A DNA stretch of 64,000 bases from Blasia pusilla. Taxonomy: Eukaryota. Location: the NCBI GenBank assembly GCA_050084515.1, contig CM114271.1, positions 17,422,001 through 17,486,000 on the forward strand. The letters run 5' to 3'. A program made the position numbers and the translations under genes. The notes beneath the pieces are model-generated. The model saw nothing but the letters and a program-made list of their open reading frames with translations. It searched no databases and had not been told where the DNA came from. Positions 1 to 64,000 of this stretch are shown one piece after another. Every line of letters begins with the position of its first letter. Positions within the stretch are counted from its first letter, which is position 1.

Positions 1-804
1 AACTGTTCTAGTCCACCATCTGCACTATTCTCAGCAATTCTGTACTTCCAAATCTTCACACAAATAGCAGAATCTCATGTTAGTATCAACCTTGATGGCA
101 TGTAAGATCTCACAGATTCGTCCCATTCCAACTGTCCCCATCTGTCAGGAAGCCATTTTCTTCAAATAGTTACCCATAAAAGACAACAAAGGGAAGATTA
201 CAAGAATCCCTAGGAGAAGATTCAAAGATTCAATGAGCTGAACTTAAAGGGCACTCTCAGATCCAAGATAATCCACTCCAATGATTTAAAATCAAAAGAT
301 TTAATGGGCTTACGTAATTATACCCGTGGCTGGAAAGTATGCATTTCAAAATACTGCTGCTGGAAGACTGAGCTGCTGCTTCTTGATTGTTCTTTCCAGC
401 TGTGTCCCATCATCTCCCGTTGATGTATGAGTCCCAAGACTCCATTATCGATTTTGTCAACTGACTTCATTAGTTTGGTCTTGTGCTTACTATCATGTCT
501 CTCCTGATTTTCATCCTAGAACCACCAGCAAAATGAATAACCATAACAAACAAATTTCTTCATATTATAGCCAAACCACTTCAAAAAACCTGCAGCGAGG
601 GTCCTGAACTCACTTACTTCAGGTTTAAATGGAAGAGAACTCACTTACTTCAGGTTTAAATGGAAGAGAACTCCCTGCATAGACATACCTGATAAGAGGT
701 GCTCACAGACTCAGGGTCCCGTCCAGATCTCTTACTTCTCTTCTGCTGCTGTGATAGAGGAAAGTATCTATTACGATCAACATCGAAGTAAAAACCTGGA
801 AGAT
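1..804 (-). CDS. DCAF4: DCAF4/WDR21-like WD40 protein, N-terminal exons (partial; gene continues beyond left edge, start-codon exon unresolved)
   Basis: Minus-strand exons 804-689 (xLPGFYFDVDRNRYFPLSQQQKRSK...SYQ), 515-324 (DENQERH...FEMHTFQPR) and 53-1 (IWKYRIAENSADGGLEQ) join in frame through GT-AG introns. LPGFYFDxxxNRYF is the characteristic N-terminal motif of the DCAF4/WDR21 family. A CT-rich leader-like tract lies at ~1826-1870 on the minus strand. Confidence 0.8.
606..673. repeat. 31-bp perfect tandem duplication (2.2 copies) in intron
   Basis: GAACTCACTTACTTCAGGTTTAAATGGAAGA at 606-636 and 637-667, plus GAACTC. Confidence 0.95.
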
Positions 805-2156
805 CTGCTTCAACCAAGAAGAGGTCACAAACTGGACATATTAAAGGTTACTTTACGCCTCTTGACTTGATGCTAGGACCAGATCCTTCCAATTAAATGC
901 AATTGGCATAGAACTTCTTGATGCTTCCAAAATTGATACTTTAAATTGTTACCAGATGCAGTCCTTCATCACTATATAAAGAGAATGCTATTTGTGATAA
1001 CAATCATGAATGACCAAGAGGCCAAGTTCACCCACGTAATTAAGAAAGAGGGGTTTAGGAAAAACTCCTGTGTACAGCAAGCAAAACTACAAAAGAGCCA
1101 TCTAACAAAGCATCGAGAAACGACTCCATAGTATCAGGGAACAGCGATAGTTAAAGCATTGGCCAGTTACTACCACTCCACAAAAAAAATCATCGAAATA
1201 TGCTGCACGAAAAAACGATACCAGCTCTGAGACATCCAAAGTAGCGCACTCAAGGTAAAGTATCAAGTATGGAGCATCCTAGCAGATCACGAATTACCAT
1301 GCCATCACAACTGTCACAATAAACTTTCAGGGAAATCCTAGGTTCTTTACATGTATGCTCGTCATAAACTGCCGCAAAATTCATCTTCCAGTAGTGCAAA
1401 ATCCCAGCTCACTTCAAGAAATCAAAAAAAGGAATTTAGGAGACATTGCTCTGATAGCAAAACGACAGAGTCTCCTTTAGTTCTTAGACCTCACAGTTCC
1501 AGTCGTTCTTAGTATAGTGAAAACGGAATCGGGAGAATCTAGTAGATCACGCGGTTTTACTCTGAACAAGAAAAAGAGCAGATACAGTAATTGCCAACCA
1601 GAACTCATGACAAACTACGGTCGCAACACAAAAACCTTAAGGTTCCGGTGAATTTCAGTACAGCGCAAGTAGATAAACGAACCTGCGGGTGGCATGATGA
1701 GCAAAGTTTCCAAAATTCCTCCGCACGCATACGCAGAGTGGAGTATTGTCCAGCTCCCTATCGGTCATCAAAAGACACAAACAAGATGTTTGTTGGTCAA
1801 TGCACAAGGATAGTGTGGGATAGCGGAGGAGAAGGAGGAGGAGGAGGGATGCATGAGGGATGGAGAAGAACATAAGGGAATTTTACGTTTGAAGGCAAAT
1901 TAAGAATGGCAAAAGAGGACAGAGTGCAGAGATCTTAGCGACTCGAATGGGACTCCATGCAATTACTATTGCGTCTCTATTTGAACTAGAAGAACATTCA
2001 AGCACACCAAAGACTACAATAGAATATCTCGCCATTATAATGAGGAAATCTACAGATTCCACTAATCGGTTGATAGGACCCTCAAATCAAAGCTTGGAAT
2101 GTCAGATTGCTCCGGCCCACTACGTAGTCCTGCCCCTAGAATTTTAATTAGTTTAG

Positions 2157-3082
2157 CCGCTCATTTGAACATGCTTCGTAATAGAAACAATGATGAAGAA
2201 TAATGATGAGGCCAGGGTTCTACAGAGTGCTCTTTCTTTACAAGAATGCTCACAGTTGGATCAACATATCAGGAGACATTAGGGCGTCTCACATACTTAA
2301 TTTTTTTGAAAAAAAAATTTGAACTTCAATATTGCCACGTTCCCGATTTTTAGGGCGAGTGAGTTACATACACGGAAAAAAATCCAGAATGAAGGAGGGA
2401 GAAAAGAGAGGTATATCTAGGAAAAAATTGGCAGGAGTGAAACTCCCTTTGAAAATGTGTTCTCAAGATCCAAAAATGAGTCCAAAGCGAGCAAGAAAAG
2501 GAGCATAAATTAACTAATTTGCAATCAGACAAAGCCACTATTTAACGAGTGAAAAAATGAGAAATCTGAACCTATTTTGCTTGTGATTTATGAGTCATTA
2601 TTCAGGACTACAAAGACCCACAATCACCCCCAAAAAACATTTTGGCAAAATATTGGATATGGAATTTTTGGGATAACTTATGGGAATATTCAGGTTTTTT
2701 ATTTTCATGTACGTAAAAACATACTTGTCATATCAATGATGAGACATCCAACACAAAATTTTGGTAGTATACAATTAACATAACTTTTGAAAAAAAATCA
2801 TTGAACATTTGGTTTATGCAAAATCTTTCCCACATAGAACTTGCAAACATTATGAGAAATCTTTGGTTGACCAGATTTTGGTAATATATAACTCATATGT
2901 CACCATCATCACCGCTCATTTGAACATGCTTCGTAATAGAAACAATGATGAAGAATAATGATGAGGCCGGGGTTCTACAGAGTGCACTTCCCAATAGTAA
3001 AACTAATGTTCTTTCTTTACAAGAATGCTCACAGTTGGATCAACATATCATGAGACATTAGGTGTCACTCATATGTCACCAT
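2157..3082. repeat. ~130-150-bp dispersed direct duplication (2157-2283 and 2912-3062)
   Basis: CCGCTCATTTGAACATGCTTCGTAATAGAAAC...GAGACATTAGG occurs twice. The second copy has ~24 extra nt and is flanked by the 16-bp direct repeat ACTCATATGTCACCAT (2891-2906, 3067-3082). Confidence 0.9.
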
Positions 3083-4903
3083 GATTGAAAATCACTAGTT
3101 ACTCGTAAAAACACAAAAGCCAAGACATATCTTCCAAATGGTTCCGATGACTAGGGTAGTTTGCTGACATAATACCAAAATATGAGTCATATTATTATGA
3201 TTGCCACATCATGTACATGACATGGCAAGTGATTTAATGGCATGGATGAAATGAAAAAATATTTTTATCTGTCCATAGACCTCATCCTCCATCCATTTGT
3301 CCATCCCTACGTCCAATATTTAGCAGCCCCATTCATGTAAAGTCCATTGGTGGAACCCATCCACAATGCCCATGTCTTTCAGAAACGGAGACTCCTTAGA
3401 AAATCCCCCCCCTCCCCAAAATTGAGTTGAATTACTTGTGCTTGCAAATTCTCATGATCAAGAGTGTTAGAAGTTTAATTCCACAATAGAAAAAAAATCG
3501 TGGAGATCAATCACAGGCAGCAGGCAACTTACAAAAAAATCTGGGTCAGCTAGTTGTTTTTGTTGGAGATGTCAAGCCTTTGTCCAGATGCAGTAGACAA
3601 CCGGAGGCTATGCTCCACACTCGGACAAAACAATCCTCATCACCTAAATCACCAATGGGTATAAATAAGCTTACTTAGTTCTCCAGGTATTGCTAATTCA
3701 TACACCAATTTACACTCCACTCAATGAATTGTATGTACATCTAGTTCTACATACACAAATCCATGACAACCAATAAATAAGATAGTTTCTGAACGTGATA
3801 GTTAACACGTAAGAATCTAACCAGAACCAAGTAGTCTCTCAGTAGGGTCCAACCCAAGCTGCAAAATAGTACGTGTGTTCAAGTGTCCATGATATGAACG
3901 GAGTGCTCCACTCCTTACCATTTTTCGCATCCATTTTTAAATCTAGTGCACAACATAGAATAATCATAAATGAAAAGGTGATCCCATTGCAACCCTCTCA
4001 AGCTCACAGTTCTTGCGAAAGACTCGGGATTCATACACAACTTCAACAAAACTTCATGATGTGTTAAAGGCATACGAGAAGATAATGTTAGTACTACGAT
4101 AATCAATCCTAGAAGGGTACAATGTGTGTGCCCTTTTCTAGCATGAAAAAGCCTCCCTTCCCGCCTCCTTTGTTTTGGGGGAAAAACACTTCGTCCCCTT
4201 CACCTTTAGATAATAAAATTCTCCTCCCTCCCTTAACCCCATTCTTAACCACAATTCATTTCCTTATAAATCTTTGTCTTAATCATATTAAAAACCCTCT
4301 ATTCCGTCCCTACCACTTTCTTCTTTTATAAACCCTAGAAACCTCCCTACCTTACCTTAAATTATTCTTGATGTAGCTACAAAGTAAACTAGTGTAAGCT
4401 CATGTTATGCATAGGTTTAAATTACCTCCTAAAATGAGAATTAACTTTCAAAATTCTCAAATGCCTCTTCAAATCAATTTTGAGAAATCATATTGGTTGA
4501 AAGTATCGAGTATGAAGAGGAGAAGAGTTTTTTAAATGAAGGGGCACTCTCAAATAATAATATAGATATAGATGATGTCTTCTCTCTTATTGATGACTAG
4601 TAAGGTGCATGTGAGTGACCATGTGATGCATGGTCACTCTTTAATAACATTGAGTGATTATTTCAACACTAAAATTGGTTCACCAATGTTAAAATGTACT
4701 TTTTAAGCATACAAGTGTCATAGCTAGGCGAAACATCCGATAAACTCAATCCTCCCATTAGTACATAAATGAGGGAAAAAGAAGTCCTCCTTCCCTTTCC
4801 AACCCCTATGTCTTTATTTATGAAATAAAATCGCTATCGTCATGAAGAATACAAGGTGTGTACAACCATTCTCTTAACCCTGCACCATACTAATCTTTGA
4901 CCT

Positions 4904-5522
4904 TGTCATATCTTAGTAGTCGATAGGCCGAGATCTATCGTGGATAGGGCGTAGAAGCCAGCGGACTATCTTGAGTGTAACTTTGTCCCACGGTGTCGGA
5001 TGAGGTTGAGGATATGTCCATTGTGTCAGGAACGTTGTTTCTGACAACTTTCATGTTGAGGTCTTTTACAGCCGGGTGACTTGTTGACCAGGTCACCCGC
5101 CCCTGGCAACCTGTGCGCGCAAGTTACCAAGGGGAGTGCTTTTTTTACGGGAAGAGCCTTTTGGCTCCTCCCCAACCCTATATAAGAGAGGAAGATGGCT
5201 TTCCTAAGCCATCTTTCTCATGTTGGGCCGTTGGAGCACCTCCCTTGTATGTGTGTGAGATAGGACTAGGGTGCTAGCGTCCGGATTCCTTGATAGCACA
5301 GGGTGGACGAGGCTCGATATGCTGATATAGATTGAGGAGTGGAGTTTTAGGCCGGGTGTGTCGTTTTTACTACTCTTTATTTTTGTTGTGTGATCTCCAT
5401 GTATATGTATGAGTTGATTTTTGTACATGTGTGGATCGACCCGTGTGTGGGGAAGATCGGTATTGTGTGGTGTAGATATGACGAGCGATGTATGTTGTGT
5501 AGCGATATGTATGCGCATGACA
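4904..5522 (+). mobile_element. Solo LTR (619 bp) of the DNMT/PHD Ty3-gypsy lineage
   Basis: TGTCA...TGACA termini, 4-bp TSD ACCT (4900-4903 / 5523-5526) and a TATA-like CCTATATAAG near 5177. A highly similar inverted copy lies at 17330-17949, and the 3' end resembles the LTR end at 17054. Confidence 0.92.
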
Positions 5523-5720
5523 ACCTAAACATCTAACATCTTTTCTAAAATATACTTATAATCTCCCGAGCTCCCCTAAAACATTCATAAAAGACTTTTT
5601 CCAGATATGAAATCTTTTTTCTCAAGATGGAGAAAACAATTGAATACAAGAAATACTTATGGAAAACTATAAACATTTATAATTAGAATTAACATAATAA
5701 TTCAAATTTGCACCTTGATT

Positions 5721-6052
5721 TTATCCCTTCCATCCCTAGGTTAGTATAAGGGGATACTTTTTATTACTTGAAAGAGGATTCATACGTCCCAAGAGGAGGT
5801 TAATAGGAGGGGAAAGATGTCTTAACACTGAAAATATGATGATGATTTGATTTGTGAAAAATAAAAACCATATTCTATACCTTATATCCCTCCTATTCCA
5901 AGGTTAGTATAAGGAAATCTTTTTTATAACTTGAAATAGGAATCACGTGTAGCAAGGGGAGGTTAATAGGAGGGGAAAGATGTCTTCAGGCTAAAAACAT
6001 GATGAAGATTTGATTTGTGAAAATCAAAACCATATTTTATCATTAGTATAAG
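5721..6052. repeat. Diverged tandem duplication, ~161-bp unit x2
   Basis: AGGTTAGTATAAGG...GGAGGTTAATAGGAGGGGAAAGATGTCTT...GATTTGATTTGTGAAAA...AAAACCATATT repeated at ~5721 and ~5882. Confidence 0.85.
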
Positions 6053-6147
6053 GAAAAGGGAAAAAACTTCAAATCCTATGCAAACATGACACTTCATTGC
6101 ATCTAAAATGCATTCCCATGAATTTTTAGGATCTTGTTTACAATTAT

Positions 6148-7556
6148 TGTTGCGACCTTCATAATCAAACGAACGCCAAGCTGAACATCAGAACTCTAGC
6201 AGACTTGCGCTATGATGGTTTGCACGTTGGAGTGATCTCTCTATTGAGATGCAAGAGACACAAGAGCTTTTATGGTTACGACTAGGAAACCTGAACCATG
6301 ACCAAAGATCTTAGAGGAATCGAGTCTAAGAAGGTTGGTTGCCAAAGAGGTGAAAATTGAATTTGGAACTAGACTAGTGTTTGGGGTTTTGACTGTAATT
6401 GGACCATAACTTTTAGTCCCAATATGGGTTTGGAACAAGTAAGATAGCGTTGGAAAGCTTATGCAATGCGAGTTTCAACATACCAAAGATCTTAGCAAAC
6501 CCAAAAGTAGAGGCAGAAAATTCCCAAAAATAACTATACATTGAGTTGGGTTGAGGGTTAAAAAGAGTGGCCCGAACGTCCTTACCCAAAGATGGAGGAG
6601 GGCATAGAATCCCAGAAGTAATAGTAAGGGGGAAGGTCTCCCAAAGTGCTTGGGACTTAATTCCCACTTTGGGGTGCTGCTAGGCGATTCATGGGCACGA
6701 AATCGATCAAGAGTTTGGCGTTGGGATTCGAAACCCAACGCCAAACTCACCAAACCAAGTCCAATAGAGTGGATTTCAGAGGTCCATGTTGGATTTCAAC
6801 TCGCGACACATTTAGTTGGATCTCGGTTTGGGGCTCGTGCAAGGTCCATTGGACAATTGGAACCGCTAGGCTTGCGAACGCCATTTTTTGTGTCTTGACT
6901 AACCAGAGAATCTAACCCAAATCTCGAAAGATTTTCCCGTGTTGGGAAGCTAGGAATAAAGAAGGTTGAGATTGGTGGGTTGGAAGGCTGATTGACCCAG
7001 ACTTGACTAACGTTAGTGTGTTTGGGTTAAGATCAGCAATTAGAGTGTGTCCTACTAAACGAACGCTTCCATAACAGTAAAGCGAGACATTCAAGAGGAC
7101 TTTTGATGACTTCCTTTATTGTAGAAGAATATGGGAAGCAAATAAAGCTCATACATGTGGCAAGGCTTTCTGGGCAAAGTTTTCTTCCGTTGCTTGCAGA
7201 AGAATACGAGAAGGAATATCAATCAATGTATCCATCCAACCCACCTTGGATGGATAAGGCTTCGTGACAACTTCTTCAATTGTGGAGCATAAGGGTTGGC
7301 AAGACAACCACGAGATGCCAAATAGCAAAAGCTAAGATGGGTGTTAACCATGAGATACACAATGAAATTTGAAGATCCAATTTAAGTTTGGGGAAGTGAA
7401 GATGGGAAAAAATTGCCTTAAGACTTTGTGAAGTCATCTTGGGCGTTAATTAGTTAAGCGTAGGTTTGCAAGATGCAAACCACATTAGGATGTGGTAGGA
7501 TTGATTAGATTTCAGGCCAAGGGTTTAGGGTTTAGAGGTTGAACTCTATTGTGATA
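6148..7556 (+). mobile_element. LTR-like repeat related to the chromovirus downstream region at 55.5-56.5 kb
   Basis: 6181-7070 is collinear and similar to 55540-56465 (e.g. GTGGTTGCCAAAGAGGTGA-like block, CCCACTTTGGGG, GATTCGAAACCCAA, CAAGGTCCATTGGA, GTCCTACTAAA). It starts TGTTGCG and ends TGTGATA. No TSD found, so boundaries are approximate. Confidence 0.65.
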
Positions 7557-10369
7557 TGAGGATGGAGACTTTGATTAATAAAAACACATATACATCACTC
7601 TTGTATTCCCGAATTTCTAGTTGATTTCCCATTACTATATTTTCCTTAGACAATATTTTCCTTGCTAGAGTTTTTGATTTAAATACATCCTTGAAAATCA
7701 CACTTGAGTTTCATCTAAACTCAAGTTACTCGACTTTTCTTTCCCATTCTCCATATTTTTTTCTCAACGCATTCAATTATATTCAATTTCCTTATCTTTG
7801 AAATAATGTATATTATCATGGGAGAATGCACTCTTTATTTTTCAATAGCTCTCCTTTTAATATTTGGCCTTTTTAGCGAAATAGGATCTTGACATAAGGC
7901 CATAAGTAAATTGGGATTACTCAAGTTCAGGATCTAGTTTAATATCAACCAATATTAATCATGGGTAATTCAAATTACCCATCATTGCATCGCTAGAGTA
8001 TCTACTAGTCTCTTTCATAATAAAGATTAGTCTCTTTGATAACAAAGACTAGTGTATAGTCCATGCAATGCACCGGAGTGAAAGAACTAACCATCTCACA
8101 CAAATTCAATTTGTTTTTACTTTTTACATATTCTGTGGAAAATATTTTCTTGTTGCCCAGTTTCCAATCAAAGAAACACATGTTTGCAAATAAAAAAGCA
8201 CTCTCCAATAATAATATAGATTTCCATCACTATGCAAAGAATTCATACGCATGTAGGAAATACCATAATAATAAAATATGAAATATATACAATTATTGGA
8301 GACATGCGTCTTAGTTCCAAACTGGGTTTCTGTGACACGTGACAAAATGGACCAATCGGATTGCGCCAAATGTTGATGATTGAGAATTCAAAATTCAACT
8401 TCAAAACTACCATCTTGGGGTCATAATTCGTAGATTTTTTCCAAATGTCAGATGTTGGAGCATCTGCCTTAGCCGCTGCTACCGTGCCGCTTTAAGAAAA
8501 GTATTAGGGAAAGATTAGGGTTTAAGTGATTTTAAGGTACTTAAGTTTGAATCACTACTTCAAGTATTATATTGTTTGCAAGAGGGCGTGGGAAACTAAG
8601 TAGAGTATCACTTCTACGAGTATTATCAGCAGAATATCCCAGAAGTGAGTGCTTCCTTTAATATGTTTCCTTTCAAGCATTTCCACTTTCAAGCATTTTC
8701 CTCTTTCAAGCATTGCCTCTTTCAAAAAACTTCTTTCAAAAAACATGCCATTCAGACATTTTTCGAGATTCTCAAATATTTGCTCTCAGAAGTAGAGCTA
8801 CTACTATTGTATCCACATTGCTAACACTGAGATTCTCATATATACATCCTATGGTGCGAAATGTTTCCTTTAAGCTCCAGAGCTACTGTTACACTGTATC
8901 AAGAGTAATTATTTTGAATCATTTCTGGGCAATAATACCACTTTCTAATAGGCGTTTGATTTTTGTATATTGCAAAAGGTCTACACATGATCGAAGAGGT
9001 ATAGCAAGCGGCCTCATTGGCGCATGCGGTACGCAGCCCCAACATCATTCCAACTTCTCTGCTGATTGTCTTCGAGCTTCCTCATTGTAGTTTCTCATTG
9101 CTTCTATTGTCATTCACCATCTTCATCTTTCTTATGGAGAAAGACCTGCAAGACAAACATCTCCATGTTATTAACGAACCCTTTTGGAAATATGCGAAAT
9201 TTCAAACAAGCGAGAAGGTGAAACATGGCTTGCAGGATGACAGCAATGAAGTCTACTCAAGGGAAAGGGAAGAAAGCCACTCACCAGATAACGTCCAGAG
9301 AGCACTTTGGAGTTAAAGATGTAGACACATCACCTTCAGATCACTTTGGTTGGTCTAAATCAACACAACATGAGAATGAGCACTTTTCTTGTTCTCCAAA
9401 TTTGGCCAAGGCGCATACGTCTCCAAGTCCAAAAAGACGACAATTACCGGTCAGTCTCGTGAGCGAAAAGAAAAATCTAAGGACAATGCGAGTCCTTCAT
9501 GGGGTCAAAGAATAAGCACTTTTGATCACAAGGGAGGCTTTGGAGATGCGAAGCGAGATTCTCTATCTGATCAATCAACACCACAATACAAACCCGAGGA
9601 TGCACAGTCCCTTGAGTGTGAACCACGACACATACCACCTCATAGTGGATCACCAGAGTATGAACAACGTAGGAGTAGATACACAACCACGAAACCAATA
9701 GAGTCCCCTAAAGAAGGTTTCACCAAGTCATGTAAACTTCCAGACATTGGTGAGAACACTTTTGCAAAAAAGAAGAGACAAACCCATAAATGAACTCGGG
9801 TTTTACTAAAGATCAAGATGTTAATTTGAGATCCCACTTTGAGTGAATAAGTAAATGGAGTAAACTCCTCTCTACTCTCGCACTATTTATTGCTATTCCG
9901 AGAGTAGAGATCTCACATGAATAGAGAGGGTCTACAAGGTTGGTTGATCTAATCAATATGCTTAGGCCGTTCCCTGCATTGTCTGAACAAAAATCAACGT
10001 CATAACATTAAAGCAAGCAAGCAGAGTAGAAAGATGCAATAGCAACTTGCCTTCTCATCAAATCGAGTAAATGTCCGTGTTGAGATGAGCCAAGTAGCAA
10101 GTAGCTATATAGGTTCGACTAGCAAAAGTAGCAAGTGAAGGGAGCGGAGGTGAACCAAGAGTAGGGCTACAAGAGCGAATTCATTAGAAAAGACATTGGG
10201 AGTGGAGGTGCAGTAGCAGAGCGTCAAATACAGCAATGGCATTCCGGCTAGGAGCAAAGTCATAACCAAGAGTAGGGCGTTTAGGCAGCAAGGTAGAGCT
10301 AAAATAGATTGTAAAATCCGCACTACCACATGTAATAGAAAATCATGTAAGGCCCAAAAGGCCTTCTCT

Positions 10370-11060
10370 ACCTATTCGCCGGTGAACGAGTATGCAAAGC
10401 AACAACAAAAATAGCAGCAAGTAGCAGCAGAGGAGCTGAAACAGCAACGCATGAGCGGCAGCAAGGTAGAGAAGGAGCTGTTGAAGTAAACCCGATTGCG
10501 GCAGCAAGGTGGAGTGCAACCCCTCAACCCAAAATGGGGGAAGAGAAAAGTGGAGGTGGAGCAGGTCCGTGCTCCCACCTAATCCCACCAAGAAAAACAT
10601 AGGACAGCCTTATGCAAGATACGATACGATCGCGACAACAATGTGGAGCGGAGGAGCCGATGCACCAGCGACGAGAGCAGAGCAAGGTTGAGTGCATCAC
10701 CTAGGTAAGCAATAAGAGCAGCAGCAAGATGGAGTGGATCGGAGCAGCGCGTTGAAGCCAAAACGGGGGAAGAGAAAAGTAGAGGCGGAGGAGGTCCGCG
10801 CTGCCACCTACTCCCACCAAATGAGACCCAAATTACTCCCCCTCTCTGATCGAGCCCGCAAGAAAGACATTGATTGGGGCATGAATGTGGAGCGGAGGAG
10901 CTGAAGTAGCAACACAATCGCGGGAGCAAGGTAGGATGGAGGAGCTGAACTAGCAACGACAGCGGCAGCAGGGATCAGAGCGGACAAGCCAAAATGCGGG
11001 ATGAAAAAAATGGAGGTGCAGCAGCTCCTCGCTGCCACCTACTCCCACCAAACAAGACCC
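10370..11060. repeat. GC-rich degenerate tandem array, ~230-bp unit x3
   Basis: GGGGAAGAGAAAAGTrGAGGyGGAG..GGTCCG.GCT.CCACCTA.TCCCACCA-type block at ~10537, ~10766 and ~10998. Confidence 0.8.
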
Positions 11061-11538
11061 GTTAGGCCTCCACTCCCTAGTCACGACTGAAAAAAGGCCT
11101 AGGCCCCGGCCCTCGATCTCCCATCTCCCCACCCCCTTGCACAGCGCCGCCCTATTGTCCGAAGCCCTAGCCTTACTCCTTTCGCGCTAGCCGTCGATGG
11201 ACTCCAACGATGGAGATCTCATCCATAAATGAGCGGCCAAGATGCAAAGATGCGGCTAGAGATCAACGGCTAGGATTAGCTTCTCCATAAAATGTCCTTT
11301 CCCCAAACAAAATTTGCCCAAAAGATGGGGTTTTGGGGAAAATTTCTAACTTTTCTCTTTCCTCTTTTCAATCCCCATTTTGAGTTTTCAAAATTTATTT
11401 CTTTCTTCCTTTTTTTAATTGAATTACTTCTTTTCTTTTAATCTTCCATACTTCATTCTATACCATAGAAAAAAAATTCGGATATACTTATAGTGGCAAT
11501 TTTTTTTTAACTATTATTGCGCATGTGTGTTTTGTAGA

Positions 11539-12375
11539 TGACAAACATTGATGAAATAGCAATGCGCGTGGAGAATAGGCTGCTTTGCGACATCATGAAT
11601 CTACCTTAGACACCAAGACATGCAGAATTACAACATGCTCCAACATCTTCGACGTATGTTACATGGTCTTAATTTACCTTTTCTCTACTACTTTTGCATG
11701 TGTTTTGTATAGAAATTATGGTACGTAATAATTATTTTGTTCACTTCACACTCAACACACTTCCTATTCCATCAAATCCAACGCATGTTTCCGACTTTAG
11801 AAAACTGCTACGTGTAGAGGTGCAAAGGAGAAATCGTCTTATTCCTGTAGAAAATATGGTGCAACAACAAGAAATACAAAATCGAGAGTTCATTCAAACA
11901 TCTCCAACATGAGTTGGTTCCGTAATACATATCTCTAATTTTTCCACTATTATGTACATTGAATTAATGCTTTTAATGAAGTTTTTTCATCTTTTTTTGT
12001 GATTGTATATGTTGTAGATTTCCTATTCCACGGAACCCTCTATTATGTACATGTATTCAATGTTTTTAATCAAGTCTTCTTCACCTTTTTTGCATGATTA
12101 TATATGTTCTAGACTTCCTATTCCATCAAATCCTACACATGTACGTGATTTTTGAAAGGTGTTGTGTGGGGAGGCACAAAAAAGAAAACAGGCTATTGGT
12201 GTAGAGAAATTGGTGGAACAAAGAGAAATACAAGCTCAAGAAATATCTCCAACGTAAGTTGCTTCCTTGATTTAATTCCTTTTATACTTTCTAATGGTGC
12301 TAGATTTAATCTATTAAGAAGTCTCATTCAACTTTTCTCCATGATTAAATATTCTCCTGACTTCCTATTCCATTA
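11539..12375 (+). pseudogene. Tandemly repeated small exons (LPIPSNPTHV...SPT), probably from the Helitron 5' coding region
   Basis: Units begin (A)C/TTTCCTATTCCA at ~11760, 12019, 12114 and 12361. Two translate LPIPSNPTHVxDF...EIQ...SPT and end at donor-like AC|GTAAGT (12253) or the mutated AC|ATGAGT (11909). Confidence 0.55.
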
Positions 12376-12691
12376 CTCGTGATGATATACCACCGTTGGC
12401 AGTGGCCAGTAGAGGGCAGCATTGCCTACATTGGTGAGTTTTCCGCCATCTCATGCTTTTTGTCAGGGAGGACCAGGCATGATATGGGATGAGCAGGTAG
12501 GTACACTCGTGGAGCCCAACACCGACGAGCGAGAGCGAGCTATGGGGTTCTCTACAGGTACGACGGCGGTGGCTATGATGGCAGAGCCATCCCGAAGAAA
12601 GGTATTGGGTCAGGCTATAGACCTGAATTGTCTTACTTGGGTGTTCACTCTTGGTTTGGCTAAGCACAGACGGTGCGAGAGGCATCTGTGA
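12376..12691 (+). pseudogene. C-terminal fragment of a DNMT3-like C5 cytosine methyltransferase within the retrotransposon
   Basis: EPNTDERERAMGFSTGTTAVAMMAEPSRRKVLGQAIDLN matches the C5-MTase motif IX-X pattern (E-R-x-x-G-F ... T ... R-x-x-x-L-G), as in DNMT3 [26 protein letters not shown]. Motifs I-VIII are absent because of the truncation. Confidence 0.75.
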
Positions 12692-13079
12692 CATTATGTC
12701 CACTTTGCAGCTCATTGTCTACCGGGACGGGTGAGACACTAGTTGGGGGCGCGATGGTGATGGAGAGGCATCCATGGACTTCATGGGACATGTCACGAGA
12801 GCATAGAGAGATGGGAGTTCATTTCGTTGATGCAGGACATAGTGGAGTGCCTAGAGAGTTGGTGTCTGAGTTGGGAGCGCATGTTGTTGCTCCAGAGGTT
12901 GCTAGTTAGCAACCACCACCCTCCTCTTCTCTAGAGATCACGAGAGAGACTTGGGAGCCGATGATTGGTCCTAGATTGACAAGAGCGGAGAGGAGACGAG
13001 TGTTGTAGTTCTTGTGGAGATTTAGGGACTGTTTTGCATACAGTATGCACGACTCGGGTACGCTGAAGGGTCCATGTAT

Positions 13080-15790
13080 TCGGATCGAGTTAGATAGTGA
13101 TACTCCTATCTTTTGACGACCCTACACGTATTTCGACATGGAGCGAGCCTTGATTCAGAGTAGGAGTCGAGACTTGGCTGACGCTGGACTGGTGGAGAGA
13201 TGGCTTGGAGAGTATGCATTTTCCATAGTTGTGCCGGTGAAGAAGGACATGCATGGCCAGTGGACCGATAGGCGGATATGTGGGGATTATCGTCCTATCA
13301 ATCGGCATACGAAAGCCAATCGCTATGATATGCCTACTCCCAAGGAGATCTTTGATGCGGTGGGGCATGCAAGGATCTTCAGTTGTTTGGATCTCCGTGC
13401 TGGCTATCATCAATTGCCCATCCGAGTGGAGGACATGGAGAAGACAACATTTTGGGGGATAGATCCTTTCGGGAAGGATTTTTTATATCAGTGGCGGTTC
13501 TTACCATTTGGGTGAAGAATGCCCCTGCGGGTTTTCAGCGAGTTATGGATAGGATTTTGGCTAGTTTGGATTATGCAAGATGTTACATCAATGACATGTC
13601 ATCTTCAATGCCATGGTTGAGGAGCATAAGAGCCATATGGAGGAGGTGTTTCAACGATTGCAGTTACATGGGCTAAAGTTATATCCAGGCAAGTGCAGGT
13701 TCTTCCATGACCAGATCGAGTACCTTTGACACACCATTTATCCAAGGGGCATTGGGGTTCAGCAGACAAAGGTGGAGGACATAGTACGCATTCCCCGCCC
13801 TACAGATGTGAGTCAATTTTGAGCTTTCATGGGATTGGCGAACTACTACCGACGGTACGTGAAGGGCTTTAGTGCGATTGCAAACCCACTGACTTTGCTG
13901 ACTAGGTTGAACCAGGAGTGGTTTTGGGGAGATGATCAAAAGCGAACATTTCATGAGCTCAAGGATAGGTTGATGTCCTCACCCATTTTGAGGAGACCTA
14001 TGCGTGGTTGTCCGTTCCAGTTACATACGGACTGGAGTATGTTGGAGTTAGGAGTGGTGCTCACTTAGAGAGATGATGAGGGGAAGGAGTTCGTAGTGGC
14101 GTATGTGAGCCGCTTAAACAACATTGCAAAGGCAAAGAACAATTCCTATGAGGGGGAGTGCTTAGCTGTAGTATGGGTAGTGGCCCATTTCAGATATTGT
14201 TTGTTCGAGAAGCCTTTCACGCTCATCATTGATCATCAGCCACTCAGATGGCTGATGGAGTATGACAAGCTTACAGGAAATCTTGCCATATGGTCACTCA
14301 TGTTGCAGGAGTACAATTTTCAGGCTGTCCATGGCCCGGGACATCTGAACCAGGATGCGGACGGGCTAAGCCATAACCCATGCACGAGCCAAAGCAATGC
14401 GACTGGAGCACGGTGGTATGGTGAGAGTGATGAGGAGATGGTGTCGGGCTGGCAAAAATGTGCCTATTTGTGTCTATTGGCTATGTTAGGTCAGCATGAG
14501 GCATCCATTCCATGAGGGAGGTTGGATGGTGAGTCCTCAGATCCAGATGCTAGTGAGGAGTCGACATGGACTAGAGATATCCACGATGATAAGATGGTCT
14601 TGGAGTACCTACACACTGGTGTCTTAGCGAGCACGGTGGATGCTAAAGAGCGAGATCGAGTCCTACAGCGAGCCAAGAGGTTCAAGTGAGAGGGGACGCA
14701 GGTGCTTCGAGTTTGGGAGGATGGACGAGTGCGAATGGTGCCGCATCCTTCGCAGCGAGCACGAGTTGTGAGACATGCTCACAAGAAGTTAGGGCATGTC
14801 GGAGTCAAGCGTACGTATAGCTTGATTCAGATTCAGTATTGGTGGCATGATATGTAGACTGATGTTCTAGTTTGTAGCTAGATGCATTGTATGTGATAGG
14901 GTGCGGGCATTGTTCAATGTCCGACACCACACTTGTATCCCTTATCCATCATGGGGTTAGGGTATCGTTGGAGTTTAGACTTGGCGGGGCCTTTACCATT
15001 GACGGGACGCCATAGTCGGTACATGTTGGTCATAGTGGAGCACTTCTCCAAGTGGACTGAGTTGGTAGCATTGCCGGATAGGTCGAGTGAGGGAGCGGCT
15101 TATGCATTTCTTGATAGAGTGCTTAGTCACTTTGGCGCATCAGCAGACGTATTGACGGACGAGGGTACCGAGTTTAAGGGTGACTTTCACACCTTGTGTG
15201 ATCAGGCACTGATAGATCATTGTACGACTTCTTGAGATCATCCAGAGGCAGATGGTTTGGCAGAGAGTGTTGTGCAGACGGTGAAGAGAGGATTGCGCAA
15301 GTATGGACTGCAGAGAGGAAACTTGGGAGATTGGGACCTACAGTTGCCGTGGTTGGCGATGGATTGCCGCTTCAGTCGGAAGGCATCCTTGGCATCATTT
15401 TCACCCTATTTCTTGTTCTATGGGAGAGAGCCAGAGCTACCGTTGTCGATTCAACGAGATGTGGTTGAGGTACTTGACCTCGACGATCCATACGTATGGA
15501 TGCGAGCATGTTCTCAGCGGGCTAAGCTCTTTGAGAGAGTCATGCCTATGGCGTTTGAGAACCAGGCTTTCACTCACCATCGCGATACTCTGAGGTACGC
15601 GACTATGCGTGGAGGAGGCTATTGACCAGGGATTCGGAGATTCCATCCTAGCGATTATGTCTACCTACAACAGACAGCGCCGACGACATTGGACGTGACG
15701 GCGCGACGTACTATTCTGTGAGTATGAGAGATTTTACCTTCAAGAGTCCTTGTTTTAGAGGGTCGTGATAGTACCGTTTGGAAAAATCAT
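13080..15790 (+). pseudogene. Ty3/gypsy pol (RT, RNase H, integrase), frameshifted and with stops
   Basis: RT: RICGDYRPIN, CLDLRAGYHQ, FLPFG-KNAPA, CYIND. RNase H: FQLHTDWS, SYEGECLAVVW, IDHQPLRWL. Integrase: H-x4-H...CIVC, WSLDLAGP, VLTDEGTEF, HPEADGLAE. Confidence 0.95.
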
Positions 15791-16015
15791 ATGCGTAACT
15801 GTGCGCCATGTCATCTTCTGAACATGGATGGGAGGATTGATCCGAGCTTGGTAGTTGTTCATGCAGGCTTGAGATGCATGTTGTGTGGGTCTGCCAGAGG
15901 CGCAACCACGATGCTAGTTTGTGATGAGTGTTCTCAAGGATGGCATATGTTGTGTTTGGCGCCGCCCCTTGACTTGGTTTCTCATGGACGTTGGCTTTGT
16001 CCCAGATGTACATAG
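15791..16015 (+). pseudogene. PHD finger at integrase C-terminus
   Basis: CMLC...MLVCDECSQGWHMLCLAPPL...GRWLCPRC is an intact C4-H-C3 PHD with the conserved W. Confidence 0.92.
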
Positions 16016-16191
16016 GTGTGATAGGTAGATACAAGATTACTCTTGATGTTATGGATTGCAGGAAGGTGACTAACGATGGGGCGACATAGTACCTGACCTC
16101 CTGATCTTAGCATCGAAAAGGTGCATAGCATTTAGACTTGTTTTGTAGGCTATATGGAGTTAGAGGGACGTAACCACCAACTAGGGGGACG

Positions 16192-16309
16192 ATTGGGATT
16201 GTCCAGTAGTTCATGTGTAGAGATGTTAGGATTCATAGCTAGATGGATCTTAGACATGTGTGTGCATGACAGCCGATGTATGTTGACAACGATGTATATT
16301 CGTACGACA
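16192..16309 (+). repeat. 118-bp extra copy of the LTR 3' end placed immediately upstream of the 3' LTR
   Basis: 16192-16309 versus 16937-17054: same length, 9 mismatches by eye, no indels. Preceded by AACCACCAACTAGGGGGA (16172-16189) and followed by AC and the LTR start TATCATGG (16312). Confidence 0.95.
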
Positions 16310-16311
16310 AC

Positions 16312-17054
16312 TATCATGGTAGATGAGGCGTAGGGTGAGATAGTATCGAGGCCTTAGAGGGGTCTTGTACTTCCCTATTTTGAGAGATCATATGTGACCT
16401 GCTCTTAGGAAGTGATCTACTAGTGTAGGTCACCCTTCCCTTTATGAGGAGTGGCAACCTTGGAGAGGTTGACCTTCCTAGCCATGTGTGGCTCCACTTG
16501 GACCTATAGGGTTATGAGTTAGTTGGTAGTTGGTCTCATGAGGGGACCACATGTTTTGTTGTTAGGGAGCTAGTATGGATGTACTACAAGTTGATAGTGA
16601 CGTACTAGGAGGGAGGTGACATGTGTGTACAGGTCACCCATAGAGATGCCCAGGTGGGTATACCTCGAATGAGTCTCATTTGGAGCTCATCTCCTTAGGA
16701 TTGCAGACCCTTGGTAGGATCCGTGATACAATACGACGTGTATGTATTGAGCTTGGATTCTCTCTTGAAGAGTGGGCTAGGAATGATCAATAAGGAGATC
16801 ACACATTTTGGGAATCCTTGTGTATACTTTCTCTTATTGTCACACGAGTGCGTATCAGAATCATGAGTATGGCTGTTGGATGAAGTACGGTCGATTGAAT
16901 ATTTCATTAGAGTTTACAGTTCGTATTCAACTTTATATTGGGATTGTCCAGTCGTTCATGTGTAGAAATATTAGGATTCATAGCTAGATGGATCTTAGAC
17001 ATGTGTGTGCATGACAACTGATGTATGTTGGCATCGATGTGTATTCGCACGACA
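16312..17054 (+). mobile_element. 3' LTR of the DNMT/PHD gypsy element
   Basis: TATCAT...ACGACA termini (decayed TGTCA...TGACA). The terminal ~35 nt resemble the solo-LTR end at 5486-5522. Confidence 0.85.
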
Positions 17055-20000
17055 TCGACTTCAAACACCAATTGGAGCTGAAGATGATAATCAAGTACTT
17101 CGATTTGGTCGACTTCCTCAAGAATATATGGTTGACATTTATGCCACTATCGAGATGCAGCGTTTATGTTTGATTGCGTGAATCAAAATGAGTTAAGAGT
17201 TGAATTATATCAAGGTGTAAAGGATGCCATACATCAACATGATAGTGATAGCACAAAATTTGGGAGGCGTATTGTATTAACCTCTTCTTTATTGGAGGTC
17301 CATGTCATATGCATCAACTATATCAAGACTATCGTGCGCATAAATATCGCTACACAACATACATCGCTGGTCTCATCTACACTACACAACACCGATCTTT
17401 CCCACACAAGTACAAAAATCAACTCATACATATACATGGAGATCACACAACAAAAATAAAGAGTAGTAAAAATGGCACACCCGGCCTAAGACTCCACTCC
17501 TCAATCTACATCGGCATATCGAGCCTCGTCCACCCTATGCTATCAAGGAATCCGGACGCTAGCACCCTAGTCCTATCTCACACACATACAAGGGAGGTGC
17601 TCCAACGGCCCAACATGAGAAAGATGGCTTAGGAAAGCCATCTTCCTCTCTTATACAGGGTTGGGAAGAGCCAAAAGGCTCTTCCCATAAAAATAGCCCT
17701 CCCCGTAAAAATAGCCATCCCCTTCGTAACCTGCGCGCACAGGTTACCAGGGGCGGGTGACTTGGTCAACAAGTCACCCAACTGTAAAAGACCTCAACAT
17801 GAAAGTTGTCAGAAACGACGTTCCTGACATAATGGACCTATCCTCAACCACATCCGACACTGTGGGACAAAGTTACACTCAAGATAGTCCGCTGGCTCCT
17901 ACGCCCTATCCACGATAGATCTCGGCCTATCGGCTACTCAGATGTGACAAGACGCAATGGCCATCGTGAGACACTTGGGAAACTCCGATTACTTTTTAAC
18001 CATGACATGCAACCCTAAGTGGGAGGAGATTACAACAACATTGTTACCTGGTCAAACTACGGCAGACCGACCGGATTTAGTTGTAAGAGTTTTTCAAAAG
18101 AAGAAGAGGGAGTTATTACAACTTATCATCAAGAAGCATATATTAGGCCGAGTTGTTGGATGCATTCATGTTGTGGAATTCCAAAAGAGAGGTCTTCCAC
18201 ATGCCCATATTTTGATAATTCTGGCTCATGGGGATAAACCACAAACTACTTATGATTATGGTACTATAATATCAGCTTTTTTTTATACATAAATATATCT
18301 TTGCGTGGTTGATCTTCTCTATTGCTTTTTTTTTCTAGATTAAAATATAAAAAATTTATATACTTACTTATTCTTTGCAATATCTCTTTTTTTAGGGTGG
18401 ATGATGGGAAGAAGGTCATAAAGCGTGAACACTCTCTCGAAAATCAATGGGTGGTGCCCTACAATCCTCTAGTGTGTACATTATTTGACTGTCACATTAA
18501 TTTGGAGATCACAAACAATATTTTGGCTGTTAAATATCTCTACAAATATGTACATAAGGGATCTGATGTTGTATCATTTAAGGAGTCCAAAGAAGGAAAT
18601 AATTCTACCAACATAGAGACAATTGATGAGACATCATTGTATCTTGATGCAAGGTAAGCATTTCCTGACTTCATTGTTTTATTTTATTTCCATGTCCTTC
18701 TACTCATTGATAGTTTCAACATTTCATGTATGTAACCATCATTTTCTCATCCCATATATAGATATATATTTTCTTCAGAGGCGTTTTGGAGACTTTTCAA
18801 ATTCAATCTTCATGTAGAACATCCGAGTATTATGAGATTGGTTGTTCATTTATCGGAGGCACACATAGTTTACTTCAACGATAATGATGCTCCAAAAAAT
18901 ATTCTGCAAAATAACAGAGAGACAACCCTGGCACAATGGTTTGAAACAAATTCGCTAGATCCCATTGCTTGAAAGTATTTGTATCTTGAATTTCCTTCCT
19001 ACTATCGTTGGAGTAATAAGAGATGGTTTTGCAGGGTACCAAAAAAAACTATTGCGATCTTCCTCTTGGTCGCTTATACCTTACCCATCTAGGTAAGAAG
19101 TTCTTGCAACCTCATCTTACTTTCATATGCTATTTCCTACCTTACTTAATATCTCAAATAATTCTATCCACACATTCAATAGAGGAATTATAACCTTTAA
19201 CCTATCTTGGACTTCCATGTAGGTGAAGGAGAACGCCATTGGTTGAGATTGCATCTTCATCATGTTCGAGGGGCAACTACATACGAATTTTTTAGAACAG
19301 TGGATGGAGTGTTGTACCCAACATTTAAGGACGTTGTCATTCAATTGGGACTTCTTGAGGATGATAGGGAAGCATTCTTTTGCTTAAAAGAAGCTAAAGA
19401 GATCCGTAAAGGCTCCTCACTTCGTGGACTCTTTGCCATCATTTTGGCTTATAACACACCTACTTGTCCTGCAATACTTTGGAGTCAATTTTTGGTTCAA
19501 CTCATTAAAGATCTTATATATGAATGACGTGAGGTAATTATTTTTCTTCTTTAATTTTAAGGTCTAAATGCTGATATTACCTTGGACTTATTACATGTTA
19601 TGCACATTCCATTGCAGAAAATTGGAATTGCTAATCTCCCCCCTGATGCTTCTATCATTAATCAGGCTTTATTGGAAGTGCATTATTATCTCCAAGATCA
19701 AGGAAAGTCCTTGTAAGATTTCCCAGACATGCCCCAAGCTAACTTTCAAATAATTCAATCACGCTCATATCTAGATGAAGAAAAGTTATTATATGATCAA
19801 GAATAACTACTTGAGCGCGTGGAATTATGAGAATCAAGTTTGAATGAAGGGCAACGTGCTATTTAGGATGCTATACATATTCAACTTCATGATATCTCTA
19901 CGGATGCTCCATCATGTGCCAAATGTTTTTTCATTGATGGCCCAGGAGGAAGAGGAAAGAAGTTCCTATATAATCTTCTTCTTGCAAGCGGTAGAAGAAG

Positions 20001-21298
20001 TGGAGGTATAGCTTTGGCTGTCGCATCATATGGGATAGCTGCCCTTTTATTAGATGGAGGACGCACTGCACATTCACGCTTCAAGATTCCTCTAACTCTT
20101 GATGAATCCTCTACTTCATCGTCATGCATTTGAGGCAGTGAATCGTACCTTACAAGATATTATGGGAGTTTTCTCTAATGACTTGAGGCATATACCATTT
20201 GGTGGAAACTCATAATTTTTGGTGGCAATTTTTGCCAAGTCCTATCCGTTGTACGTCATGGAGATTCCCCAAAAATTGTCCAAGCCACTTTAAAGAGATC
20301 AATTTTATGGCCTCATGTGAATGTCATGAAGTTAAGTACAAATATGAGAGTTCAAAGGTTGGAAGGTCATGAATGTGCTCACCAACAAGCTTTTGCTGAT
20401 TGGTTAGTGGAGGTGGGAGAGGATGATGTACCTTTGCGAAGTGACTTGGGAGATAATTTTATTCAATTGCCACATGATATGGTCTACCATAGTATTAAGA
20501 TAAGTGATCTTATTGATATTAGAATGGAAACGATCCTCAATCATTTCATGACATCAATTTTTTGGGAGATACAGCTATTTTGGCACCAAGAAATAGAGAT
20601 GTCGATGAGATAAATACAGAAGTCATGTCTCGATTCCACGGACAGGTAAAGATACAATACTATTCCGGTAAATATGTTTTGTGATTCTTATTAATGACTA
20701 TCTTCATTCCAATATCTAATATATGTATGTAAGTTATGTACAAGGATGTACTTACCTAAGTGTTGACTTCGTTCCAAATTAGAGGATGAGTCATATCTAT
20801 CCGACAAAATTCTTGAATACATGCTTACCTTACGGACTACCACCATATTCTTTGTCATTGAAAATAGGTGCACCGATCATGCTTCTACGAAACATGAATG
20901 GCTCGAGGGGACAAGCAAATGGTACGCGATTAGTCATTCGAGGATTTATGCAACATTTGATAGATGTTGAGATTATTACTGGAAAGAACATTGGAGATCT
21001 CGTTTTCATTCCGCGTATCCCATTGATCGCGTCTGACTCCCATTTACCTTTAGACCTACGTAGACGTCAGTCAATTCCCTATCCGTCGTCCTTTTGCCAT
21101 GACCATTAATAAATCACAAGGTCAAACCCTACATAAAGTTGGAATTTACTTGCCTACTCCTATTTTTTCTCATGGCACGTAGCATTGTTTAGAGTAGGAC
21201 ACATAAGTTCAATCCATGTTACACTTGGAAGTGAAGCACATTCAAGTAAAAAGGTGTATTGTACCCGCAATGTAGTTTACAAAGAAGTTCTAATTTAA
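17055..21298 (+). pseudogene. Helitron Rep-helicase (HUH endonuclease plus Pif1-like helicase), intron-containing, decayed
   Basis: Rep: YQD|AMAIVR...FLTMTCNPKW, VVEFQKRGLPHAHILI, KYLYKYVHKG. Helicase: FIDGPGGRGK, GGRTAHSRFKIPL, PFGG, LKIGAPIMLLRN...[32 protein letters not shown] introns at ~18655, 19093, 19534 and 20646. Confidence 0.95.
17330..17949 (-). mobile_element. Solo LTR inserted in the Helitron Rep coding sequence
   Basis: Inverted copy of 4904-5522 with 4-bp TSD AGAC (17326-17329 / 17950-17953). Removing it restores TAT CAA GAC GCA ATG GCC (YQDAMA). Confidence 0.95.
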
Positions 21299-21720
21299 TA
21301 TAAGAATTCGTAATAATTTTTTTTCCATGGAATAAATTTTACCCTTAATGGCATCTTACTAGTAATAATAAAGGGAAAAGTAGAGGAAAAAACAAATTAC
21401 AAGATTCCTTTCTAGTACGAGAAACCTGCCAAAAGAGAATCCGTTCAGTTTCCGTAGGTGCGCAATGCTCATGGGGAGGGTGAATCTCGGAGCGGGTGCA
21501 ACCGGTGCTCGCATTGAGGCGGAACAGAGAGCGGGCTAGAAACTTGCGTTCCGACCCGTCCCGTCCGGTCCTGTTCTGGAGAAGAAACGAAGCGGAGGGA
21601 GGAAGGAAGGAAGGAAATTGGTGATCGCTGCTGCTGGGAGGCGACGAGGAGGAGGAGGGGAGAACGATCGCGAGGGGCGGAAGTCGTCTCGTTGCTTCGG
21701 ACCAGGACTGCTGATAATCT

Positions 21721-24700
21721 ATGGCACGCAAAGCTTCGCACGCCGGGTCTTGGTACACTGAGAACGGTATTTTCTTTGGCCGATGGATGACAAATTTGAG
21801 GCTCGGAATCGGAATTTTCTTGGCGATTGTCGTTTCAGGTTATGTGAGGGGATGCTGATTGTAATTCGGCGCTGCGAGGAGGATGATGGATGGGAGGACG
21901 TTGGTCTTGGTCGTGGACTTCGTTGTGTGAGGAGTGGGGGTGTCTTTGGCGTCCGGAGATCTAGTGTGGCATTGAGATCTTTCAGTTGCATCGTCTGAGC
22001 GAGGGAAAAATGGAGTTTAGGACTTGCTGGGAAAATTCTCTGGTGTGGGAAGGATGACGAGTGAGATAGTTTTAAGTGAGGTGCGAGTCTTCTTCCCATA
22101 CTTTTTCGTAGCGGTTCTTGTGTGCGGGTTGAGGGAGAGCAGATCCCTGTAGCTGCGTCCTCATGTACTATAACCGGAGAGCTCCTTGGAATGCGAAGTC
22201 GAGGTAACCTCCTACACTATTCGGTGGTGGAGACAACGAGAGTGGGAAAGTAGCTTCCAAATACATGATAGGAGAAGCGGTGGTCAATCCGGTCAGGCTT
22301 GCACCATAAGGGTCTGCTCGACTCACCTCCTGGACTACAATAATCAGGACTCGTCGCCTATCTTCATGGTCTTTCAATTCTGAAGGTTTTCGTTAGTGCC
22401 AATTTTGAAGGTTTTGTCGCCCAAGTTAGAAGGTAGTAACTTTCTCAACTGACACCAGCCACGATTCAGCCCTTTGTAGACGCTAATTCTTGACGCTTCC
22501 CTGGTCATGAACAGCGCGGGAGCTGACAGACGAGCTTGACAGATGGCTCGGAGCTTCTGGCTTAGCTAAGCGCCCAAACGCGCGAGCTGTGATTGCTCCG
22601 TAGGTTCTTTTATTCCTTTTCTTTCACATTTTGAGAGATTCTTTTGTTTGCTTAGTTTCAAAGTCAGCCAAGCTTTGACCTGGGTTCAACGAAAGTGTCT
22701 CACGGTTGATCTATTGATGTTTCATTCAAAGGGATTTGTTCCATGATAGTCGTAATAGTACCAGAACCGACGTGTTTGTGAATGTGAGCAGTAGTCCTTG
22801 GAATGATTGCAGACATGCAGGTTATCGGTACTCAGGACGCTGTGCAGCATTTGCTTTTGCAAATATTGATCCACAGATCATGTGAGGCATTACCATCCCT
22901 ACAGACATAAAATATTCACTCGTATTTGATTTCATACCTGGATTTGCTTGGTATTCTTCCTGCAACCTCTTCCTCGCTAAATTCGAGTGTCTGGGAAAGT
23001 TGAAGTCCCGTTGGTGAGCTAGCCTTGTAAGTTAGTAATAGGTTCATGTCTTCTGTTTAAATGTCAGAGTGCACCAGGTTCGTGCATCATACATGAAGAT
23101 TAATCATTTGTGTCCCTGTTTGGATGGGGTGAGGGGCCAACAGATCACGAGTCTTTCTTCTTGGGCCTTCCCATCATTACTTCACCCGCAAGTGTGCCCT
23201 GTCCAGGGCGACTGTATACAAAACTCCTCTTGGTGATCTACCTATCGATCTTGAAAGTGAGCATCATGGAAGCACTGGAGCACAACATTTCCAAGACCAT
23301 GTGATCTCATCTTGCTATATCATTGTATTTGCTGATGTTGATTAAGCTAGTTTCTCTTTGTTGCCCAAATACATGATTTGCTGCTGGTTGAGAATAACCT
23401 CTTATTTAATGCGGCTTCACTAGCCACACAGGGATTATTTTAATCAGTTGTTGTGGTTGGGAGTGTTTCTTTCATGAAGGCCAAATTCTTTTGTGCTCTG
23501 CTTTTACGGTGGTTCTTGTTGTGAGCAATTCCAGGGTTTTGTTCAAGCTTGACTAGTTTTTTTTCAGTGCCATGGTTTCTTTCCTTCTTGGAGCTGAAGT
23601 GCTTTCCATTCTACTGTTTCTTATCAAGTAGTGCGGTCACCTCATGTTTTGATCAGTTGGTAATTATTTGAAAAACAGAGTAGATGCATAGGGATCTGAC
23701 TGGTAGGGTGGGAGATGGAGGGAAACAATTTAACTTATCATTTTATACTAGGTTTCAGATCTCTTGAAATGACATATTGAGGTATTCTGTCGTTTTATTA
23801 GCTGACATTTTGGGAGCTATCAACAAGCTGTAGAGGAGGGATCTTTTACAGGTAGGCTGGGTACAAAGACGAGTGTGGATTCCAAGGGCAAGTGCGGCAG
23901 AAGTGTTGCAACATGCCAAGACCAACTTCTAAAACCAAAAGGAGAAGCTTGAGATTTATAATACTAGTTCAGATTTGTGAACCGCTAGATTAATGTTTAT
24001 GTTGCCCTCATCAATCACCTCTGATGTAGTTGGTTGGATGTATCTAACCAATTTCTCCAGTCTGCATCTAAGCTGTCTTTACATTTCAAATATTCTGAAA
24101 CCCTGCAGTAGTGAGCACCGTTCTGTGGGTGAACCTCATTGCTTTAGTTTTGATGGATGAGGGGTGCCACTGCAGCTTATCAAGAACTGAAGGCAACAGG
24201 GAGATTTGAAGAAATGGACATGAACGTGGATGAGGCAGAACACAGCATGGAGATGCACTTACCTTACATAGCTAAGGTTTTTGATGGGTATGCTCGGTAA
24301 ATCAATCCTCATGGATCAGAATATTGTGATTGGAACTGCTGTACTTACAGGAAAAATCTGCCACTATAGAGTTAGTTTATTTTATGCAAAATCGTCCAGC
24401 AGTCTACTTAGCTCTTGGAAACATCCTGATCAAGATGGTACATCATTACTTGAGATATATAAGTTAGCTTAGCTGTATAAGTTTTGAAATTTTCCTGGGT
24501 GTACAGATGCCCAGTAAAGCTTGTTCCAATTTTAGTTGGAGCACTGTCATCAGAAAGTGAAGTAGCATATGGACGATTGCTGGCCAAATACATTGATGAT
24601 CCGGCAAATTTTTTCTGTGTTTCTTCTGACTTTTGCCATTGGGGCTCACGGTATGCAACCCTAGAGACTCTGATAACCTTGAGTGATCAATCTTTCTTTA

Positions 24701-26096
24701 TTAGATTGGTCTTGGAACCTGTTCTGCCGAACGAATCATTCATGGTTTAATGAAGGGGCTTTCCATGTCTTCTAGAATAGCAATAGAGTCAAAAAGTATC
24801 CACATGCCAGGAGGCAACCTTTCAATATTTGCGCAATCTGCAAGAAAGAAAAGTCGTATATTTTTTCTCAGGGACTTTATTCTGATGGCATCTTGCTGCG
24901 TAAAATTTTTTATTAGACTGCATGCGGTTTCTACTTTCTTTAAAAGTGTGTAGAAGTGATCCCTCGGCCATCTTTACATTGTTAGTATGCTATGGTATAA
25001 ATTGCTGTTACTTCTAGCTTCTGGTTGCAGGGTCCTGCTTTGGACTGGAAACGGATGGGGCTGAAAAGTGATATTGGAAATTTTTTGCACTCGTCTCTTT
25101 TTGCATGACAGGTTCAACTATACCTACTATGAGAAGAAACATGGTCCTATATACAAGTCAATTGAAGCTCTGGACCAAAATGGCATGAATATTATCGAGT
25201 CGGGGGACCCAAGAGCTTTCAGGGATTACCTCCATGAGTACGACAACACAATTTGCGGCCAACACCCAATTGGTGTATTTCTTAATGTAAGCACTTCCTT
25301 GGCAGTCTTCCCGGTTGATTTATGGATTCTCCGGTCAGTTTATAGCATCATCTGCTGTAGTGGTAGGTGCTATCCAAAAAGTAGTTCCCAACCTGTTCTC
25401 AACCGTCCACCTAGGTTTGAAGAAAATTGGTTTTGAAGAAAATTCATAGTTCTGCTTACACTCGAAGGTTCTCGCATGGGATGAAATTGCCAAGTGCTGG
25501 TCTGAAGTTGGCATGAGAAATCCTCACAGCTTATAATCAGGAGTTAAAATACACCTCTTAACTCTACTGTCGTCCACCAGCAGTATTCTGAATGGTCCAA
25601 CTCGGGGAGTTGCGTGGTTGAAGTTTTGACTGGAGTTGCTGATTTTTAGGTGTGGCCTCAGACGTGAAAGTTTCCAAAACTGGGGGATTCGCGTCTTTTT
25701 TTTCCTGAATTTTCATTCATTAACAGAGGCTACGTCATATGGTTTTATGATTCCTGCCAAAACCCTATAAAGTAGATGCCACATTTGTAAACTTTGCTGA
25801 ATTTTTTCTCTAGGTTTTCCTCGTCTTGCTATCAATACTAGATTCTGGCGAGAGTTTTCATCCCTCATTATGTGAGGCAGAGGTTGATGTTCAGTCTGTA
25901 ATGACCATCTTCCAACCGAGTGGTCAACTAAAGATCGGTACTAATGAGGAAGGTGTGCGTGATGCAGATGCTAGAACATTGTGAAAGTAGACTTCAAATC
26001 AAGTTCCTGCAATACGAGCAGTCTAGCCACTGCAAAAGTATGCGGGATAGCAGTGTTAGCTACGCATCAGCTGTAGCAACGGTTGAATCTAGCTAG
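21721..26096 (+). CDS. MEMO1: MEMO1 (AmmeMemoRadiSam protein B family), 8 exons
   Basis: Exons 21721-21766, 22515-22599, 22813-22881, 23144-23256, 24176-24287, 24507-24650, 25112-25286 and 25968-26096, all GT-AG and in frame. Motifs [59 protein letters not shown]...DSSVSYAS. Confidence 0.97.
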
Positions 26097-29000
26097 CCGT
26101 ATGCCGCATTGTTTCTAGACCGCCACCTAGTGCTGTCAAATGCCGGTCTTTGTGTGGAGCCTGAAGCCCAAGGCAAATGCTTGCTCGACAAATCACGAGA
26201 CATTCATGTAAATAAAAATTGTATAGCAGATTTTGGGTCATCCAGGAACACATAGGTTGGCAGCTTCCGACAAGACATTCCTATGATTCATATTTATTGA
26301 CAGCTTTGAAAGTTTCCAAAAATTTTCGTCCCATACAACTCATGCGTTCGGCCACAAAGAGTGCATTATGGTCTCGGAGTTATCGGCAGGAGCGTATGTA
26401 TAATCAATAAACCCTCACTTTTCTCTGAAAATACTGCTAATCACAATCTCGACACGATCAAAAGCAATTCCACGGAAAGGAAGTATAGTTTCCATCGTGT
26501 TGCGCATCACGACCATGGCTATTAACGGAGCACTCCACACCACCGTCCTCACAGGACGACGATTCCTACACACCAGGTCGACTCCATGCATCTCTCTTAT
26601 AAAGAGGCGCCTGGCGTTCTCTGCAGTCAGCCCAACCTTCACATATACCTCTCATGGTCAATTGTCGTCTCCACCCTGAGTATCTTCCACACTCATCCAC
26701 TTTTCATTTAGTCTTCCCACACCCATCTGTTCCGCATATGTGAAAAGGTGGAGAACGGGTGAGCTGTGGGTGAAAGTCATGTGTCACCCTAAACGCTCCC
26801 GTCTTCTTGCGCACGGATGGTGAAAGATGTAGACGACACATTTTGACCAGCGAGTTGCGGAGGACAGGAGCTGTGCGCACCAACTACCAATAAAACTTTG
26901 TGCATATCATTTCACACCTTTGCATAGTTGGATAAGTGACTAAACTTTGTACATGTAGTGTGTACAAGTAAGCGAGCTTGGTAAATTCCTTTATTCTTCG
27001 TGGAGGGCCACAAAATATGCTCCTATATAATGACAGAAGGGAGGGAAGAACTCCGATGGTCCCCCATGACCCTTTTCTGCATGTTTTGTTTTTTCTTTTC
27101 TTTTCTTTATTTTTCTACAGTAACAGAATGGAAGGAAGAACTCCACAAGATGAGGAATTACAATACGCCTTAAAACCTTATACTCGTGGGCAACGGCGTA
27201 TAAGAGTCATGTGGAAGCAGAGCGAGTGGGTAAAATTGTTAGATAAGAATATATGTTTATATAGTTTAAAATCTTTTGATTAAAGTAAAGAGGATTTCAA
27301 AACAAGTGGAGAAGATAATTCAAAAGATGGGGCTAACTACAAAGCGCTAAATAGACTCCTTAGTCTTCCTAACCAAAGTTATTCGAGAGAATGGATGTAC
27401 CGAGGAACTTCATAAGAATACATACAACACTTGGGCATGAGGTTTTTTGTCCACGTACTAGTTTAAAACTCAAAATCCCAAATCCCAACTTTTAGTGATT
27501 CATTTGAGTTTGAAACATGCTTCCAAACCCAAAAAGAAACTCTGATTTGTTATATTTTTATATTTTAAGAGGATTATAATATCCATCCGCCACCATTTAT
27601 CCTTTCTTTCAAGACAAGTACAAGAGTTTTGGAGACATCAAATGGGTAAAACTAAGAGGAAAAGAGGATACGAGGAGAAGCACTAAGAAACATGAATCGA
27701 GTGGGTGAGCACTATGAACCACTACAAGCCATATAGTAGGTGAGAGGAGGGTACTATCTTGGTGAATAAGGAAAGTAAGCATCTACAAAAACTTTTCATT
27801 TGAGTAGTTTATGTAGTAGTGTCCAATACTTCTTAGTGAAAGAGTGACCTCATTTACATCTTGGAAAGGGCACATTCATTTATATGCTATTAACAAAGGG
27901 TATCATCTTGATTTGTTCAACATTTGGAATGGTTACCATTATATCTTTACGCACATCCCTTTGAGAGAAATTTTATGAATGAGATTATTTTGGCACATGA
28001 AAAATAGAGCATGAGTTCTATCTTTTCTGAGATGGAACATAATGGCTTTAAGGAATCCATATATTGTACGGGAATTTAAAATACAAGGAAATGATTTAAT
28101 GGACGACAAAAAGAGCTTTACAAGAGAGAAAATCTTCAAATGGAGCCAAAACATAGATGACTTTTGAAAAAATAGTGGCACACAATTGTCTATTTTCTTA
28201 ATGATACCAATTTGAAGCTTCTATGTGATGAACAAAGACAGAAATTTGATCAAATGGGAAAATCTATACACCACCAAACGGAGGTGAAACAATTCCCAAG
28301 GAAAAGAGAATTGAAAAAAAACGAATTGTGGAAACCAAGCCCAAATAGAACTTGGCACTTGGGGAGACTTGGACCCAATAAACACAAGGTAACTTCTTGA
28401 ATACCAATGGAACGCACATCTGATTGGATCTTTAAGACTTAACGCAAAACTTCGGCTTGCAAAGATCAAAGACAGAAGTGATTTGGGATAATGCAAGGAG
28501 GAGTAGAGCTTGAACTCTACAACACTATCCTACATCATTTATTCATCGCTAGTTGTGGCAATAATCCAATAGTGATCCCATGGGGTGATGGTGGGATTTT
28601 TGGTTTAGATTTCATATACGGTGTTGTACAAGTGGACACGGGCACCATTGTGACCCCTAGAGTTGTCCTGTTGGTCAAAACCAAGAGCATGTTCTTGTTG
28701 GTGTGGTATATCAGCTAGAGCATGTGCTCTAGGTCAGTGAGGACATGAGGAAGTTGAGGACAATATTGGTCAATGAGGACATGTTTTGCAAGTTGCATTT
28801 TTTGGCATGACACTATATATGGGCCAATGGTGGGTCCAAGTGAGTTGTTGCAACATAGTGTGGAGTGGTATATCCACCATCCATAGGGTGAGGCCTTCAT
28901 GGAGAGGAATGACAAAGGTTTCGTAGGGACATTGACATTGGTGTTCTTTGATGTGTTGGAATGTCTAGTGGATATTCAAGAGGTTCATATGGGCGCGTTA

Positions 29001-29249
29001 GCAGTGTTGCCACTAGATACACAAGCGTTATGGTCAATTGATATGGAGGGACATAAGACATTGGATTCATTGCTGTGGTGTATTGTTATGACATTGAGTG
29101 TTGGAAGTGTATGGTTCTAAACAAGCATTTTTTGTTGACGTTCGATGGTTGGAGGTGCACAATCTAGGTGAATGTGTGTTTACAATGGTGTTGTGTTGGT
29201 GGTTTGAAAGGGTGGTATATGGCTTGAAATATACCGCTCTTCGATAACA

Positions 29250-29860
29250 CTAAATAAGAATTGAGCCATTCCCACCCTCAATGTGAGGGAATCTAGGTCT
29301 GTAGAATGCCGAGAGGACCTTGCTCTAACCTATGCTCGAAAGGCTCAACTATGGAAATATGAGCCTCTCCAAGCCTCCCTTTGGAGTATAGCCCTCTCAA
29401 GGCCCCCAAGGCTCCAAGAGCATTACATGTGCACATAAGTCATCTCAACTTGGTTGGGAGGCTCTTTCCTAATCGAGAAGCTCCAAGAAAGTCCCAAGAA
29501 ACCCCAAAGGATGACATGTGCATACATGTACCAAAAGAAAGGCCGGTAGGTCACTCTTGGCCTCTCCACATCTAACTACACACATAGCCCGCCTATCAAG
29601 ACCTACTACATACTCTTACTAGACTGCATTTACCATGATAGTAGTTGTGTGCAAACACATCGTTGTCACGTACACGTAAACATAACACATATCAAAAACA
29701 CATCACGACCATATGTACACCCGGCCATCACACAAAGAGGCTACACAACCCTTCCCCCCCTTGCTAGTGGTTAGGTCCTTCAACGAGTCCAACCCCATAT
29801 AGTCAACTATTTTGTCTAAAGTAACATGCACTTTTTCGGTACTAAGATCAAGGGGATCTC
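29250..29860 (-). mobile_element. 3' remnant of a second element of the DNMT/PHD gypsy lineage (3' UTR, purine tract, extra LTR-end copy, partial LTR)
   Basis: Reverse complement is similar to 16100-16330: TGATCTTAG..CGAAAA.GTGCAT, TTTAGAC, CTATATGG, AACCACTAGCAAGGGGGGGAAGGG, TGACAACGATGT, then the AC|TATCATGGTA junction at 29631-29642. Left boundary is approximate. Confidence 0.75.
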
Positions 29861-31666
29861 GAACGGGATGAGTGCTCGCCCCCTAGGATCTTAATTATGG
29901 AAGGATTTTAGATCATCAAAATTAAATGGAGGAAGTAATAAAGTTAAGTTGGGTATGTCCAAATTTCTCCCAAATCGTAAACATGTGGCTAAGTGTGGGA
30001 TGCAGTATGTAACATAAACATATGTATGATTGGGGCGGTAAATTTTTTGCAATTAAAATTAAAAAAAAAGTAAATCCTATGATTATTTGCACTAATGCCT
30101 AACATGTTAAACACCATATTTTGACAAGTTTACTAAGAATGCAAATTTTAACCTCCACATTTGCAATCATTGGAGAGATCCAAGGAGAAAAAAATTTTTA
30201 TTTTGGAAATTCCTTACCTTAAAAAACCCACCATAAAATTTTTCAAATAAGATTTATGTCTTTGAAAATTCCTTATCAAATTAAAAACAATATATTAAAA
30301 AATAACCATCCGTTAAGTTTTCAAATCAAATTGTCGATCGCCATAAATATTTTTTCCAATTACTATCTTACCATGCACATCCATGATGAATATATTGTCA
30401 AAAAAAGTGTCACTTGCTGGCATTTCATGTTTGCGTATTTTCATTACTAATCTTCCTCTCCATGCCCCCCACCCAATGCATGCAAATAAATCAAATAATT
30501 AATTGAATTTAATAATCATTCATGCTAGAGATTACTTCGTATATAGATATATGTCCATATTTTCTTTTGGAAGAGTTTGAAAGTACTTATGGATAGACTC
30601 CATTGACGAAAGCACATAGGTATGATGAATAGTTGAGAATTCCTTAACCCTAAATTTGGCAAGGTGGGAAGGTTTAGGCTTAGTCCATCTCATGAATGCC
30701 CTTCCTATTTAAAGGAAGCATCGATATAATAATTGGCGACCACATATGCATACTAAGACAAGATAGTGGAACAATAAGACAAAATAGGCAACATCCTTGA
30801 ATTTTGTTGCTTGGCATTTAGACGGGTAGAAGAAATAGAACAAACGGAAAGAAGGAAACGAATAGGGATTTGAGTAGAATATATAATAATAAATTAATTT
30901 AATATTATAATGGGTGATTATAAATATTAATAAAATATGATAAATATGAAAGATAACCAAATTTTAGAGTTTTTACCTCAATTCATATTTGATGGAAAAA
31001 GGAAATTAAAATTTTAACGGAGGAGTAGATTGTTGTTAAAATTTTTACACAAAGATAAAATTACTTAATGTATTGGGATATCATTTAAATTTGAATGGAG
31101 TATTTTAATTATTAAGAACAGTGAAATGTTATTACTCTTCGAAGATTTTAGAAAATATAAATCATATTTGAAATTTGAAATAAATAGCATGATTATTTCC
31201 GGAAATAATTTTATTAATTCACATGTGATATTCTGGGAAAGGAAAATGAATCTGAATTGAAAGGGAAAATGATTTCGTTAATTAAAATTAGCCAAGATTT
31301 TTGTTAGTGAATGTTATTTTGGTAGGAAGAATGGAAGAGGAAGAATAGTTATTGTTTGAGCTTTTATGGATTAGTGAAATTATTTGAAGGGAGATGGGTG
31401 TTATTTAAAGATGAAATTTTCTTATTCTTTTAAGATTTTAAAAAGTGGAAATTGAACTTAAAATTTTAAATTTTTAACAGAATTTAAAAAAATATTATTA
31501 CTGTTTTTAAAAACCCTATTGATATGTGATAATTGGACAAGAAAAACATATTTAACATGGTATTGGTCAGAATTTTTTTTTAAAAATTAAACATCATTAA
31601 TCCCATTATTAAAAAAAACTTTTCAAATATTTTTATTTTCCGTATATCACACGGATACCTTATTAA

Positions 31667-33478
31667 GAGAAAAAAAAAAGATGCACTTCGATAGAAACGA
31701 GTGATGGAAAACCCATCGGAAGTACAAAAGAGTCAAAACGTGAAGGCCACAACAAGACCAGAAAAGGAAGAAGGGGGGATTCCCCCCCCTAACGACAAAA
31801 CTCACCAACAGCAGAGACAATATCAGCAACAACAAGAGAGCTATGACTACTACTAAGTGGGGCTCTAGCGCCGGTGTCTCCCACAGCCTGAGCCCGCCGC
31901 AAAAGCCCATTAGCCTGGGCACGCTGCAACGCTATGGAGACCCGCTGCCTACAATAGAGAATCGCAGTAGCTAATGGGACGACCCATTTCTCGAGTGGAG
32001 ATGATGGCGCGATCCGTGAACGAAGTCGAACCTCTCCCCCATAGCCCCATACATCTCTATGGCTAGGGGATGAAGATGTGCCCTCGTGAAGTCGATTGTA
32101 GATATGTATCTTCTTCACCGCCGCCGCCGCCGCTCTTGTAGCATTCGCCCTTGGGCCACCACTTGAGCTCGACCTTGCCCCCGCGTGAGAGGATCTGTGA
32201 CTACCATGTCCGCCACCACCACCTCAGCCTCTCGTGTCATGTAGAGATCAAGACGAATAAGGGAATCTGCATGGAGTAGTGCCTCTCTCTCGCACATGGC
32301 GACCACTCTCCCGAGCAATCATCGAACATGATATCCCGACCTTTGCATCGTGAGTGGCTATCCTCTCACCCCTAAAGACGGACAGCGTGCCAAATGCACA
32401 CCAAGTGAATCCAGGCTCGCGACACTCGCGGTGTGTCGAACCAACCACCGATGGTTGGGGAGGCCCAAGCGGAACCGCATCATCGCCGTGTGGTATAGGT
32501 AAGTGGTGCGACACGGAAAGCTGGAGAAGGGGGCGCCCTACCCATGAGCTGCCCCTTTCCGAGCAAGAGCGAATACGGGCCCTAACCTCCATGGGGATAT
32601 TCCCGTCAGACATAGTGCCTCTAAAAACTGCCTCAAAGTGGGCTTCCATCAAGGAAGATTGGAGCCCAGACTCACTGGAGGTAACTAAGGAGGAGAAAGT
32701 GGGGAGAACGGCTCTAGCCTCAACTCGAAGGGAATCTCTACAAGCTGTGAGTGAAGACTGAAGTGGGAAAGAGCCATCCTCAACCTGGGAGACGTAGTGT
32801 AGAAGGAGCGGTCTATCTCTAACCAAAAATCTGGAGCAAAGGAGGGGTGCCACTGTGGTCCAACTCCCTAAAAAAGCGGAGGGCGCCACTAACTCGGTCG
32901 AGAGAAGACCTACTCCACCAAAGGAAATCGGCCAAGAGGCCTGTCTACAAGCTAACTCCCCCATAGGGCACTCTAAGGAGCCGGGTCCTAGAAGATCCCC
33001 AAACACCTGCATGAGCTTCCTATCAAAGGATCTATATAGGGAAGAAAGGTGACTAGATGTCCACACCGTTCTAGTGAGGTAACAAGATCTATGAGCAAAA
33101 CAAGAAGAAAGAATGCCGAAGGCGACTTGAGGGTCACCAATCCTCGTAAGATCATCAACGTGGAGAAGATCCTCGGTTAGAGCCGCTGCCACGAAACTCG
33201 ATACAAAGTCCTGGCTCCTGAGCGAGACTCCCAAGACTCGAAGCCCTCCTACAGGTCGCAAGAAGCCGTCGGGTAAATGTAGATCATCACGTAGGCCTGA
33301 TGGAGACCAAGCTTTGCACTTCCCCACCTTCACCGCCAGGCCGACACGTGCCAACTGTGCTGAAAAGTGCTCGAATGCAGGGACAACCAGATCTCCAGGA
33401 CCAACAATATGAGTATCATCTGCCAGCGAAGGGAACATGCAACCCAGAAAAGCCTCCACCATAGATAATATGATAAAT
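31667..33478 (-). mobile_element. 5'-truncated non-LTR retrotransposon, CRE-like (RT + CCHC zinc finger + restriction-like endonuclease)
   Basis: RT: SLADDTHIVG, KCKAWSP, LRVLG. Then LDSLGVHLARC (second frame), GERIATHD, RLD...VADMVVTDP and RQRVSIALQRAQA. 13-bp TSD GATACCTTATTAA at 31654-31666 and 33479-33491. GC-rich island in AT-rich flanks. Confidence 0.85.
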
Positions 33479-36315
33479 GATACCTTATTAATATGATAAA
33501 AGAATCTATGTCGTGCTCTTGATCCACTAGAATCTCATATTTCAAACGTTACAACAAAAGATCTAGAAAATTCATATTTGAGAATAGTGGTATCCCAAAA
33601 TAGCTATATAAAATGGTCACCGAAATCATTTCGTTTCTATCAAATCAAACGAAATGGGATATTTTGATTATTTGATGAGCTACTTTGCATAAAAAAAAAT
33701 TCCATATTTACAAAAGTAAATAAATTTGGAGACATAAACGCGAAATTATTTCAATTGGGCTATCATTCTTTTGGCACGGCAGTCTAAGCTATTAAAAGTG
33801 CCGTATCATAAAAAGTTAAAAATAGTGTACGACTATCATGCATTTAATATTTCTTCCAATTTAAAATTTTCCGTTTCCAAGGTCGAATTTTTTTCTTCAC
33901 CTCGTGAGTCGGAATTTTGTATGAATTCTTTCATATTTGACAAGTGAGAAAAACAAGTTTATTTATTTAGCTTTTTGCTTTAGCTCGTAGTGTATAATAA
34001 TAGGACCTATGGTGAAAATTCTTACCAATAGGGTTAACAATAGGGTTTTGCATCGCCCATAGTCATTTTTAACTTGTAACGTTCATATGGAGCGCAAGTC
34101 GAATATTCTTTCTCTTGGGTTTGCCATAGCCAAATTTAAATTGCACTCGAGGTTCACCTTCTTCCCAATTTTCCTTCCGGGCATGACTATTTGCTCATCC
34201 CTCGTGTAAATGATATGGGATCTTCTTTGAGCACCAGCATGATGCTTTAGACGTGCTTAGCACATCTTTGAATGAGTGAGACTTTCTTGAGAAAAGGTTT
34301 GTGGATGGACTCTCAATAATTTTTCATGTAGTGTCACTAAAGATTTATTATAGATCCATCAAAGGACATCTCCAACTTCATGGCCGAAGAGCGCTTATTT
34401 CGATTGGAGGATTTCTTTTTTCAGCACCTTCGATTTTTAAGATTAAGTGTCTAGCTCTAACCCGGCTTATTTCTTGCTTACTAAGCCAGCTATTAAGATG
34501 AAATTGCAAGTTGCGCTATTTCAAAATAAACATTCTTTTCATTTTCACTATTTATGTGCCCTCGTCAATCTCTTAACGATTTTTTCAATCCCTTCACTCC
34601 CTACCATCTTCGGTGTCCACTTAGTTTTGCTCTTCCATCATCACACTTCCTTACATCCACTTTCTGTTTGGTCTTCAGCCCTCACATTTCCATGCATATC
34701 CTAAGATTTCACTCTTCGTTTAAGAGAGAGCATGTAAGATGAAGTGCTTATCTTAGGACGATGTGAGATGCAATGCTTAGCTTGAGATTAATTAAGTTGC
34801 ATGCTTGTAAGATGTAATGCTCAGCTTAAGATTCTGTGTTTTCCTTCTTCTTCTTTTACTCACGGATGAGGACAAAACTGCCCCATGTAGAAATTTACTC
34901 TATGGAAATTTATTTATTATTTCGTATTCCTCATCAAAACGTAAGCTTGGGAGGTTGTCAAAGCTACTAGAGCTTGGGTGACCCACTTCACCAAATTTTT
35001 TAAAAGATGGTTTTCCCCGAATTGAGAGCTTTTCCAGCTCATACCCACACCCTTTCACACGTGATATATGCCATTGGAAAGCCTAAATTTTTTTTGTCAA
35101 GATATGTCACTTTTTCTTCCATTGTCTTTCGTACTTGAGTTTTTTAAAGATGATTAACTTAAGCCAAAGCACTTGTACGTGGCCATAGTTGATATTGCTT
35201 TTCTCAAGTTGGATGCTGGACTTTGCTACGTTTGCTTACTTTTAACTTGGACGGCCAATGAGCCAACCCCTCATATATGGTACACACTTTGTCATGGGAA
35301 AAAATACACATGGCGGAGTTTTAGCGATTTTGGATAATCAAAAGGATGCCTGCAAAACAGGGTGGAGTGTTTCTGAACTCGAAGTGAGTGTGGAGGTTTG
35401 AATGGTGTGGATGCAAAAGACATGAATATGTTATTGTAGTTCTAAGATTTTCTTATAAACTCTTAGATAAGGCTACGTGAAGAAGCCAATAAAACTGCTT
35501 TCACTCATTTGGAGGAAATGGGATACTAACGAAGGTGGCCCATTTCCCTATCCTTGGAATCTCCAAAGGTGTATTTGAGTCTCCAAACTAGGGCATATTC
35601 TAGGCCTTAAACTAACAACAAAGCATTTTAGTAGTCAAATGGAAATGTTAAAAAACCAAACCAAAGAGTTCAGATATTATGTAACAACACAAATTATTAA
35701 GAAAGTTGGTTTAATAGCATGTGCTATATAGTTATTACATTTGAAAATTTCACTGAAGTAATTTTCTTGGAAAAAGTGAAATGAATTTTTTTTTCTAGTT
35801 TCCACTCATAAAATTTGACCAAACATTAAAACATAGGTAATTTTAATAATAAAATTAAATAATTATTTTCACATTTGGAAAAAAGATAAGTGGCCTAAAT
35901 AGATTTTTTATATTCCTTGTTTCCGAACACAAATAATCATGTAGATCTCCCTTTGTTCTTGCAAATGTACTTTGAAAAAGTGGAGCAAAAAAGTGGAGCA
36001 AGCTACGCGCAAGCTATAGGGTGCTTTATTCTTCTCCATCATACTTTATAGTGTTTCTCTTCCTCCAAAGATTGGGCATATGTCGAGGTACGTGTAGGGT
36101 TCTTCAAGAAATCACGAGCAATCTTATCACTAGGTTATTAACTTATCAAGCCATATGTGCACAAGCTGAAGTTTCAAGTAAAAAATTTGCACATCAAAGG
36201 TGGTGAATGTCTATAACAAGGTTCAAAGTTTGCATGTCGTATTTGAAATTGGGCTAAAATTTCCACCCGAAGAATTTATATGGATATGTTTAGGTAAAAT
36301 CTGCGTCTCAAGTAA

Positions 36316-36516
36316 TCTATACTATTAATTTGAGGAGCGTCTCTCAAATGGACACAACTTGAGCGTGCACCACGTGTCTTTTTAAGCTCAAGAATGTATG
36401 ACATATGGCATCTATGTCAATCATATAAATTAAGTTTTTAATAGTTTCTTTTAGAGATCAGACGTTTAGGGTTGCAAAAATCATGCATCGTATGGTCCCT
36501 CACGGGTCCTAACTAG
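36316..36516 (+). mobile_element. Non-autonomous mini-Helitron (~200 bp)
   Basis: A|TCTATACTATTAATTTGAGGAG start, ...CACGGGTCCTAACTAG|T end, inserted in an AT dinucleotide. Confidence 0.7.
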
Positions 36517-36839
36517 TCAAGAGATAAGTGCAACCATCTTCTTTTTGTTTAAGAGTATTTGAATGGTTAGGCCCCTAGAATCAAGCAATTTGGAGATTTC
36601 TAGACATAGTAGCCATTAATAGTATAAATTTGATTTTTCTTCTCGGATTTGGTCTTACTATTGATAAAAAAAATCATACTCTCATTTGTGTTAGCCTCTC
36701 CTTGCCTATCGTGTGTTATGCCCGTGACACTTGAATTTGTTGTTATATTATCCTAGACTAAGCTTCGAGGAAAATGGAAAAAGAGAGATATAGATTTAAT
36801 GATCAAGTAAAAAATCTTATGTTAATATTACTTTTAGAT

Positions 36840-37260
36840 TTTTTATCAAACATCTTTCCCAATGAAATATTCTAGAGTCTACTTTATTTTTGTTATTTTT
36901 TCTCATTTGAAAATTTAAAATTCTTTTTTCAAAGTTCATGCCAAAGAAATTATGAAAAAAATAATCTAGAGTTTATTTTTGAAGGAAGTTTTCCTTTCGG
37001 GAAAAATGAAAAGGATAGTAGAAAATTGATGGGAAAATGGAGGAAAAATTCATCAAAATGAATGATTTTCTTTTACTTACTGAAAGAAGGGGATTGGAAA
37101 AGGGATAACTTATTTTTTCCACAATTGATAAAAGAAAATATACTAAAATTTGTCTTGATCCAAGTTCCATGTATTAAAAAAACTATATTTCTTATTTTTT
37201 CTTCTTTTTAAAGATGAAACTTTACTCATCATGTATCCTCCTATAATCTCAAAAAATTAG
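36840..37260 (+). repeat. AT-rich dispersed repeat homologous to 49260-49740
   Basis: Shared blocks CTCATTTGAAAATTTAAAAT, TTTTCAA.GTTCATGC, GGGAAAAATGAAAAGGA, AAAAATTCATCAAAA and TTGTCTTGA.CCAA in the same order. Confidence 0.7.
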
Positions 37261-38542
37261 TAGTATTCAACATCTTGTGTTAATTTCTTGCATGTCAAAC
37301 TCTAAAATAATTGATATACGTTTCAAAAACGTTTTTTACATTAATACGAAATGGAAATATGGAAATTTTTTCATATCGCACTATCTAAAATAATTTATAA
37401 AAACAGCCAGCCATTTCTTAAAAAACACATGAACACTTTTCGCCTTTAAAGCAGTTTAGAATTAGCACTCACACGTGTCCTCCGGGCAGGCACAAAATAA
37501 TTCGAGTGTATACTCTACTACACCCTCTGCTAAATCGGGAAAACGGATGAAACGAAACGACTGGCGCAGGGTTGCGAAGGAAATCGCGAAGGCGGAGGAG
37601 GCGGTGCCGTTCGCAGGAAGGAAAGTCGCGAAGATTCAGAAGAAGGCTGGATGGTGTCGCGGGCCAAAAGCATACAGCTTAAGGGCCGCACCAGGCGTCC
37701 TCCCTCAGGGTCCCTTCGATCTCTCGTCCCTCCCGACAGGCGGACCCGTCCTTCCGCGCGCCCGCGCGCCCGCTGGTTGGCTGGCTTACTTCGCACTTGG
37801 CAGGAGACAGCAGAGCACATGGGGGGGATTGATTGATTGCTCGTTCGTTTGCTTGCGGACACAGCGTCCCATGCGGTGATCGCAAAAGAAAAAGCCGATC
37901 CATTGTGTGCAGTGCGAGCGGGTGGTGGTGTAGTTGTAGTGGTAGTAAAAGCAGTAGCAGCTGCCTTTTTTATTTCGTCCGAAAAGGGAGCGGAGATAAA
38001 TCCGGTTCTTCGTGGACGCAGCGATACGCGGCACAGAAGGTGCACGTTTGACGCAGGAGGAAACCCGGCATTGAAGGATACCGATTGGCGTGTGCGAGGG
38101 TTGCTTGCATGCATGGTGGACGAAGAAGCTTGATGAGTCGAGCAGCAAGATGATATGCGAAGAAGGGTGTAAGAGTCACTGGCCGGGAGTGGGAAGGGGG
38201 GAAACGACATATTCAAATTGACAGGTTTCGGGTGTGTTGGTGAACGGGTCGTTACAGTGCATCGGCTGGCGGAGGAAGGAAAGAGTCGATTGATCTGTTA
38301 AGGACTGATCGATTGATCGCGTCGTAGAGTGTTGCGTAAGCTGCCAGGGGAAGATGTCGGTTGGAGATTGCTGTGGTGCCAAAGAAGCTTTAGGTTTTGT
38401 CGTCTTCGGATTGAATGTTTCTGTGTATAGTTGATGAAGCCAATGTGCCTTTTCGTTGGAGTGCCAATAATTCTCGTGGGAAGTTTGGACTGGTCTTGCC
38501 TCCGTGTTCGAGGGGGTAACATTTCTTGCAAGAAAATCGTAG

Positions 38543-41500
38543 ATGGCAAATCTAAATGCGTTTGAGGACTTTTTCCGTCGAGCGGATTTGGACAAGGATG
38601 GCAGGATTAGCGGGGCCGAGGCAGTCGGATTTTTCCAGGGAGCCAACTTACCACAAGTTACGTTGGCAAAGGTGTGGAACATCCTCCTTAATTTTTTAAG
38701 CATTAGAAACAATATGCGTCATGTAAAACTCACGTCTCATAAGTCAGCATCGGAGGCGCGCACTTGACTGACCTGCACTCACTAAGCGACGACACAAGTG
38801 AATGGAGGGAGTGGTAGGGCGTGAGGATGCATGGGAGATATAGCGCGAACCATATAAGGTGGATTAAGGATAATACTACGAATTTCTATGGGACTGCCTG
38901 ACTTTCTTGTAAGGAGTTGTGGTAGAAGTGCGAGAAACACCTAGTCGTATTCGCAGGTTGACGTGCTCGTGCTGAACTGTGGGATTTTTTATGGCTCGCA
39001 GATATGGCAGATTGCGGATCAAGGACAAAATGGATTTCTTTCCAAGCCCCAGTTTTTCAATGCTTTGAAGCTTGTGACAGTCGCTCAGTCGGGAAGAGAC
39101 CTCACACCTGAAATTGTACGAACAGCCTTGACTGGACCCGTTGCTGCACAGATCCCCCCACCTCGAATAGTGACTCCCGGGCCTCCACCTTCCAGCTATG
39201 GGGCGCCATCAGTGTCTCCTCAGGTACAAACTGGTTTCTCGAATCAATTCGCATCTTCTACAGCAGCTCCTCAAAGTCGATGGTCTTCTCAACCCTCTGC
39301 TTTGCCTGGGAATGCACCGATAGCGCCTCCTGTGATTCCCAGACCTGGTTCAGCATCGGGACAGCGACCTTCGACGGGGTTTGGCCAAGATGCGTGGCCT
39401 TCTGTTAAGTCGACAGGTCCTTCCCCTTCAGTCCATGGCCCATCGCAAGCTCCTGCAAGTGCTGCTGCATCGGTGCCAGGTTTTCAGGTTGGTCAAAGCT
39501 TTGCAGCTTCCTCACAGGGGAAGATTAAGGAGGACGCATTCGGTGGGCTAGGACTCGAAACAGGTAAATTCTGGGCTGAGGATGGCTATGGTGGCGACGG
39601 AGCGTTCCGAGCAGAACCTGTGGCAACCAAGGCACTGGCACCAATTGGTATTCCCTCAAGAAATGGAAGTAAGGAATCCCAAACAGCTTTTGCAACCACC
39701 CGTCCGTCTGTGACACCTCTACCAGCGGCCTCTGGACCGGGATTTACTGCTCCTTCCGCAAGCTTAGGTATGGGTGGGCCTTGGCCCCGAATGACCGAGT
39801 CTGATGCACAACGTTATACACGAGTGTTTGCCGAGGTGGACACGGACAGAGATGGCAAGATCACAGGCGAGCAGGCACGGGATCTTTTCTTGAGTTGGGG
39901 ACTTCCCAGAGGTAACTCTCCATGTTATCCCAGACAACATGTCGCTTGGTGAAGCTCGGAAGGGGCAATTCCGATGAGAATTTAATGTGTTTGGTCTGTA
40001 GATGCAGTGTCTGTGATATGCTTACTGACCACTGAGCCCCTGATGGTTGAGTAAGAGCCGATGAGCTTTACATTTAACTGGCTTAAGCCAAAGTCATGGT
40101 GGGTATCTTGACTCCTCTGCACAACACATCTTCATTAGGCTCATTCGAGTTACACCAGTCAAGTCTTCATAGTACTGATAAAAACACTGTTTCCTCAGAG
40201 GTTTTGAAGCAGGTGTGGGACCTATCAGATCAAGACGGTGACAGTATGTTGTCTCTTAGAGAGTTTTGTACTGCTCTCTACCTGATGGAGCGGTTTCGGG
40301 AGGGGAGACCTTTACCGCCTGTACTCCCTACAGGCTTCCACTTTGACGACCGTCAATCAGAAATATGGCCCTCTGCAGTTGCCTCACAAACCGAGCAAGG
40401 ACGTATGCCTGTTTCACAGCATTCTGCAGGGTACAATGTTCCTAGCTGGCAACAGAATCCAGGTACAAAGATGCGACCCTGCTTTGGATAGCATCAGTAT
40501 TAGACTATGAACGTCAGATGTAACCTCTTGCTGTGCTGGAGTACTTCAACCTTTGTGTGTTAAATTCAAGGAGTAAAACATGACATGAATGGACTCATAG
40601 TATCACAACAAAATTTCTGGGTGATTACCTGATATGATCAATGCCTCATTTCAAGAATTGTTAGTGGTGTTCTAAGCTGACTGTAGAAACATTTTTTGAT
40701 GGGATTTAACATCTGATGGATCTCTTGAACCCAGGAGCACTTCATCCCCCTGGTTCAGGATCCATTGGTCTTCCACGGCAGTATATGTCAACTGGATCAA
40801 TTCCATCACAAGTTCCAAGTGCACGAGGCATTGATCTAGATGCAGGTCAGCCTGTAGTATACAAATCTAAGGCTCCTGTATTGGATATGCATCTCGTGAA
40901 TCAGCTCAACAGGGATGAACAGAATACTCTGAAGGCAAAGCATAAAGATGCTGAAGAAGCAGATAAGAAGGTAAGTTCTTGATGTCTACTTGAGCAAAGT
41001 AAAAGTGGATTGAATTTATGGTGACATAGTTTATGTGTAGTTCAAAGAGTTGTGTCCAGTCCTCAGAAAAAGATATGATAAGACCTCCTCCATCTAGTGC
41101 CCTGTCTTTAACCTATTATACTGAGAAGGAACAAAGATAATAATCTGTCCTCCGGAGCTCACTCAAGAAAATGTGTGAGTTTTACACACTGGTTCTTTAA
41201 ACACACAAAATTCAATCTAAATGATGCCACTACTGGGAATGATGTTGAACCATTAATCTGATTCTTCACTACTTAGCCGTGGACTTCCCTCACATGTGTT
41301 GAGTCTGTTGGAATTTGTTTTCTTTTCATGTGGAGGGAATCCTTGGGTAAGATCTTTGGTTAGAGCAGAACATCCCAAGGATGCATCTTTCTCTTAAGAA
41401 GGCTAGGGAAAACATTGTGAAAAAAATTGTCGCGGTTGACACTTCAGACACATGTACAAGAAACATTTATCTGATCGATGGTTCAGAGCTGCCACTGAAA

Positions 41501-44500
41501 AACTGGGTTGTGATCATGGAATTTTGCAGAAGGCTTTAGGTTCCTGCTTAGCAGATTTCGCCACAGTTTCACTCATTTGGGGTACTTTAGTTATTCTAAT
41601 GGATAAATCTTCGGAGCGTATCAGTACATATCTAGGAAGCCATCAATAGGTCCCAAATTTGGCTTAATTCTGCATTCTGAGAAAGTAATTGATGCAAACT
41701 TACTTGTGTGGACAAGTTCCAGGGTCAATAGGCCTGCCATTCTGGTTAGTAATTCTCAGACTTGAATTGTACTGAACAAGTATAATTTCGGAGTATGCTC
41801 AAAGCTCGTTTCTATTTCAGAGCATTGTATGGTAGGGATTCCTTAAGTTGAGGTGTTGATCCTGGCCTCCAGCTTAGCTTAATTAGAGAGCATGCTTGCA
41901 AATTATTCAGAATTTGACTTGGATTTAGGTGGATAGTCATGAACATACCTGAAACCATGATTTGCTACTTCTTCACAACTTCTTTCACTCAATTTGACAG
42001 GACTTCTTGAACTTTAGGAATTTAGCGTATGATCTCCGTTGAAGTTCTTTTCTGCTGAATTTCCCGCTCCTCAATGCATTCACTTCCCTCCATTAGGGCC
42101 TTACATGGCCAAACATGTAGATTTCTCTTCCTGCTGAACACCTTGATGAATTCAGCTCATGTCCAACAATCATTTGAGATCACAATTCGGTGATTTGGTG
42201 CAAGGCATTTTGCTCAGATTCAGATCAACTTGTGAAATTTCCAGGTTGCTGCGTAGTGTTCTTACATTGTGTGATTATACACTAGTTGGTTTGGGCTTCG
42301 TGACCAAAGAAGTGATCAATGATCTATGTGACGTGGCAGGCCTATCAGTTAGACAAGGAGATCATGGATTACCGAGAGAAAACTGAGTACTATCGCTCCA
42401 AGTTGCAGGAGATAGTAAGCATCGCTTTCATTGGTTGTTTATTCTCTACGTTTGGATTAGTTGAAGATTTTTCGGCTCAGCTTTTCTCTGCCTTGGATCC
42501 GAGCATATTCATATATGGTGTTCGGAAGTGATCCATGAGTCGTAGATTAGTTTTCTGTCCAACTCAAAACCATTATTTTTTGAACATGATGCCAGATACT
42601 GTTCAAGAGCAGATGTGACAACAAGCTTTCTGAAATCACAGAGCGAGCAGCAGCTGATAAACGAGAGGTATCATTGAATTTTCCTCACTTCAAATTTCTC
42701 TTCTATTACTTGGACATGGTCCACCACAGAAAGCTTCCAGTTTGTTTTAAGAAAGTGTTTTGGATGAAGGCTGTAGAAGCATTCAATAGCCAGATTTCAC
42801 TTTGGTACAAGGTCATAAGCAATCTCGGGGAAGTTATTGTGTGTGTGTTTGTTTGTTCAATATTGTAGTGAAATAGAGAGAAGGGATAACATGCCTGAAC
42901 ATTCAACATTGTTGCCAGAATATAAAGAGGTCACTTGTTTAGACATGGGAAAATTTGCATTCTGTGTTTCTGGGACTCTTATGTCAGGTTTGTATCTTGC
43001 AATGAGTCTTGGATGTTTTTTTTATCTGACCTATGAAAAATTCCTGCATCTCGAATAATAGATGGAATCATTGGCCAAAAAGTATGACGAGAGATTTAAG
43101 GCAGCTGGAGAAGTGAACTCACGACTGATGGCCGAAGAAGCAGTGTTCCGTGATATTCAGGTGGGTTCATTTATGGCATTCAAATAAATTAAACATGTTA
43201 GAATCAGTGGTATTATATGGGGTGGATGGATATGTTGACGCAGTGAGGGTTATTCAATTTTTGTCACTGATTGCAATAATTACATATCTTTCTTTATGGG
43301 TACTTCTGACATTACCTGCAGATGTTGGGACTTATGAATATTCTAAGTTGTCAGTATTCAATGTTAAATCTTCAGTTCCTCTATCCTAAGGATGTCAATT
43401 ATTGTCAGATGTAAGGCTCTTTCTGCAGAACCAATTGCCATAGCTTTTGTAACTGGATGATTTTGCCGTGCATAGTTGCTGCTGAACCAATGCATCTGGA
43501 AGCTTATATTTTCCACTCTTAAATGAAAGGAGATTGCTTACTTCGGGAATGGAACTACTCTTGTGCCATTGCAGGAGAAAAAGGTTGAACTCTACAACGC
43601 CATTGCAAAAATGGAACAAGGTGGTGATGCCAATGGGCTGCTTCAGGTATATGGTTCTCAGGGCTGTTAAATAATTATTGTGCAGGTGGAATTCTTTTGT
43701 ACCAACTGTTGTGAATCTGATTTTGATATGCAAGCAATTGGATTGCTAGATTCACATCATTATTGATATCAAGTTGTAAATGGTTGTTGTGATTATTCCA
43801 ACAGAGTAAAGCAGATCGTATATCTTCTGATTTGGTTGAATTGAGAAAAGCATTCAATGAAAGGGGGAGACGCTTGGGCTTGCATGTGAAAGCAATCAAT
43901 CCATCGGAGCAACAATTTGGTCTGTATTCATCTTGAACTGGATATGATGAGTTCCATGGTCAGAGAAGTTGTAGCAGCTAATTGTGGAATGGTTTAAGTG
44001 AAAACATGTGGATATTTCTGCATTTAGCGTATTTGCCATTATTGGTTTTTGGCTTATTATCAGGGTATCTGCACTGGTAGAATTTAGGATTTTAGCCTAA
44101 CATGCCCTGATGGTTTGGTGAACTGTAAGCAGGTTGGCAACCGGGTCTTCAGGAGAATGCTGCAGAGTGGGATGAAGATTGGGATAAATTCGATGACGAA
44201 GGTCTTTTTCATCTCTGCACTTGAATCTCGTATGACTGTATATGGACCTCTTCACAAATTATGGAGATTTAATTCTAAGATCTGTTGTTCTTGTGTGGTC
44301 AAGCACCTGCAGCCCAGAGGACCTGTGGCGATTGCTTCATATTGATGAAAATCAAGGAATGAGACTGAAAATATAATGAAATGTGCAGACATATCAGAGA
44401 CTTTCCTGAAATTCGATTTGATGATGTGGAAAGAGATTGGGCCCTGTAGGGCACAAACATTTTACATCTTATAAACATCATTTTTCCACTTGAAAAGCTT

Positions 44501-46392
44501 GTACAGGGTTATCATGGATGAGGGTACGTCATTCTAATGGATTCCTTTTTTGTGTGCCTTGTGTCAGGATTTGTATCTGTTCAAGATTTTATGGGTGATG
44601 GAACTGGAGGTCCTTTTACAGTGGCCACACCTTTGACAGCTGCAGGCTTGAATTCGAGCAGTCAACTTGAGAATGAGGCTGACTTTGGTTTTTCTCCAAG
44701 ATCAGAACATAAGGTAGCAGTTCAGTCTGAGGATGTATCTGCTCCTGAGCCTGTACCATTTGAACACACCTCTCCTCGAGCTGAAAGTGAGACGTCTGGA
44801 AGAAGTGGAGTTGAGAGTCCAACCACATCTAGCTCTCAAGCTGTCGAAAAAAGCAGCTTTGACAAATCAGGCACTGCAAACAAGGCCAGCCAAAGGTTAG
44901 TGAACTTACAAAGGAACATGGAAGATATCACTATGTATCACACTTGTTCTGACATGCCGATCAGCCATACCCACCTAATGAAGTTTCTGACTGATTTGTT
45001 ATGTAGATATGCAAACTTGGCTGATTCACAAGACCTTGGTGCGGGAGATGTTTTTAATGGTCCAACATCTTACAGCTCAACAACTAACAGGTACAGGTTT
45101 GAAACTATATAGATGGTCAAGTATGAATTTGCAAAAGGAGGAGCTTCTTCAAAATTAATGTTCTGACTCTGGATCTGCTGGGTCAGCTTTGAACAAGGTC
45201 CACCATCATATGATTCCAACGATGCATTTGGTGAAGGAGGTGTGTCATGGTCAGCAGCATTCAGCCATGATGAAGAAGTGGATTCTGGGATTAGAGCATC
45301 GTGGGGCTTACAAAGCAACCCCTCCAGTACTCAGGTAGTGTTGCAGATTGGATTGGGCATGCATGCTACTGACCTCTGTATCCCAACTTGGATTCTTGAG
45401 ATAGTCTGAAGCTTGTGTTTTAAATGATATGCATTATATGAATACACTAGCTTGACATTCAGCTCTCATCAAGGATCAATTGGTCAAGATTTATTTTGGA
45501 ATACAGCTTTGGTCGGGTGCTCTGGGGAATTTGACATCTTATTCAATCAATACCTGCCCACTTTGAACTTGTATTACACCTTGCTCTGGGGAATTTCACA
45601 TCTTATGCAATCAATACCTGCCCACTTCGAACTTGTATTACACCTTTTTTTTGAATAGTTCTGTAGTCATGAGAAGTAGAAAGTCAGGCTGGTCAATTTT
45701 AAGTTGGAGATCTTATTGAGTTCTGAAGGTTTTGACTCCCTATCACTGCCCAAACTGTCGTTGTGCAGGCATCTTTGGATGTGACAGGAAATCGTACATC
45801 TCGCTTTGGTAGAACAGGATTGTCCTCTTCTCATGGATTTGGAGATTCCTTGGATTTTGGGTCCTTGGAAGTTTCAAGTCCTGGTAGAGTTCTTGATGGA
45901 CTATCAAGCCCAGGTCAAAGTCATCGTGGCAATGGTGCTTTCCGTGAATCAGAAGACTATGATGCATTCGGATCACTTGGTTCTAAAGACTTCGACAGGT
46001 CGCCAAGCTTCTTTGGAGGTAGCAATACAATGAGAGGGAACTCTGGTTTTGATAGTCCAAGATCTGGTTTTGGTAGCCCACGTGGTAAGGCTGGATCTGG
46101 GAGTGACCGACACTTTGCAAGATTTGACACCTTTAGTCCTCAAAATAATCCAGCGATGCCAGGAGGAACATTTGGTGAGGAGCAACAAGAGAACAATCAT
46201 GCAGGAGCTGGCAATAACCGCGGCTTTGCCAGATTTGACTCAATCAGCAGTGTAAAGTCCGAAGCTGACCGTGGTAGGGGTGGACTGTTCAGCTCTTTTG
46301 ATGAAGGAGATAATCTGTTTGCAGGTACTGGACCTTTTGGGGCAGCAGGCCATGAGAAGAAGCCAACTGATTACGGCTGGAGTGCATTCTAG
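38543..46392 (+). CDS. EH1: EH-domain (Eps15-homology) protein, AtEH/Pan1-like TPLATE-complex subunit, 14 exons
   Basis: Exons 38543-38671, 39002-39911, 40199-40462, 40735-40970, 42340-42414, 42596-42667, 43062-43160, 43575-43646, 43805-43919, 44133-44201, 44568-44895, 45007-45090, 45187-45334 and 45769-46392. Two EH domains (ADLDKDGRISGAEAV; VDTDRDGKITGEQAR...VWDLSDQDGDSMLSLREFC), a coiled coil (KSRCDN), GWQPGLQENAAEWDEDWDKFDDEG and C-terminal WSAF*. Confidence 0.95.
45518..45646. repeat. 64-bp tandem duplication in intron 13 of the EH gene
   Basis: TGCTCTGGGGAATTT.ACATCTTAT.CAATCAATACCTGCCCACTT.GAACTTGTATTACACCT x2, 3 mismatches. Confidence 0.92.
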
Positions 46393-47688
46393 AGGAAATA
46401 TGAAATGTCTTCACAGACCTAGCCATATTGTGACACCTCATCCGAATTCACAAGTTGCACTCCTTGCCTAAAATGGAATTGTAGTGAACCCTGTCTTCGT
46501 GGCACACCTATGTGGGTATTTTGAGAAGCTACCAGCCTTATCATTTTTTTTGTATTCTTCTATCAAGTAACCTTCTCCTGGTTGATGCCATCTCCGTCAG
46601 ATATTCAGATCTGATCTGACCTAGCTCTGCTTCTTTGAAGGTAACCTGTCACTCACCCACTCTGATTTTGTAACAATTTATACGAGGGTATGGAAATCAT
46701 CCCGGATCTTGTATGTAGTCTCTGCGTATCGTATGGTCAGTAAAGTATCATGGATGAGTTTTGTGTCGTAGGAAGCTACCCGCAAAGAAAAGATTGGAGA
46801 TGTCCTTTCCATTTATGGTCCGATGTACTGAGGAAATTTTCAGTAATATATGGATATATGGCGGCTCTATTTGGAGTCCTTTCTCCTGATATTTTGCAAC
46901 ACATTTTGAAATACTACAGATGACATCCCTTGGTATATAGTAAGAGGTCACTACCGATTTTGTGTTTGCGACGTGCATCGAGTAACTAACAGACTTGTAA
47001 ATATGAAATTCCACCAATAGAAAAGTCGTGGATAATATTAAGACAAAAATATAGGTTCTCAATGAAGTACCTTGACAGCGCACTAATGCACAATGTTCCA
47101 AAACCAATAGGTTTTGATGTCCCACCTTCAAACTACACGGTTGGTAGATTAGAGAGACAAATCAAGCCGATTCTACTTGACCATGCAAAGGAATTGTCCT
47201 ACATTTTGCCCTTCTTTTTATTCATTCTTGACAGGAATTGGTAGAGTTTGTGCTTCTACTAGTTCAGATAGGCAAACGTGGGCGCTGCAAACAGAAATGT
47301 TCTTATCGGAGAGCCTGCGGTAGAAGCACAAACTCTAGCAACTCCTCCAGGTTAAATGGTCCACACCGAAGTGACGAAGTGGTAACCAAGACACACATGT
47401 AATCGATGATTCGCCTGTGAGCAGCGGGACAAGTGTCAAGACGAGGCCCTTGTCATAAGATTGACCTCTTTGGTGGGGCATTGGTGCCAGGAAATTGGCT
47501 CTGGGATCATTGATAACAAAATAAACGGACTTGTAAATTCGGAATCCCAGCTAGAAAACTTGTCCATAACTAATTTTACCTCTTCCACGGAAATCTGATC
47601 TGATACAGGTCGGATATTTCTAGTTGAACATTTTCGATGATGGAAATTTTTTGCTCAAAGTGTTTTACAATATTTTTGGCAATCCTAA

Positions 47689-47820
47689 ACTATACTACTA
47701 TTTGAGGAGTGTTTTCCCGATGGCAACAACCTTATATAACGCCTTACGTAACCGGGCGTTTAAGATGGCATAAATGGGTGTTTAGGGTTACAGGACAGTG
47801 TATCGAACGGTCCTAACTAT
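47689..47820 (+). mobile_element. Degenerate mini-Helitron related to 36316-36516
   Basis: CTATACTACTATTTGAGGAGTGT start, internal GTTTAGGGTT, ...CGGTCCTAACTAT|T end. Confidence 0.55.
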
Positions 47821-48902
47821 TGACTACTAATTGAAGAACAATCATGCCAAGATTTGACACATGTGTCACAATCTTGAAATTTAAGGTGCAAAAAGCTATC
47901 ATAAATAACAGCATACATAGACTTTTCCTTGAATATTTATGATTAAACTCTAGTTTGAATCCCCTCATTTGAAAACAATTTCCCCTTTGCTTTGAAAAGT
48001 TTTTTTGGCCTTTGCCTTCATGGTTTGAGGAAAAATCAATGACCCTCCCCATTTCTAATCAAGTCTTATTATATTAAAAATAAATATTTTATGCCATGAT
48101 TCTCTTATTCTACTTTTTGCCTTCGCTTTGAGTTTATATTCAAGCAAAGATTCTCCTAATTATATTCAAGCTCTAGTGGATCATAGAATGGCCATAAGCT
48201 TACATCATAAGTTGGAGATGTGACACACCTTTGTGACTTGTTTACCTTTTAAATAAAAAAAAGGTCATATTCCCAACCCATATTTATTTTCAAATAAATA
48301 TGAACATGAAAATTTAAATTTAAAATGTGATTCTTATATTTTTTAGCCTCAAGGTTGTAACTTGATTGATTCTTTGAAAAAACCAAAGTGTTAAATATAT
48401 AGGCCCACTAGTCTTCGTTATGGTCCCAATGTCAATAACATAAGATGTGGTGAGGAAAGGGTTCCACATTTTATGATGATAAAATCAGACACAAGTGATT
48501 ATGAAATTGAGTGTCTTAATGATAGCATCATATCATATCATACTATTAAGCGGGTTAGCCCCGGCTAAGAGGCTCCCAATGAACGCCACGTGTGAAGCCT
48601 GTCAGTTTCTCACCTAAGATTTGAATAGAAAAGAAGTTTTAAAATAATTTTTGTCTAAAGATGAATTTAAATTAAAAAAATCGAATCTCAAAATTTTTAT
48701 TATTTTTCCTTATCAGTTCATTTTTTATTTTATAAGTTAAAAATATTATTTCAACATTTAGGAAAAAACGATTTTTTTAATTTCGAGCTAATTTTGGAAG
48801 GGAAATTACATAATACATTAGAAATATGTCATTTAATCTCTTTTGGAAGGGAAAAGATTCATTTTGAGGACACACAATGAATAAAGTTTAATCATTTTGA
48901 GG

Positions 48903-49132
48903 ACTCATTTTGATCCAAAGTTTGTCTCAAAATATTCTTAAAAAATCCCTCGCAACTAAAGCTTGAAATTAAGAATATTTTGAGATTAAATCATGGCATA
49001 AAATATACATGCCATGATTGAATATTGAATAAAATCAAGCATGAGTTTGTCTCAAAATATTCTTAAAAAATCCCTCGCAACTAAAGCTTGAAATTAAGAA
49101 TATTTTGAGACAAACTTTGGATCAAAATGAGT
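48903..49132. repeat. Nested fold-back: perfect 39-bp inverted repeat enclosing a direct duplication and an inner hairpin
   Basis: ACTCATTTTGATCCAAAGTTTGTCTCAAAATATTCTTAA (48903-48941) and its exact reverse complement (49094-49132). Confidence 0.95.
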
Positions 49133-49898
49133 GAATTTGTTTACTAATTGATAAACTTTGAAGACTCCTATCAAATTTCTCATGAATTCATGATTTTTTT
49201 AACTTTACCCTTTACTAAGCAGAAAACAAGAATGGGTAAGGTTTTAATTATAATTAACTCAAATTCAAACATCTTCCCCGATAAAATCTACTAGTGTCTC
49301 TTTCATTTTTTTTAATCTTCCTCATTTGAAAATTTAAAATCATCTTTTCAAGGTTCATGCAAACGAAATTTAAATTTTAGTTTTGAGGGGAAATTAATTT
49401 TACATTTGGGAAAAAATGAAAAGGAGAATAGGACACTAATGGGACAAGAATTATCTCTATATTATTTTTAACTTTCAAGTTAGATTTGGGGGGGAGGGGA
49501 GGGAGGGGGGGGGAGAAGTACCGATTTAATCCCTCTTTTGGGAAAAAAAATTCATCAAAAAAATTTATTTTATTTTATTTATTGGTAGAGGAATAAATAT
49601 TTTTTCCAAAAATTAATAAAAGAAAAAATATGAAAAATTGTCTTGAGCCAACTTAGATATATTATAAAAAAATCGATCTTTTTTTAAAAACTTTTTAAAG
49701 ATTAAACTCCTCTAATTTCACATTATCATCCTCAATATATGAGCTTTTTCATCCCGAATTATTTGATACCCCTCTCATCTTCCATATGTGAGTTTTTTCA
49801 ATCCCAATTATCTCACCTAAAGCATTGCAGGTAAAAAATTATTATTAATAATTAGTTAAAGTCCCAAATATAGTGTAATTTTTTCAGTAACATTTTTC

Positions 49899-49941
49899 TG
49901 TTGTGCCACTCTAATTTTAGCTAAATTAGAGTGGCACAACA
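49899..49941. repeat. Palindrome with 19-bp perfect arms
   Basis: TGTTGTGCCACTCTAATTT-TAGCT-AAATTAGAGTGGCACAACA. Confidence 0.95.
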
Positions 49942-52900
49942 CCTCTAAAGAAGGAACAAGCTCTCGCATTGCCATAAAGAGTTCTCTCATTCTAAAATTA
50001 TCCAATTTTTTGTATTTCTAGTATTTTTTCAATATTTTCAAAAATAAAAAATTCCTGCCACTCTAATTTTAGCTAAATTTAGGGGATGAAGAGTTTAGAG
50101 GATGGGGTTTCCTAGCTCATGAGAGGGCCGCCCACTAGTTCAAAATTTGGAAGTAAGGAACAAATTTGGTAATTTTAATATTTTCAAAATGAGACTCTTC
50201 ATTTTATACGTGTGAAGAATCTGAACCCATGTGTCAAATAATAGCATAAATTTTGTTCACACTCCTAATTTTATAAAGACTTCATTATTTCGTTTCAAAA
50301 AACGTTTACTTCATTAAAAAATTACGTTAAAAGAAAATATCATACTAATATCTGTAGTACGAAAATCGGTGTCACGTCAGTTAGCCATTAGTATCTTATT
50401 AGTCATGGATCTAGCAAGAACCAGATAAAGTTGTATTAACCTATTATAGGTTGGAAGAAAGAAGCGAAGAAACGCAAGTCGTTCTCACCTTCGCATTAAT
50501 CAACATCGAAAAAGATTGCTCGCGCGCTCTTGTGGAGATGCAGCCTCCGGAGTATCGAGCGGTGGCAGTGGGAGACATCGGGCGGCCTTTGGCAGCGTCG
50601 CCTTCCGCCTGCTGCGGAAAATCTGCAATCCCTCACATGTGAATTCAATGACGATATTGGGATGCTGATCTGCGTAGAATATATAAATGTAGAAATACAT
50701 GTGAAAGGGACCCTATACATCGTATCTCTTGCAACATGACCTTCCCTCCGCTCAACGAGCTGCACTCGAGGAACTCGCGTTTGTGTATGAGACCTCCCAT
50801 ATTGGAAAGCAGAATGAAGATCAGAAGGAAAAGTAATTCCAAATAAAAGGAGACCACCTTCATTGCCAAGGGATGAATAAAGTTCAATATAAGAAGAATA
50901 ACTGTAGAAAAATGGGAACACCTTTCGATCGAAGATCGTCGGATAATGGATACCTCTAATCGAAGAAGCAGTAGTCATTGCCAGAGTCCCCGTCGTATGT
51001 TAACCGCGATTCACTCTCCCATGGAATTTGACTCGTGTTCGGTCGTTGGAATCGGTGAAAGAACCGTCATCCACGCTCCGACGAATCAACGCGTGTGTTC
51101 TGCATGAGGCCGTAGGATGCGAAAAGTTCGCCGAAAAACGGAACTCTCGCATCCGGAAAGCTATCAAATGTGACTCTATGCGCGAGCGATTTTGGCTTTG
51201 TATAGGTTCATAATGAAATGTGACTCATAGAATCCAGATCACGCTTGCTTTATTTGCGTGGATAAAAGATCAAATCTGCACAGCTCTCGCCACGGACGCT
51301 CTTTGGAGAAATGCTCTTTCGGTTGACTGCAGTCTCCTTGATGACGGCACTCGCGTTCTTGACATTCTTGTGCGGCGGAGCACTACACTAGGGACTGTGT
51401 CAACTGAAACCTGTACTCTCGCGCTGTGACGAAATCTATCCGCTCCGACGAATCAACGCGCGTGTCCGGGCGCTCGGCCCGACTTCTTTGTTGATTAGAG
51501 GCTTTAGCAGTCTCCCGCTTATAATTCTTTTTCTTTCTTTTTCTTCACTACGAGTATCAAACTAGTTCGGCGGCACATAGTGGGGTGGGGTATTATTAAA
51601 AAATAATTATACGAAAATGTAAGTGTATATGTATGCATAAACTATACTACACCGATAATGTAGAAAATTAAAAAGGTGATATAAAGGCATTAATAAAAAT
51701 CTTCAATACAAACCAATATAATATAAATCAATTTTATGGTAGTGTATAGTAGTTCAAATAGGAAGACATAAGTGTGCAATCCGGGAGGTGAAAATAATAG
51801 CGTGATAATGATAGAGATAATACTATAGAAAAAATAAAATGATATACAATGAACATCAAATAAATACAGAAGTATTAAAATTTTGGCATTTAATGATAAA
51901 TCATATATTACTACACGAGAATCAATAATAAATGTCATAATAGCAAAATAGTTAAGCAATAATGCGAGAGGATTCAATGCAAGAAACACGCCCATTAATA
52001 CAAAGTAAGAGTGAGAGTGTAAGAATGACGACCAATACATAAAGATGGACAATACATAATGACGAAGAATACATAAAGATGGTCAATACCCAATTAATAC
52101 GAATCCGCGCAACAAATAAGAGTGTAAGAATTATGGCTAATACATGAAGCTAGCCAATACAAAAGACGAAGAATACGTTGAGAACCTAATCCTATTCATC
52201 CTATAATCGTTTTCCAAGTCATAGCATGGATCCTATGGAGCATTGTGGTACGATTGCAAAAAATGTTGTGTTTTGCACGCACTTGAGAGGAAACCGCAAA
52301 ATATGGGCTTTAAGTCGGGGCCGTAATAAAAAAAATTCCTTTAAATAATTTAAAATTACCTTGTGTCAAATCCATAATATTCTGGTAAATAAACAAGACA
52401 TGCGATAGCAATCTAATAAGACAAAATAGTAACGCAATAACATTTTTTTCCTAAATTATCCCTTTACTAACTAAGTTAGAGAGTTGAAACAAATTTTTGG
52501 GATGGGAGAATAATTTAATTCCTTGGAGGAGAAATATTTTATTAATGAGGGTTTTTATTTAAGGGAGGTGTGGGATGTTTATTAACAACCCCCACTTCTT
52601 GTGGATGCTATACTTGGGGAGCACGAAATGATATTGGAGGAGTGGGGTATTCAATGGATCTAGAAACACTAATTAGTTAGCAAGACTCTACCACAAGAGC
52701 CCTGCACTTCAACATTGAGCGTAAATTTAGACATTTATATACCTAGACATTCACATTCATGCGTGCTCCATTGCACACAAGAGTCCTCATGTAGGTCAAT
52801 TTTTTTTATGCTGCAAAGCAAACTTTCAATCATACACATGTACTTCTTCACGTCATTCATATTGCATTGCTCATCCTAGTACTCAACCGATTCAACGAAA

Positions 52901-53594
52901 TGCGAGACAAGGCAAGGAGGACCATAATTTCTCTGCCTCATGAAAGGAAGCTCAACACATAGAGAGTAAGCTCTCAAACTCACTTTGTTTGGGTATTCCC
53001 CTTCCCTCTCACCTCAGTGACTCGCGCACATAGGTCATCTCCTTGAATCTTATCTTGTAATAGTGTGTCAGGGATCATTTCTATAAATGTAAAGTAAACT
53101 CTACTAATGACATACTCTTTACAAAAATAGTAAGTTTTTCAATATGGCTCTAAATGAGCCTAAAATAGGGGCAAACTTGCTCTCTCTTACCTTTGAACTC
53201 TTGAAGTTCTCTCATATATATAGAGAATCGCTAGGTGAGAGATATAACCTTGAGTTATGGATGGCAACTCATAAAACCGTGAAGGAAAGTAGACAACATG
53301 GCCCAAAACATCAAAAGTGACACGGAAAGCAAGCTTTGATTGGAGAAGAAACCTCCAACAACTATAAGAGCTTTTAGTGGTGTAGATATTTCTTATCCAA
53401 ATTTTTGATGTGCTAACATAAGCACTTTTTATAATTGCAATTGTCATAAAAATGATCCCCGTTATTTTGAAACTTGGGATCTAGTACATTTCATAGTTGA
53501 GATTCAAATGTACTTAATCTAGTTATTCCGCTATGATTATTGTGAAATTCATAAAATAGAATTGTAGCACTCCATTAAATAAAAGGATGATTGT

Positions 53595-56470
53595 TCTGAC
53601 TAAGAGGTTATGTTGGCCCAACATGAAGGAGGATGTTGCTCAGTATGTGAAGACTTGTGTGCCAAACGAATAGAGTTTATTATGAAAAAAAGGCTTATTT
53701 CACCCTTTGTCGATTCTAGAAGGACCCTTGCACAATGTCATTATGGATTTTATTACGAGTCTTCTAGAGTTTGAGGGATACAATCCTATATTTATGATAG
53801 TTGATCAGTTCAGCAAGTTGGGGAGGTTTGTATCAACAGTGGACTCCACAACGGCTTATGTGGCATCTTGATTGTTCCTAGATAGTTGGTGGAGAGCTCA
53901 TGGGTTGCCTAGGAGTATTGTTTCAGATCGGGATCTAAAATTTACCAATGCCTTTTAGAAGTACCTATTCATAAAGTTTAGGACCAAGCTAAGTTTTAGT
54001 ACCGCCTTCCATCCGCAGAAAAATGAAAAAATGGAAAAGTTAAACTTGATCGTGAATCGTTACTTGAGGAATTAGGTATGCACCGACTAGCAAGATTGGG
54101 CAAGGTATGTGGATAAGTATGGCTGAATATTGCTGCAACTTGACCAAGAATTCTGCAACGGAAGAATCTCCATTTCTTTTGGCGTATGGACATGAGCCAA
54201 AAGGGCCTCTTGACTTGGCTCTTTCAAAGGGTACTACATCAATATAGACCCAACAAGCAATGACTGAAGTTTTGTTAGTGGAGATGCGAGAACGGACATA
54301 GTGGGCAAGAAGGAGTCTTGCAAAGGCTCAACTAAGGCACGTTAAGCATGCTAACAAGAGTCCGCGTCAAGTGAGTTTCCAAGTAGGGAACCAAGTGTGG
54401 TAAATTGTGAAGAATCTCACTCTTCCAAAAGAGTTGTCTGCAAAGGTGTCTGCCAAGTATGTTGGATTGTAGGTGTCCAAGGCAATCCCGTTTGAGGATG
54501 TTTATACATTGGAGTTGGCAAAAGAGTTCAAGATTCACCCAAATTTCCATGTGTCAACATTGAAGAAGTGTCCTCAAGATAATGTGCGTCTCGGGCGAAG
54601 GCAAGTATTGAGACCATAATCGATGATTGTCAAAGGAGAACCAAATTTTGAGGTGGAGATCATTTTGCATTCAAAATGTAGGACCATAAAGTATGAGTAT
54701 TTGGTCAAATTGAAGGCCTACCATGTGAAAGAGGCGGCTTGGATTGCGGAGGGAGATTTGGAACATGTGCAAGAGGTGTTATAACAATTCAAACGGATGT
54801 AGGAAAAACACGCATTAGTACATGGAGTCTTACGCTAGGGACATTACTTGTGGCCAGAGGAAGCTTGGGCCAAAGGCAAATGTAACTAGAACAGGCTAGT
54901 ATTGTAATAAAGGAATACATGGATTTGGAGATTCGATGCTAGTGGTTGATTGCAAATTTGTTTTTGGTAGTGCATGGAAATGCTTCGTTCCTCATATGCT
55001 TAGGATGTAAGTCAAGAGAAGAGACAAGGAGTATATGAGAGGTGAGAGCTTGTATTTGGATAAGCACCTAGAATAGGAAAAAGTGTTGGGTGGCTAATAC
55101 TTGGGCTCGCCCTAGCGTCATCGAGGCACATCACTTTGTCTTGGGGCTTGGGATGATCTTACTCGTTATATCAAGAGTGAACTTAGTGACGCACCTATGT
55201 TGAATACGAGAGCGACCTAAAAGTAGTATAACTTGTGGACCCCATAAATAGATGGGATGTTTACGTGTTGGGAATAAGAGAAGTCTTAGGTAGTAGACTT
55301 AGCTAGCTTATTTGATAGCTTAGGTTAGTTCTGAGGAACTTATCTAGACTTATTAAGAGGAGATGCTAAAAGATGCTAAGTGGTGCATGCAACAACTGAA
55401 GACTTAAGCCAAACAAGGAATTGTCGAGTAGCTATCAAAACACAATTCGATATCAAGGGGTCGGCTTCCCAAAAAACTTGACATTATAAGGTTTGCATTG
55501 ATCAAGGCATCGATCTCTAAATCAAATGACCGCCATGCGGAACATCAAAACTCTAGTGGACTCACACTATGATGGTTTAAGCGTTGGAGAGGTCTCTTGA
55601 AGGAGACACAAGATAAGAGACTCGAACAAGGTTGAGCATTTCATGCATTTATGGTTGCAACTTGAAAACTTGAACCAAAAATGAACCAAGACTTGAAAGG
55701 AGTGGATTCTAGAAAGAGTGGTTGCCAAAGAGGTGAGATCCAGATTTGGAATGTGACTTCCGTTTGGGGTTTTTACTATATTTTGGACCATAAATTTTAG
55801 TCCGAATATTTTTGGGACAAATAAGGTGGTGTTGGAAACCTTATGCAAAGCCAATTCCAATGAATCAAAGATTTCAACAAATGCATGAGCAAAGGCTGAG
55901 AAACTTCCCAAAAATGACTATACATAGCGTTGGGTTGAGGGCCGAAAAGAGGGGCCCAAGAGTCTTTTCCCAAAAGATAGGGGGAGGGCAGAGAACCCTA
56001 GAAGTACTAGTAAGGGAGGAGGTTTCCAATAGTGCTTGGGACACAAACCCCACTTTGGGGCACCGCGGGGTAAACCAAGGGCATGAAATGCATGGATCGG
56101 AAGTTTGGCATTGTGATTCGAAACCCAAACCAAGCCCAATAGAATGGATTTTAGAGGCCAATTTTGGATTCCAACCCCCCACTCATTTAAGTAGGTCTCG
56201 ATAGGGCTCATACAAGGTCCATTGGAGTTGGGACACCCTAGGCGTGCGAACGCTATTTTAGATGTGTGGACTATCTAGAATGTTTGTCCCGAGTCTCGGA
56301 AGACTTGCCTATGTTGGGAAGTGAGGAATTATGAAGGTTGAGTTTGATGAAGTGCCAAGTTGAGAACTCGGCTAGTTGGAAGGCTAATTGACCCAGACTA
56401 AATTAACGTGAGTGTGTTTGGATATAGATTAGTAAGAGGGTGCGTCCTACTAAATGTATGCTTCCTAAAC
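53595..56470 (+). mobile_element. Chromovirus (Ty3/gypsy) remnant: integrase, chromodomain, PPT-like tract and partial LTR
   Basis: Decayed WPNMKEDVAQYVKTC, MDFITSL, MIVDQFSK, HGLPRSIVSDRD, STAFHP and IHPNFHVSTLK. Chromodomain FEVEIIL...YEYLVK.K.YH...AAWI at ~54645-54780. TTGGGGCTTGGGATGA near 55141. Downstream region is similar to 6181-7070. Confidence 0.85.
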
Positions 56471-56593
56471 ACTAGAGATTGAAGTTCAAGAATTAAGGGA
56501 AGTAGGCGCACAACAAGAGCTCCTCCGCCTCATGCCAAGAGGTTTAACAAAGAGAGAATGAGCTCTAAAACTCTCTCTCTCTCTTCTCGGATA

Positions 56594-59500
56594 TATTGAA
56601 GATTGAGTTAGAGTCAAGCTCATGAGACATCTAAACTGCTACATTTGGTACTCGCACAAAGTAGGGAAGCTTAATCTTGATTAGTCAATTAAATGTGATT
56701 ATCTTAACTAGGATTAGTTAATCATAATTAGTCTAACTTGAGACTATGGTTAAGATTAGGGTTAGGGTTGCTTGTACATACCCTATATAATTGAGAAGGG
56801 ACCAGCCTCCACTCATTCTCTCATTGCAAAATTTCGTTCTCCATGGTGGCGTGTAAGTGTGAGAGTCATTTTCCACCAATTATGCTTCTTTAACAATTTT
56901 CTAAATGGTATCAGAGCGATAGAACATCACTTGAAATTCTTGGTGTTTGAGGAGAGAAGAGAGGCAATTTAGCTTGGGAGAAGGAAATTTTTTTGAGAGC
57001 TCAGTGGGTGTAGATTTCATGTGGAGCTTTGCCGGTGATAAACTTTGGAGGCATTTTCGGTCGATTAAGCCATCTGGGTCCGCATTGGCCATAATGATGC
57101 CGAAGGTTGTTCTAAATGACTTGTAGAGCTCATCGAGAAATTTCCCACACATCCAAAATCGCTTAATTCTGACATTCTGAGCTCTTGCAGTAGCAATTTC
57201 AGTGTAGGAAAGTGCAATTAGTGAAGAAAAGTTATTCAGTTTGCTCTTTACAGGCCAATTCCGACTAGTTCTTTCATAATGTTGATCAATTTTGAAAATT
57301 TTCATATCGATGTCTGTGTAGGAGTAATCTATGCTTTAATTGGACCAGTGAAGAGCTTGAAATTACATTTTTTGTGAGTGAAATCATTCGCCGTGGAGTA
57401 TTCTTCAAGACCAATCACATGCGAGAAGCTAGGTAAGCAGAATTATAATGTCTGGAAGTTTCACATGAAACAATTTCTCATGGGTCAAGAACTATGGGAG
57501 ATTTTCATAAGTGATGAGGCCAAGTCAAAAGGTGATTCAACAGACTTGAATATTCGCGCTTGGAACAAACACACAATGCAAGAAATCCACTACAGGTCAA
57601 TAGCGATCAGTTGACCAATGATAGGTCACATTCAAGATGTTGATATTTTGAAGGATGCTTGGGATGCATTGGAGAAGCTATTCCAAACATCTACAAAGGT
57701 AAAAAATCTTCGATTGAAACAGAAATTGAACAAAATGAGGAAAAGATTGCATAGCATCAATGATTATGTTTTGAGCATCAGACATATTGTTGATTAGTTG
57801 AATACCATGGGAGTGATAGTAGAAGATGATAATCTGATTTTTATTACTCTTCAAGGCCTTACAAAGGATTAAAAATCCTTTGAGATCTCTATCTTTGTAA
57901 GAGAGAAATATCCAACCTTTCAAGAGTTAGTCCCATTGTTAATCAATGAAGAGATGCGCCTAATAAGCAGTGGTAGCTCGTCTAGTCTACAAGAGAGTGC
58001 GTTATTTGCAAGTTATGGATCAAACAGAGGCAGGGGTCGTGGTAGAAGCTTCCATGATCGTTGAGGATATCAAATATATGGAGAACGAGACACTCAATAT
58101 AATGTCACTCAATCAACTACGAATCGATATCAGACACAATCACAAGGTGGTGATGGTGGAAATCGTTGGAGTCCATTCAACAACAGAGGGTCCCTAGCTC
58201 TTCCAATTACTCGGGATAAAGGGTCTCTATGCAAAGTTTTGCTTCAATAAGAAGGTAGAGATGAGAACATGAGCCTTAAAAAAACAAAACTATGTGGAGC
58301 AACAACACCAACTCAAAGCACAGTACCAAGAACAACAAGATTCACAAACTCAGCACCTCTTGGTCATGACTAATCATATGGGAGCAATGGTCAAGAAAGA
58401 CTCGACAACATATTGGTATATTGACTCTGGTGTATCAAATCACATGACCTCACAAGCTAAATGGTTCAGTAATATGAAGCCGATGAAAGATCCTACAATT
58501 TTGCTCACAAGAGATGATACTCAACATTATATTACGCATATTGATAAAGTTCTAATAGCATTAGATGGTCTTTGTTCTCCATATTCCTACCATTGCAAGA
58601 AACTTGATCTCGGTAGAAGAGATAGTAGAACAAGGTTATCAAGTTAAGTTTAACACATGTGGTTGTTTCATTGAAACAATGGATGACCAGACTACGATAG
58701 CCAAAAGAACTAAATCTGGCAAAATGTTCAAATTAGATGTTTCTATGTCACAGATTCAAACAGTAATGTATGGTCAAACAGGCCAACAAGTCACAGATCT
58801 AAATGTGTGGCATAAAAGAATTGGACATATGAATCTTCAAAGATTACAGAGTCTTTCATCATCTAATATAGTAATAGGGCTTCCTAAATTAGCGAGTCCT
58901 GTTAGGTTAGAGATATGTCGTGCTTGCCAATTTGGAAAATAAGCTAGATTTACTTTTCCAAAGCAACATAGAAGAGCATCCAAGATATTGGAATTGATCC
59001 ACAATGATATGTGGAAAATATCACAACATAACCTTAGTGGTTGCCAGTACTTTGTTTCATTTATTGATGACTTCTTTAGGTATATATGGATATACTTTCT
59101 GAAAGTCAAGTCAAAGATATTCTCAGTGTTCCAAACATTCAAAGTTCTAGTAGAGAAGCAAACTAGAGAACACATTATGAAATTGCGTTGTGATGGAGGA
59201 GGAGAATATCTTTCAACAGAGTTTGATGACTATTTACGTCAAAATGGCACCCAACGTCAAGTGACTTGCCGTTACACTCCACAACAAAATGGAGTGGCTA
59301 AGAGGAAGAATTGACATATTGCTGAGGCGGCACGAGCTATGTTGAATGAGAAGGACATGCTTAAGGTATATTGGGCACAGGCTATAGCGTGTGCAGTCTT
59401 CTTAATCAACCGAACTCCAACAGCATGAGTTCATGATAAGACTCCATTCGAAGTCTTCAAAGGAAGTAAACATGATTTTTTCTTCTTGAAAGTATTTGGT

Positions 59501-61503
59501 TGTAATTGGTATGCTCATGTTCCTTATGAAAGACTTTAAAAATTAGACCCCAAATCTGAAAGATGTATATTCATTGGCTACGCCGATGGAACTAAAGGAT
59601 ATAAGTGCTACATTCCATCCTCTAGGAAGCTTATTATTACTTGCGATATTTTCTTTGATGAGCTAAAGTCATGGTATGCTCCATCTGAGCTTATTCCACC
59701 TCTAAACTTGTCTGTTGAGGAAGAAAATATGACTGTACACGAACAAACATTGCCTTCAAATTCCCCAAGTACTAGTGTAGGATTAGGAGAGGTTATAGAT
59801 TCGGTAGTTAAATCTGTGAGTCCATGGACGGGAAGAATACGTATTCGATCTCTTGACACTAGTTAGAGCTCGAGTTAGGTGTCACATGCATCTACCTATA
59901 AACAACACCTTTATAGATCAAGTAGATTCACACATCCTGTTCATAGATTCATAAATAAAGGTTTCCTTGCGACACAACATGCATATATGATGACTACCCT
60001 TCAAGAATAGGAGCCGAGTTGTTTTGAAGAAGTTGCAAGTAAAGTAAAATGGCTTAAAGCTATGGAGGAAGAGCTTGCTCCATTAAGACATCAATAGATC
60101 TGGGAGCTAGTTGATATACCTTCCGGTAAGGAAGCTATTAGTTGCAAATGGATTTACAAAATCAAGTGCAAGCAAGATGATACAGTTAACAAATACAAAG
60201 TGAGATTGGTGGCTAAGGGCTATGCACAACAATATGGCATCGATTATGAGGAAATATTTAGCCCTGTTGCAAAGATGGCGACTACGAGAACAGTGGTTGT
60301 AGTTGCACTAAGTAAGAAGTGGAGATTATATTATATGGACGTCAAGAATGCCTTCTTGAATGGAGATGTATATGAGGAGTTATATATATATGACTCAACC
60401 AACTGGATATATATGAGCATCTTGAGTTTCCATTTCGCGTATGCAAGTTGAAGAAAGCTCTATACGAGTTCAAACAAGCTACAAGAGCTTGGTATGGCAA
60501 GATTAAATACGTCCTACAAGAGTTGGGTTTTAGGGCATGTGAACTGACTCCTCTTTATATGTCTTGAGAGGAAAAGATCATACGGTTGTCATTGTATTGT
60601 ATGTTGACGATCTTTTGATTACTGGGAGTACTGAGGATATGGTACAACAAGTCAAGCTAAAATTACTGTCAGAATTTGATATGAAGGACTTGGGAAAACT
60701 CAAGTACTTCCTTGGTGTTGAGTTTATCAAGGTTGGAGAGAGCATGTGCTTACTACAACGACAATATGCTCTTTACATGCATAAGAAGCGCAGTTATAAG
60801 TTGGGCTTCAAAGAAGCAACCTATATTTGCTTTATCTTCAACAAAGGCTAAATACAGAGGAAGAATCAATGCAATATGTGAGGCTGTGTGGCTTCATCGA
60901 TTACTTGTTGATATTGGTGTTAGTAACTTAGGACCTAGTGTAATATATGCAGACAATATTAGTAGCATCAAACTTGCTAATAACCGTGTGTTTAATGCTC
61001 GTACAAAGCATGTTGAGGTGCGCTATCATTTTATCAGAGAGAAAGTGCTTGCAAGAGAAATTGATCTTATGTATATAGGTACAGATCAGCAAATTGTTGA
61101 CATCTTTACGAAGGCATTGTCTAGAGATAAGTTTGAGATGTTTAGAAACAATTTAGGCATTAGAGATATCGATATGAGTTTGAGGGAGATTATTGAAAAT
61201 TGAGTTATAGTCAAGCTCATGAGACACCTAAATTGCTACATTTGGTACTCGCACAAAGTAGGGAAGCTTAATCTTAGTTAGTCAGTTAAGCGTGATTATC
61301 TTAACTATGATTAGTTTATCATAGTTAGTCTAACTTGAGACTATGGTTAAGATGAGGGTTAGGGTTGCTTGTACATACCCTATATAATTGAGAAGGGGAC
61401 CAGCCTCCACTCATTCTCTCATTGCAAAATTTTGTTCTTCATGGTGGTGTATAAGTGTAAGAGCCGTTTCCCACCAGTTATGCTTCTTTAGCAATTTTCT
61501 ACA
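56594..61503 (+). mobile_element. Ty1/copia LTR retrotransposon with both LTRs, decayed and with an internal deletion in RT-RNase H
   Basis: LTRs 56594-56905 and 61191-61503 (~24 substitutions plus 1 indel by eye), PBS TGGTATCAGAGC, PPT TGAGGGAGAT. Gag NYNVWKFHMK, protease WYIDSGVSNHM, WHKRIGH, integrase FIDDF / LRCDGGGEY / TPQQNGVA, RT LVAKGYAQQYGIDY / LYVDDLL, RNase H SWASKKQ / RTKHVEVRYHFIRE. Confidence 0.96.
56906..56917 (+). promoter_or_regulatory. Primer-binding site (tRNA-iMet) of the copia element
   Basis: TGGTATCAGAGC directly after the 5' LTR. Confidence 0.93.
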
Positions 61504-62420
61504 AGGTATATCTCCTTGCCTCGCTCTAGCTCTCTCCATGGTAACCTATGCTCGTAAGTCATCTCTTATGCTTTTGAGGTTATGTAGGGGATCAAGGACC
61601 ATTTCACAAAATGGAAAGTCAACTCTACTCCTAATGGTAACTTACTCAAAATAATAATTTTCTCTATATAGCTCCAAATAAGCTGAAAAGAAGGGAAAAT
61701 ATGCTCTCTCAGATTATCCATAATATTAGTAGGTCATCCTCGACCTCTTGAGGCTGTCCTCCAATATTCTCTAAGGCACTATATTATAAACTCGTTAGTC
61801 CATCCCAAAAGATGTGACAATGGTCGTGTGCATACACATCGCTACACAACATACATCGTTGTCACCGAATACACACACAAACATACAAGATACCATACTA
61901 ACTCATGACATCTAAAAATCGAGACGTTCAAGTACCAAAATATCTCCAATCATTCCTCTAGTTGGTGGTTAGGTACCTCTAACTCTAGATAGCCATCTAT
62001 CCCTAACTATCATGACTCACATCTCTAGATCACTAAGAGCAAAAATATCATGTGCTTATGTAATCCCATCATTAGTCGCCTTCTTATCACCCATATCAAA
62101 GACATAAGTCTAGATCTTTGACTACCTATGGTAAAGATCGGCGCTCCGTCAAAGGTAAAGGTCCTAAAAATCCAAACTCTACGTATAACCTAAATCCATG
62201 ATTGACAACACATGCAACTGTGGAGTCAGAGTATTAAAGTATGTCCGGACCCGATCACATACCATATACCTAGCAACAAATTTTTCCCTTTAGTTTTCAT
62301 GCATTGCCATTGATATTATATATGGAGCAAGTTGTACGTCCGCAACAATAGAGCCCACCTTGCAAGCTTCCCTATAAGCTTGCTAGACTCCATCAACCAA
62401 TTAAGTGGTTGATGGAGATC
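61504..62420 (-). mobile_element. Third, internally deleted element of the DNMT/PHD gypsy lineage, LTR apparently interrupted by the copia
   Basis: Minus strand: RNase H piece HQPLNWLMESSKLIGKLARWALLL (62320-62420), then integrase piece CDRVRTYFN...LSIMDLGY...SLDF.GPLPLT (62140-62280; cf. CDRVRALFN...LSIMGLGYRWSLDLAGPLPLT in the first element). Then AACCACCAACTAGAGGA (61954-61970), an LTR-end copy (61822-61950), AT spacer and LTR start TGTCACATC at 61819. Confidence 0.82.
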
Positions 62421-64000
62421 CCCATAAAAAATGTTTCTATCATGTCTGGATATCCCTGACTCGTGCATAAAAGTGGAACATTCTCTATTGATGTGAGTTT
62501 TAGTACATCGTTTTTCCAAAGCCTTGATCCAAAAATTTTGACCATCCCCTCGCAAATGAATGAATAATCGATCGTCAAAAAAAGTGTCCATGAGATCGTG
62601 CATACGACCCAACATTCACCGCTGGTCATATCCATGACCACACTTGATGCACACTTGCCATCACTTATGCTTGAATCGCCTAATAATGGGACGTTCTCCA
62701 AAATGTAGGACTAGAATATATATATATATATATATAGGTAGGTAGGTAGTCTACACGTGTCAAAGAACTCGTAACATCTTGTAAAACATAGTTAACCTTG
62801 GGTTCTGAAGACCCTCTATTGGCTAAACAAATTGACCTTAACATGATCATTGCCATTTCCAAATAAATCATATCAATGTTATCCAGATTCTCCATCCCCA
62901 AAAAAAAAAAAAAAAAAAAATACATTATGATATCCCTTAACAATAGAAATTGAAAATAAATGAGGATACTATTGGAGTAGTCTTGACACATGGTGAAATG
63001 AGACTCTTTGTGCAATCTTATCTCCCTCAACGTACAAGTATTTTTGTAATCCCAATTCGACCTACAACAATATAGCCAATGTAGAACTAATCCCTCTAAA
63101 GAGATCTAGTACACGAACATCCTCCTCGGGATATTTCCACTTGATCCATGCAATGTCCTAGGCTATCATTGTCTCCACTCCTAGAGCATGTGGTACCTCT
63201 AATTGATCTCGCTCTAGAGCATAGGCTCGGTTGCAATCCTGCCTCACGAGCTTGTCTACGCTCCTCCGTAAGTTGATACTCGTCCCCCATAATATTAAAG
63301 AATTATTGCCAATAGGTGAAGTCACACTTGTCATTGCATGCCACCCCTTGAGACTAACCTCAACAAGAGTATCCTCTACATTGAGGAGTAATAAGAAGAG
63401 AGGAGGGAGCAGAGAGGAAGATATTTGCAACTCCTAGGGCTCTATTGGTTTGAAGAGAGTTTTTGTCAAGTTGGAGGGAGGAAAATTTTGACGAGCACCC
63501 ATAGCAAGTTTTTTTTTTTGGTGGTGAAAAAAATGCAAAATTTTCACCTTTTCAATGTAGCGGAATCCAACGGGTTGCTTTTTAGGAGACAAAGGGACCC
63601 ATCTAATTTCGAAGGGTTTCTTTTTAGGTATCAAAGCAACCCATTGGATTCTGACAAGTAGCTTTTTGTGCATCAAAGAAAACATTTTTTTTTAAAATTA
63701 CATTAAAAAAAAACCCAACCCATGCTCCCCCTCTTCCCTCCAAAATTTTTTTTTTTGCAACCCATCAAAAATCTGATGGATTGCACCAAGTAACCTCTCT
63801 TCAAAAAAATCCCCAAAAAAATCACTCACTTCTTATCCATAATCTTCATGTTTTTTGATTTTTTTTCCTTTTTTTAAGAGAGATTCTCCTCTCTTCCTCT
63901 CTTTCTGCCAAAATAGCATCCCTCCTCTGATGGAGATTCCCCTCTAGTTAATCTCCACAATAAGCTACTATTTTTGTTGTCAACTCTCACAGTGAATCGT

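Follow-up and report, generated by a model that had tools for sequence, protein, structure and literature searches.

Evidence for a dead, 5'-truncated copy of a liverwort Ty3/gypsy-type retrotransposon family encoding a DNMT3-like cytosine methyltransferase

Introduction

Published accounts of retrotransposons with a cytosine methyltransferase of their own cover dinoflagellates and one charophyte alga and call the role of these elements unclear (PMC5890265), and the capture of DNA methyltransferases (DNMTs) by retroelements has been recurrent (PMC5890265; bioRxiv 10.64898/2026.05.21.726589). Those of dinoflagellates are DIRS or LINE elements, and the group as a whole includes EpiLTRs, SymbioDIRS-DNMT3 and SymbioLINE-DNMT, the EpiLTR DNMTs, which group with DNMT4, being placed at the 3' end of pol (bioRxiv 10.64898/2026.05.21.726589; PMC5890265). 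The charophyte element, KnitGypsy-Dnmt3 of Klebsormidium nitens, has a gypsy-type polyprotein with a non-rearranged Dnmt3 domain under purifying selection, with conserved key residues and Ka/Ks<0.2 (de Mendoza 2018, PMC5890265), and repeats to which the legend of Fig. 4c ascribes the arrangement of DIRS elements. The 2026 preprint mentions only 'streptophytes (Gypsy-DNMT3)', and a literature search returned no paper describing methyltransferase-carrying retrotransposons in liverworts or any land plant.

This work describes a family of the Gypsy-DNMT3 kind, known from Klebsormidium and now found in liverworts, starting from a decayed copy in a window of 64,000 nucleotides (the whole stretch of DNA that was analysed). 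A first-pass annotation of this window had proposed a retrotransposon bearing a DNMT3-like domain in a land-plant genome, and its individual claims are taken up with the results that bear on them.

Results

Layout and decay of the window copy

Positions ~12376-17054 of the forward strand very probably represent a dead, 5'-truncated copy of a liverwort Ty3/gypsy-type family encoding a DNMT3-like C5 methyltransferase, in which the peptide that first drew attention corresponds to motifs IX-X. The start given in the first-pass annotation, which had bounded the element at 12376-16015, is retained, whereas the 3' end moves to ~17054. The order RT-RNase H-integrase, by which Ty3/gypsy elements are recognised, is present in this copy (copy 1), with the following features.

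12386..12688, + strand: DNMT3-like remnant by homology, frame 2 (end of target-recognition region, motif IX ERERAMGF, motif X LGQAID)
12673..12906, + strand: ORF1 C-terminal tail after the methyltransferase, frame 1; P0158 638-687, P0340 1204-1263 and P0450 1243-1318 continue there
12907..12915, + strand: natural ORF1 stop and context TAG CAA CCA (UAG-CAR-YYA), candidate leaky stop, RT in the same frame
12910..13605, + strand: linker and N-terminal half of reverse transcriptase, frame 1 (Pfam RVT_1, homology)
13598..14515, + strand: remaining reverse transcriptase and RNase H, frame 2 (RT_RNaseH 1.3e-19)
14516..15727, + strand: integrase (H2C2 zinc-binding part, DDE core, C-terminal region), frame 2 (Integrase_H2C2 1.7e-8, rve 5.3e-11)
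15875..16015, + strand: PHD finger, integrase C-terminus (PHD 1.6e-10; P0360 aligned to residue 2345 of 2358)
16183..16189, + strand: polypurine tract AGGGGGA in a conserved block (AACCACCAACTAGGGGG), the same block preceding B1 in loci L013 and L055
16192..16309, + strand: split direct repeat B1, directly 3' of the polypurine block
16310..16936, + strand: repeat A2, starting ..TATCATGG, like A (TGTCATGA) of related loci
16937..17054, + strand: split direct repeat B2, 92% identical to B1, ending ...CGCACGACA, the 3' end of the element

Copy 1 is collinear with intact relatives (proteins P0152, P0360, P0340 and P0450) and has been damaged by about three frameshifts, 16 premature stops and a cut before motif VIII; it is an inert fossil. 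The first-pass annotation had judged it dead and truncated before the catalytic PC motif, and indeed the break falls at ~12383-12386, with motif I (FxGxG), the motif IV Pro-Cys, the motif VI ENV and the motif VIII RxR all absent through 5' truncation, as everything upstream of 12386 (motifs I-VIII, protease and gag) is missing. The same truncation removed gag with its CCHC motif and the aspartic protease, both present in relatives (P0132/P0152, P0360, L005), and the search for tandem repeats across the 5' junction (TRF, 9000-12500) found no tandem array. Within the surviving part, a premature TAG at 12410 interrupts the DNMT remnant, which is separated from the ORF1 tail by a frameshift at ~12673-12688. 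Further premature stops lie in the N-terminal half of the RT (13006 and 13114; a stop at 13513 falls in a frameshift zone of about 13500 and 13598), in the RT/RNase H part (13727, 13820, 14066 and 14513) and in the integrase (nine), while the TAG at 16013, after the PHD finger, is the natural stop. At about ten of the 16 stop positions relatives most often have an R, Q or W codon, and several of the stops need two changes; the CpG observed/expected ratio of the copy (0.67) is not below that of the window (0.60), and no claim of a deamination signature is drawn.

Identity of the methyltransferase remnant

The peptide (...ERERAMGFSTGTTAVAMMAEPSRRKVLGQAIDLN...), containing both ERERAMGF and LGQAID, is encoded in frame +2 at 12413-12691 on the forward strand. 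Because RT homology starts at ~12967 on the same strand, with the Pfam RVT_1 match inside the ORF at 13117-13515, the spacing of ~400 nt upstream of RT that had been reported for it is right. A phmmer search with this peptide against 1.84 billion representatives returned 497 proteins at E<=1e-3, 104 of them at E<=1e-10, with a top match at 2.6e-30 and 62% identity, a resemblance that is, at the level of sequence, far beyond chance. By itself the peptide (92 aa) finds nothing in Pfam at a threshold as loose as E<=10, and its sole PDB matches are to chondroitin synthase (E ~0.7), none being to a methyltransferase; hence its identity as a methyltransferase rests on whole-domain homologues. The profile search that the first-pass annotation had proposed gave nothing for the peptide alone, but scores above the Pfam cut-off for PF00145 in six of ten long and five of ten mid-size relatives examined. 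In these relatives the peptide aligns to the target-recognition region through motif X, which bears out its reading as a methyltransferase C-terminus. The remnant at 12386..12688 is 67% identical to residues 548-638 of Calypogeia P0158 and 64% identical to residues 1114-1208 of Marchantia P0340, and motifs IX and X of a relative align to residues 213-272 of DNMT3B and 245-284 of DNMT3A.

The domain is preserved upstream of this peptide in longer copies, with FxGxG, PCQ and ENV motifs found there and part of them carried by the second copy in the window, so that the refuting outcome named in the first-pass annotation did not occur. Both P0158 and P0340 have motifs I (LFGGIS), IV (PCQ, within GWPCQG in P0340), VI (ENV), VIII, IX and X, and the commonest forms in the family are GW(P/E)CQ(G/D) for motif IV, ILENV and AHRxR. 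The order I, IV, VI, VIII, IX, X in the family alignment is the non-rearranged one, that of DNMT3 and not of DRM. Searches of the PDB agree with the annotation's assignment to DNMT3. All 29 matches of one family member were DNMT3 chains, and with a family profile DNMT3A/B/C took the first 29 of 50 places, from 3.3e-22 (DNMT3A) to 4.4e-17, far ahead of DRM as well as M.HhaI (8e-9) and of an entry named 'DNA methyltransferase' (2.2e-10), the next family. A fold search with an AlphaFold model of moderate quality (pLDDT 74; TM ~0.5-0.6) placed DNMT3 chains first, with a best E of 1.8e-11 and all matches listed among the top 50 being DNMT3. To judge from these comparisons, the solved family closest to the domain is DNMT3. 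Comparison between copies shows the domain to be under purifying selection, with a ratio of ~0.1-0.13.

Architecture of the family

Intact relatives encode gag (CCHC), protease and DNMT, then a stop, followed by RT, RNase H, integrase and a PHD finger. Long relatives combine PF00145 with RT, RNase H, integrase and PHD. Of 80 metagenome loci, 51 share the order DNMT-RT-RH-INT-PHD, which single-ORF proteins (P0360, P0152) show too, confirming that the DNMT belongs to the retroelement; proteins of Riccia (P0163) and Marchantia (P0349) likewise run from the DNMT C-terminus into RT. PHD fingers of CHD4, KDM5, ATXR5, PHF21A, UHRF1 and AIRE, which read unmodified H3K4 or the H3 N-terminus, are the closest solved relatives of the element's PHD finger.

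The stop between methyltransferase and RT

The first open reading frame (ORF1, gag-protease-DNMT) ends at a conserved TAG-CAA-CCA (12907 in the window), in frame with RT. A stop followed by CAR-YYN occurs in 34 of the 51 loci with DNMT before RT, 48-87 nt upstream of RT homology. The strict CAR-YYA is found in the window and five of the 51 loci, all five having TAG and then CAGTTA, CAATCA or CAACCA; CAA-CCC follows the stop in 28 of the 51, and in 12 the stop is TAA, not TAG. Across 11 aligned copies with differing flanks, the TA and CA of this context are invariant. In locus L005 a single TAG divides an ORF of 1369 aa from one of 1047 aa, and 24 of 168 family proteins examined, including five Marchantia models, end 85-115 aa past motif X. 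The type I leaky-stop consensus, UAG-CAR-YYA, is that of tobamoviruses and other plant viruses (PMC3542737), and by its sequence context the ORF1 stop, which fits this consensus, is probably a leaky stop.

Terminal repeats

Window self-comparison revealed no LTR pair flanking the element. In relatives L055 and L064 the ends are instead split direct repeats, A1...B1-A2-B2, of which the window keeps B1-A2-B2, A1, the partner of A2, having been lost with the 5' end. These two loci have TG...CA ends and 4-bp target duplications (AAGG in L055, CATA in L064), while the window's own 5' end is missing, and no tRNA-type primer-binding site (TGG...) was evident by eye after their A1. Among 25 loci with at least 500 nt after the PHD finger, split direct repeats were present in three, all of one subfamily, and B1-A2-B2 was not found in the other 22; the intact-looking L005 and L006 have no terminal repeats within their contigs.

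A second copy and other features of the window

A second, more eroded copy (copy 2) lies at ~61823-63382 on the reverse strand; both copies in the window are wrecks.

62599..63382, - strand: copy 2, N-terminal half of the DNMT domain (motif I VLDLFRGISS, GLQNPRLTMFYKMLRVL, motif VI YILENVPLLGDS)
61823..62444, - strand: copy 2 downstream remnants (RNase H 62444-62328, integrase 62280-62140, polypurine tract and B repeat 61994-61823)

Its DNMT part has a degraded motif I (LFRGIS), keeps motif VI and is broken in the stretch before motif VIII; stops and frame changes are present, and the motif IV region is disrupted, with no catalytic Pro-Cys. RT, most of the integrase and the PHD finger have been deleted. 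Elsewhere in the window, a 'LINE RT' (32248-33534, reverse strand) and a 'Copia' element (60685-61203) picked out by eye were rejected, having no Pfam support.

Hosts and distribution

The five best matches of a host gene in the window are all from liverworts (Marchantia paleacea 56%, M. polymorpha 53%, Riccia sorocarpa 51%, R. fluitans 50%, Calypogeia 49%), in keeping with the land-plant genome suggested at the outset. Named relatives of the element come from Marchantia, Riccia and Calypogeia, and both window pieces group with Marchantia and Calypogeia in the DNMT tree (SH-aLRT 94, inside a 97* set). One cluster has 18 members at >=90% identity, five of them 1278-1281 aa long; all 15 among the members listed are M. 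polymorpha gene models, distributed over chromosomes 1, 2, 4, 5 and V. By such sequence identity the family is young in Marchantia. No Klebsormidium relatives were named in the protein searches or cluster look-ups.

Discussion

The liverwort family shares with KnitGypsy-Dnmt3 a gypsy-type polyprotein, a non-rearranged Dnmt3 domain and purifying selection, and the DIRS-like repeats of the algal element, a description resting on the legend's wording, match its split direct repeats (PMC5890265). The hosts differ, being a charophyte alga in one case and land plants in the other, and the leaky-stop junction, the integrase PHD finger and the exact A1...B1-A2-B2 layout do not appear in the main text of PMC5890265, in which 'PHD' and 'readthrough' occur 0 times. 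Chlorophyte type A elements (gene models of Monoraphidium, Haematococcus, Hariotina and Cymbomonas) have a homologous DNMT, integrase and C-terminal PHD finger, but in the order RT-RH-DNMT-INT-PHD, with the DNMT between RNase H and integrase rather than before RT, and the DNMT tree sets them apart by a 99* split. Host DNMT3 proteins (animal DNMT3A/B/C, bryophyte DNMT3) provide the closest solved sequences and folds and share the motif order I-IV-VI-VIII-IX-X; in contrast to them, the element domain lacks PWWP and ADD, sits between protease and RT, has LGQA as motif X, and is ~20-24% identical to DNMT3 chains in fold alignments.

Other parts of the element recall further systems. Chromoviruses, which are Ty3/gypsy elements with a chromodomain on the integrase, likewise end their integrase in a module that reads chromatin and plausibly serves targeting, where this family has a PHD finger. 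The TAG CAA CCA of the window fits the type I leaky stop of plant viruses, which lies in the viral replicase, whereas here the stop stands in a retrotransposon, between methyltransferase and RT. Ngaro, PAT and VIPER elements have the same A1-B1-A2-B2 split repeats, the coding region being followed by the internal pair, but use a tyrosine recombinase (PMC4157794), unlike the DDE integrase, TG...CA ends and 4-bp target duplications of the liverwort family.

Two explanations would deny that the remnant is a methyltransferase belonging to this element. In one, the likeness to motifs IX-X is accidental and the peptide is decayed spacer upstream of RT, as the empty Pfam search and the chondroitin synthase matches of the isolated peptide might suggest; yet the 104 homologues at E<=1e-10, with a full PF00145 domain to whose C-terminal part the peptide aligns, together with the DNMT3 profile matches, refute it, leaving a probability that is close to negligible. 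The other explanation, that part of a host pseudogene (DNMT3 or DRM) adjoins an unrelated gypsy insertion, profits from the position of the truncation, exactly within the methyltransferase, so that gag and protease are not seen upstream in the window. However, the in-frame junction of DNMT, tail, stop and RT is the one that recurs in the 51 loci and the single-ORF P0360 and P0152, the Riccia and Marchantia proteins continue across it, and copy 2 preserves this order in what is left of its DNMT, RNase H and integrase. This collinearity refutes an unrelated insertion, which is accordingly given very little credence.

Two further alternatives concern what the domain does and where it came from. 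It could be a true DNMT3 relative that is no longer an enzyme and instead binds DNA or plays a structural part within the Gag-protease product, a reading encouraged by a motif X of LGQA rather than GN(A/S) and by a motif IV that reads ECQ, not PCQ, in 46/102 type-A and 7/42 type-B domains. Nevertheless, all three domain groups in their commonest forms retain the catalytic Cys, ENV and the motif VIII RxR, the ratio between copies speaks of purifying selection, and the Klebsormidium elements also keep key residues at Ka/Ks<0.2 (PMC5890265), making loss of enzymatic function improbable. That DNMT3 was captured independently of KnitGypsy-Dnmt3, with a merely convergent likeness, is less improbable but still unlikely: such capture is recurrent, and no Klebsormidium sequence is among the protein-search matches or cluster members, but both elements are gypsy-type with non-rearranged Dnmt3 in the polyprotein, the repeats of both are of DIRS-like or DIRS/Ngaro type (for Klebsormidium, per the legend in PMC5890265), and the same DNMT clade occurs in chlorophyte elements, which points to an old green-lineage family.

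The preferred reading, put forward tentatively from the sequences, is that the methyltransferase may methylate either newly made DNA of the element itself or the site at which it inserts. Most ribosomes would stop after the methyltransferase, thereby yielding Gag-protease-DNMT in Gag-like amounts, while a minority would read through the leaky UAG to make RT-RH-integrase-PHD; lying upstream of a probable leaky stop, the enzyme would be produced in excess over RT and integrase. The PHD finger would tether the integrase to histone H3 tails. New copies, methylated in this way, would be heterochromatic as soon as they arise and would lie in chromatin preferred by the PHD-integrase. The fullest version of this proposal is possible but doubtful: that liverworts, including Marchantia polymorpha, harbour a currently or recently active gypsy-type family that makes Gag-protease-DNMT3 in Gag-like amounts, expresses RT-RH-integrase-PHD solely via a tobamovirus-type leaky UAG, and has Ngaro-like split-repeat DNA inserted by a DDE integrase.

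The liverwort family extends the known range of methyltransferase-carrying retrotransposons to land plants. That an element with an integrase should have split direct repeats and also target-site duplications sits oddly with models of retroelement replication. The family's presence in Marchantia, a plant routinely studied by knock-outs, methylomes and reporter assays and with some near-identical models on the male sex chromosome, makes it testable what a transposon gains from its own DNMT, and production of the enzyme in excess over RT and integrase would constrain models of its function. If the proposal is true, the element would write 5mC through its DNMT and read the matching chromatin state through its PHD finger, in parallel with the host DNMT3 logic of ADD reader plus methyltransferase, and would give a land plant a source of de novo methylation that has gone unrecognised.

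Identity of the methyltransferase remnant

The first-pass annotation had recognised a methyltransferase C-terminus, upstream of the reverse transcriptase (RT) of an LTR retrotransposon, in the 12413-12691 (+) segment of the window, which translates in frame +2 as RAALPTL...EPNTDERERAMGFSTGTT...RRKVLGQAIDLNCLTWVF. This motif reading could not be confirmed directly, since the Pfam search proposed as its check matched the 92-aa peptide alone to no family even at E<=10, and a search of the PDB with the peptide alone returned no methyltransferase. The peptide's homologues carry the identification. A phmmer search of 1.84 billion representatives matched 497 proteins with E<=1e-3, of which 104 reached E<=1e-10 and the best 2.6e-30. 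Among ten long matches scanned, PF00145 lay above the Pfam cut-off in six, below it in two and was absent from two; nine also contained RT/RNase H or integrase domains, the exception being the homologue P0032. Half of ten mid-size matches contained PF00145, the other five being fragments without the N-terminal half. Full members have the non-rearranged motif order I (LFGGI(S/G)), IV (GWPCQG), VI (Y(I/L)xENV), VIII (GSRAHRxRxWWTNL), IX (EPNADERERAMGF) and X (LLGQAMDLNCLTW), so that longer copies do have the FxGxG, PC and ENV motifs expected upstream of a genuine C-terminus, and the peptide corresponds to the final quarter of the domain.

The proposed DNMT3-like identity was also supported. All 29 PDB matches of a single family member, P0020, were DNMT3A/B/C, with its C-terminal stretch aligning to residues 213-272 of DNMT3B. 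A 16-member profile matched 50 PDB sequences at E<=1e-3, of which the first 29 were again DNMT3A/B/C (3.3e-22 to 4.4e-17), followed by the 'DNA methyltransferase' 4onj, a tobacco DRM (2.2e-10), by M.HhaI (8e-9) and by DRM2 (~7e-8). With the domain modelled by AlphaFold (pLDDT 74, pTM 0.76), a fold search gave DNMT3 chains in every match listed from the top 50 (best E 1.8e-11; TM 0.5-0.6). Judged by these PDB rankings and the modelled fold, the element's methyltransferase domain is DNMT3-like.

The copy at 12386-17054 is an inert fossil

On the same strand, the methyltransferase remnant precedes RT, as first described, and further domains:

13117-13515 (+), open reading frame with RVT_1 (Pfam)
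14069-14515 (+), RT_RNaseH (Pfam, 1.3e-19)
14516-14857 (+), Integrase_H2C2, with X at the stop (Pfam, 1.7e-8)
14900-15235 (+), rve (Pfam, 5.3e-11)
15728-16015 (+), PHD finger (Pfam, 1.6e-10)

Homology begins at ~12386, hence motifs I-VIII, the protease and gag are missing from this copy. It has a premature TAG at 12410, a frameshift at ~12673-12688, premature stops at 13006 and 13114, and two frameshifts at ~13500 and ~13598, with a further stop at 13513 within the frameshift zone; the 2.4 kb from 13598 to 16012 are without frameshift and contain 13 premature stops. The natural TAG after the PHD finger is retained at 16013. The copy is therefore an inert fossil, in keeping with its original description as dead and truncated before the catalytic motif.

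The closest solved relatives of the PHD finger are those of CHD4, KDM5/Lid, MLL3, ATXR5, PHF12, DPF3, PHF21A, UHRF1 and AIRE (5e-12 to ~1e-5). Most of these recognise an H3 tail whose K4 is unmethylated, which is a lead to what the element's PHD finger may bind.

The truncated 5' end of the fossil adjoins an AT-rich tract (11400-12376, +), in which a 'GACTTCCTATTCCAT...' unit recurs about every 250 nt, and where TRF found no tandem array. Directly downstream is a broken Helitron (17948-20613, +), with a Helitron_like_N match (3.3e-35) and PIF1 helicase sequence in two pieces (5.8e-21 and 8.5e-16). A 570-nt repeat unrelated to the element forms an inverted pair (17332-17900, +; 4953-5520, -) at 88.6% identity, and a 428-aa open frame at 32248-33534 (-), for which Pfam gave nothing at E<=1e-3, is by eye a putative non-LTR reverse transcriptase.

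Two domain orders within the family

The homologues have two architectures. Type A, RT-RH-DNMT-INT-PHD, is found in P0086, P0097, P0149 and Monoraphidium P0375; type B, gag(CCHC)-PR-DNMT-RT-RH-INT-PHD, in P0132/P0152 and P0360. It is type B with which the window copy is collinear: residues 1194-1280, 1345-1547 and 1551-2345 of P0360 correspond to 12416-12676, 12967-13605 and 13598-16012, respectively. The 80 metagenome loci fetched by domain profile comprised 51 of type B, 11 of type A and 18 partial or unclear, and the 170 near-full DNMT domains among the collected sequences 102, 42 and 26 of type A, type B and undetermined order. In a midpoint-rooted IQ-TREE phylogeny of 90 DNMT domains, from a short search with SH-aLRT support only, a split supported at 99 separated 18 rows, type B wherever domain order was determined, from 72 that include the type-A rows and every named chlorophyte.

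The commonest motif forms across the 170 domains retain the catalytic Cys, EN(V/T) and RxR. A stop-free, single-frame DNMT domain was present in 17 of the 80 metagenome loci. The least saturated pair of loci, L004 and L005, had a dN of 0.033 and a dS of 0.258 (ratio 0.126), and L006 gave ratios of ~0.10-0.12 against either, at a dS of ~1.4-1.5; ratios this low indicate purifying selection on the domain.

Several variants were observed. Motif IV reads GWECQ, with Glu for the Pro of the catalytic Pro-Cys, in 46/102 type-A and 7/42 type-B domains, its Cys being retained in the commonest forms. The type-A P0375 (Monoraphidium neglectum, 2527 aa) has a Tudor-like PTM_DIR17_Tudor match, below the Pfam cut-off, after the PHD finger, and P0069 a G-patch after the DNMT. 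P0381, a 1974-aa RT-RH-DNMT-INT-PHD polyprotein labelled by NCBI as a 'Minisyncoccia bacterium' MAG, is probably encoded by a eukaryotic contig that was placed in a bacterial bin.

A conserved stop between methyltransferase and RT

The tail of the window's ORF1 (gag-protease-DNMT; frame 1) stops at TAG 12907, followed by CAA CCA and the same frame on into RT. The type I readthrough consensus is UAG-CAR-YYA, and CARYYA also functions with UGA and UAA, according to the part of PMC3542737 consulted. Two homologous proteins end at or close to this point: P0450 exactly at the position of the 12907 stop, and Marchantia P0340 no more than a few residues from it. Of 168 collected proteins with motifs IX-X, 24 terminate 85-115 aa past motif X, this distance being 92 aa in five Marchantia models, 94 aa in Calypogeia and ~96 aa in the window. 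Reading back from the RT homology in the RT frame, the nearest stop has CAR-YYN after it in 34 of the 51 type-B loci (TAG CAACCC in 16, TAA CAACCC in 12, TAG CAGTTA and TAG CAATCA in two each, TAG CAACCA and TAG CAACCT in one each), always 48-87 nt from the RT homology; only 5/51 fit the strict YYA form. The intact locus L005 has a 1369-aa ORF1 (protease, DNA_methylase) and a 1047-aa ORF2 (RVT_1, RNase H, integrase, PHD) in one frame with a single TAG between them, and L006 is similar except for one ORF1 frameshift. Across an 11-copy alignment at the stop, only TA and CA are invariant, the flanks varying between subfamilies. On these sequence patterns we infer readthrough, the conserved stop probably being leaky.

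Split direct repeats at the termini

Beyond the PHD finger of the window copy, a conserved polypurine block is followed by:

16192-16309 (+), B1 repeat, 118 nt
between B1 and B2 (+), A2, 627 nt
16937-17054 (+), B2 repeat, 92% identity to B1

Metagenome loci L055 and L064 have the complete pattern A1 - ~8.2 kb - B1 - A2 - B2, and L013 its 3' part (repeat-bearing regions: window 16183-17054; L055 1676-10805; L064 3705-12919; L013 6513-7080), with B repeats homologous between the window and all three. Of 25 loci extending far enough in the 3' direction, only three have the pattern B1-A2-B2. A starts TGTCATG and B terminates CGCACGACA, making the ends near-inverted and of the form TG...CA; the 4-bp target duplications are AAGG (L055) and CATA (L064), in unlike flanks. 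The B1-A2 junction reads as right end, 2 nt, left end, and no tRNA-type primer-binding site was evident by eye after A1 in L055 or L064. This layout is shared with the PAT, Ngaro and VIPER elements, as described in the part of PMC4157794 consulted, whereas the liverwort-family element encodes a DDE integrase.

A second copy in the window

The window contains a second, more eroded copy (61823-63382, -), which has lost RT, most of its integrase and its PHD finger by deletion:

63382-62599 (-), N-terminal half of the DNMT domain
62444-62328 (-), RNase H remnant
62280-62140 (-), integrase remnant
61994-61823 (-), 3' repeat region

The DNMT piece reads VRVLDLFRGISS..., a motif I with Gly replaced by Arg; its motif IV region is disrupted, and GLQNPRLTMFYKMLRVL and YILENVPLLGDS come next, so that FxGxG-like and ENV motifs occur within the same window. 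With this copy, the genome has held more than one insertion; the copy may extend beyond the window end.

Host and distribution

The host was assigned from an EH-domain/EPS15-like gene:

38945-46392 (+), EH-domain/EPS15-like host gene, several exons

The five best matches of its 38945-39952 segment are Marchantia paleacea (56%), M. polymorpha (53%), Riccia sorocarpa (51%), R. fluitans (50%) and Calypogeia fissa (49%), with lycophytes, gymnosperms and mosses ranking lower. As all five are liverworts, the window comes from a liverwort, distinct from each of these species, and the apparent land-plant origin first proposed is upheld.

The element's relatives include Calypogeia fissa P0158 (714 aa, all motifs, 67% identity to the peptide), Riccia sorocarpa P0163, whose DNMT C-terminus continues into RT, and Marchantia polymorpha P0004, P0340, P0349 and P0361. 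P0340 retains LFGG, PCQ, ENV, AHRxR, ERERAMGF and LGQA; its cluster at >=90% identity has 18 members, of which the 15 listed are without exception gene models of M. polymorpha, located on chromosomes 1, 2, 4, 5 and V and in five cases 1278-1281 aa long, which fits a young multicopy family. Both window pieces group with Marchantia and Calypogeia in the DNMT tree (SH-aLRT 94, inside a set of 8 supported at 97), and the named type-A relatives are the chlorophytes Monoraphidium, Haematococcus, Hariotina and Cymbomonas. Two protein searches returned no moss, hornwort or vascular-plant relative from a database containing such proteomes, which is weak evidence of absence because of the word prefilter and the transposon masking in many annotations.

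Relationship to known elements

In the main text of PMC5890265, from which the words 'Marchantia', 'PHD', 'chlorophyte' and 'readthrough' are absent, Gypsy-Dnmt3 is reported only in Klebsormidium nitens. The part of bioRxiv 10.64898/2026.05.21.726589 consulted names 'streptophytes (Gypsy-DNMT3)' among earlier-described cases, and describes different elements, the DNMT4-like EpiLTRs of Cymbomonas and Euglena. Searches of open-access main texts found no liverwort or Marchantia DNMT-bearing retroelement, and no mention of the Marchantia gene identifiers. Three features of the family do not occur in the main texts consulted: the probably leaky stop at the junction, the integrase with its PHD finger, and split repeats accompanied by target duplications. 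The legend to Fig. 4c of PMC5890265 has the Klebsormidium repeats arranged as in a DIRS element, which is the main reason we think, by analogy with that wording, that the liverwort family and Klebsormidium Gypsy-Dnmt3 are the same lineage.

Hence both the first-pass observation and its interpretation, that this genome hosts or hosted such a family, are supported, the specific copy being inert through its stops, frameshifts and lost motifs I-VIII. The family is a land-plant representative of the known Gypsy-DNMT3 kind.

Follow-up and report, generated by a model that had tools for sequence, protein, structure and literature searches.

In textbook LTR retrotransposition, the ends of the integrated element are tied to the PPT and the PBS, and a "circle junction" pathway, formerly proposed for retroviruses, was later rejected. 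A layout of another kind is on record for KnitGypsy-Dnmt3 of Klebsormidium nitens (de Mendoza et al. 2018), an element with a DIRS repeat structure and Gypsy domains according to the legend of Fig. 4c (PMC5890265). A literature search outside subscription journals, Repbase reports and supplements indicated this paper alone as describing such an architecture for an element with a DDE integrase. The passages compared here, taken from outside the figure itself and the supplements, mention neither target duplications nor where a PPT or PBS is located, and describe neither a short form nor a mechanism. The term "PHD" occurs 0 times in its main text. The layout was thus already noted in an algal relative, in one legend sentence and unexplained, and another case is presented here. 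The first-pass annotation of this DNA knew of no description for Ty3/gypsy, which the legend contradicts. Its advice to inspect algal DNMT-gypsy elements was on target, as indicated by this legend and by the K. nitens protein P0114 (PF00145, RT, RNase H, integrase), which is homologous to a Marchantia relative of the element (E = 1.1e-44, 43% identity, 67% of the query region).

The region of interest contains the 3' end of a decayed retrotransposon that belongs to a green-plant Ty3/gypsy clade with split direct repeats. It is located in the window, meaning the whole stretch of 64,000 nucleotides of Blasia pusilla DNA that was analyzed. Its repeat consists of two segments, A and B, and a spacer NN, arranged as follows:

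16148..16191, plus strand: conserved 3' untranslated block ending in the PPT (AGGGGGA, 16183-16189), recognized by read depth and by the same block ahead of B in related loci
16192..16309, plus strand: B1 (earlier B'), 118 nt, 92.4% identity to 16937-17054, the opening part of the reverse-transcription LTR
16310..16311, plus strand: spacer AC of 2 nt that separates the abutted integrase ends (ACGACA, AC, TATCAT), from the sequence, purine-pyrimidine as in related junctions
16312..16936, plus strand: A2, the part of the repeat with promoter and R, from the sequence and the alignment of the B copies, with contigs splitting just before 16314
16937..17054, plus strand: B2, the right integration terminus (...ACGACA), from the repeat match to B1, with X6 contigs splitting behind 17054

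The letters upstream of B1 are AACCACCAACT at 16172-16182 and the AGGGGGA run, followed by CG. B1 terminates in ACGACA, the spacer AC follows, TATCATGG opens the repeat at 16312, and a second ACGACA closes it at 17054. Repeat search and BLAST within the window aligned B1 to 16937-17054 without gaps, and 92% identity over 118 nt with no gap is far above chance level. A BLAST search of the window found no 5' repeat of this copy, and its reading frames are broken; all statements on the 5' side rest on relatives that are 55-70% identical in the PHD region.

Short-read runs represented the window to different extents, with a best share of sampled window words of 0.22 in X1 and next to none in X7, X8 and X14. 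Just ahead of 16314, contigs diverge into unlike flanks (16 contigs with an agreement of 0.47 in X1 of organism A, 38 contigs with an agreement of 0.41 in X6 of organism B), and the X6 contigs likewise diverge behind 17054 (26 contigs, agreement 0.40). Read depth was 754 + 787 in the bin 16143-16191 compared to 57 to 234 per strand in the adjacent bins. Read joints between B' and B, with skips of about 747 and back-steps of about 715 to 744, represent reads fitting either B copy; a joint leading from the PPT directly to A is absent among the 15 joints listed (of 55).

Upstream of the repeat, the window contains remnants of the polyprotein:

12413..12688, plus strand: DNMT-like domain remnant of the polyprotein with the motif ERERAMGF, an ORF without a Pfam match for the fragment
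13117..13673, plus strand: reverse transcriptase, frameshifted (Pfam RVT_1, E = 8.2e-5, 22.8 bits, below the curated cut-off of 29.6)
13823..14512, plus strand: RNase H (Pfam RT_RNaseH, E = 1.3e-19; RT_RNaseH_2, E = 1.4e-9)
14900..15622, plus strand: DDE integrase core and C-terminal part, two ORFs in one frame (Pfam rve, E = 5.3e-11, 14900-15232)
15728..16012, plus strand: PHD finger at the integrase C-terminus (Pfam PHD, E = 1.6e-10)

The order RT, RNase H and DDE integrase of a Ty3/gypsy Pol is present, with a weak RVT_1 match, and a single in-frame stop at 15233-15235 interrupts the integrase. The PHD region is 62 to 72% identical to Marchantia and metagenome proteins. The motif ERERAMGF also occurs in the Marchantia protein P0014 and in locus L017 (6670-7164), and positions 5627-6094 of L001 match Pfam DNA_methylase (E = 3.9e-4, 20.4 bits, below the cut-off of 22). 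In many homologues, Marchantia and K. nitens proteins among them, PF00145 is found together with RT, integrase and PHD, and P0019 displays the gypsy order with high scores (RVT_1, 3.7e-30; RT_RNaseH, 1.1e-35; Integrase_H2C2, 2.1e-14; rve, 1e-14; plus PHD). A PDB sequence search with P0014 yielded PHD-finger matches only and left the DNMT-like part unmatched. The clade, which includes Marchantia and Klebsormidium proteins, combines gag, protease, DNMT-like domain, RT, RNase H, DDE integrase and PHD.

Related repeats are also present elsewhere in the window:

29626..29773, minus strand: relative r2 with conserved block and PPT, B1, AC and start of A, from sequence comparison
61804..61971, minus strand: relative r3 with conserved block and PPT, B1, T and start of A, from sequence comparison
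4904..5522, plus strand: solo A-B repeat of a related family, TGTCAT...ATGACA, with the perfect 4-bp duplication ACCT/ACCT
17330..17949, minus strand: second solo A-B repeat, TGTCAC...ACGATA, with the perfect 4-bp duplication GTCT/GTCT

Relative r2 has the conserved block and a purine run at 29773-29749, B' at 29748-29643, AC, and TATCATGG from 29640. In r3, the block at 61971-61950 is followed by B' at 61949-61821, a single T, and TGTCAC from 61819; a copia LTR interrupts its A at 61509. The order PPT, B', NN and repeat proposed in the first-pass annotation is accordingly real and recurrent, with the single T of r3 as a variant of the spacer, in the window copy, both relatives and the related loci. 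That B' is a copy of the LTR's own 3' end holds for the window copy; a second B copy of r2 or r3 was not found within the window. The end of B' in r3 is identical in 28 of 29 and 32 of 35 nt to the ends of two solo repeats. The r3 family is the most abundant one in the reads, as judged from the loose-end consensus behind 16196. The two solo repeats of the window are 89% alike across 637 nt.

For the complete architecture, 80 related metagenome loci were compared. Forms were counted by a census of B copies, with the junctions of L001, L012, L015, L023, L026 and L031 assigned by eye. The full element is A, PBS, internal region, PPT, B, NN, A and B, a split direct repeat. L001 and L026 are full copies, with only A at the 5' side followed by the internal region and with PPT-B-GC-A-B at the 3' side. 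A complete B-NN-A-B was present in 34 of the 80 loci, and L032 additionally contains B and then A up to the end of the contig. All 8 related 5' ends carried A by itself and none carried A-B (one truncated 5' end, that of L002, exists in addition), so that the assumption of a canonical A-B LTR pair plus an "extra" B had to be abandoned. Integrated copies bounded by two identical LTRs are absent; the 3' end is either B-NN-A-B or B alone. The latter, a short form of A, internal region, PPT and B, had not been foreseen in the first-pass annotation. Its frequency is close to that of the full form, with about 26 raw (about 20 distinct) compared to 34 raw (about 23 distinct) loci, raw counts overstating independence since several loci represent one insertion sampled repeatedly. 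On a tree, the short form is not older than the full form (median terminal branches of 0.065, n = 11, and 0.067, n = 8; Mann-Whitney p = 1.0), in a test that is weak with respect to the origin of the short form. The short form cannot regenerate the promoter region.

All related copies are old and decayed. The comparison of B'/B with repeat-pair divergence gave similar values for A1/A2 and B1/B2 in L001 (92.3% and 93.8% identity), L026 (89.7% and 92.2%) and L031 (85.5% and 94.6%), as expected if both pairs were identical at insertion. A further possibility, close to the anatomy drawn in the first-pass annotation, is that B' is a functionless relic, either a partial tandem LTR duplication or an old LTR-LTR junction, in an otherwise canonical element with A-B at both ends and a displaced PPT. 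The window, showing a 3' end only, would be compatible with such an anatomy. The related loci contradict it: A stands without B at all eight 5' ends, the layout persists among families whose PHD regions share only 55-70% identity, B1 resembles B2 inside one copy while B differs from family to family, and the PPT adjoins B in every readable copy following a coding region and A in 0 loci. A relic is thus scarcely credible, and the PPT is not displaced, B being the opening part of an LTR. Two other arrangements were rejected. A solo A-B that landed beside a short form disagrees with the constant 2-bp spacer and with the duplication in L001, which encloses the whole unit, and a true LTR of the form B-NN-A integrating via its own ends disagrees with the lack of B at the 5' side in all copies.

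The integration termini are TGTCA...TGACA, inverted and with a 4-bp target duplication. Perfect duplications around the start of A and the end of B occur in 4 of 6 related copies (L001, AAGG; L010, ACTA; L017, TACA; L060, AGCC), with agreement at 3 of 4 positions in L026 and a mismatch in L028. In L001, the duplication encloses the entire A...B-GC-A-B unit. Together with the solo repeats, these duplications indicate that the ends meeting at the junction are the true integration termini, as had been claimed. The duplicated sequences were varied (AAGG, ACTA, TACA, AGCC, ACCT, GTCT). The start of A agrees with the pattern TGTNR, which is said to be usual for Gypsy termini (PMC2836005). Among 26 junctions conforming to the pattern, 25 had a purine-pyrimidine spacer (AC 14, AT 4, GT 4, GC 3, TT 1); 3 further junctions did not conform. 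A purine-pyrimidine spacer after each CA gives an identical reading on both strands.

In IS circles, the reactive junction consists of ends abutted with a spacer of 2 to 3 bp. This similarity favors a reading in which the short form A-internal-B is the mobile unit, resembling a transposon with inverted TGTCA ends. Its integrase would move or amplify it as DNA, in the manner of Ginger or IS3/IS30, and B-NN-A-B would be a by-product, a tandem junction of abutted ends. Short forms with perfect 4-bp duplications are indeed common (L010, L017, L060), and TGTNR termini with a 4-bp duplication are those of Ginger1 (PMC2836005). Such an element would have no need of the gag, protease, RT and RNase H retained here, nor of a PPT placed precisely before B and a PBS-like site placed precisely behind A. 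Moreover, the spacer is kept within clades (GC, AT and AC groups), which indicates inheritance and not derivation from individual flanks, and the duplication in L001 surrounds the whole A...B-GC-A-B. We consider movement of the short form at the DNA level improbable.

The sequence following A is complementary to A positions of about 150 to 180, and a TATA box begins at A position 138 in L010 and L017. Exact complements between the post-A sequence and A measured 16 nt in L001, 13 nt in L028, 12 nt in L060 and 9 nt in L010, and shuffled sequences (n = 500) matched these lengths 0, 0, 1 and 6 times, respectively. Behind the 5' repeat, a PBS-like site with this complementarity adjoins A, significant in 4 of 8 5' ends and not so in L017, L026, L031 and L058. 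The sequences of this site differ between the clades, so the pairing covaries. Tf1 primes its own reverse transcription by a PBS complementary to the start of its transcript, and the site directly after A is a putative PBS of the same self-priming type, as judged from the sequence.

Since the PPT adjoins B and the PBS-like site adjoins the end of A, the LTR of reverse transcription, LTR', is B-NN-A. The integrase ends are abutted about 90 to 135 bp inside this LTR'. Relative to the expected cDNA, the integrated copy is circularly permuted. At the joint between A2 and B2, the PBS-side end of A is joined exactly to the PPT-side start of B, precisely and without raggedness in the copies compared. 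This revises the former notion of a circle junction: the joint resembling that of a ligated circle is the one between the end of A and the start of B in the 3' copy, and B-NN-A, in which abutted integrase ends with a short spacer do exist, is the integrase's own site, copied from RNA in every cycle.

The architecture, the duplications, the adjacency of PPT and PBS-like site, and the exact joint of A-end and B-start are observed. Reverse transcription appears to be canonical. The RNA would begin inside A, just past the TATA box, its 5' end could pair with the site directly after A in a Tf1-type self-priming, and the cDNA would be expected as LTR'-internal-LTR'. Integration is not canonical, and the genomic full form would require prior joining of the two cDNA ends. 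The end of A and the start of B of the cDNA would be joined first, yielding a 2-LTR' circle or a head-to-tail concatemer, and the integrase would open this molecule at one internal junction and insert it with a 4-bp duplication. Retroviral integrases cut palindromic 2-LTR junctions, which gives a precedent (PMC1905944, PMC1180852, PMC4372172). The joining of the ends and the internal cleavage are steps that we infer; the non-standard route with a joined or circular cDNA suggested in the first-pass annotation remains the best model in this form, with the arguments for and against it in even balance. The short form may result from use of the two inner sites on a linear or one-LTR' circular cDNA or, alternatively, from B x B recombination after insertion. 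A solo A-B may be the smaller piece released when a circle is cut twice, or the product of A x A recombination. Neither circles nor concatemers nor free cDNA were seen; short reads cannot separate these forms from genomic copies because every predicted joint is also genomic. If a 2-LTR' circle were opened at its other, identical junction, A-B-NN-A-PBS-internal-PPT-B would be predicted. No copy of this kind occurred, with NN-A downstream of 0 of the 35 A-linked B copies and B-NN upstream of 0 of 8 5' ends. Both counts speak against the joined-end model, as do the abundance of the short form, the half of the 5' ends without a significant PBS complement, and the age and decay of all copies.

The lack of such 5'-extended copies is easier to understand with a directional polymerase step. 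Here, the same split repeats would be used, reverse transcription and not ligation of a finished linear cDNA would unite the ends, and the integrase would act at the abutted TGTCA. Either a second template offers its internal B-NN-A as a bridge between the ends of a single-stranded cDNA, similar to DIRS or PAT, or an end-to-end template switch occurs as plus-strand synthesis finishes. The precision with which A-end meets B-start suits end joining no better than a joint that is templated or made by the polymerase, and A-coding-B-A-B is the layout typical of the DIRS order (PMC5890265, PMC8969392). An RNA with the end of A beside the start of B would, however, need a hypothetical read-through from A2 into B2, and the standard scheme leaves the sequence past the first strand-transfer landing site uncopied. 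A tyrosine recombinase was not found either, with a Phage_integrase match in 0 of the 29 ORFs or proteins scanned, although loss of an ORF is possible in these decayed copies. Finally, target duplications are present, whereas DIRS elements are said to be devoid of them (PMC8969392). A union of the ends by the polymerase thus appears rather unlikely, and joining of cDNA ends followed by internal cleavage is preferred.

Extended to the whole green-algal and bryophyte clade, this would mean that the integration ends are uncoupled from those of reverse transcription, with obligatory circularization or concatenation and cutting of an encoded palindromic junction TGACA-RY-TGTCA, in the way of the circle-junction pathway rejected for retroviruses, a generalization that is tentative and somewhat more doubtful than the joined-end model itself. 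In the elements compared here, the integration ends and those defined by PPT and PBS are separated by about 100 bp at one end and by an entire A segment at the opposite end, with a classical DDE integrase and target duplications. If the generalization is true, the clade would be an extant intermediate linking LTR retrotransposons, DIRS-like elements and integrase-type DNA transposons. Under the joined-end model, a retroelement with an integrase would depend on a DNA intermediate that is circular or concatemeric, and split direct repeats would no longer be a signature of tyrosine recombinases. In algal and bryophyte genomes, LTR finders expecting identical LTR pairs will miss or mis-annotate both these elements and the short forms.

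Compared to known systems, the elements share with KnitGypsy-Dnmt3 a DIRS-like repeat structure with Gypsy domains and a Gypsy-type Pol, apparently one with a cytosine-methyltransferase domain, of which the window contains a motif-level DNMT remnant only (PMC5890265). They differ in the host, here a land-plant-type genome with Marchantia proteins as the closest named relatives, and in the PHD finger that ends the integrase and is not listed for P0114. As in canonical Ty3/gypsy elements, RT and RNase H are followed by an integrase with an H2C2 zinc finger, the termini are TGTNR, and the PPT precedes and the PBS follows the LTR of reverse transcription. However, the repeat defined by PBS and PPT is B-NN-A and not the integrated unit, and the genomic copies are not LTR-internal-LTR. 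The PBS-like site complementary to the predicted transcript start resembles that of Tf1/sushi. Ginger elements have a gypsy-like integrase and TGTNR termini, and Ginger1 a 4-bp duplication and, in some transposases, a PHD finger; Ginger1 targets CCGG or CCGT, in contrast to the varied duplications here (PMC2836005). Ginger and IS3/IS30 are without RT, gag, PPT and PBS, whereas RT, gag, PPT and a PBS-like site are present here. The DDE integrases of foamy virus and, in vitro, of HIV-1 cut the internal palindromic junction of abutted viral ends (PMC1180852, PMC1905944, PMC4372172). The retroviral 2-LTR junction is made of ligated LTR ends and belongs to a side or salvage route, whereas the junction here is encoded in LTR' and would be the obligatory site. 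The comparison with the B-A-B split repeats of PAT, TOC1 and Ngaro, already made in the first-pass annotation, is exact: the DIRS order has the same topology A1-internal-B1-A2-B2 (PMC8969392, PMC5890265). It is combined there with a tyrosine recombinase and, as stated in PMC8969392, no target duplications, and here with a DDE integrase and 4-bp duplications.

The window DNA looks like that of a large, repeat-rich plant genome with debris of copia, LINE-like, and helitron-like types. It contains a decayed gypsy-type element, two diverged relatives, r2 and r3, and two solo repeats. In the following list, A and B are the two parts of a repeat, and B' is the first B copy.

12413-16012, plus strand: decayed gypsy-type pol with reverse transcriptase (RVT_1, weak, E=8.2e-5), RNase H (E=1.3e-19), integrase core (rve, E=5.3e-11, in-frame stop at 15233-15235), and C-terminal PHD finger (E=1.6e-10)
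3' of the pol stop codon, plus strand: conserved block containing AACCACCAACT
16183-16189, plus strand: purine run AGGGGGA
16192-16309, plus strand: B'
Between B' and the repeat start at 16312, plus strand: spacer AC
16312-17054, plus strand: 743-bp repeat, its last 118 bp 92.4% identical to B'
29773-29626, minus strand: r2, with conserved block, purine run, B, spacer, and start of A
61971-61804, minus strand: r3, with conserved block, purine run, B, spacer, and start of A
4904-5522, plus strand: solo repeat, termini TGTCAT...ATGACA, duplication ACCT/ACCT
17949-17330, minus strand: solo repeat, termini TGTCAC...ACGATA, duplication GTCT/GTCT

The order of B', spacer, and repeat behind the purine run, described in the first-pass annotation as an extra copy of the LTR end, was confirmed when the coordinates were read again. 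The same layout had been claimed for r2 and r3 and was found there from the conserved block to the start of A; the second B copy of either is absent from the window. Their B segments of about 105 to 130 nt end in ...CACAACT or ...CGACCA and are followed by a spacer of 1 to 2 nt and TATCAT or TGTCAC. The A part of r3 is interrupted at 61509 by the LTR of a copia-type element (56594-61509; LTRs 56594-56911 and 61191-61509, about 92% identity; integrase and RT ORFs on the plus strand). The 5' end of the element at 12413-17054 was not found within the window, and this copy informs on the 3' end only. In its expected gag/5' zone, at 10426-11060 and 11759-12266, are tandem repeats of about 230 bp and about 354 bp with 68-82% identity. 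Elsewhere, long plus-strand ORFs at 38945-46389 resemble host-gene exons, one being EH-domain-like by eye only.

The two solo repeats belong to one related family (89% alike over 637 nt), and their last 30 nt or so match the B' end of r3 at 28/29 and 32/35 nt. This match and the 4-bp duplications mark the A start and the B end as real integration termini. Adjoining the second solo repeat, plus-strand ORFs at 17948-21106 resemble a Helitron-type helicase/replicase by eye.

Of 86 candidates for the PHD ORF, 25 proteins matched at E<=1e-5; those with a named source are Marchantia polymorpha proteins (63-70% identity). A pattern scan of metagenome contigs yielded 597 stretches, 496 of them confirmed, and the best 80, extended by up to 10 kb in both directions, became loci L001-L080. 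Several loci are one insertion sampled repeatedly, with identical flanks, so that raw and merged counts are both given.

All eight 5' ends (L001, L010, L017, L026, L028, L031, L058, which is identical to L061, and L060) consist of A alone with unrelated DNA upstream. In the full copies L001 and L026, this 5' A (TGTCATGACC...GACATTTTCA) is directly followed by internal sequence without B, while the 3' end reads G-run, B, GC, A, B; the flanks are AAGG/AAGG and AACA/AATA, respectively. The eight 5' ends contradict a pair of A-B LTRs plus an extra B, and the element is very probably a split direct repeat, A-internal-PPT-B-NN-A-B, with PPT as the polypurine tract and NN as a 2-nt spacer. The first-pass interpretation is partly supported: its integration termini hold, and a full A-B LTR at the 5' end does not. 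Complete B-NN-A-B was present in 34 of the 80 loci, or about 23 distinct insertions, and L032 has B and then A up to the contig end. No further NN-A followed an A-linked B in 35 copies. Within each full copy, the A1/A2 and B1/B2 identities were similar (92.3/93.8, 89.7/92.2, and 85.5/94.6%), as expected if both pairs were identical at insertion. Three groups of full forms (L034/L035, L039, and L063; L038, L046, and L057; L059 and L068) differ by 10-15% and have similar 3' flanks. Each group may stem from one old insertion shared by related hosts, or its members may lie within another repeat; either way, fewer of the insertions are independent. In A of L004, a stretch of about 820 bp (1738-2557) is inserted that recurs at about 30 other places in L003-L072, on both strands and with 65-80% identity; it is a short repeat that abounds in the metagenome host.

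The G-run is located directly 5' of B, as AGGGGGG/TGGTTTGG in one clade and GGGGGGCGA/GTTGTGG in another. No locus among L001-L080 has a PPT directly 5' of A, the arrangement named beforehand as speaking against the annotated layout, and the "displaced" PPT of the first-pass annotation was not borne out. Directly behind the 5' A, there is a sequence complementary to A at about positions 150-180; the TATA box starts at position 138 of A in L010 and L017. Exact complements comprised 16 nt in L001, 13 nt in L028, 12 nt in L060, and 9 nt in L010, lengths reached by 0, 0, 1, and 6 of 500 shuffles, respectively. Significant complementarity was absent in the other four 5' ends, L017, L026, L031, and L058; in L017, A seems to have lost the relevant arm. 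The complements vary between clades yet stay complementary. Self-priming elements such as Tf1 likewise have a site behind the repeat that is complementary to the transcript start. From these sequences, we infer the end of A as the start point of minus-strand synthesis. Together with the PPT before B, this means that the LTR built by reverse transcription would be B-NN-A (LTR'). The genomic A2/B2 joint exactly combines the A end of the primer binding site (PBS) side with the B start of the PPT side, for instance, TTTTCA plus GTTGTGG in L026 and L031. A short palindrome just after the TATA box occurs inside A of different families (window 5179-5240; L001 10488-10545); the stretch that complements the site behind A forms its right arm, and the RNA 5' end could thus adopt either a local hairpin or the primer duplex.

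At the junction, the B end ...CAYGAYA and the A start TRTCA form inverted TGTNR-type ends 2 nt apart, a pattern reported as usual for Gypsy termini (PMC2836005). The spacer was purine-pyrimidine in 25 of the 26 pattern-fitting junctions (AC 14, AT 4, GT 4, GC 3, and TT 1); three junctions were outside the search pattern, and six further full-form junctions were not in this census. By eye, outside the census, it was GC in L001, L012, L015, and L026 and AC in L031. A purine-pyrimidine pair reads alike on both strands, so that each 3' CA would precede the same kind of dinucleotide, as at both retroviral cDNA ends. Each subclade has one and the same spacer, as would be expected of copying through the RNA.

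One raw genomic read run (X10; 4,933 reads placed from about 12.4 million) and contigs of three other runs were compared with 15800-17250. Depth in the bin 16143-16191 was 754 plus 787, against 57-234 per strand nearby, or 3-13 times that of the neighbors, and many reads match 16148-16196 only and then enter one common sequence, which is that following the purine run of r3. This indicates that the PPT block is conserved across families and that r3 belongs to the abundant family. Just 5' of 16314, the contigs of organism A (16) and organism B (38) diverge into unlike flanks, and 26 organism B contigs also do so behind 17054; these breakpoints coincide with the A-start and B-end termini. Reads at the B'/B joints fit either B copy and are uninformative.

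About 26 loci, about 20 of them distinct, have PPT-B followed by unrelated DNA. Three of them also have a 5' A and perfect duplications at the A start and B end, L010 (ACTA), L017 (TACA), and L060 (AGCC), which indicates that this short form, A-internal-PPT-B without any direct repeat, is a common integrated form; the flanks of L028 are unmatched. Short and full forms were interspersed in the tree of one clade, from which same-flank loci were left out, with median terminal branches of 0.065 (n=11) and 0.067 (n=8), respectively (p=1.0). Terminal branches ranged from 0.03 to 0.24, and all copies examined are old. Of the remaining loci, 9 have less than 500 bp after the PHD finger, and the others are interrupted or of families outside the B library; two of the latter, L014 and L065, show a junction-like B-NN-TGTCA by eye.

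Relative to the expected cDNA, (B-NN-A)-internal-(B-NN-A), the genomic full form is circularly permuted. The simplest route would consist of canonical reverse transcription, joining of the cDNA ends into a 2-LTR' circle or head-to-tail concatemer, and cutting of one internal junction by integrase, which would insert the molecule with a 4-bp stagger. Foamy virus and HIV-1 integrases have been reported to cut palindromic 2-LTR junctions (PMC1905944, PMC1180852, and PMC4372172). If the integrase used both inner sites of a linear cDNA, or the only site of a circle with one LTR', the short form would result. Double cutting of a circle would release the short form and a solo A-B; both would also be produced after insertion by ordinary recombination between B copies and between A copies. 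The full form alone has the promoter part of A downstream of where the RNA starts, and it alone can therefore regenerate itself. No extrachromosomal form was observed, nor can short reads reveal one, all predicted joints being present in genomic copies too. A circle with two equivalent junctions should also yield 5'-extended copies (A-B-NN-A-PBS...). None was present among the 8 5' ends or the 35 B copies, which favors a directional step or rapid loss of the extended form. The high share of short forms, which the model does not account for, the age of all copies examined, and the lone 3' end of the window copy also speak against it. We give joining plus internal cleavage an even chance.

For the stretch that separates protease from RT in the Marchantia protein P0014, 145 homologues were found at E<=0.001 among 4,125 candidates. 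PF00145 (C5 DNA methylase) is listed for many of them alongside RT, RNase H, integrase, and PHD; named matches were from Marchantia, Klebsormidium nitens (P0114), Haematococcus, Chlamydomonas eustigma, Monoraphidium, and Sphagnum. A putative cytosine-methyltransferase-like domain lies at this place in L001 (5627-6589), L017 (6670-7164), and the window (12413-12688), where it is a motif-level remnant with no Pfam match. The Pfam DNA_methylase match was weak in the copies scanned directly (E=3.9e-4, below the curated cutoff), and motifs of the types DLFGGISTG, WPCQ, LDNVP, and ERERAMGF were read in P0014, P0016, and L001.

Split direct repeats are assigned to DIRS elements in the introduction of a study of Penelope-like elements and in a curation guide, where DIRS elements are without target duplications (PMC8969392). 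For the algal DNMT-gypsy elements, to which the first-pass annotation had pointed, the legend to Fig. 4c of de Mendoza et al. (2018; PMC5890265) gives KnitGypsy-Dnmt3 the repeats of a DIRS retrotransposon and domains typical of Gypsy, the same layout as here. No other description of such an architecture was found in the literature searched. The layout is thus already in print for an algal relative, in a legend that leaves the mechanism unexplained. The present analysis adds members with a PHD finger in a land-plant-type genome and the 4-bp duplications. It also adds where exactly PPT and PBS lie with respect to A and B, the rule that the spacer is purine-pyrimidine, the existence of a short form, and the conclusion that the ends used in integration are uncoupled from those of reverse transcription.
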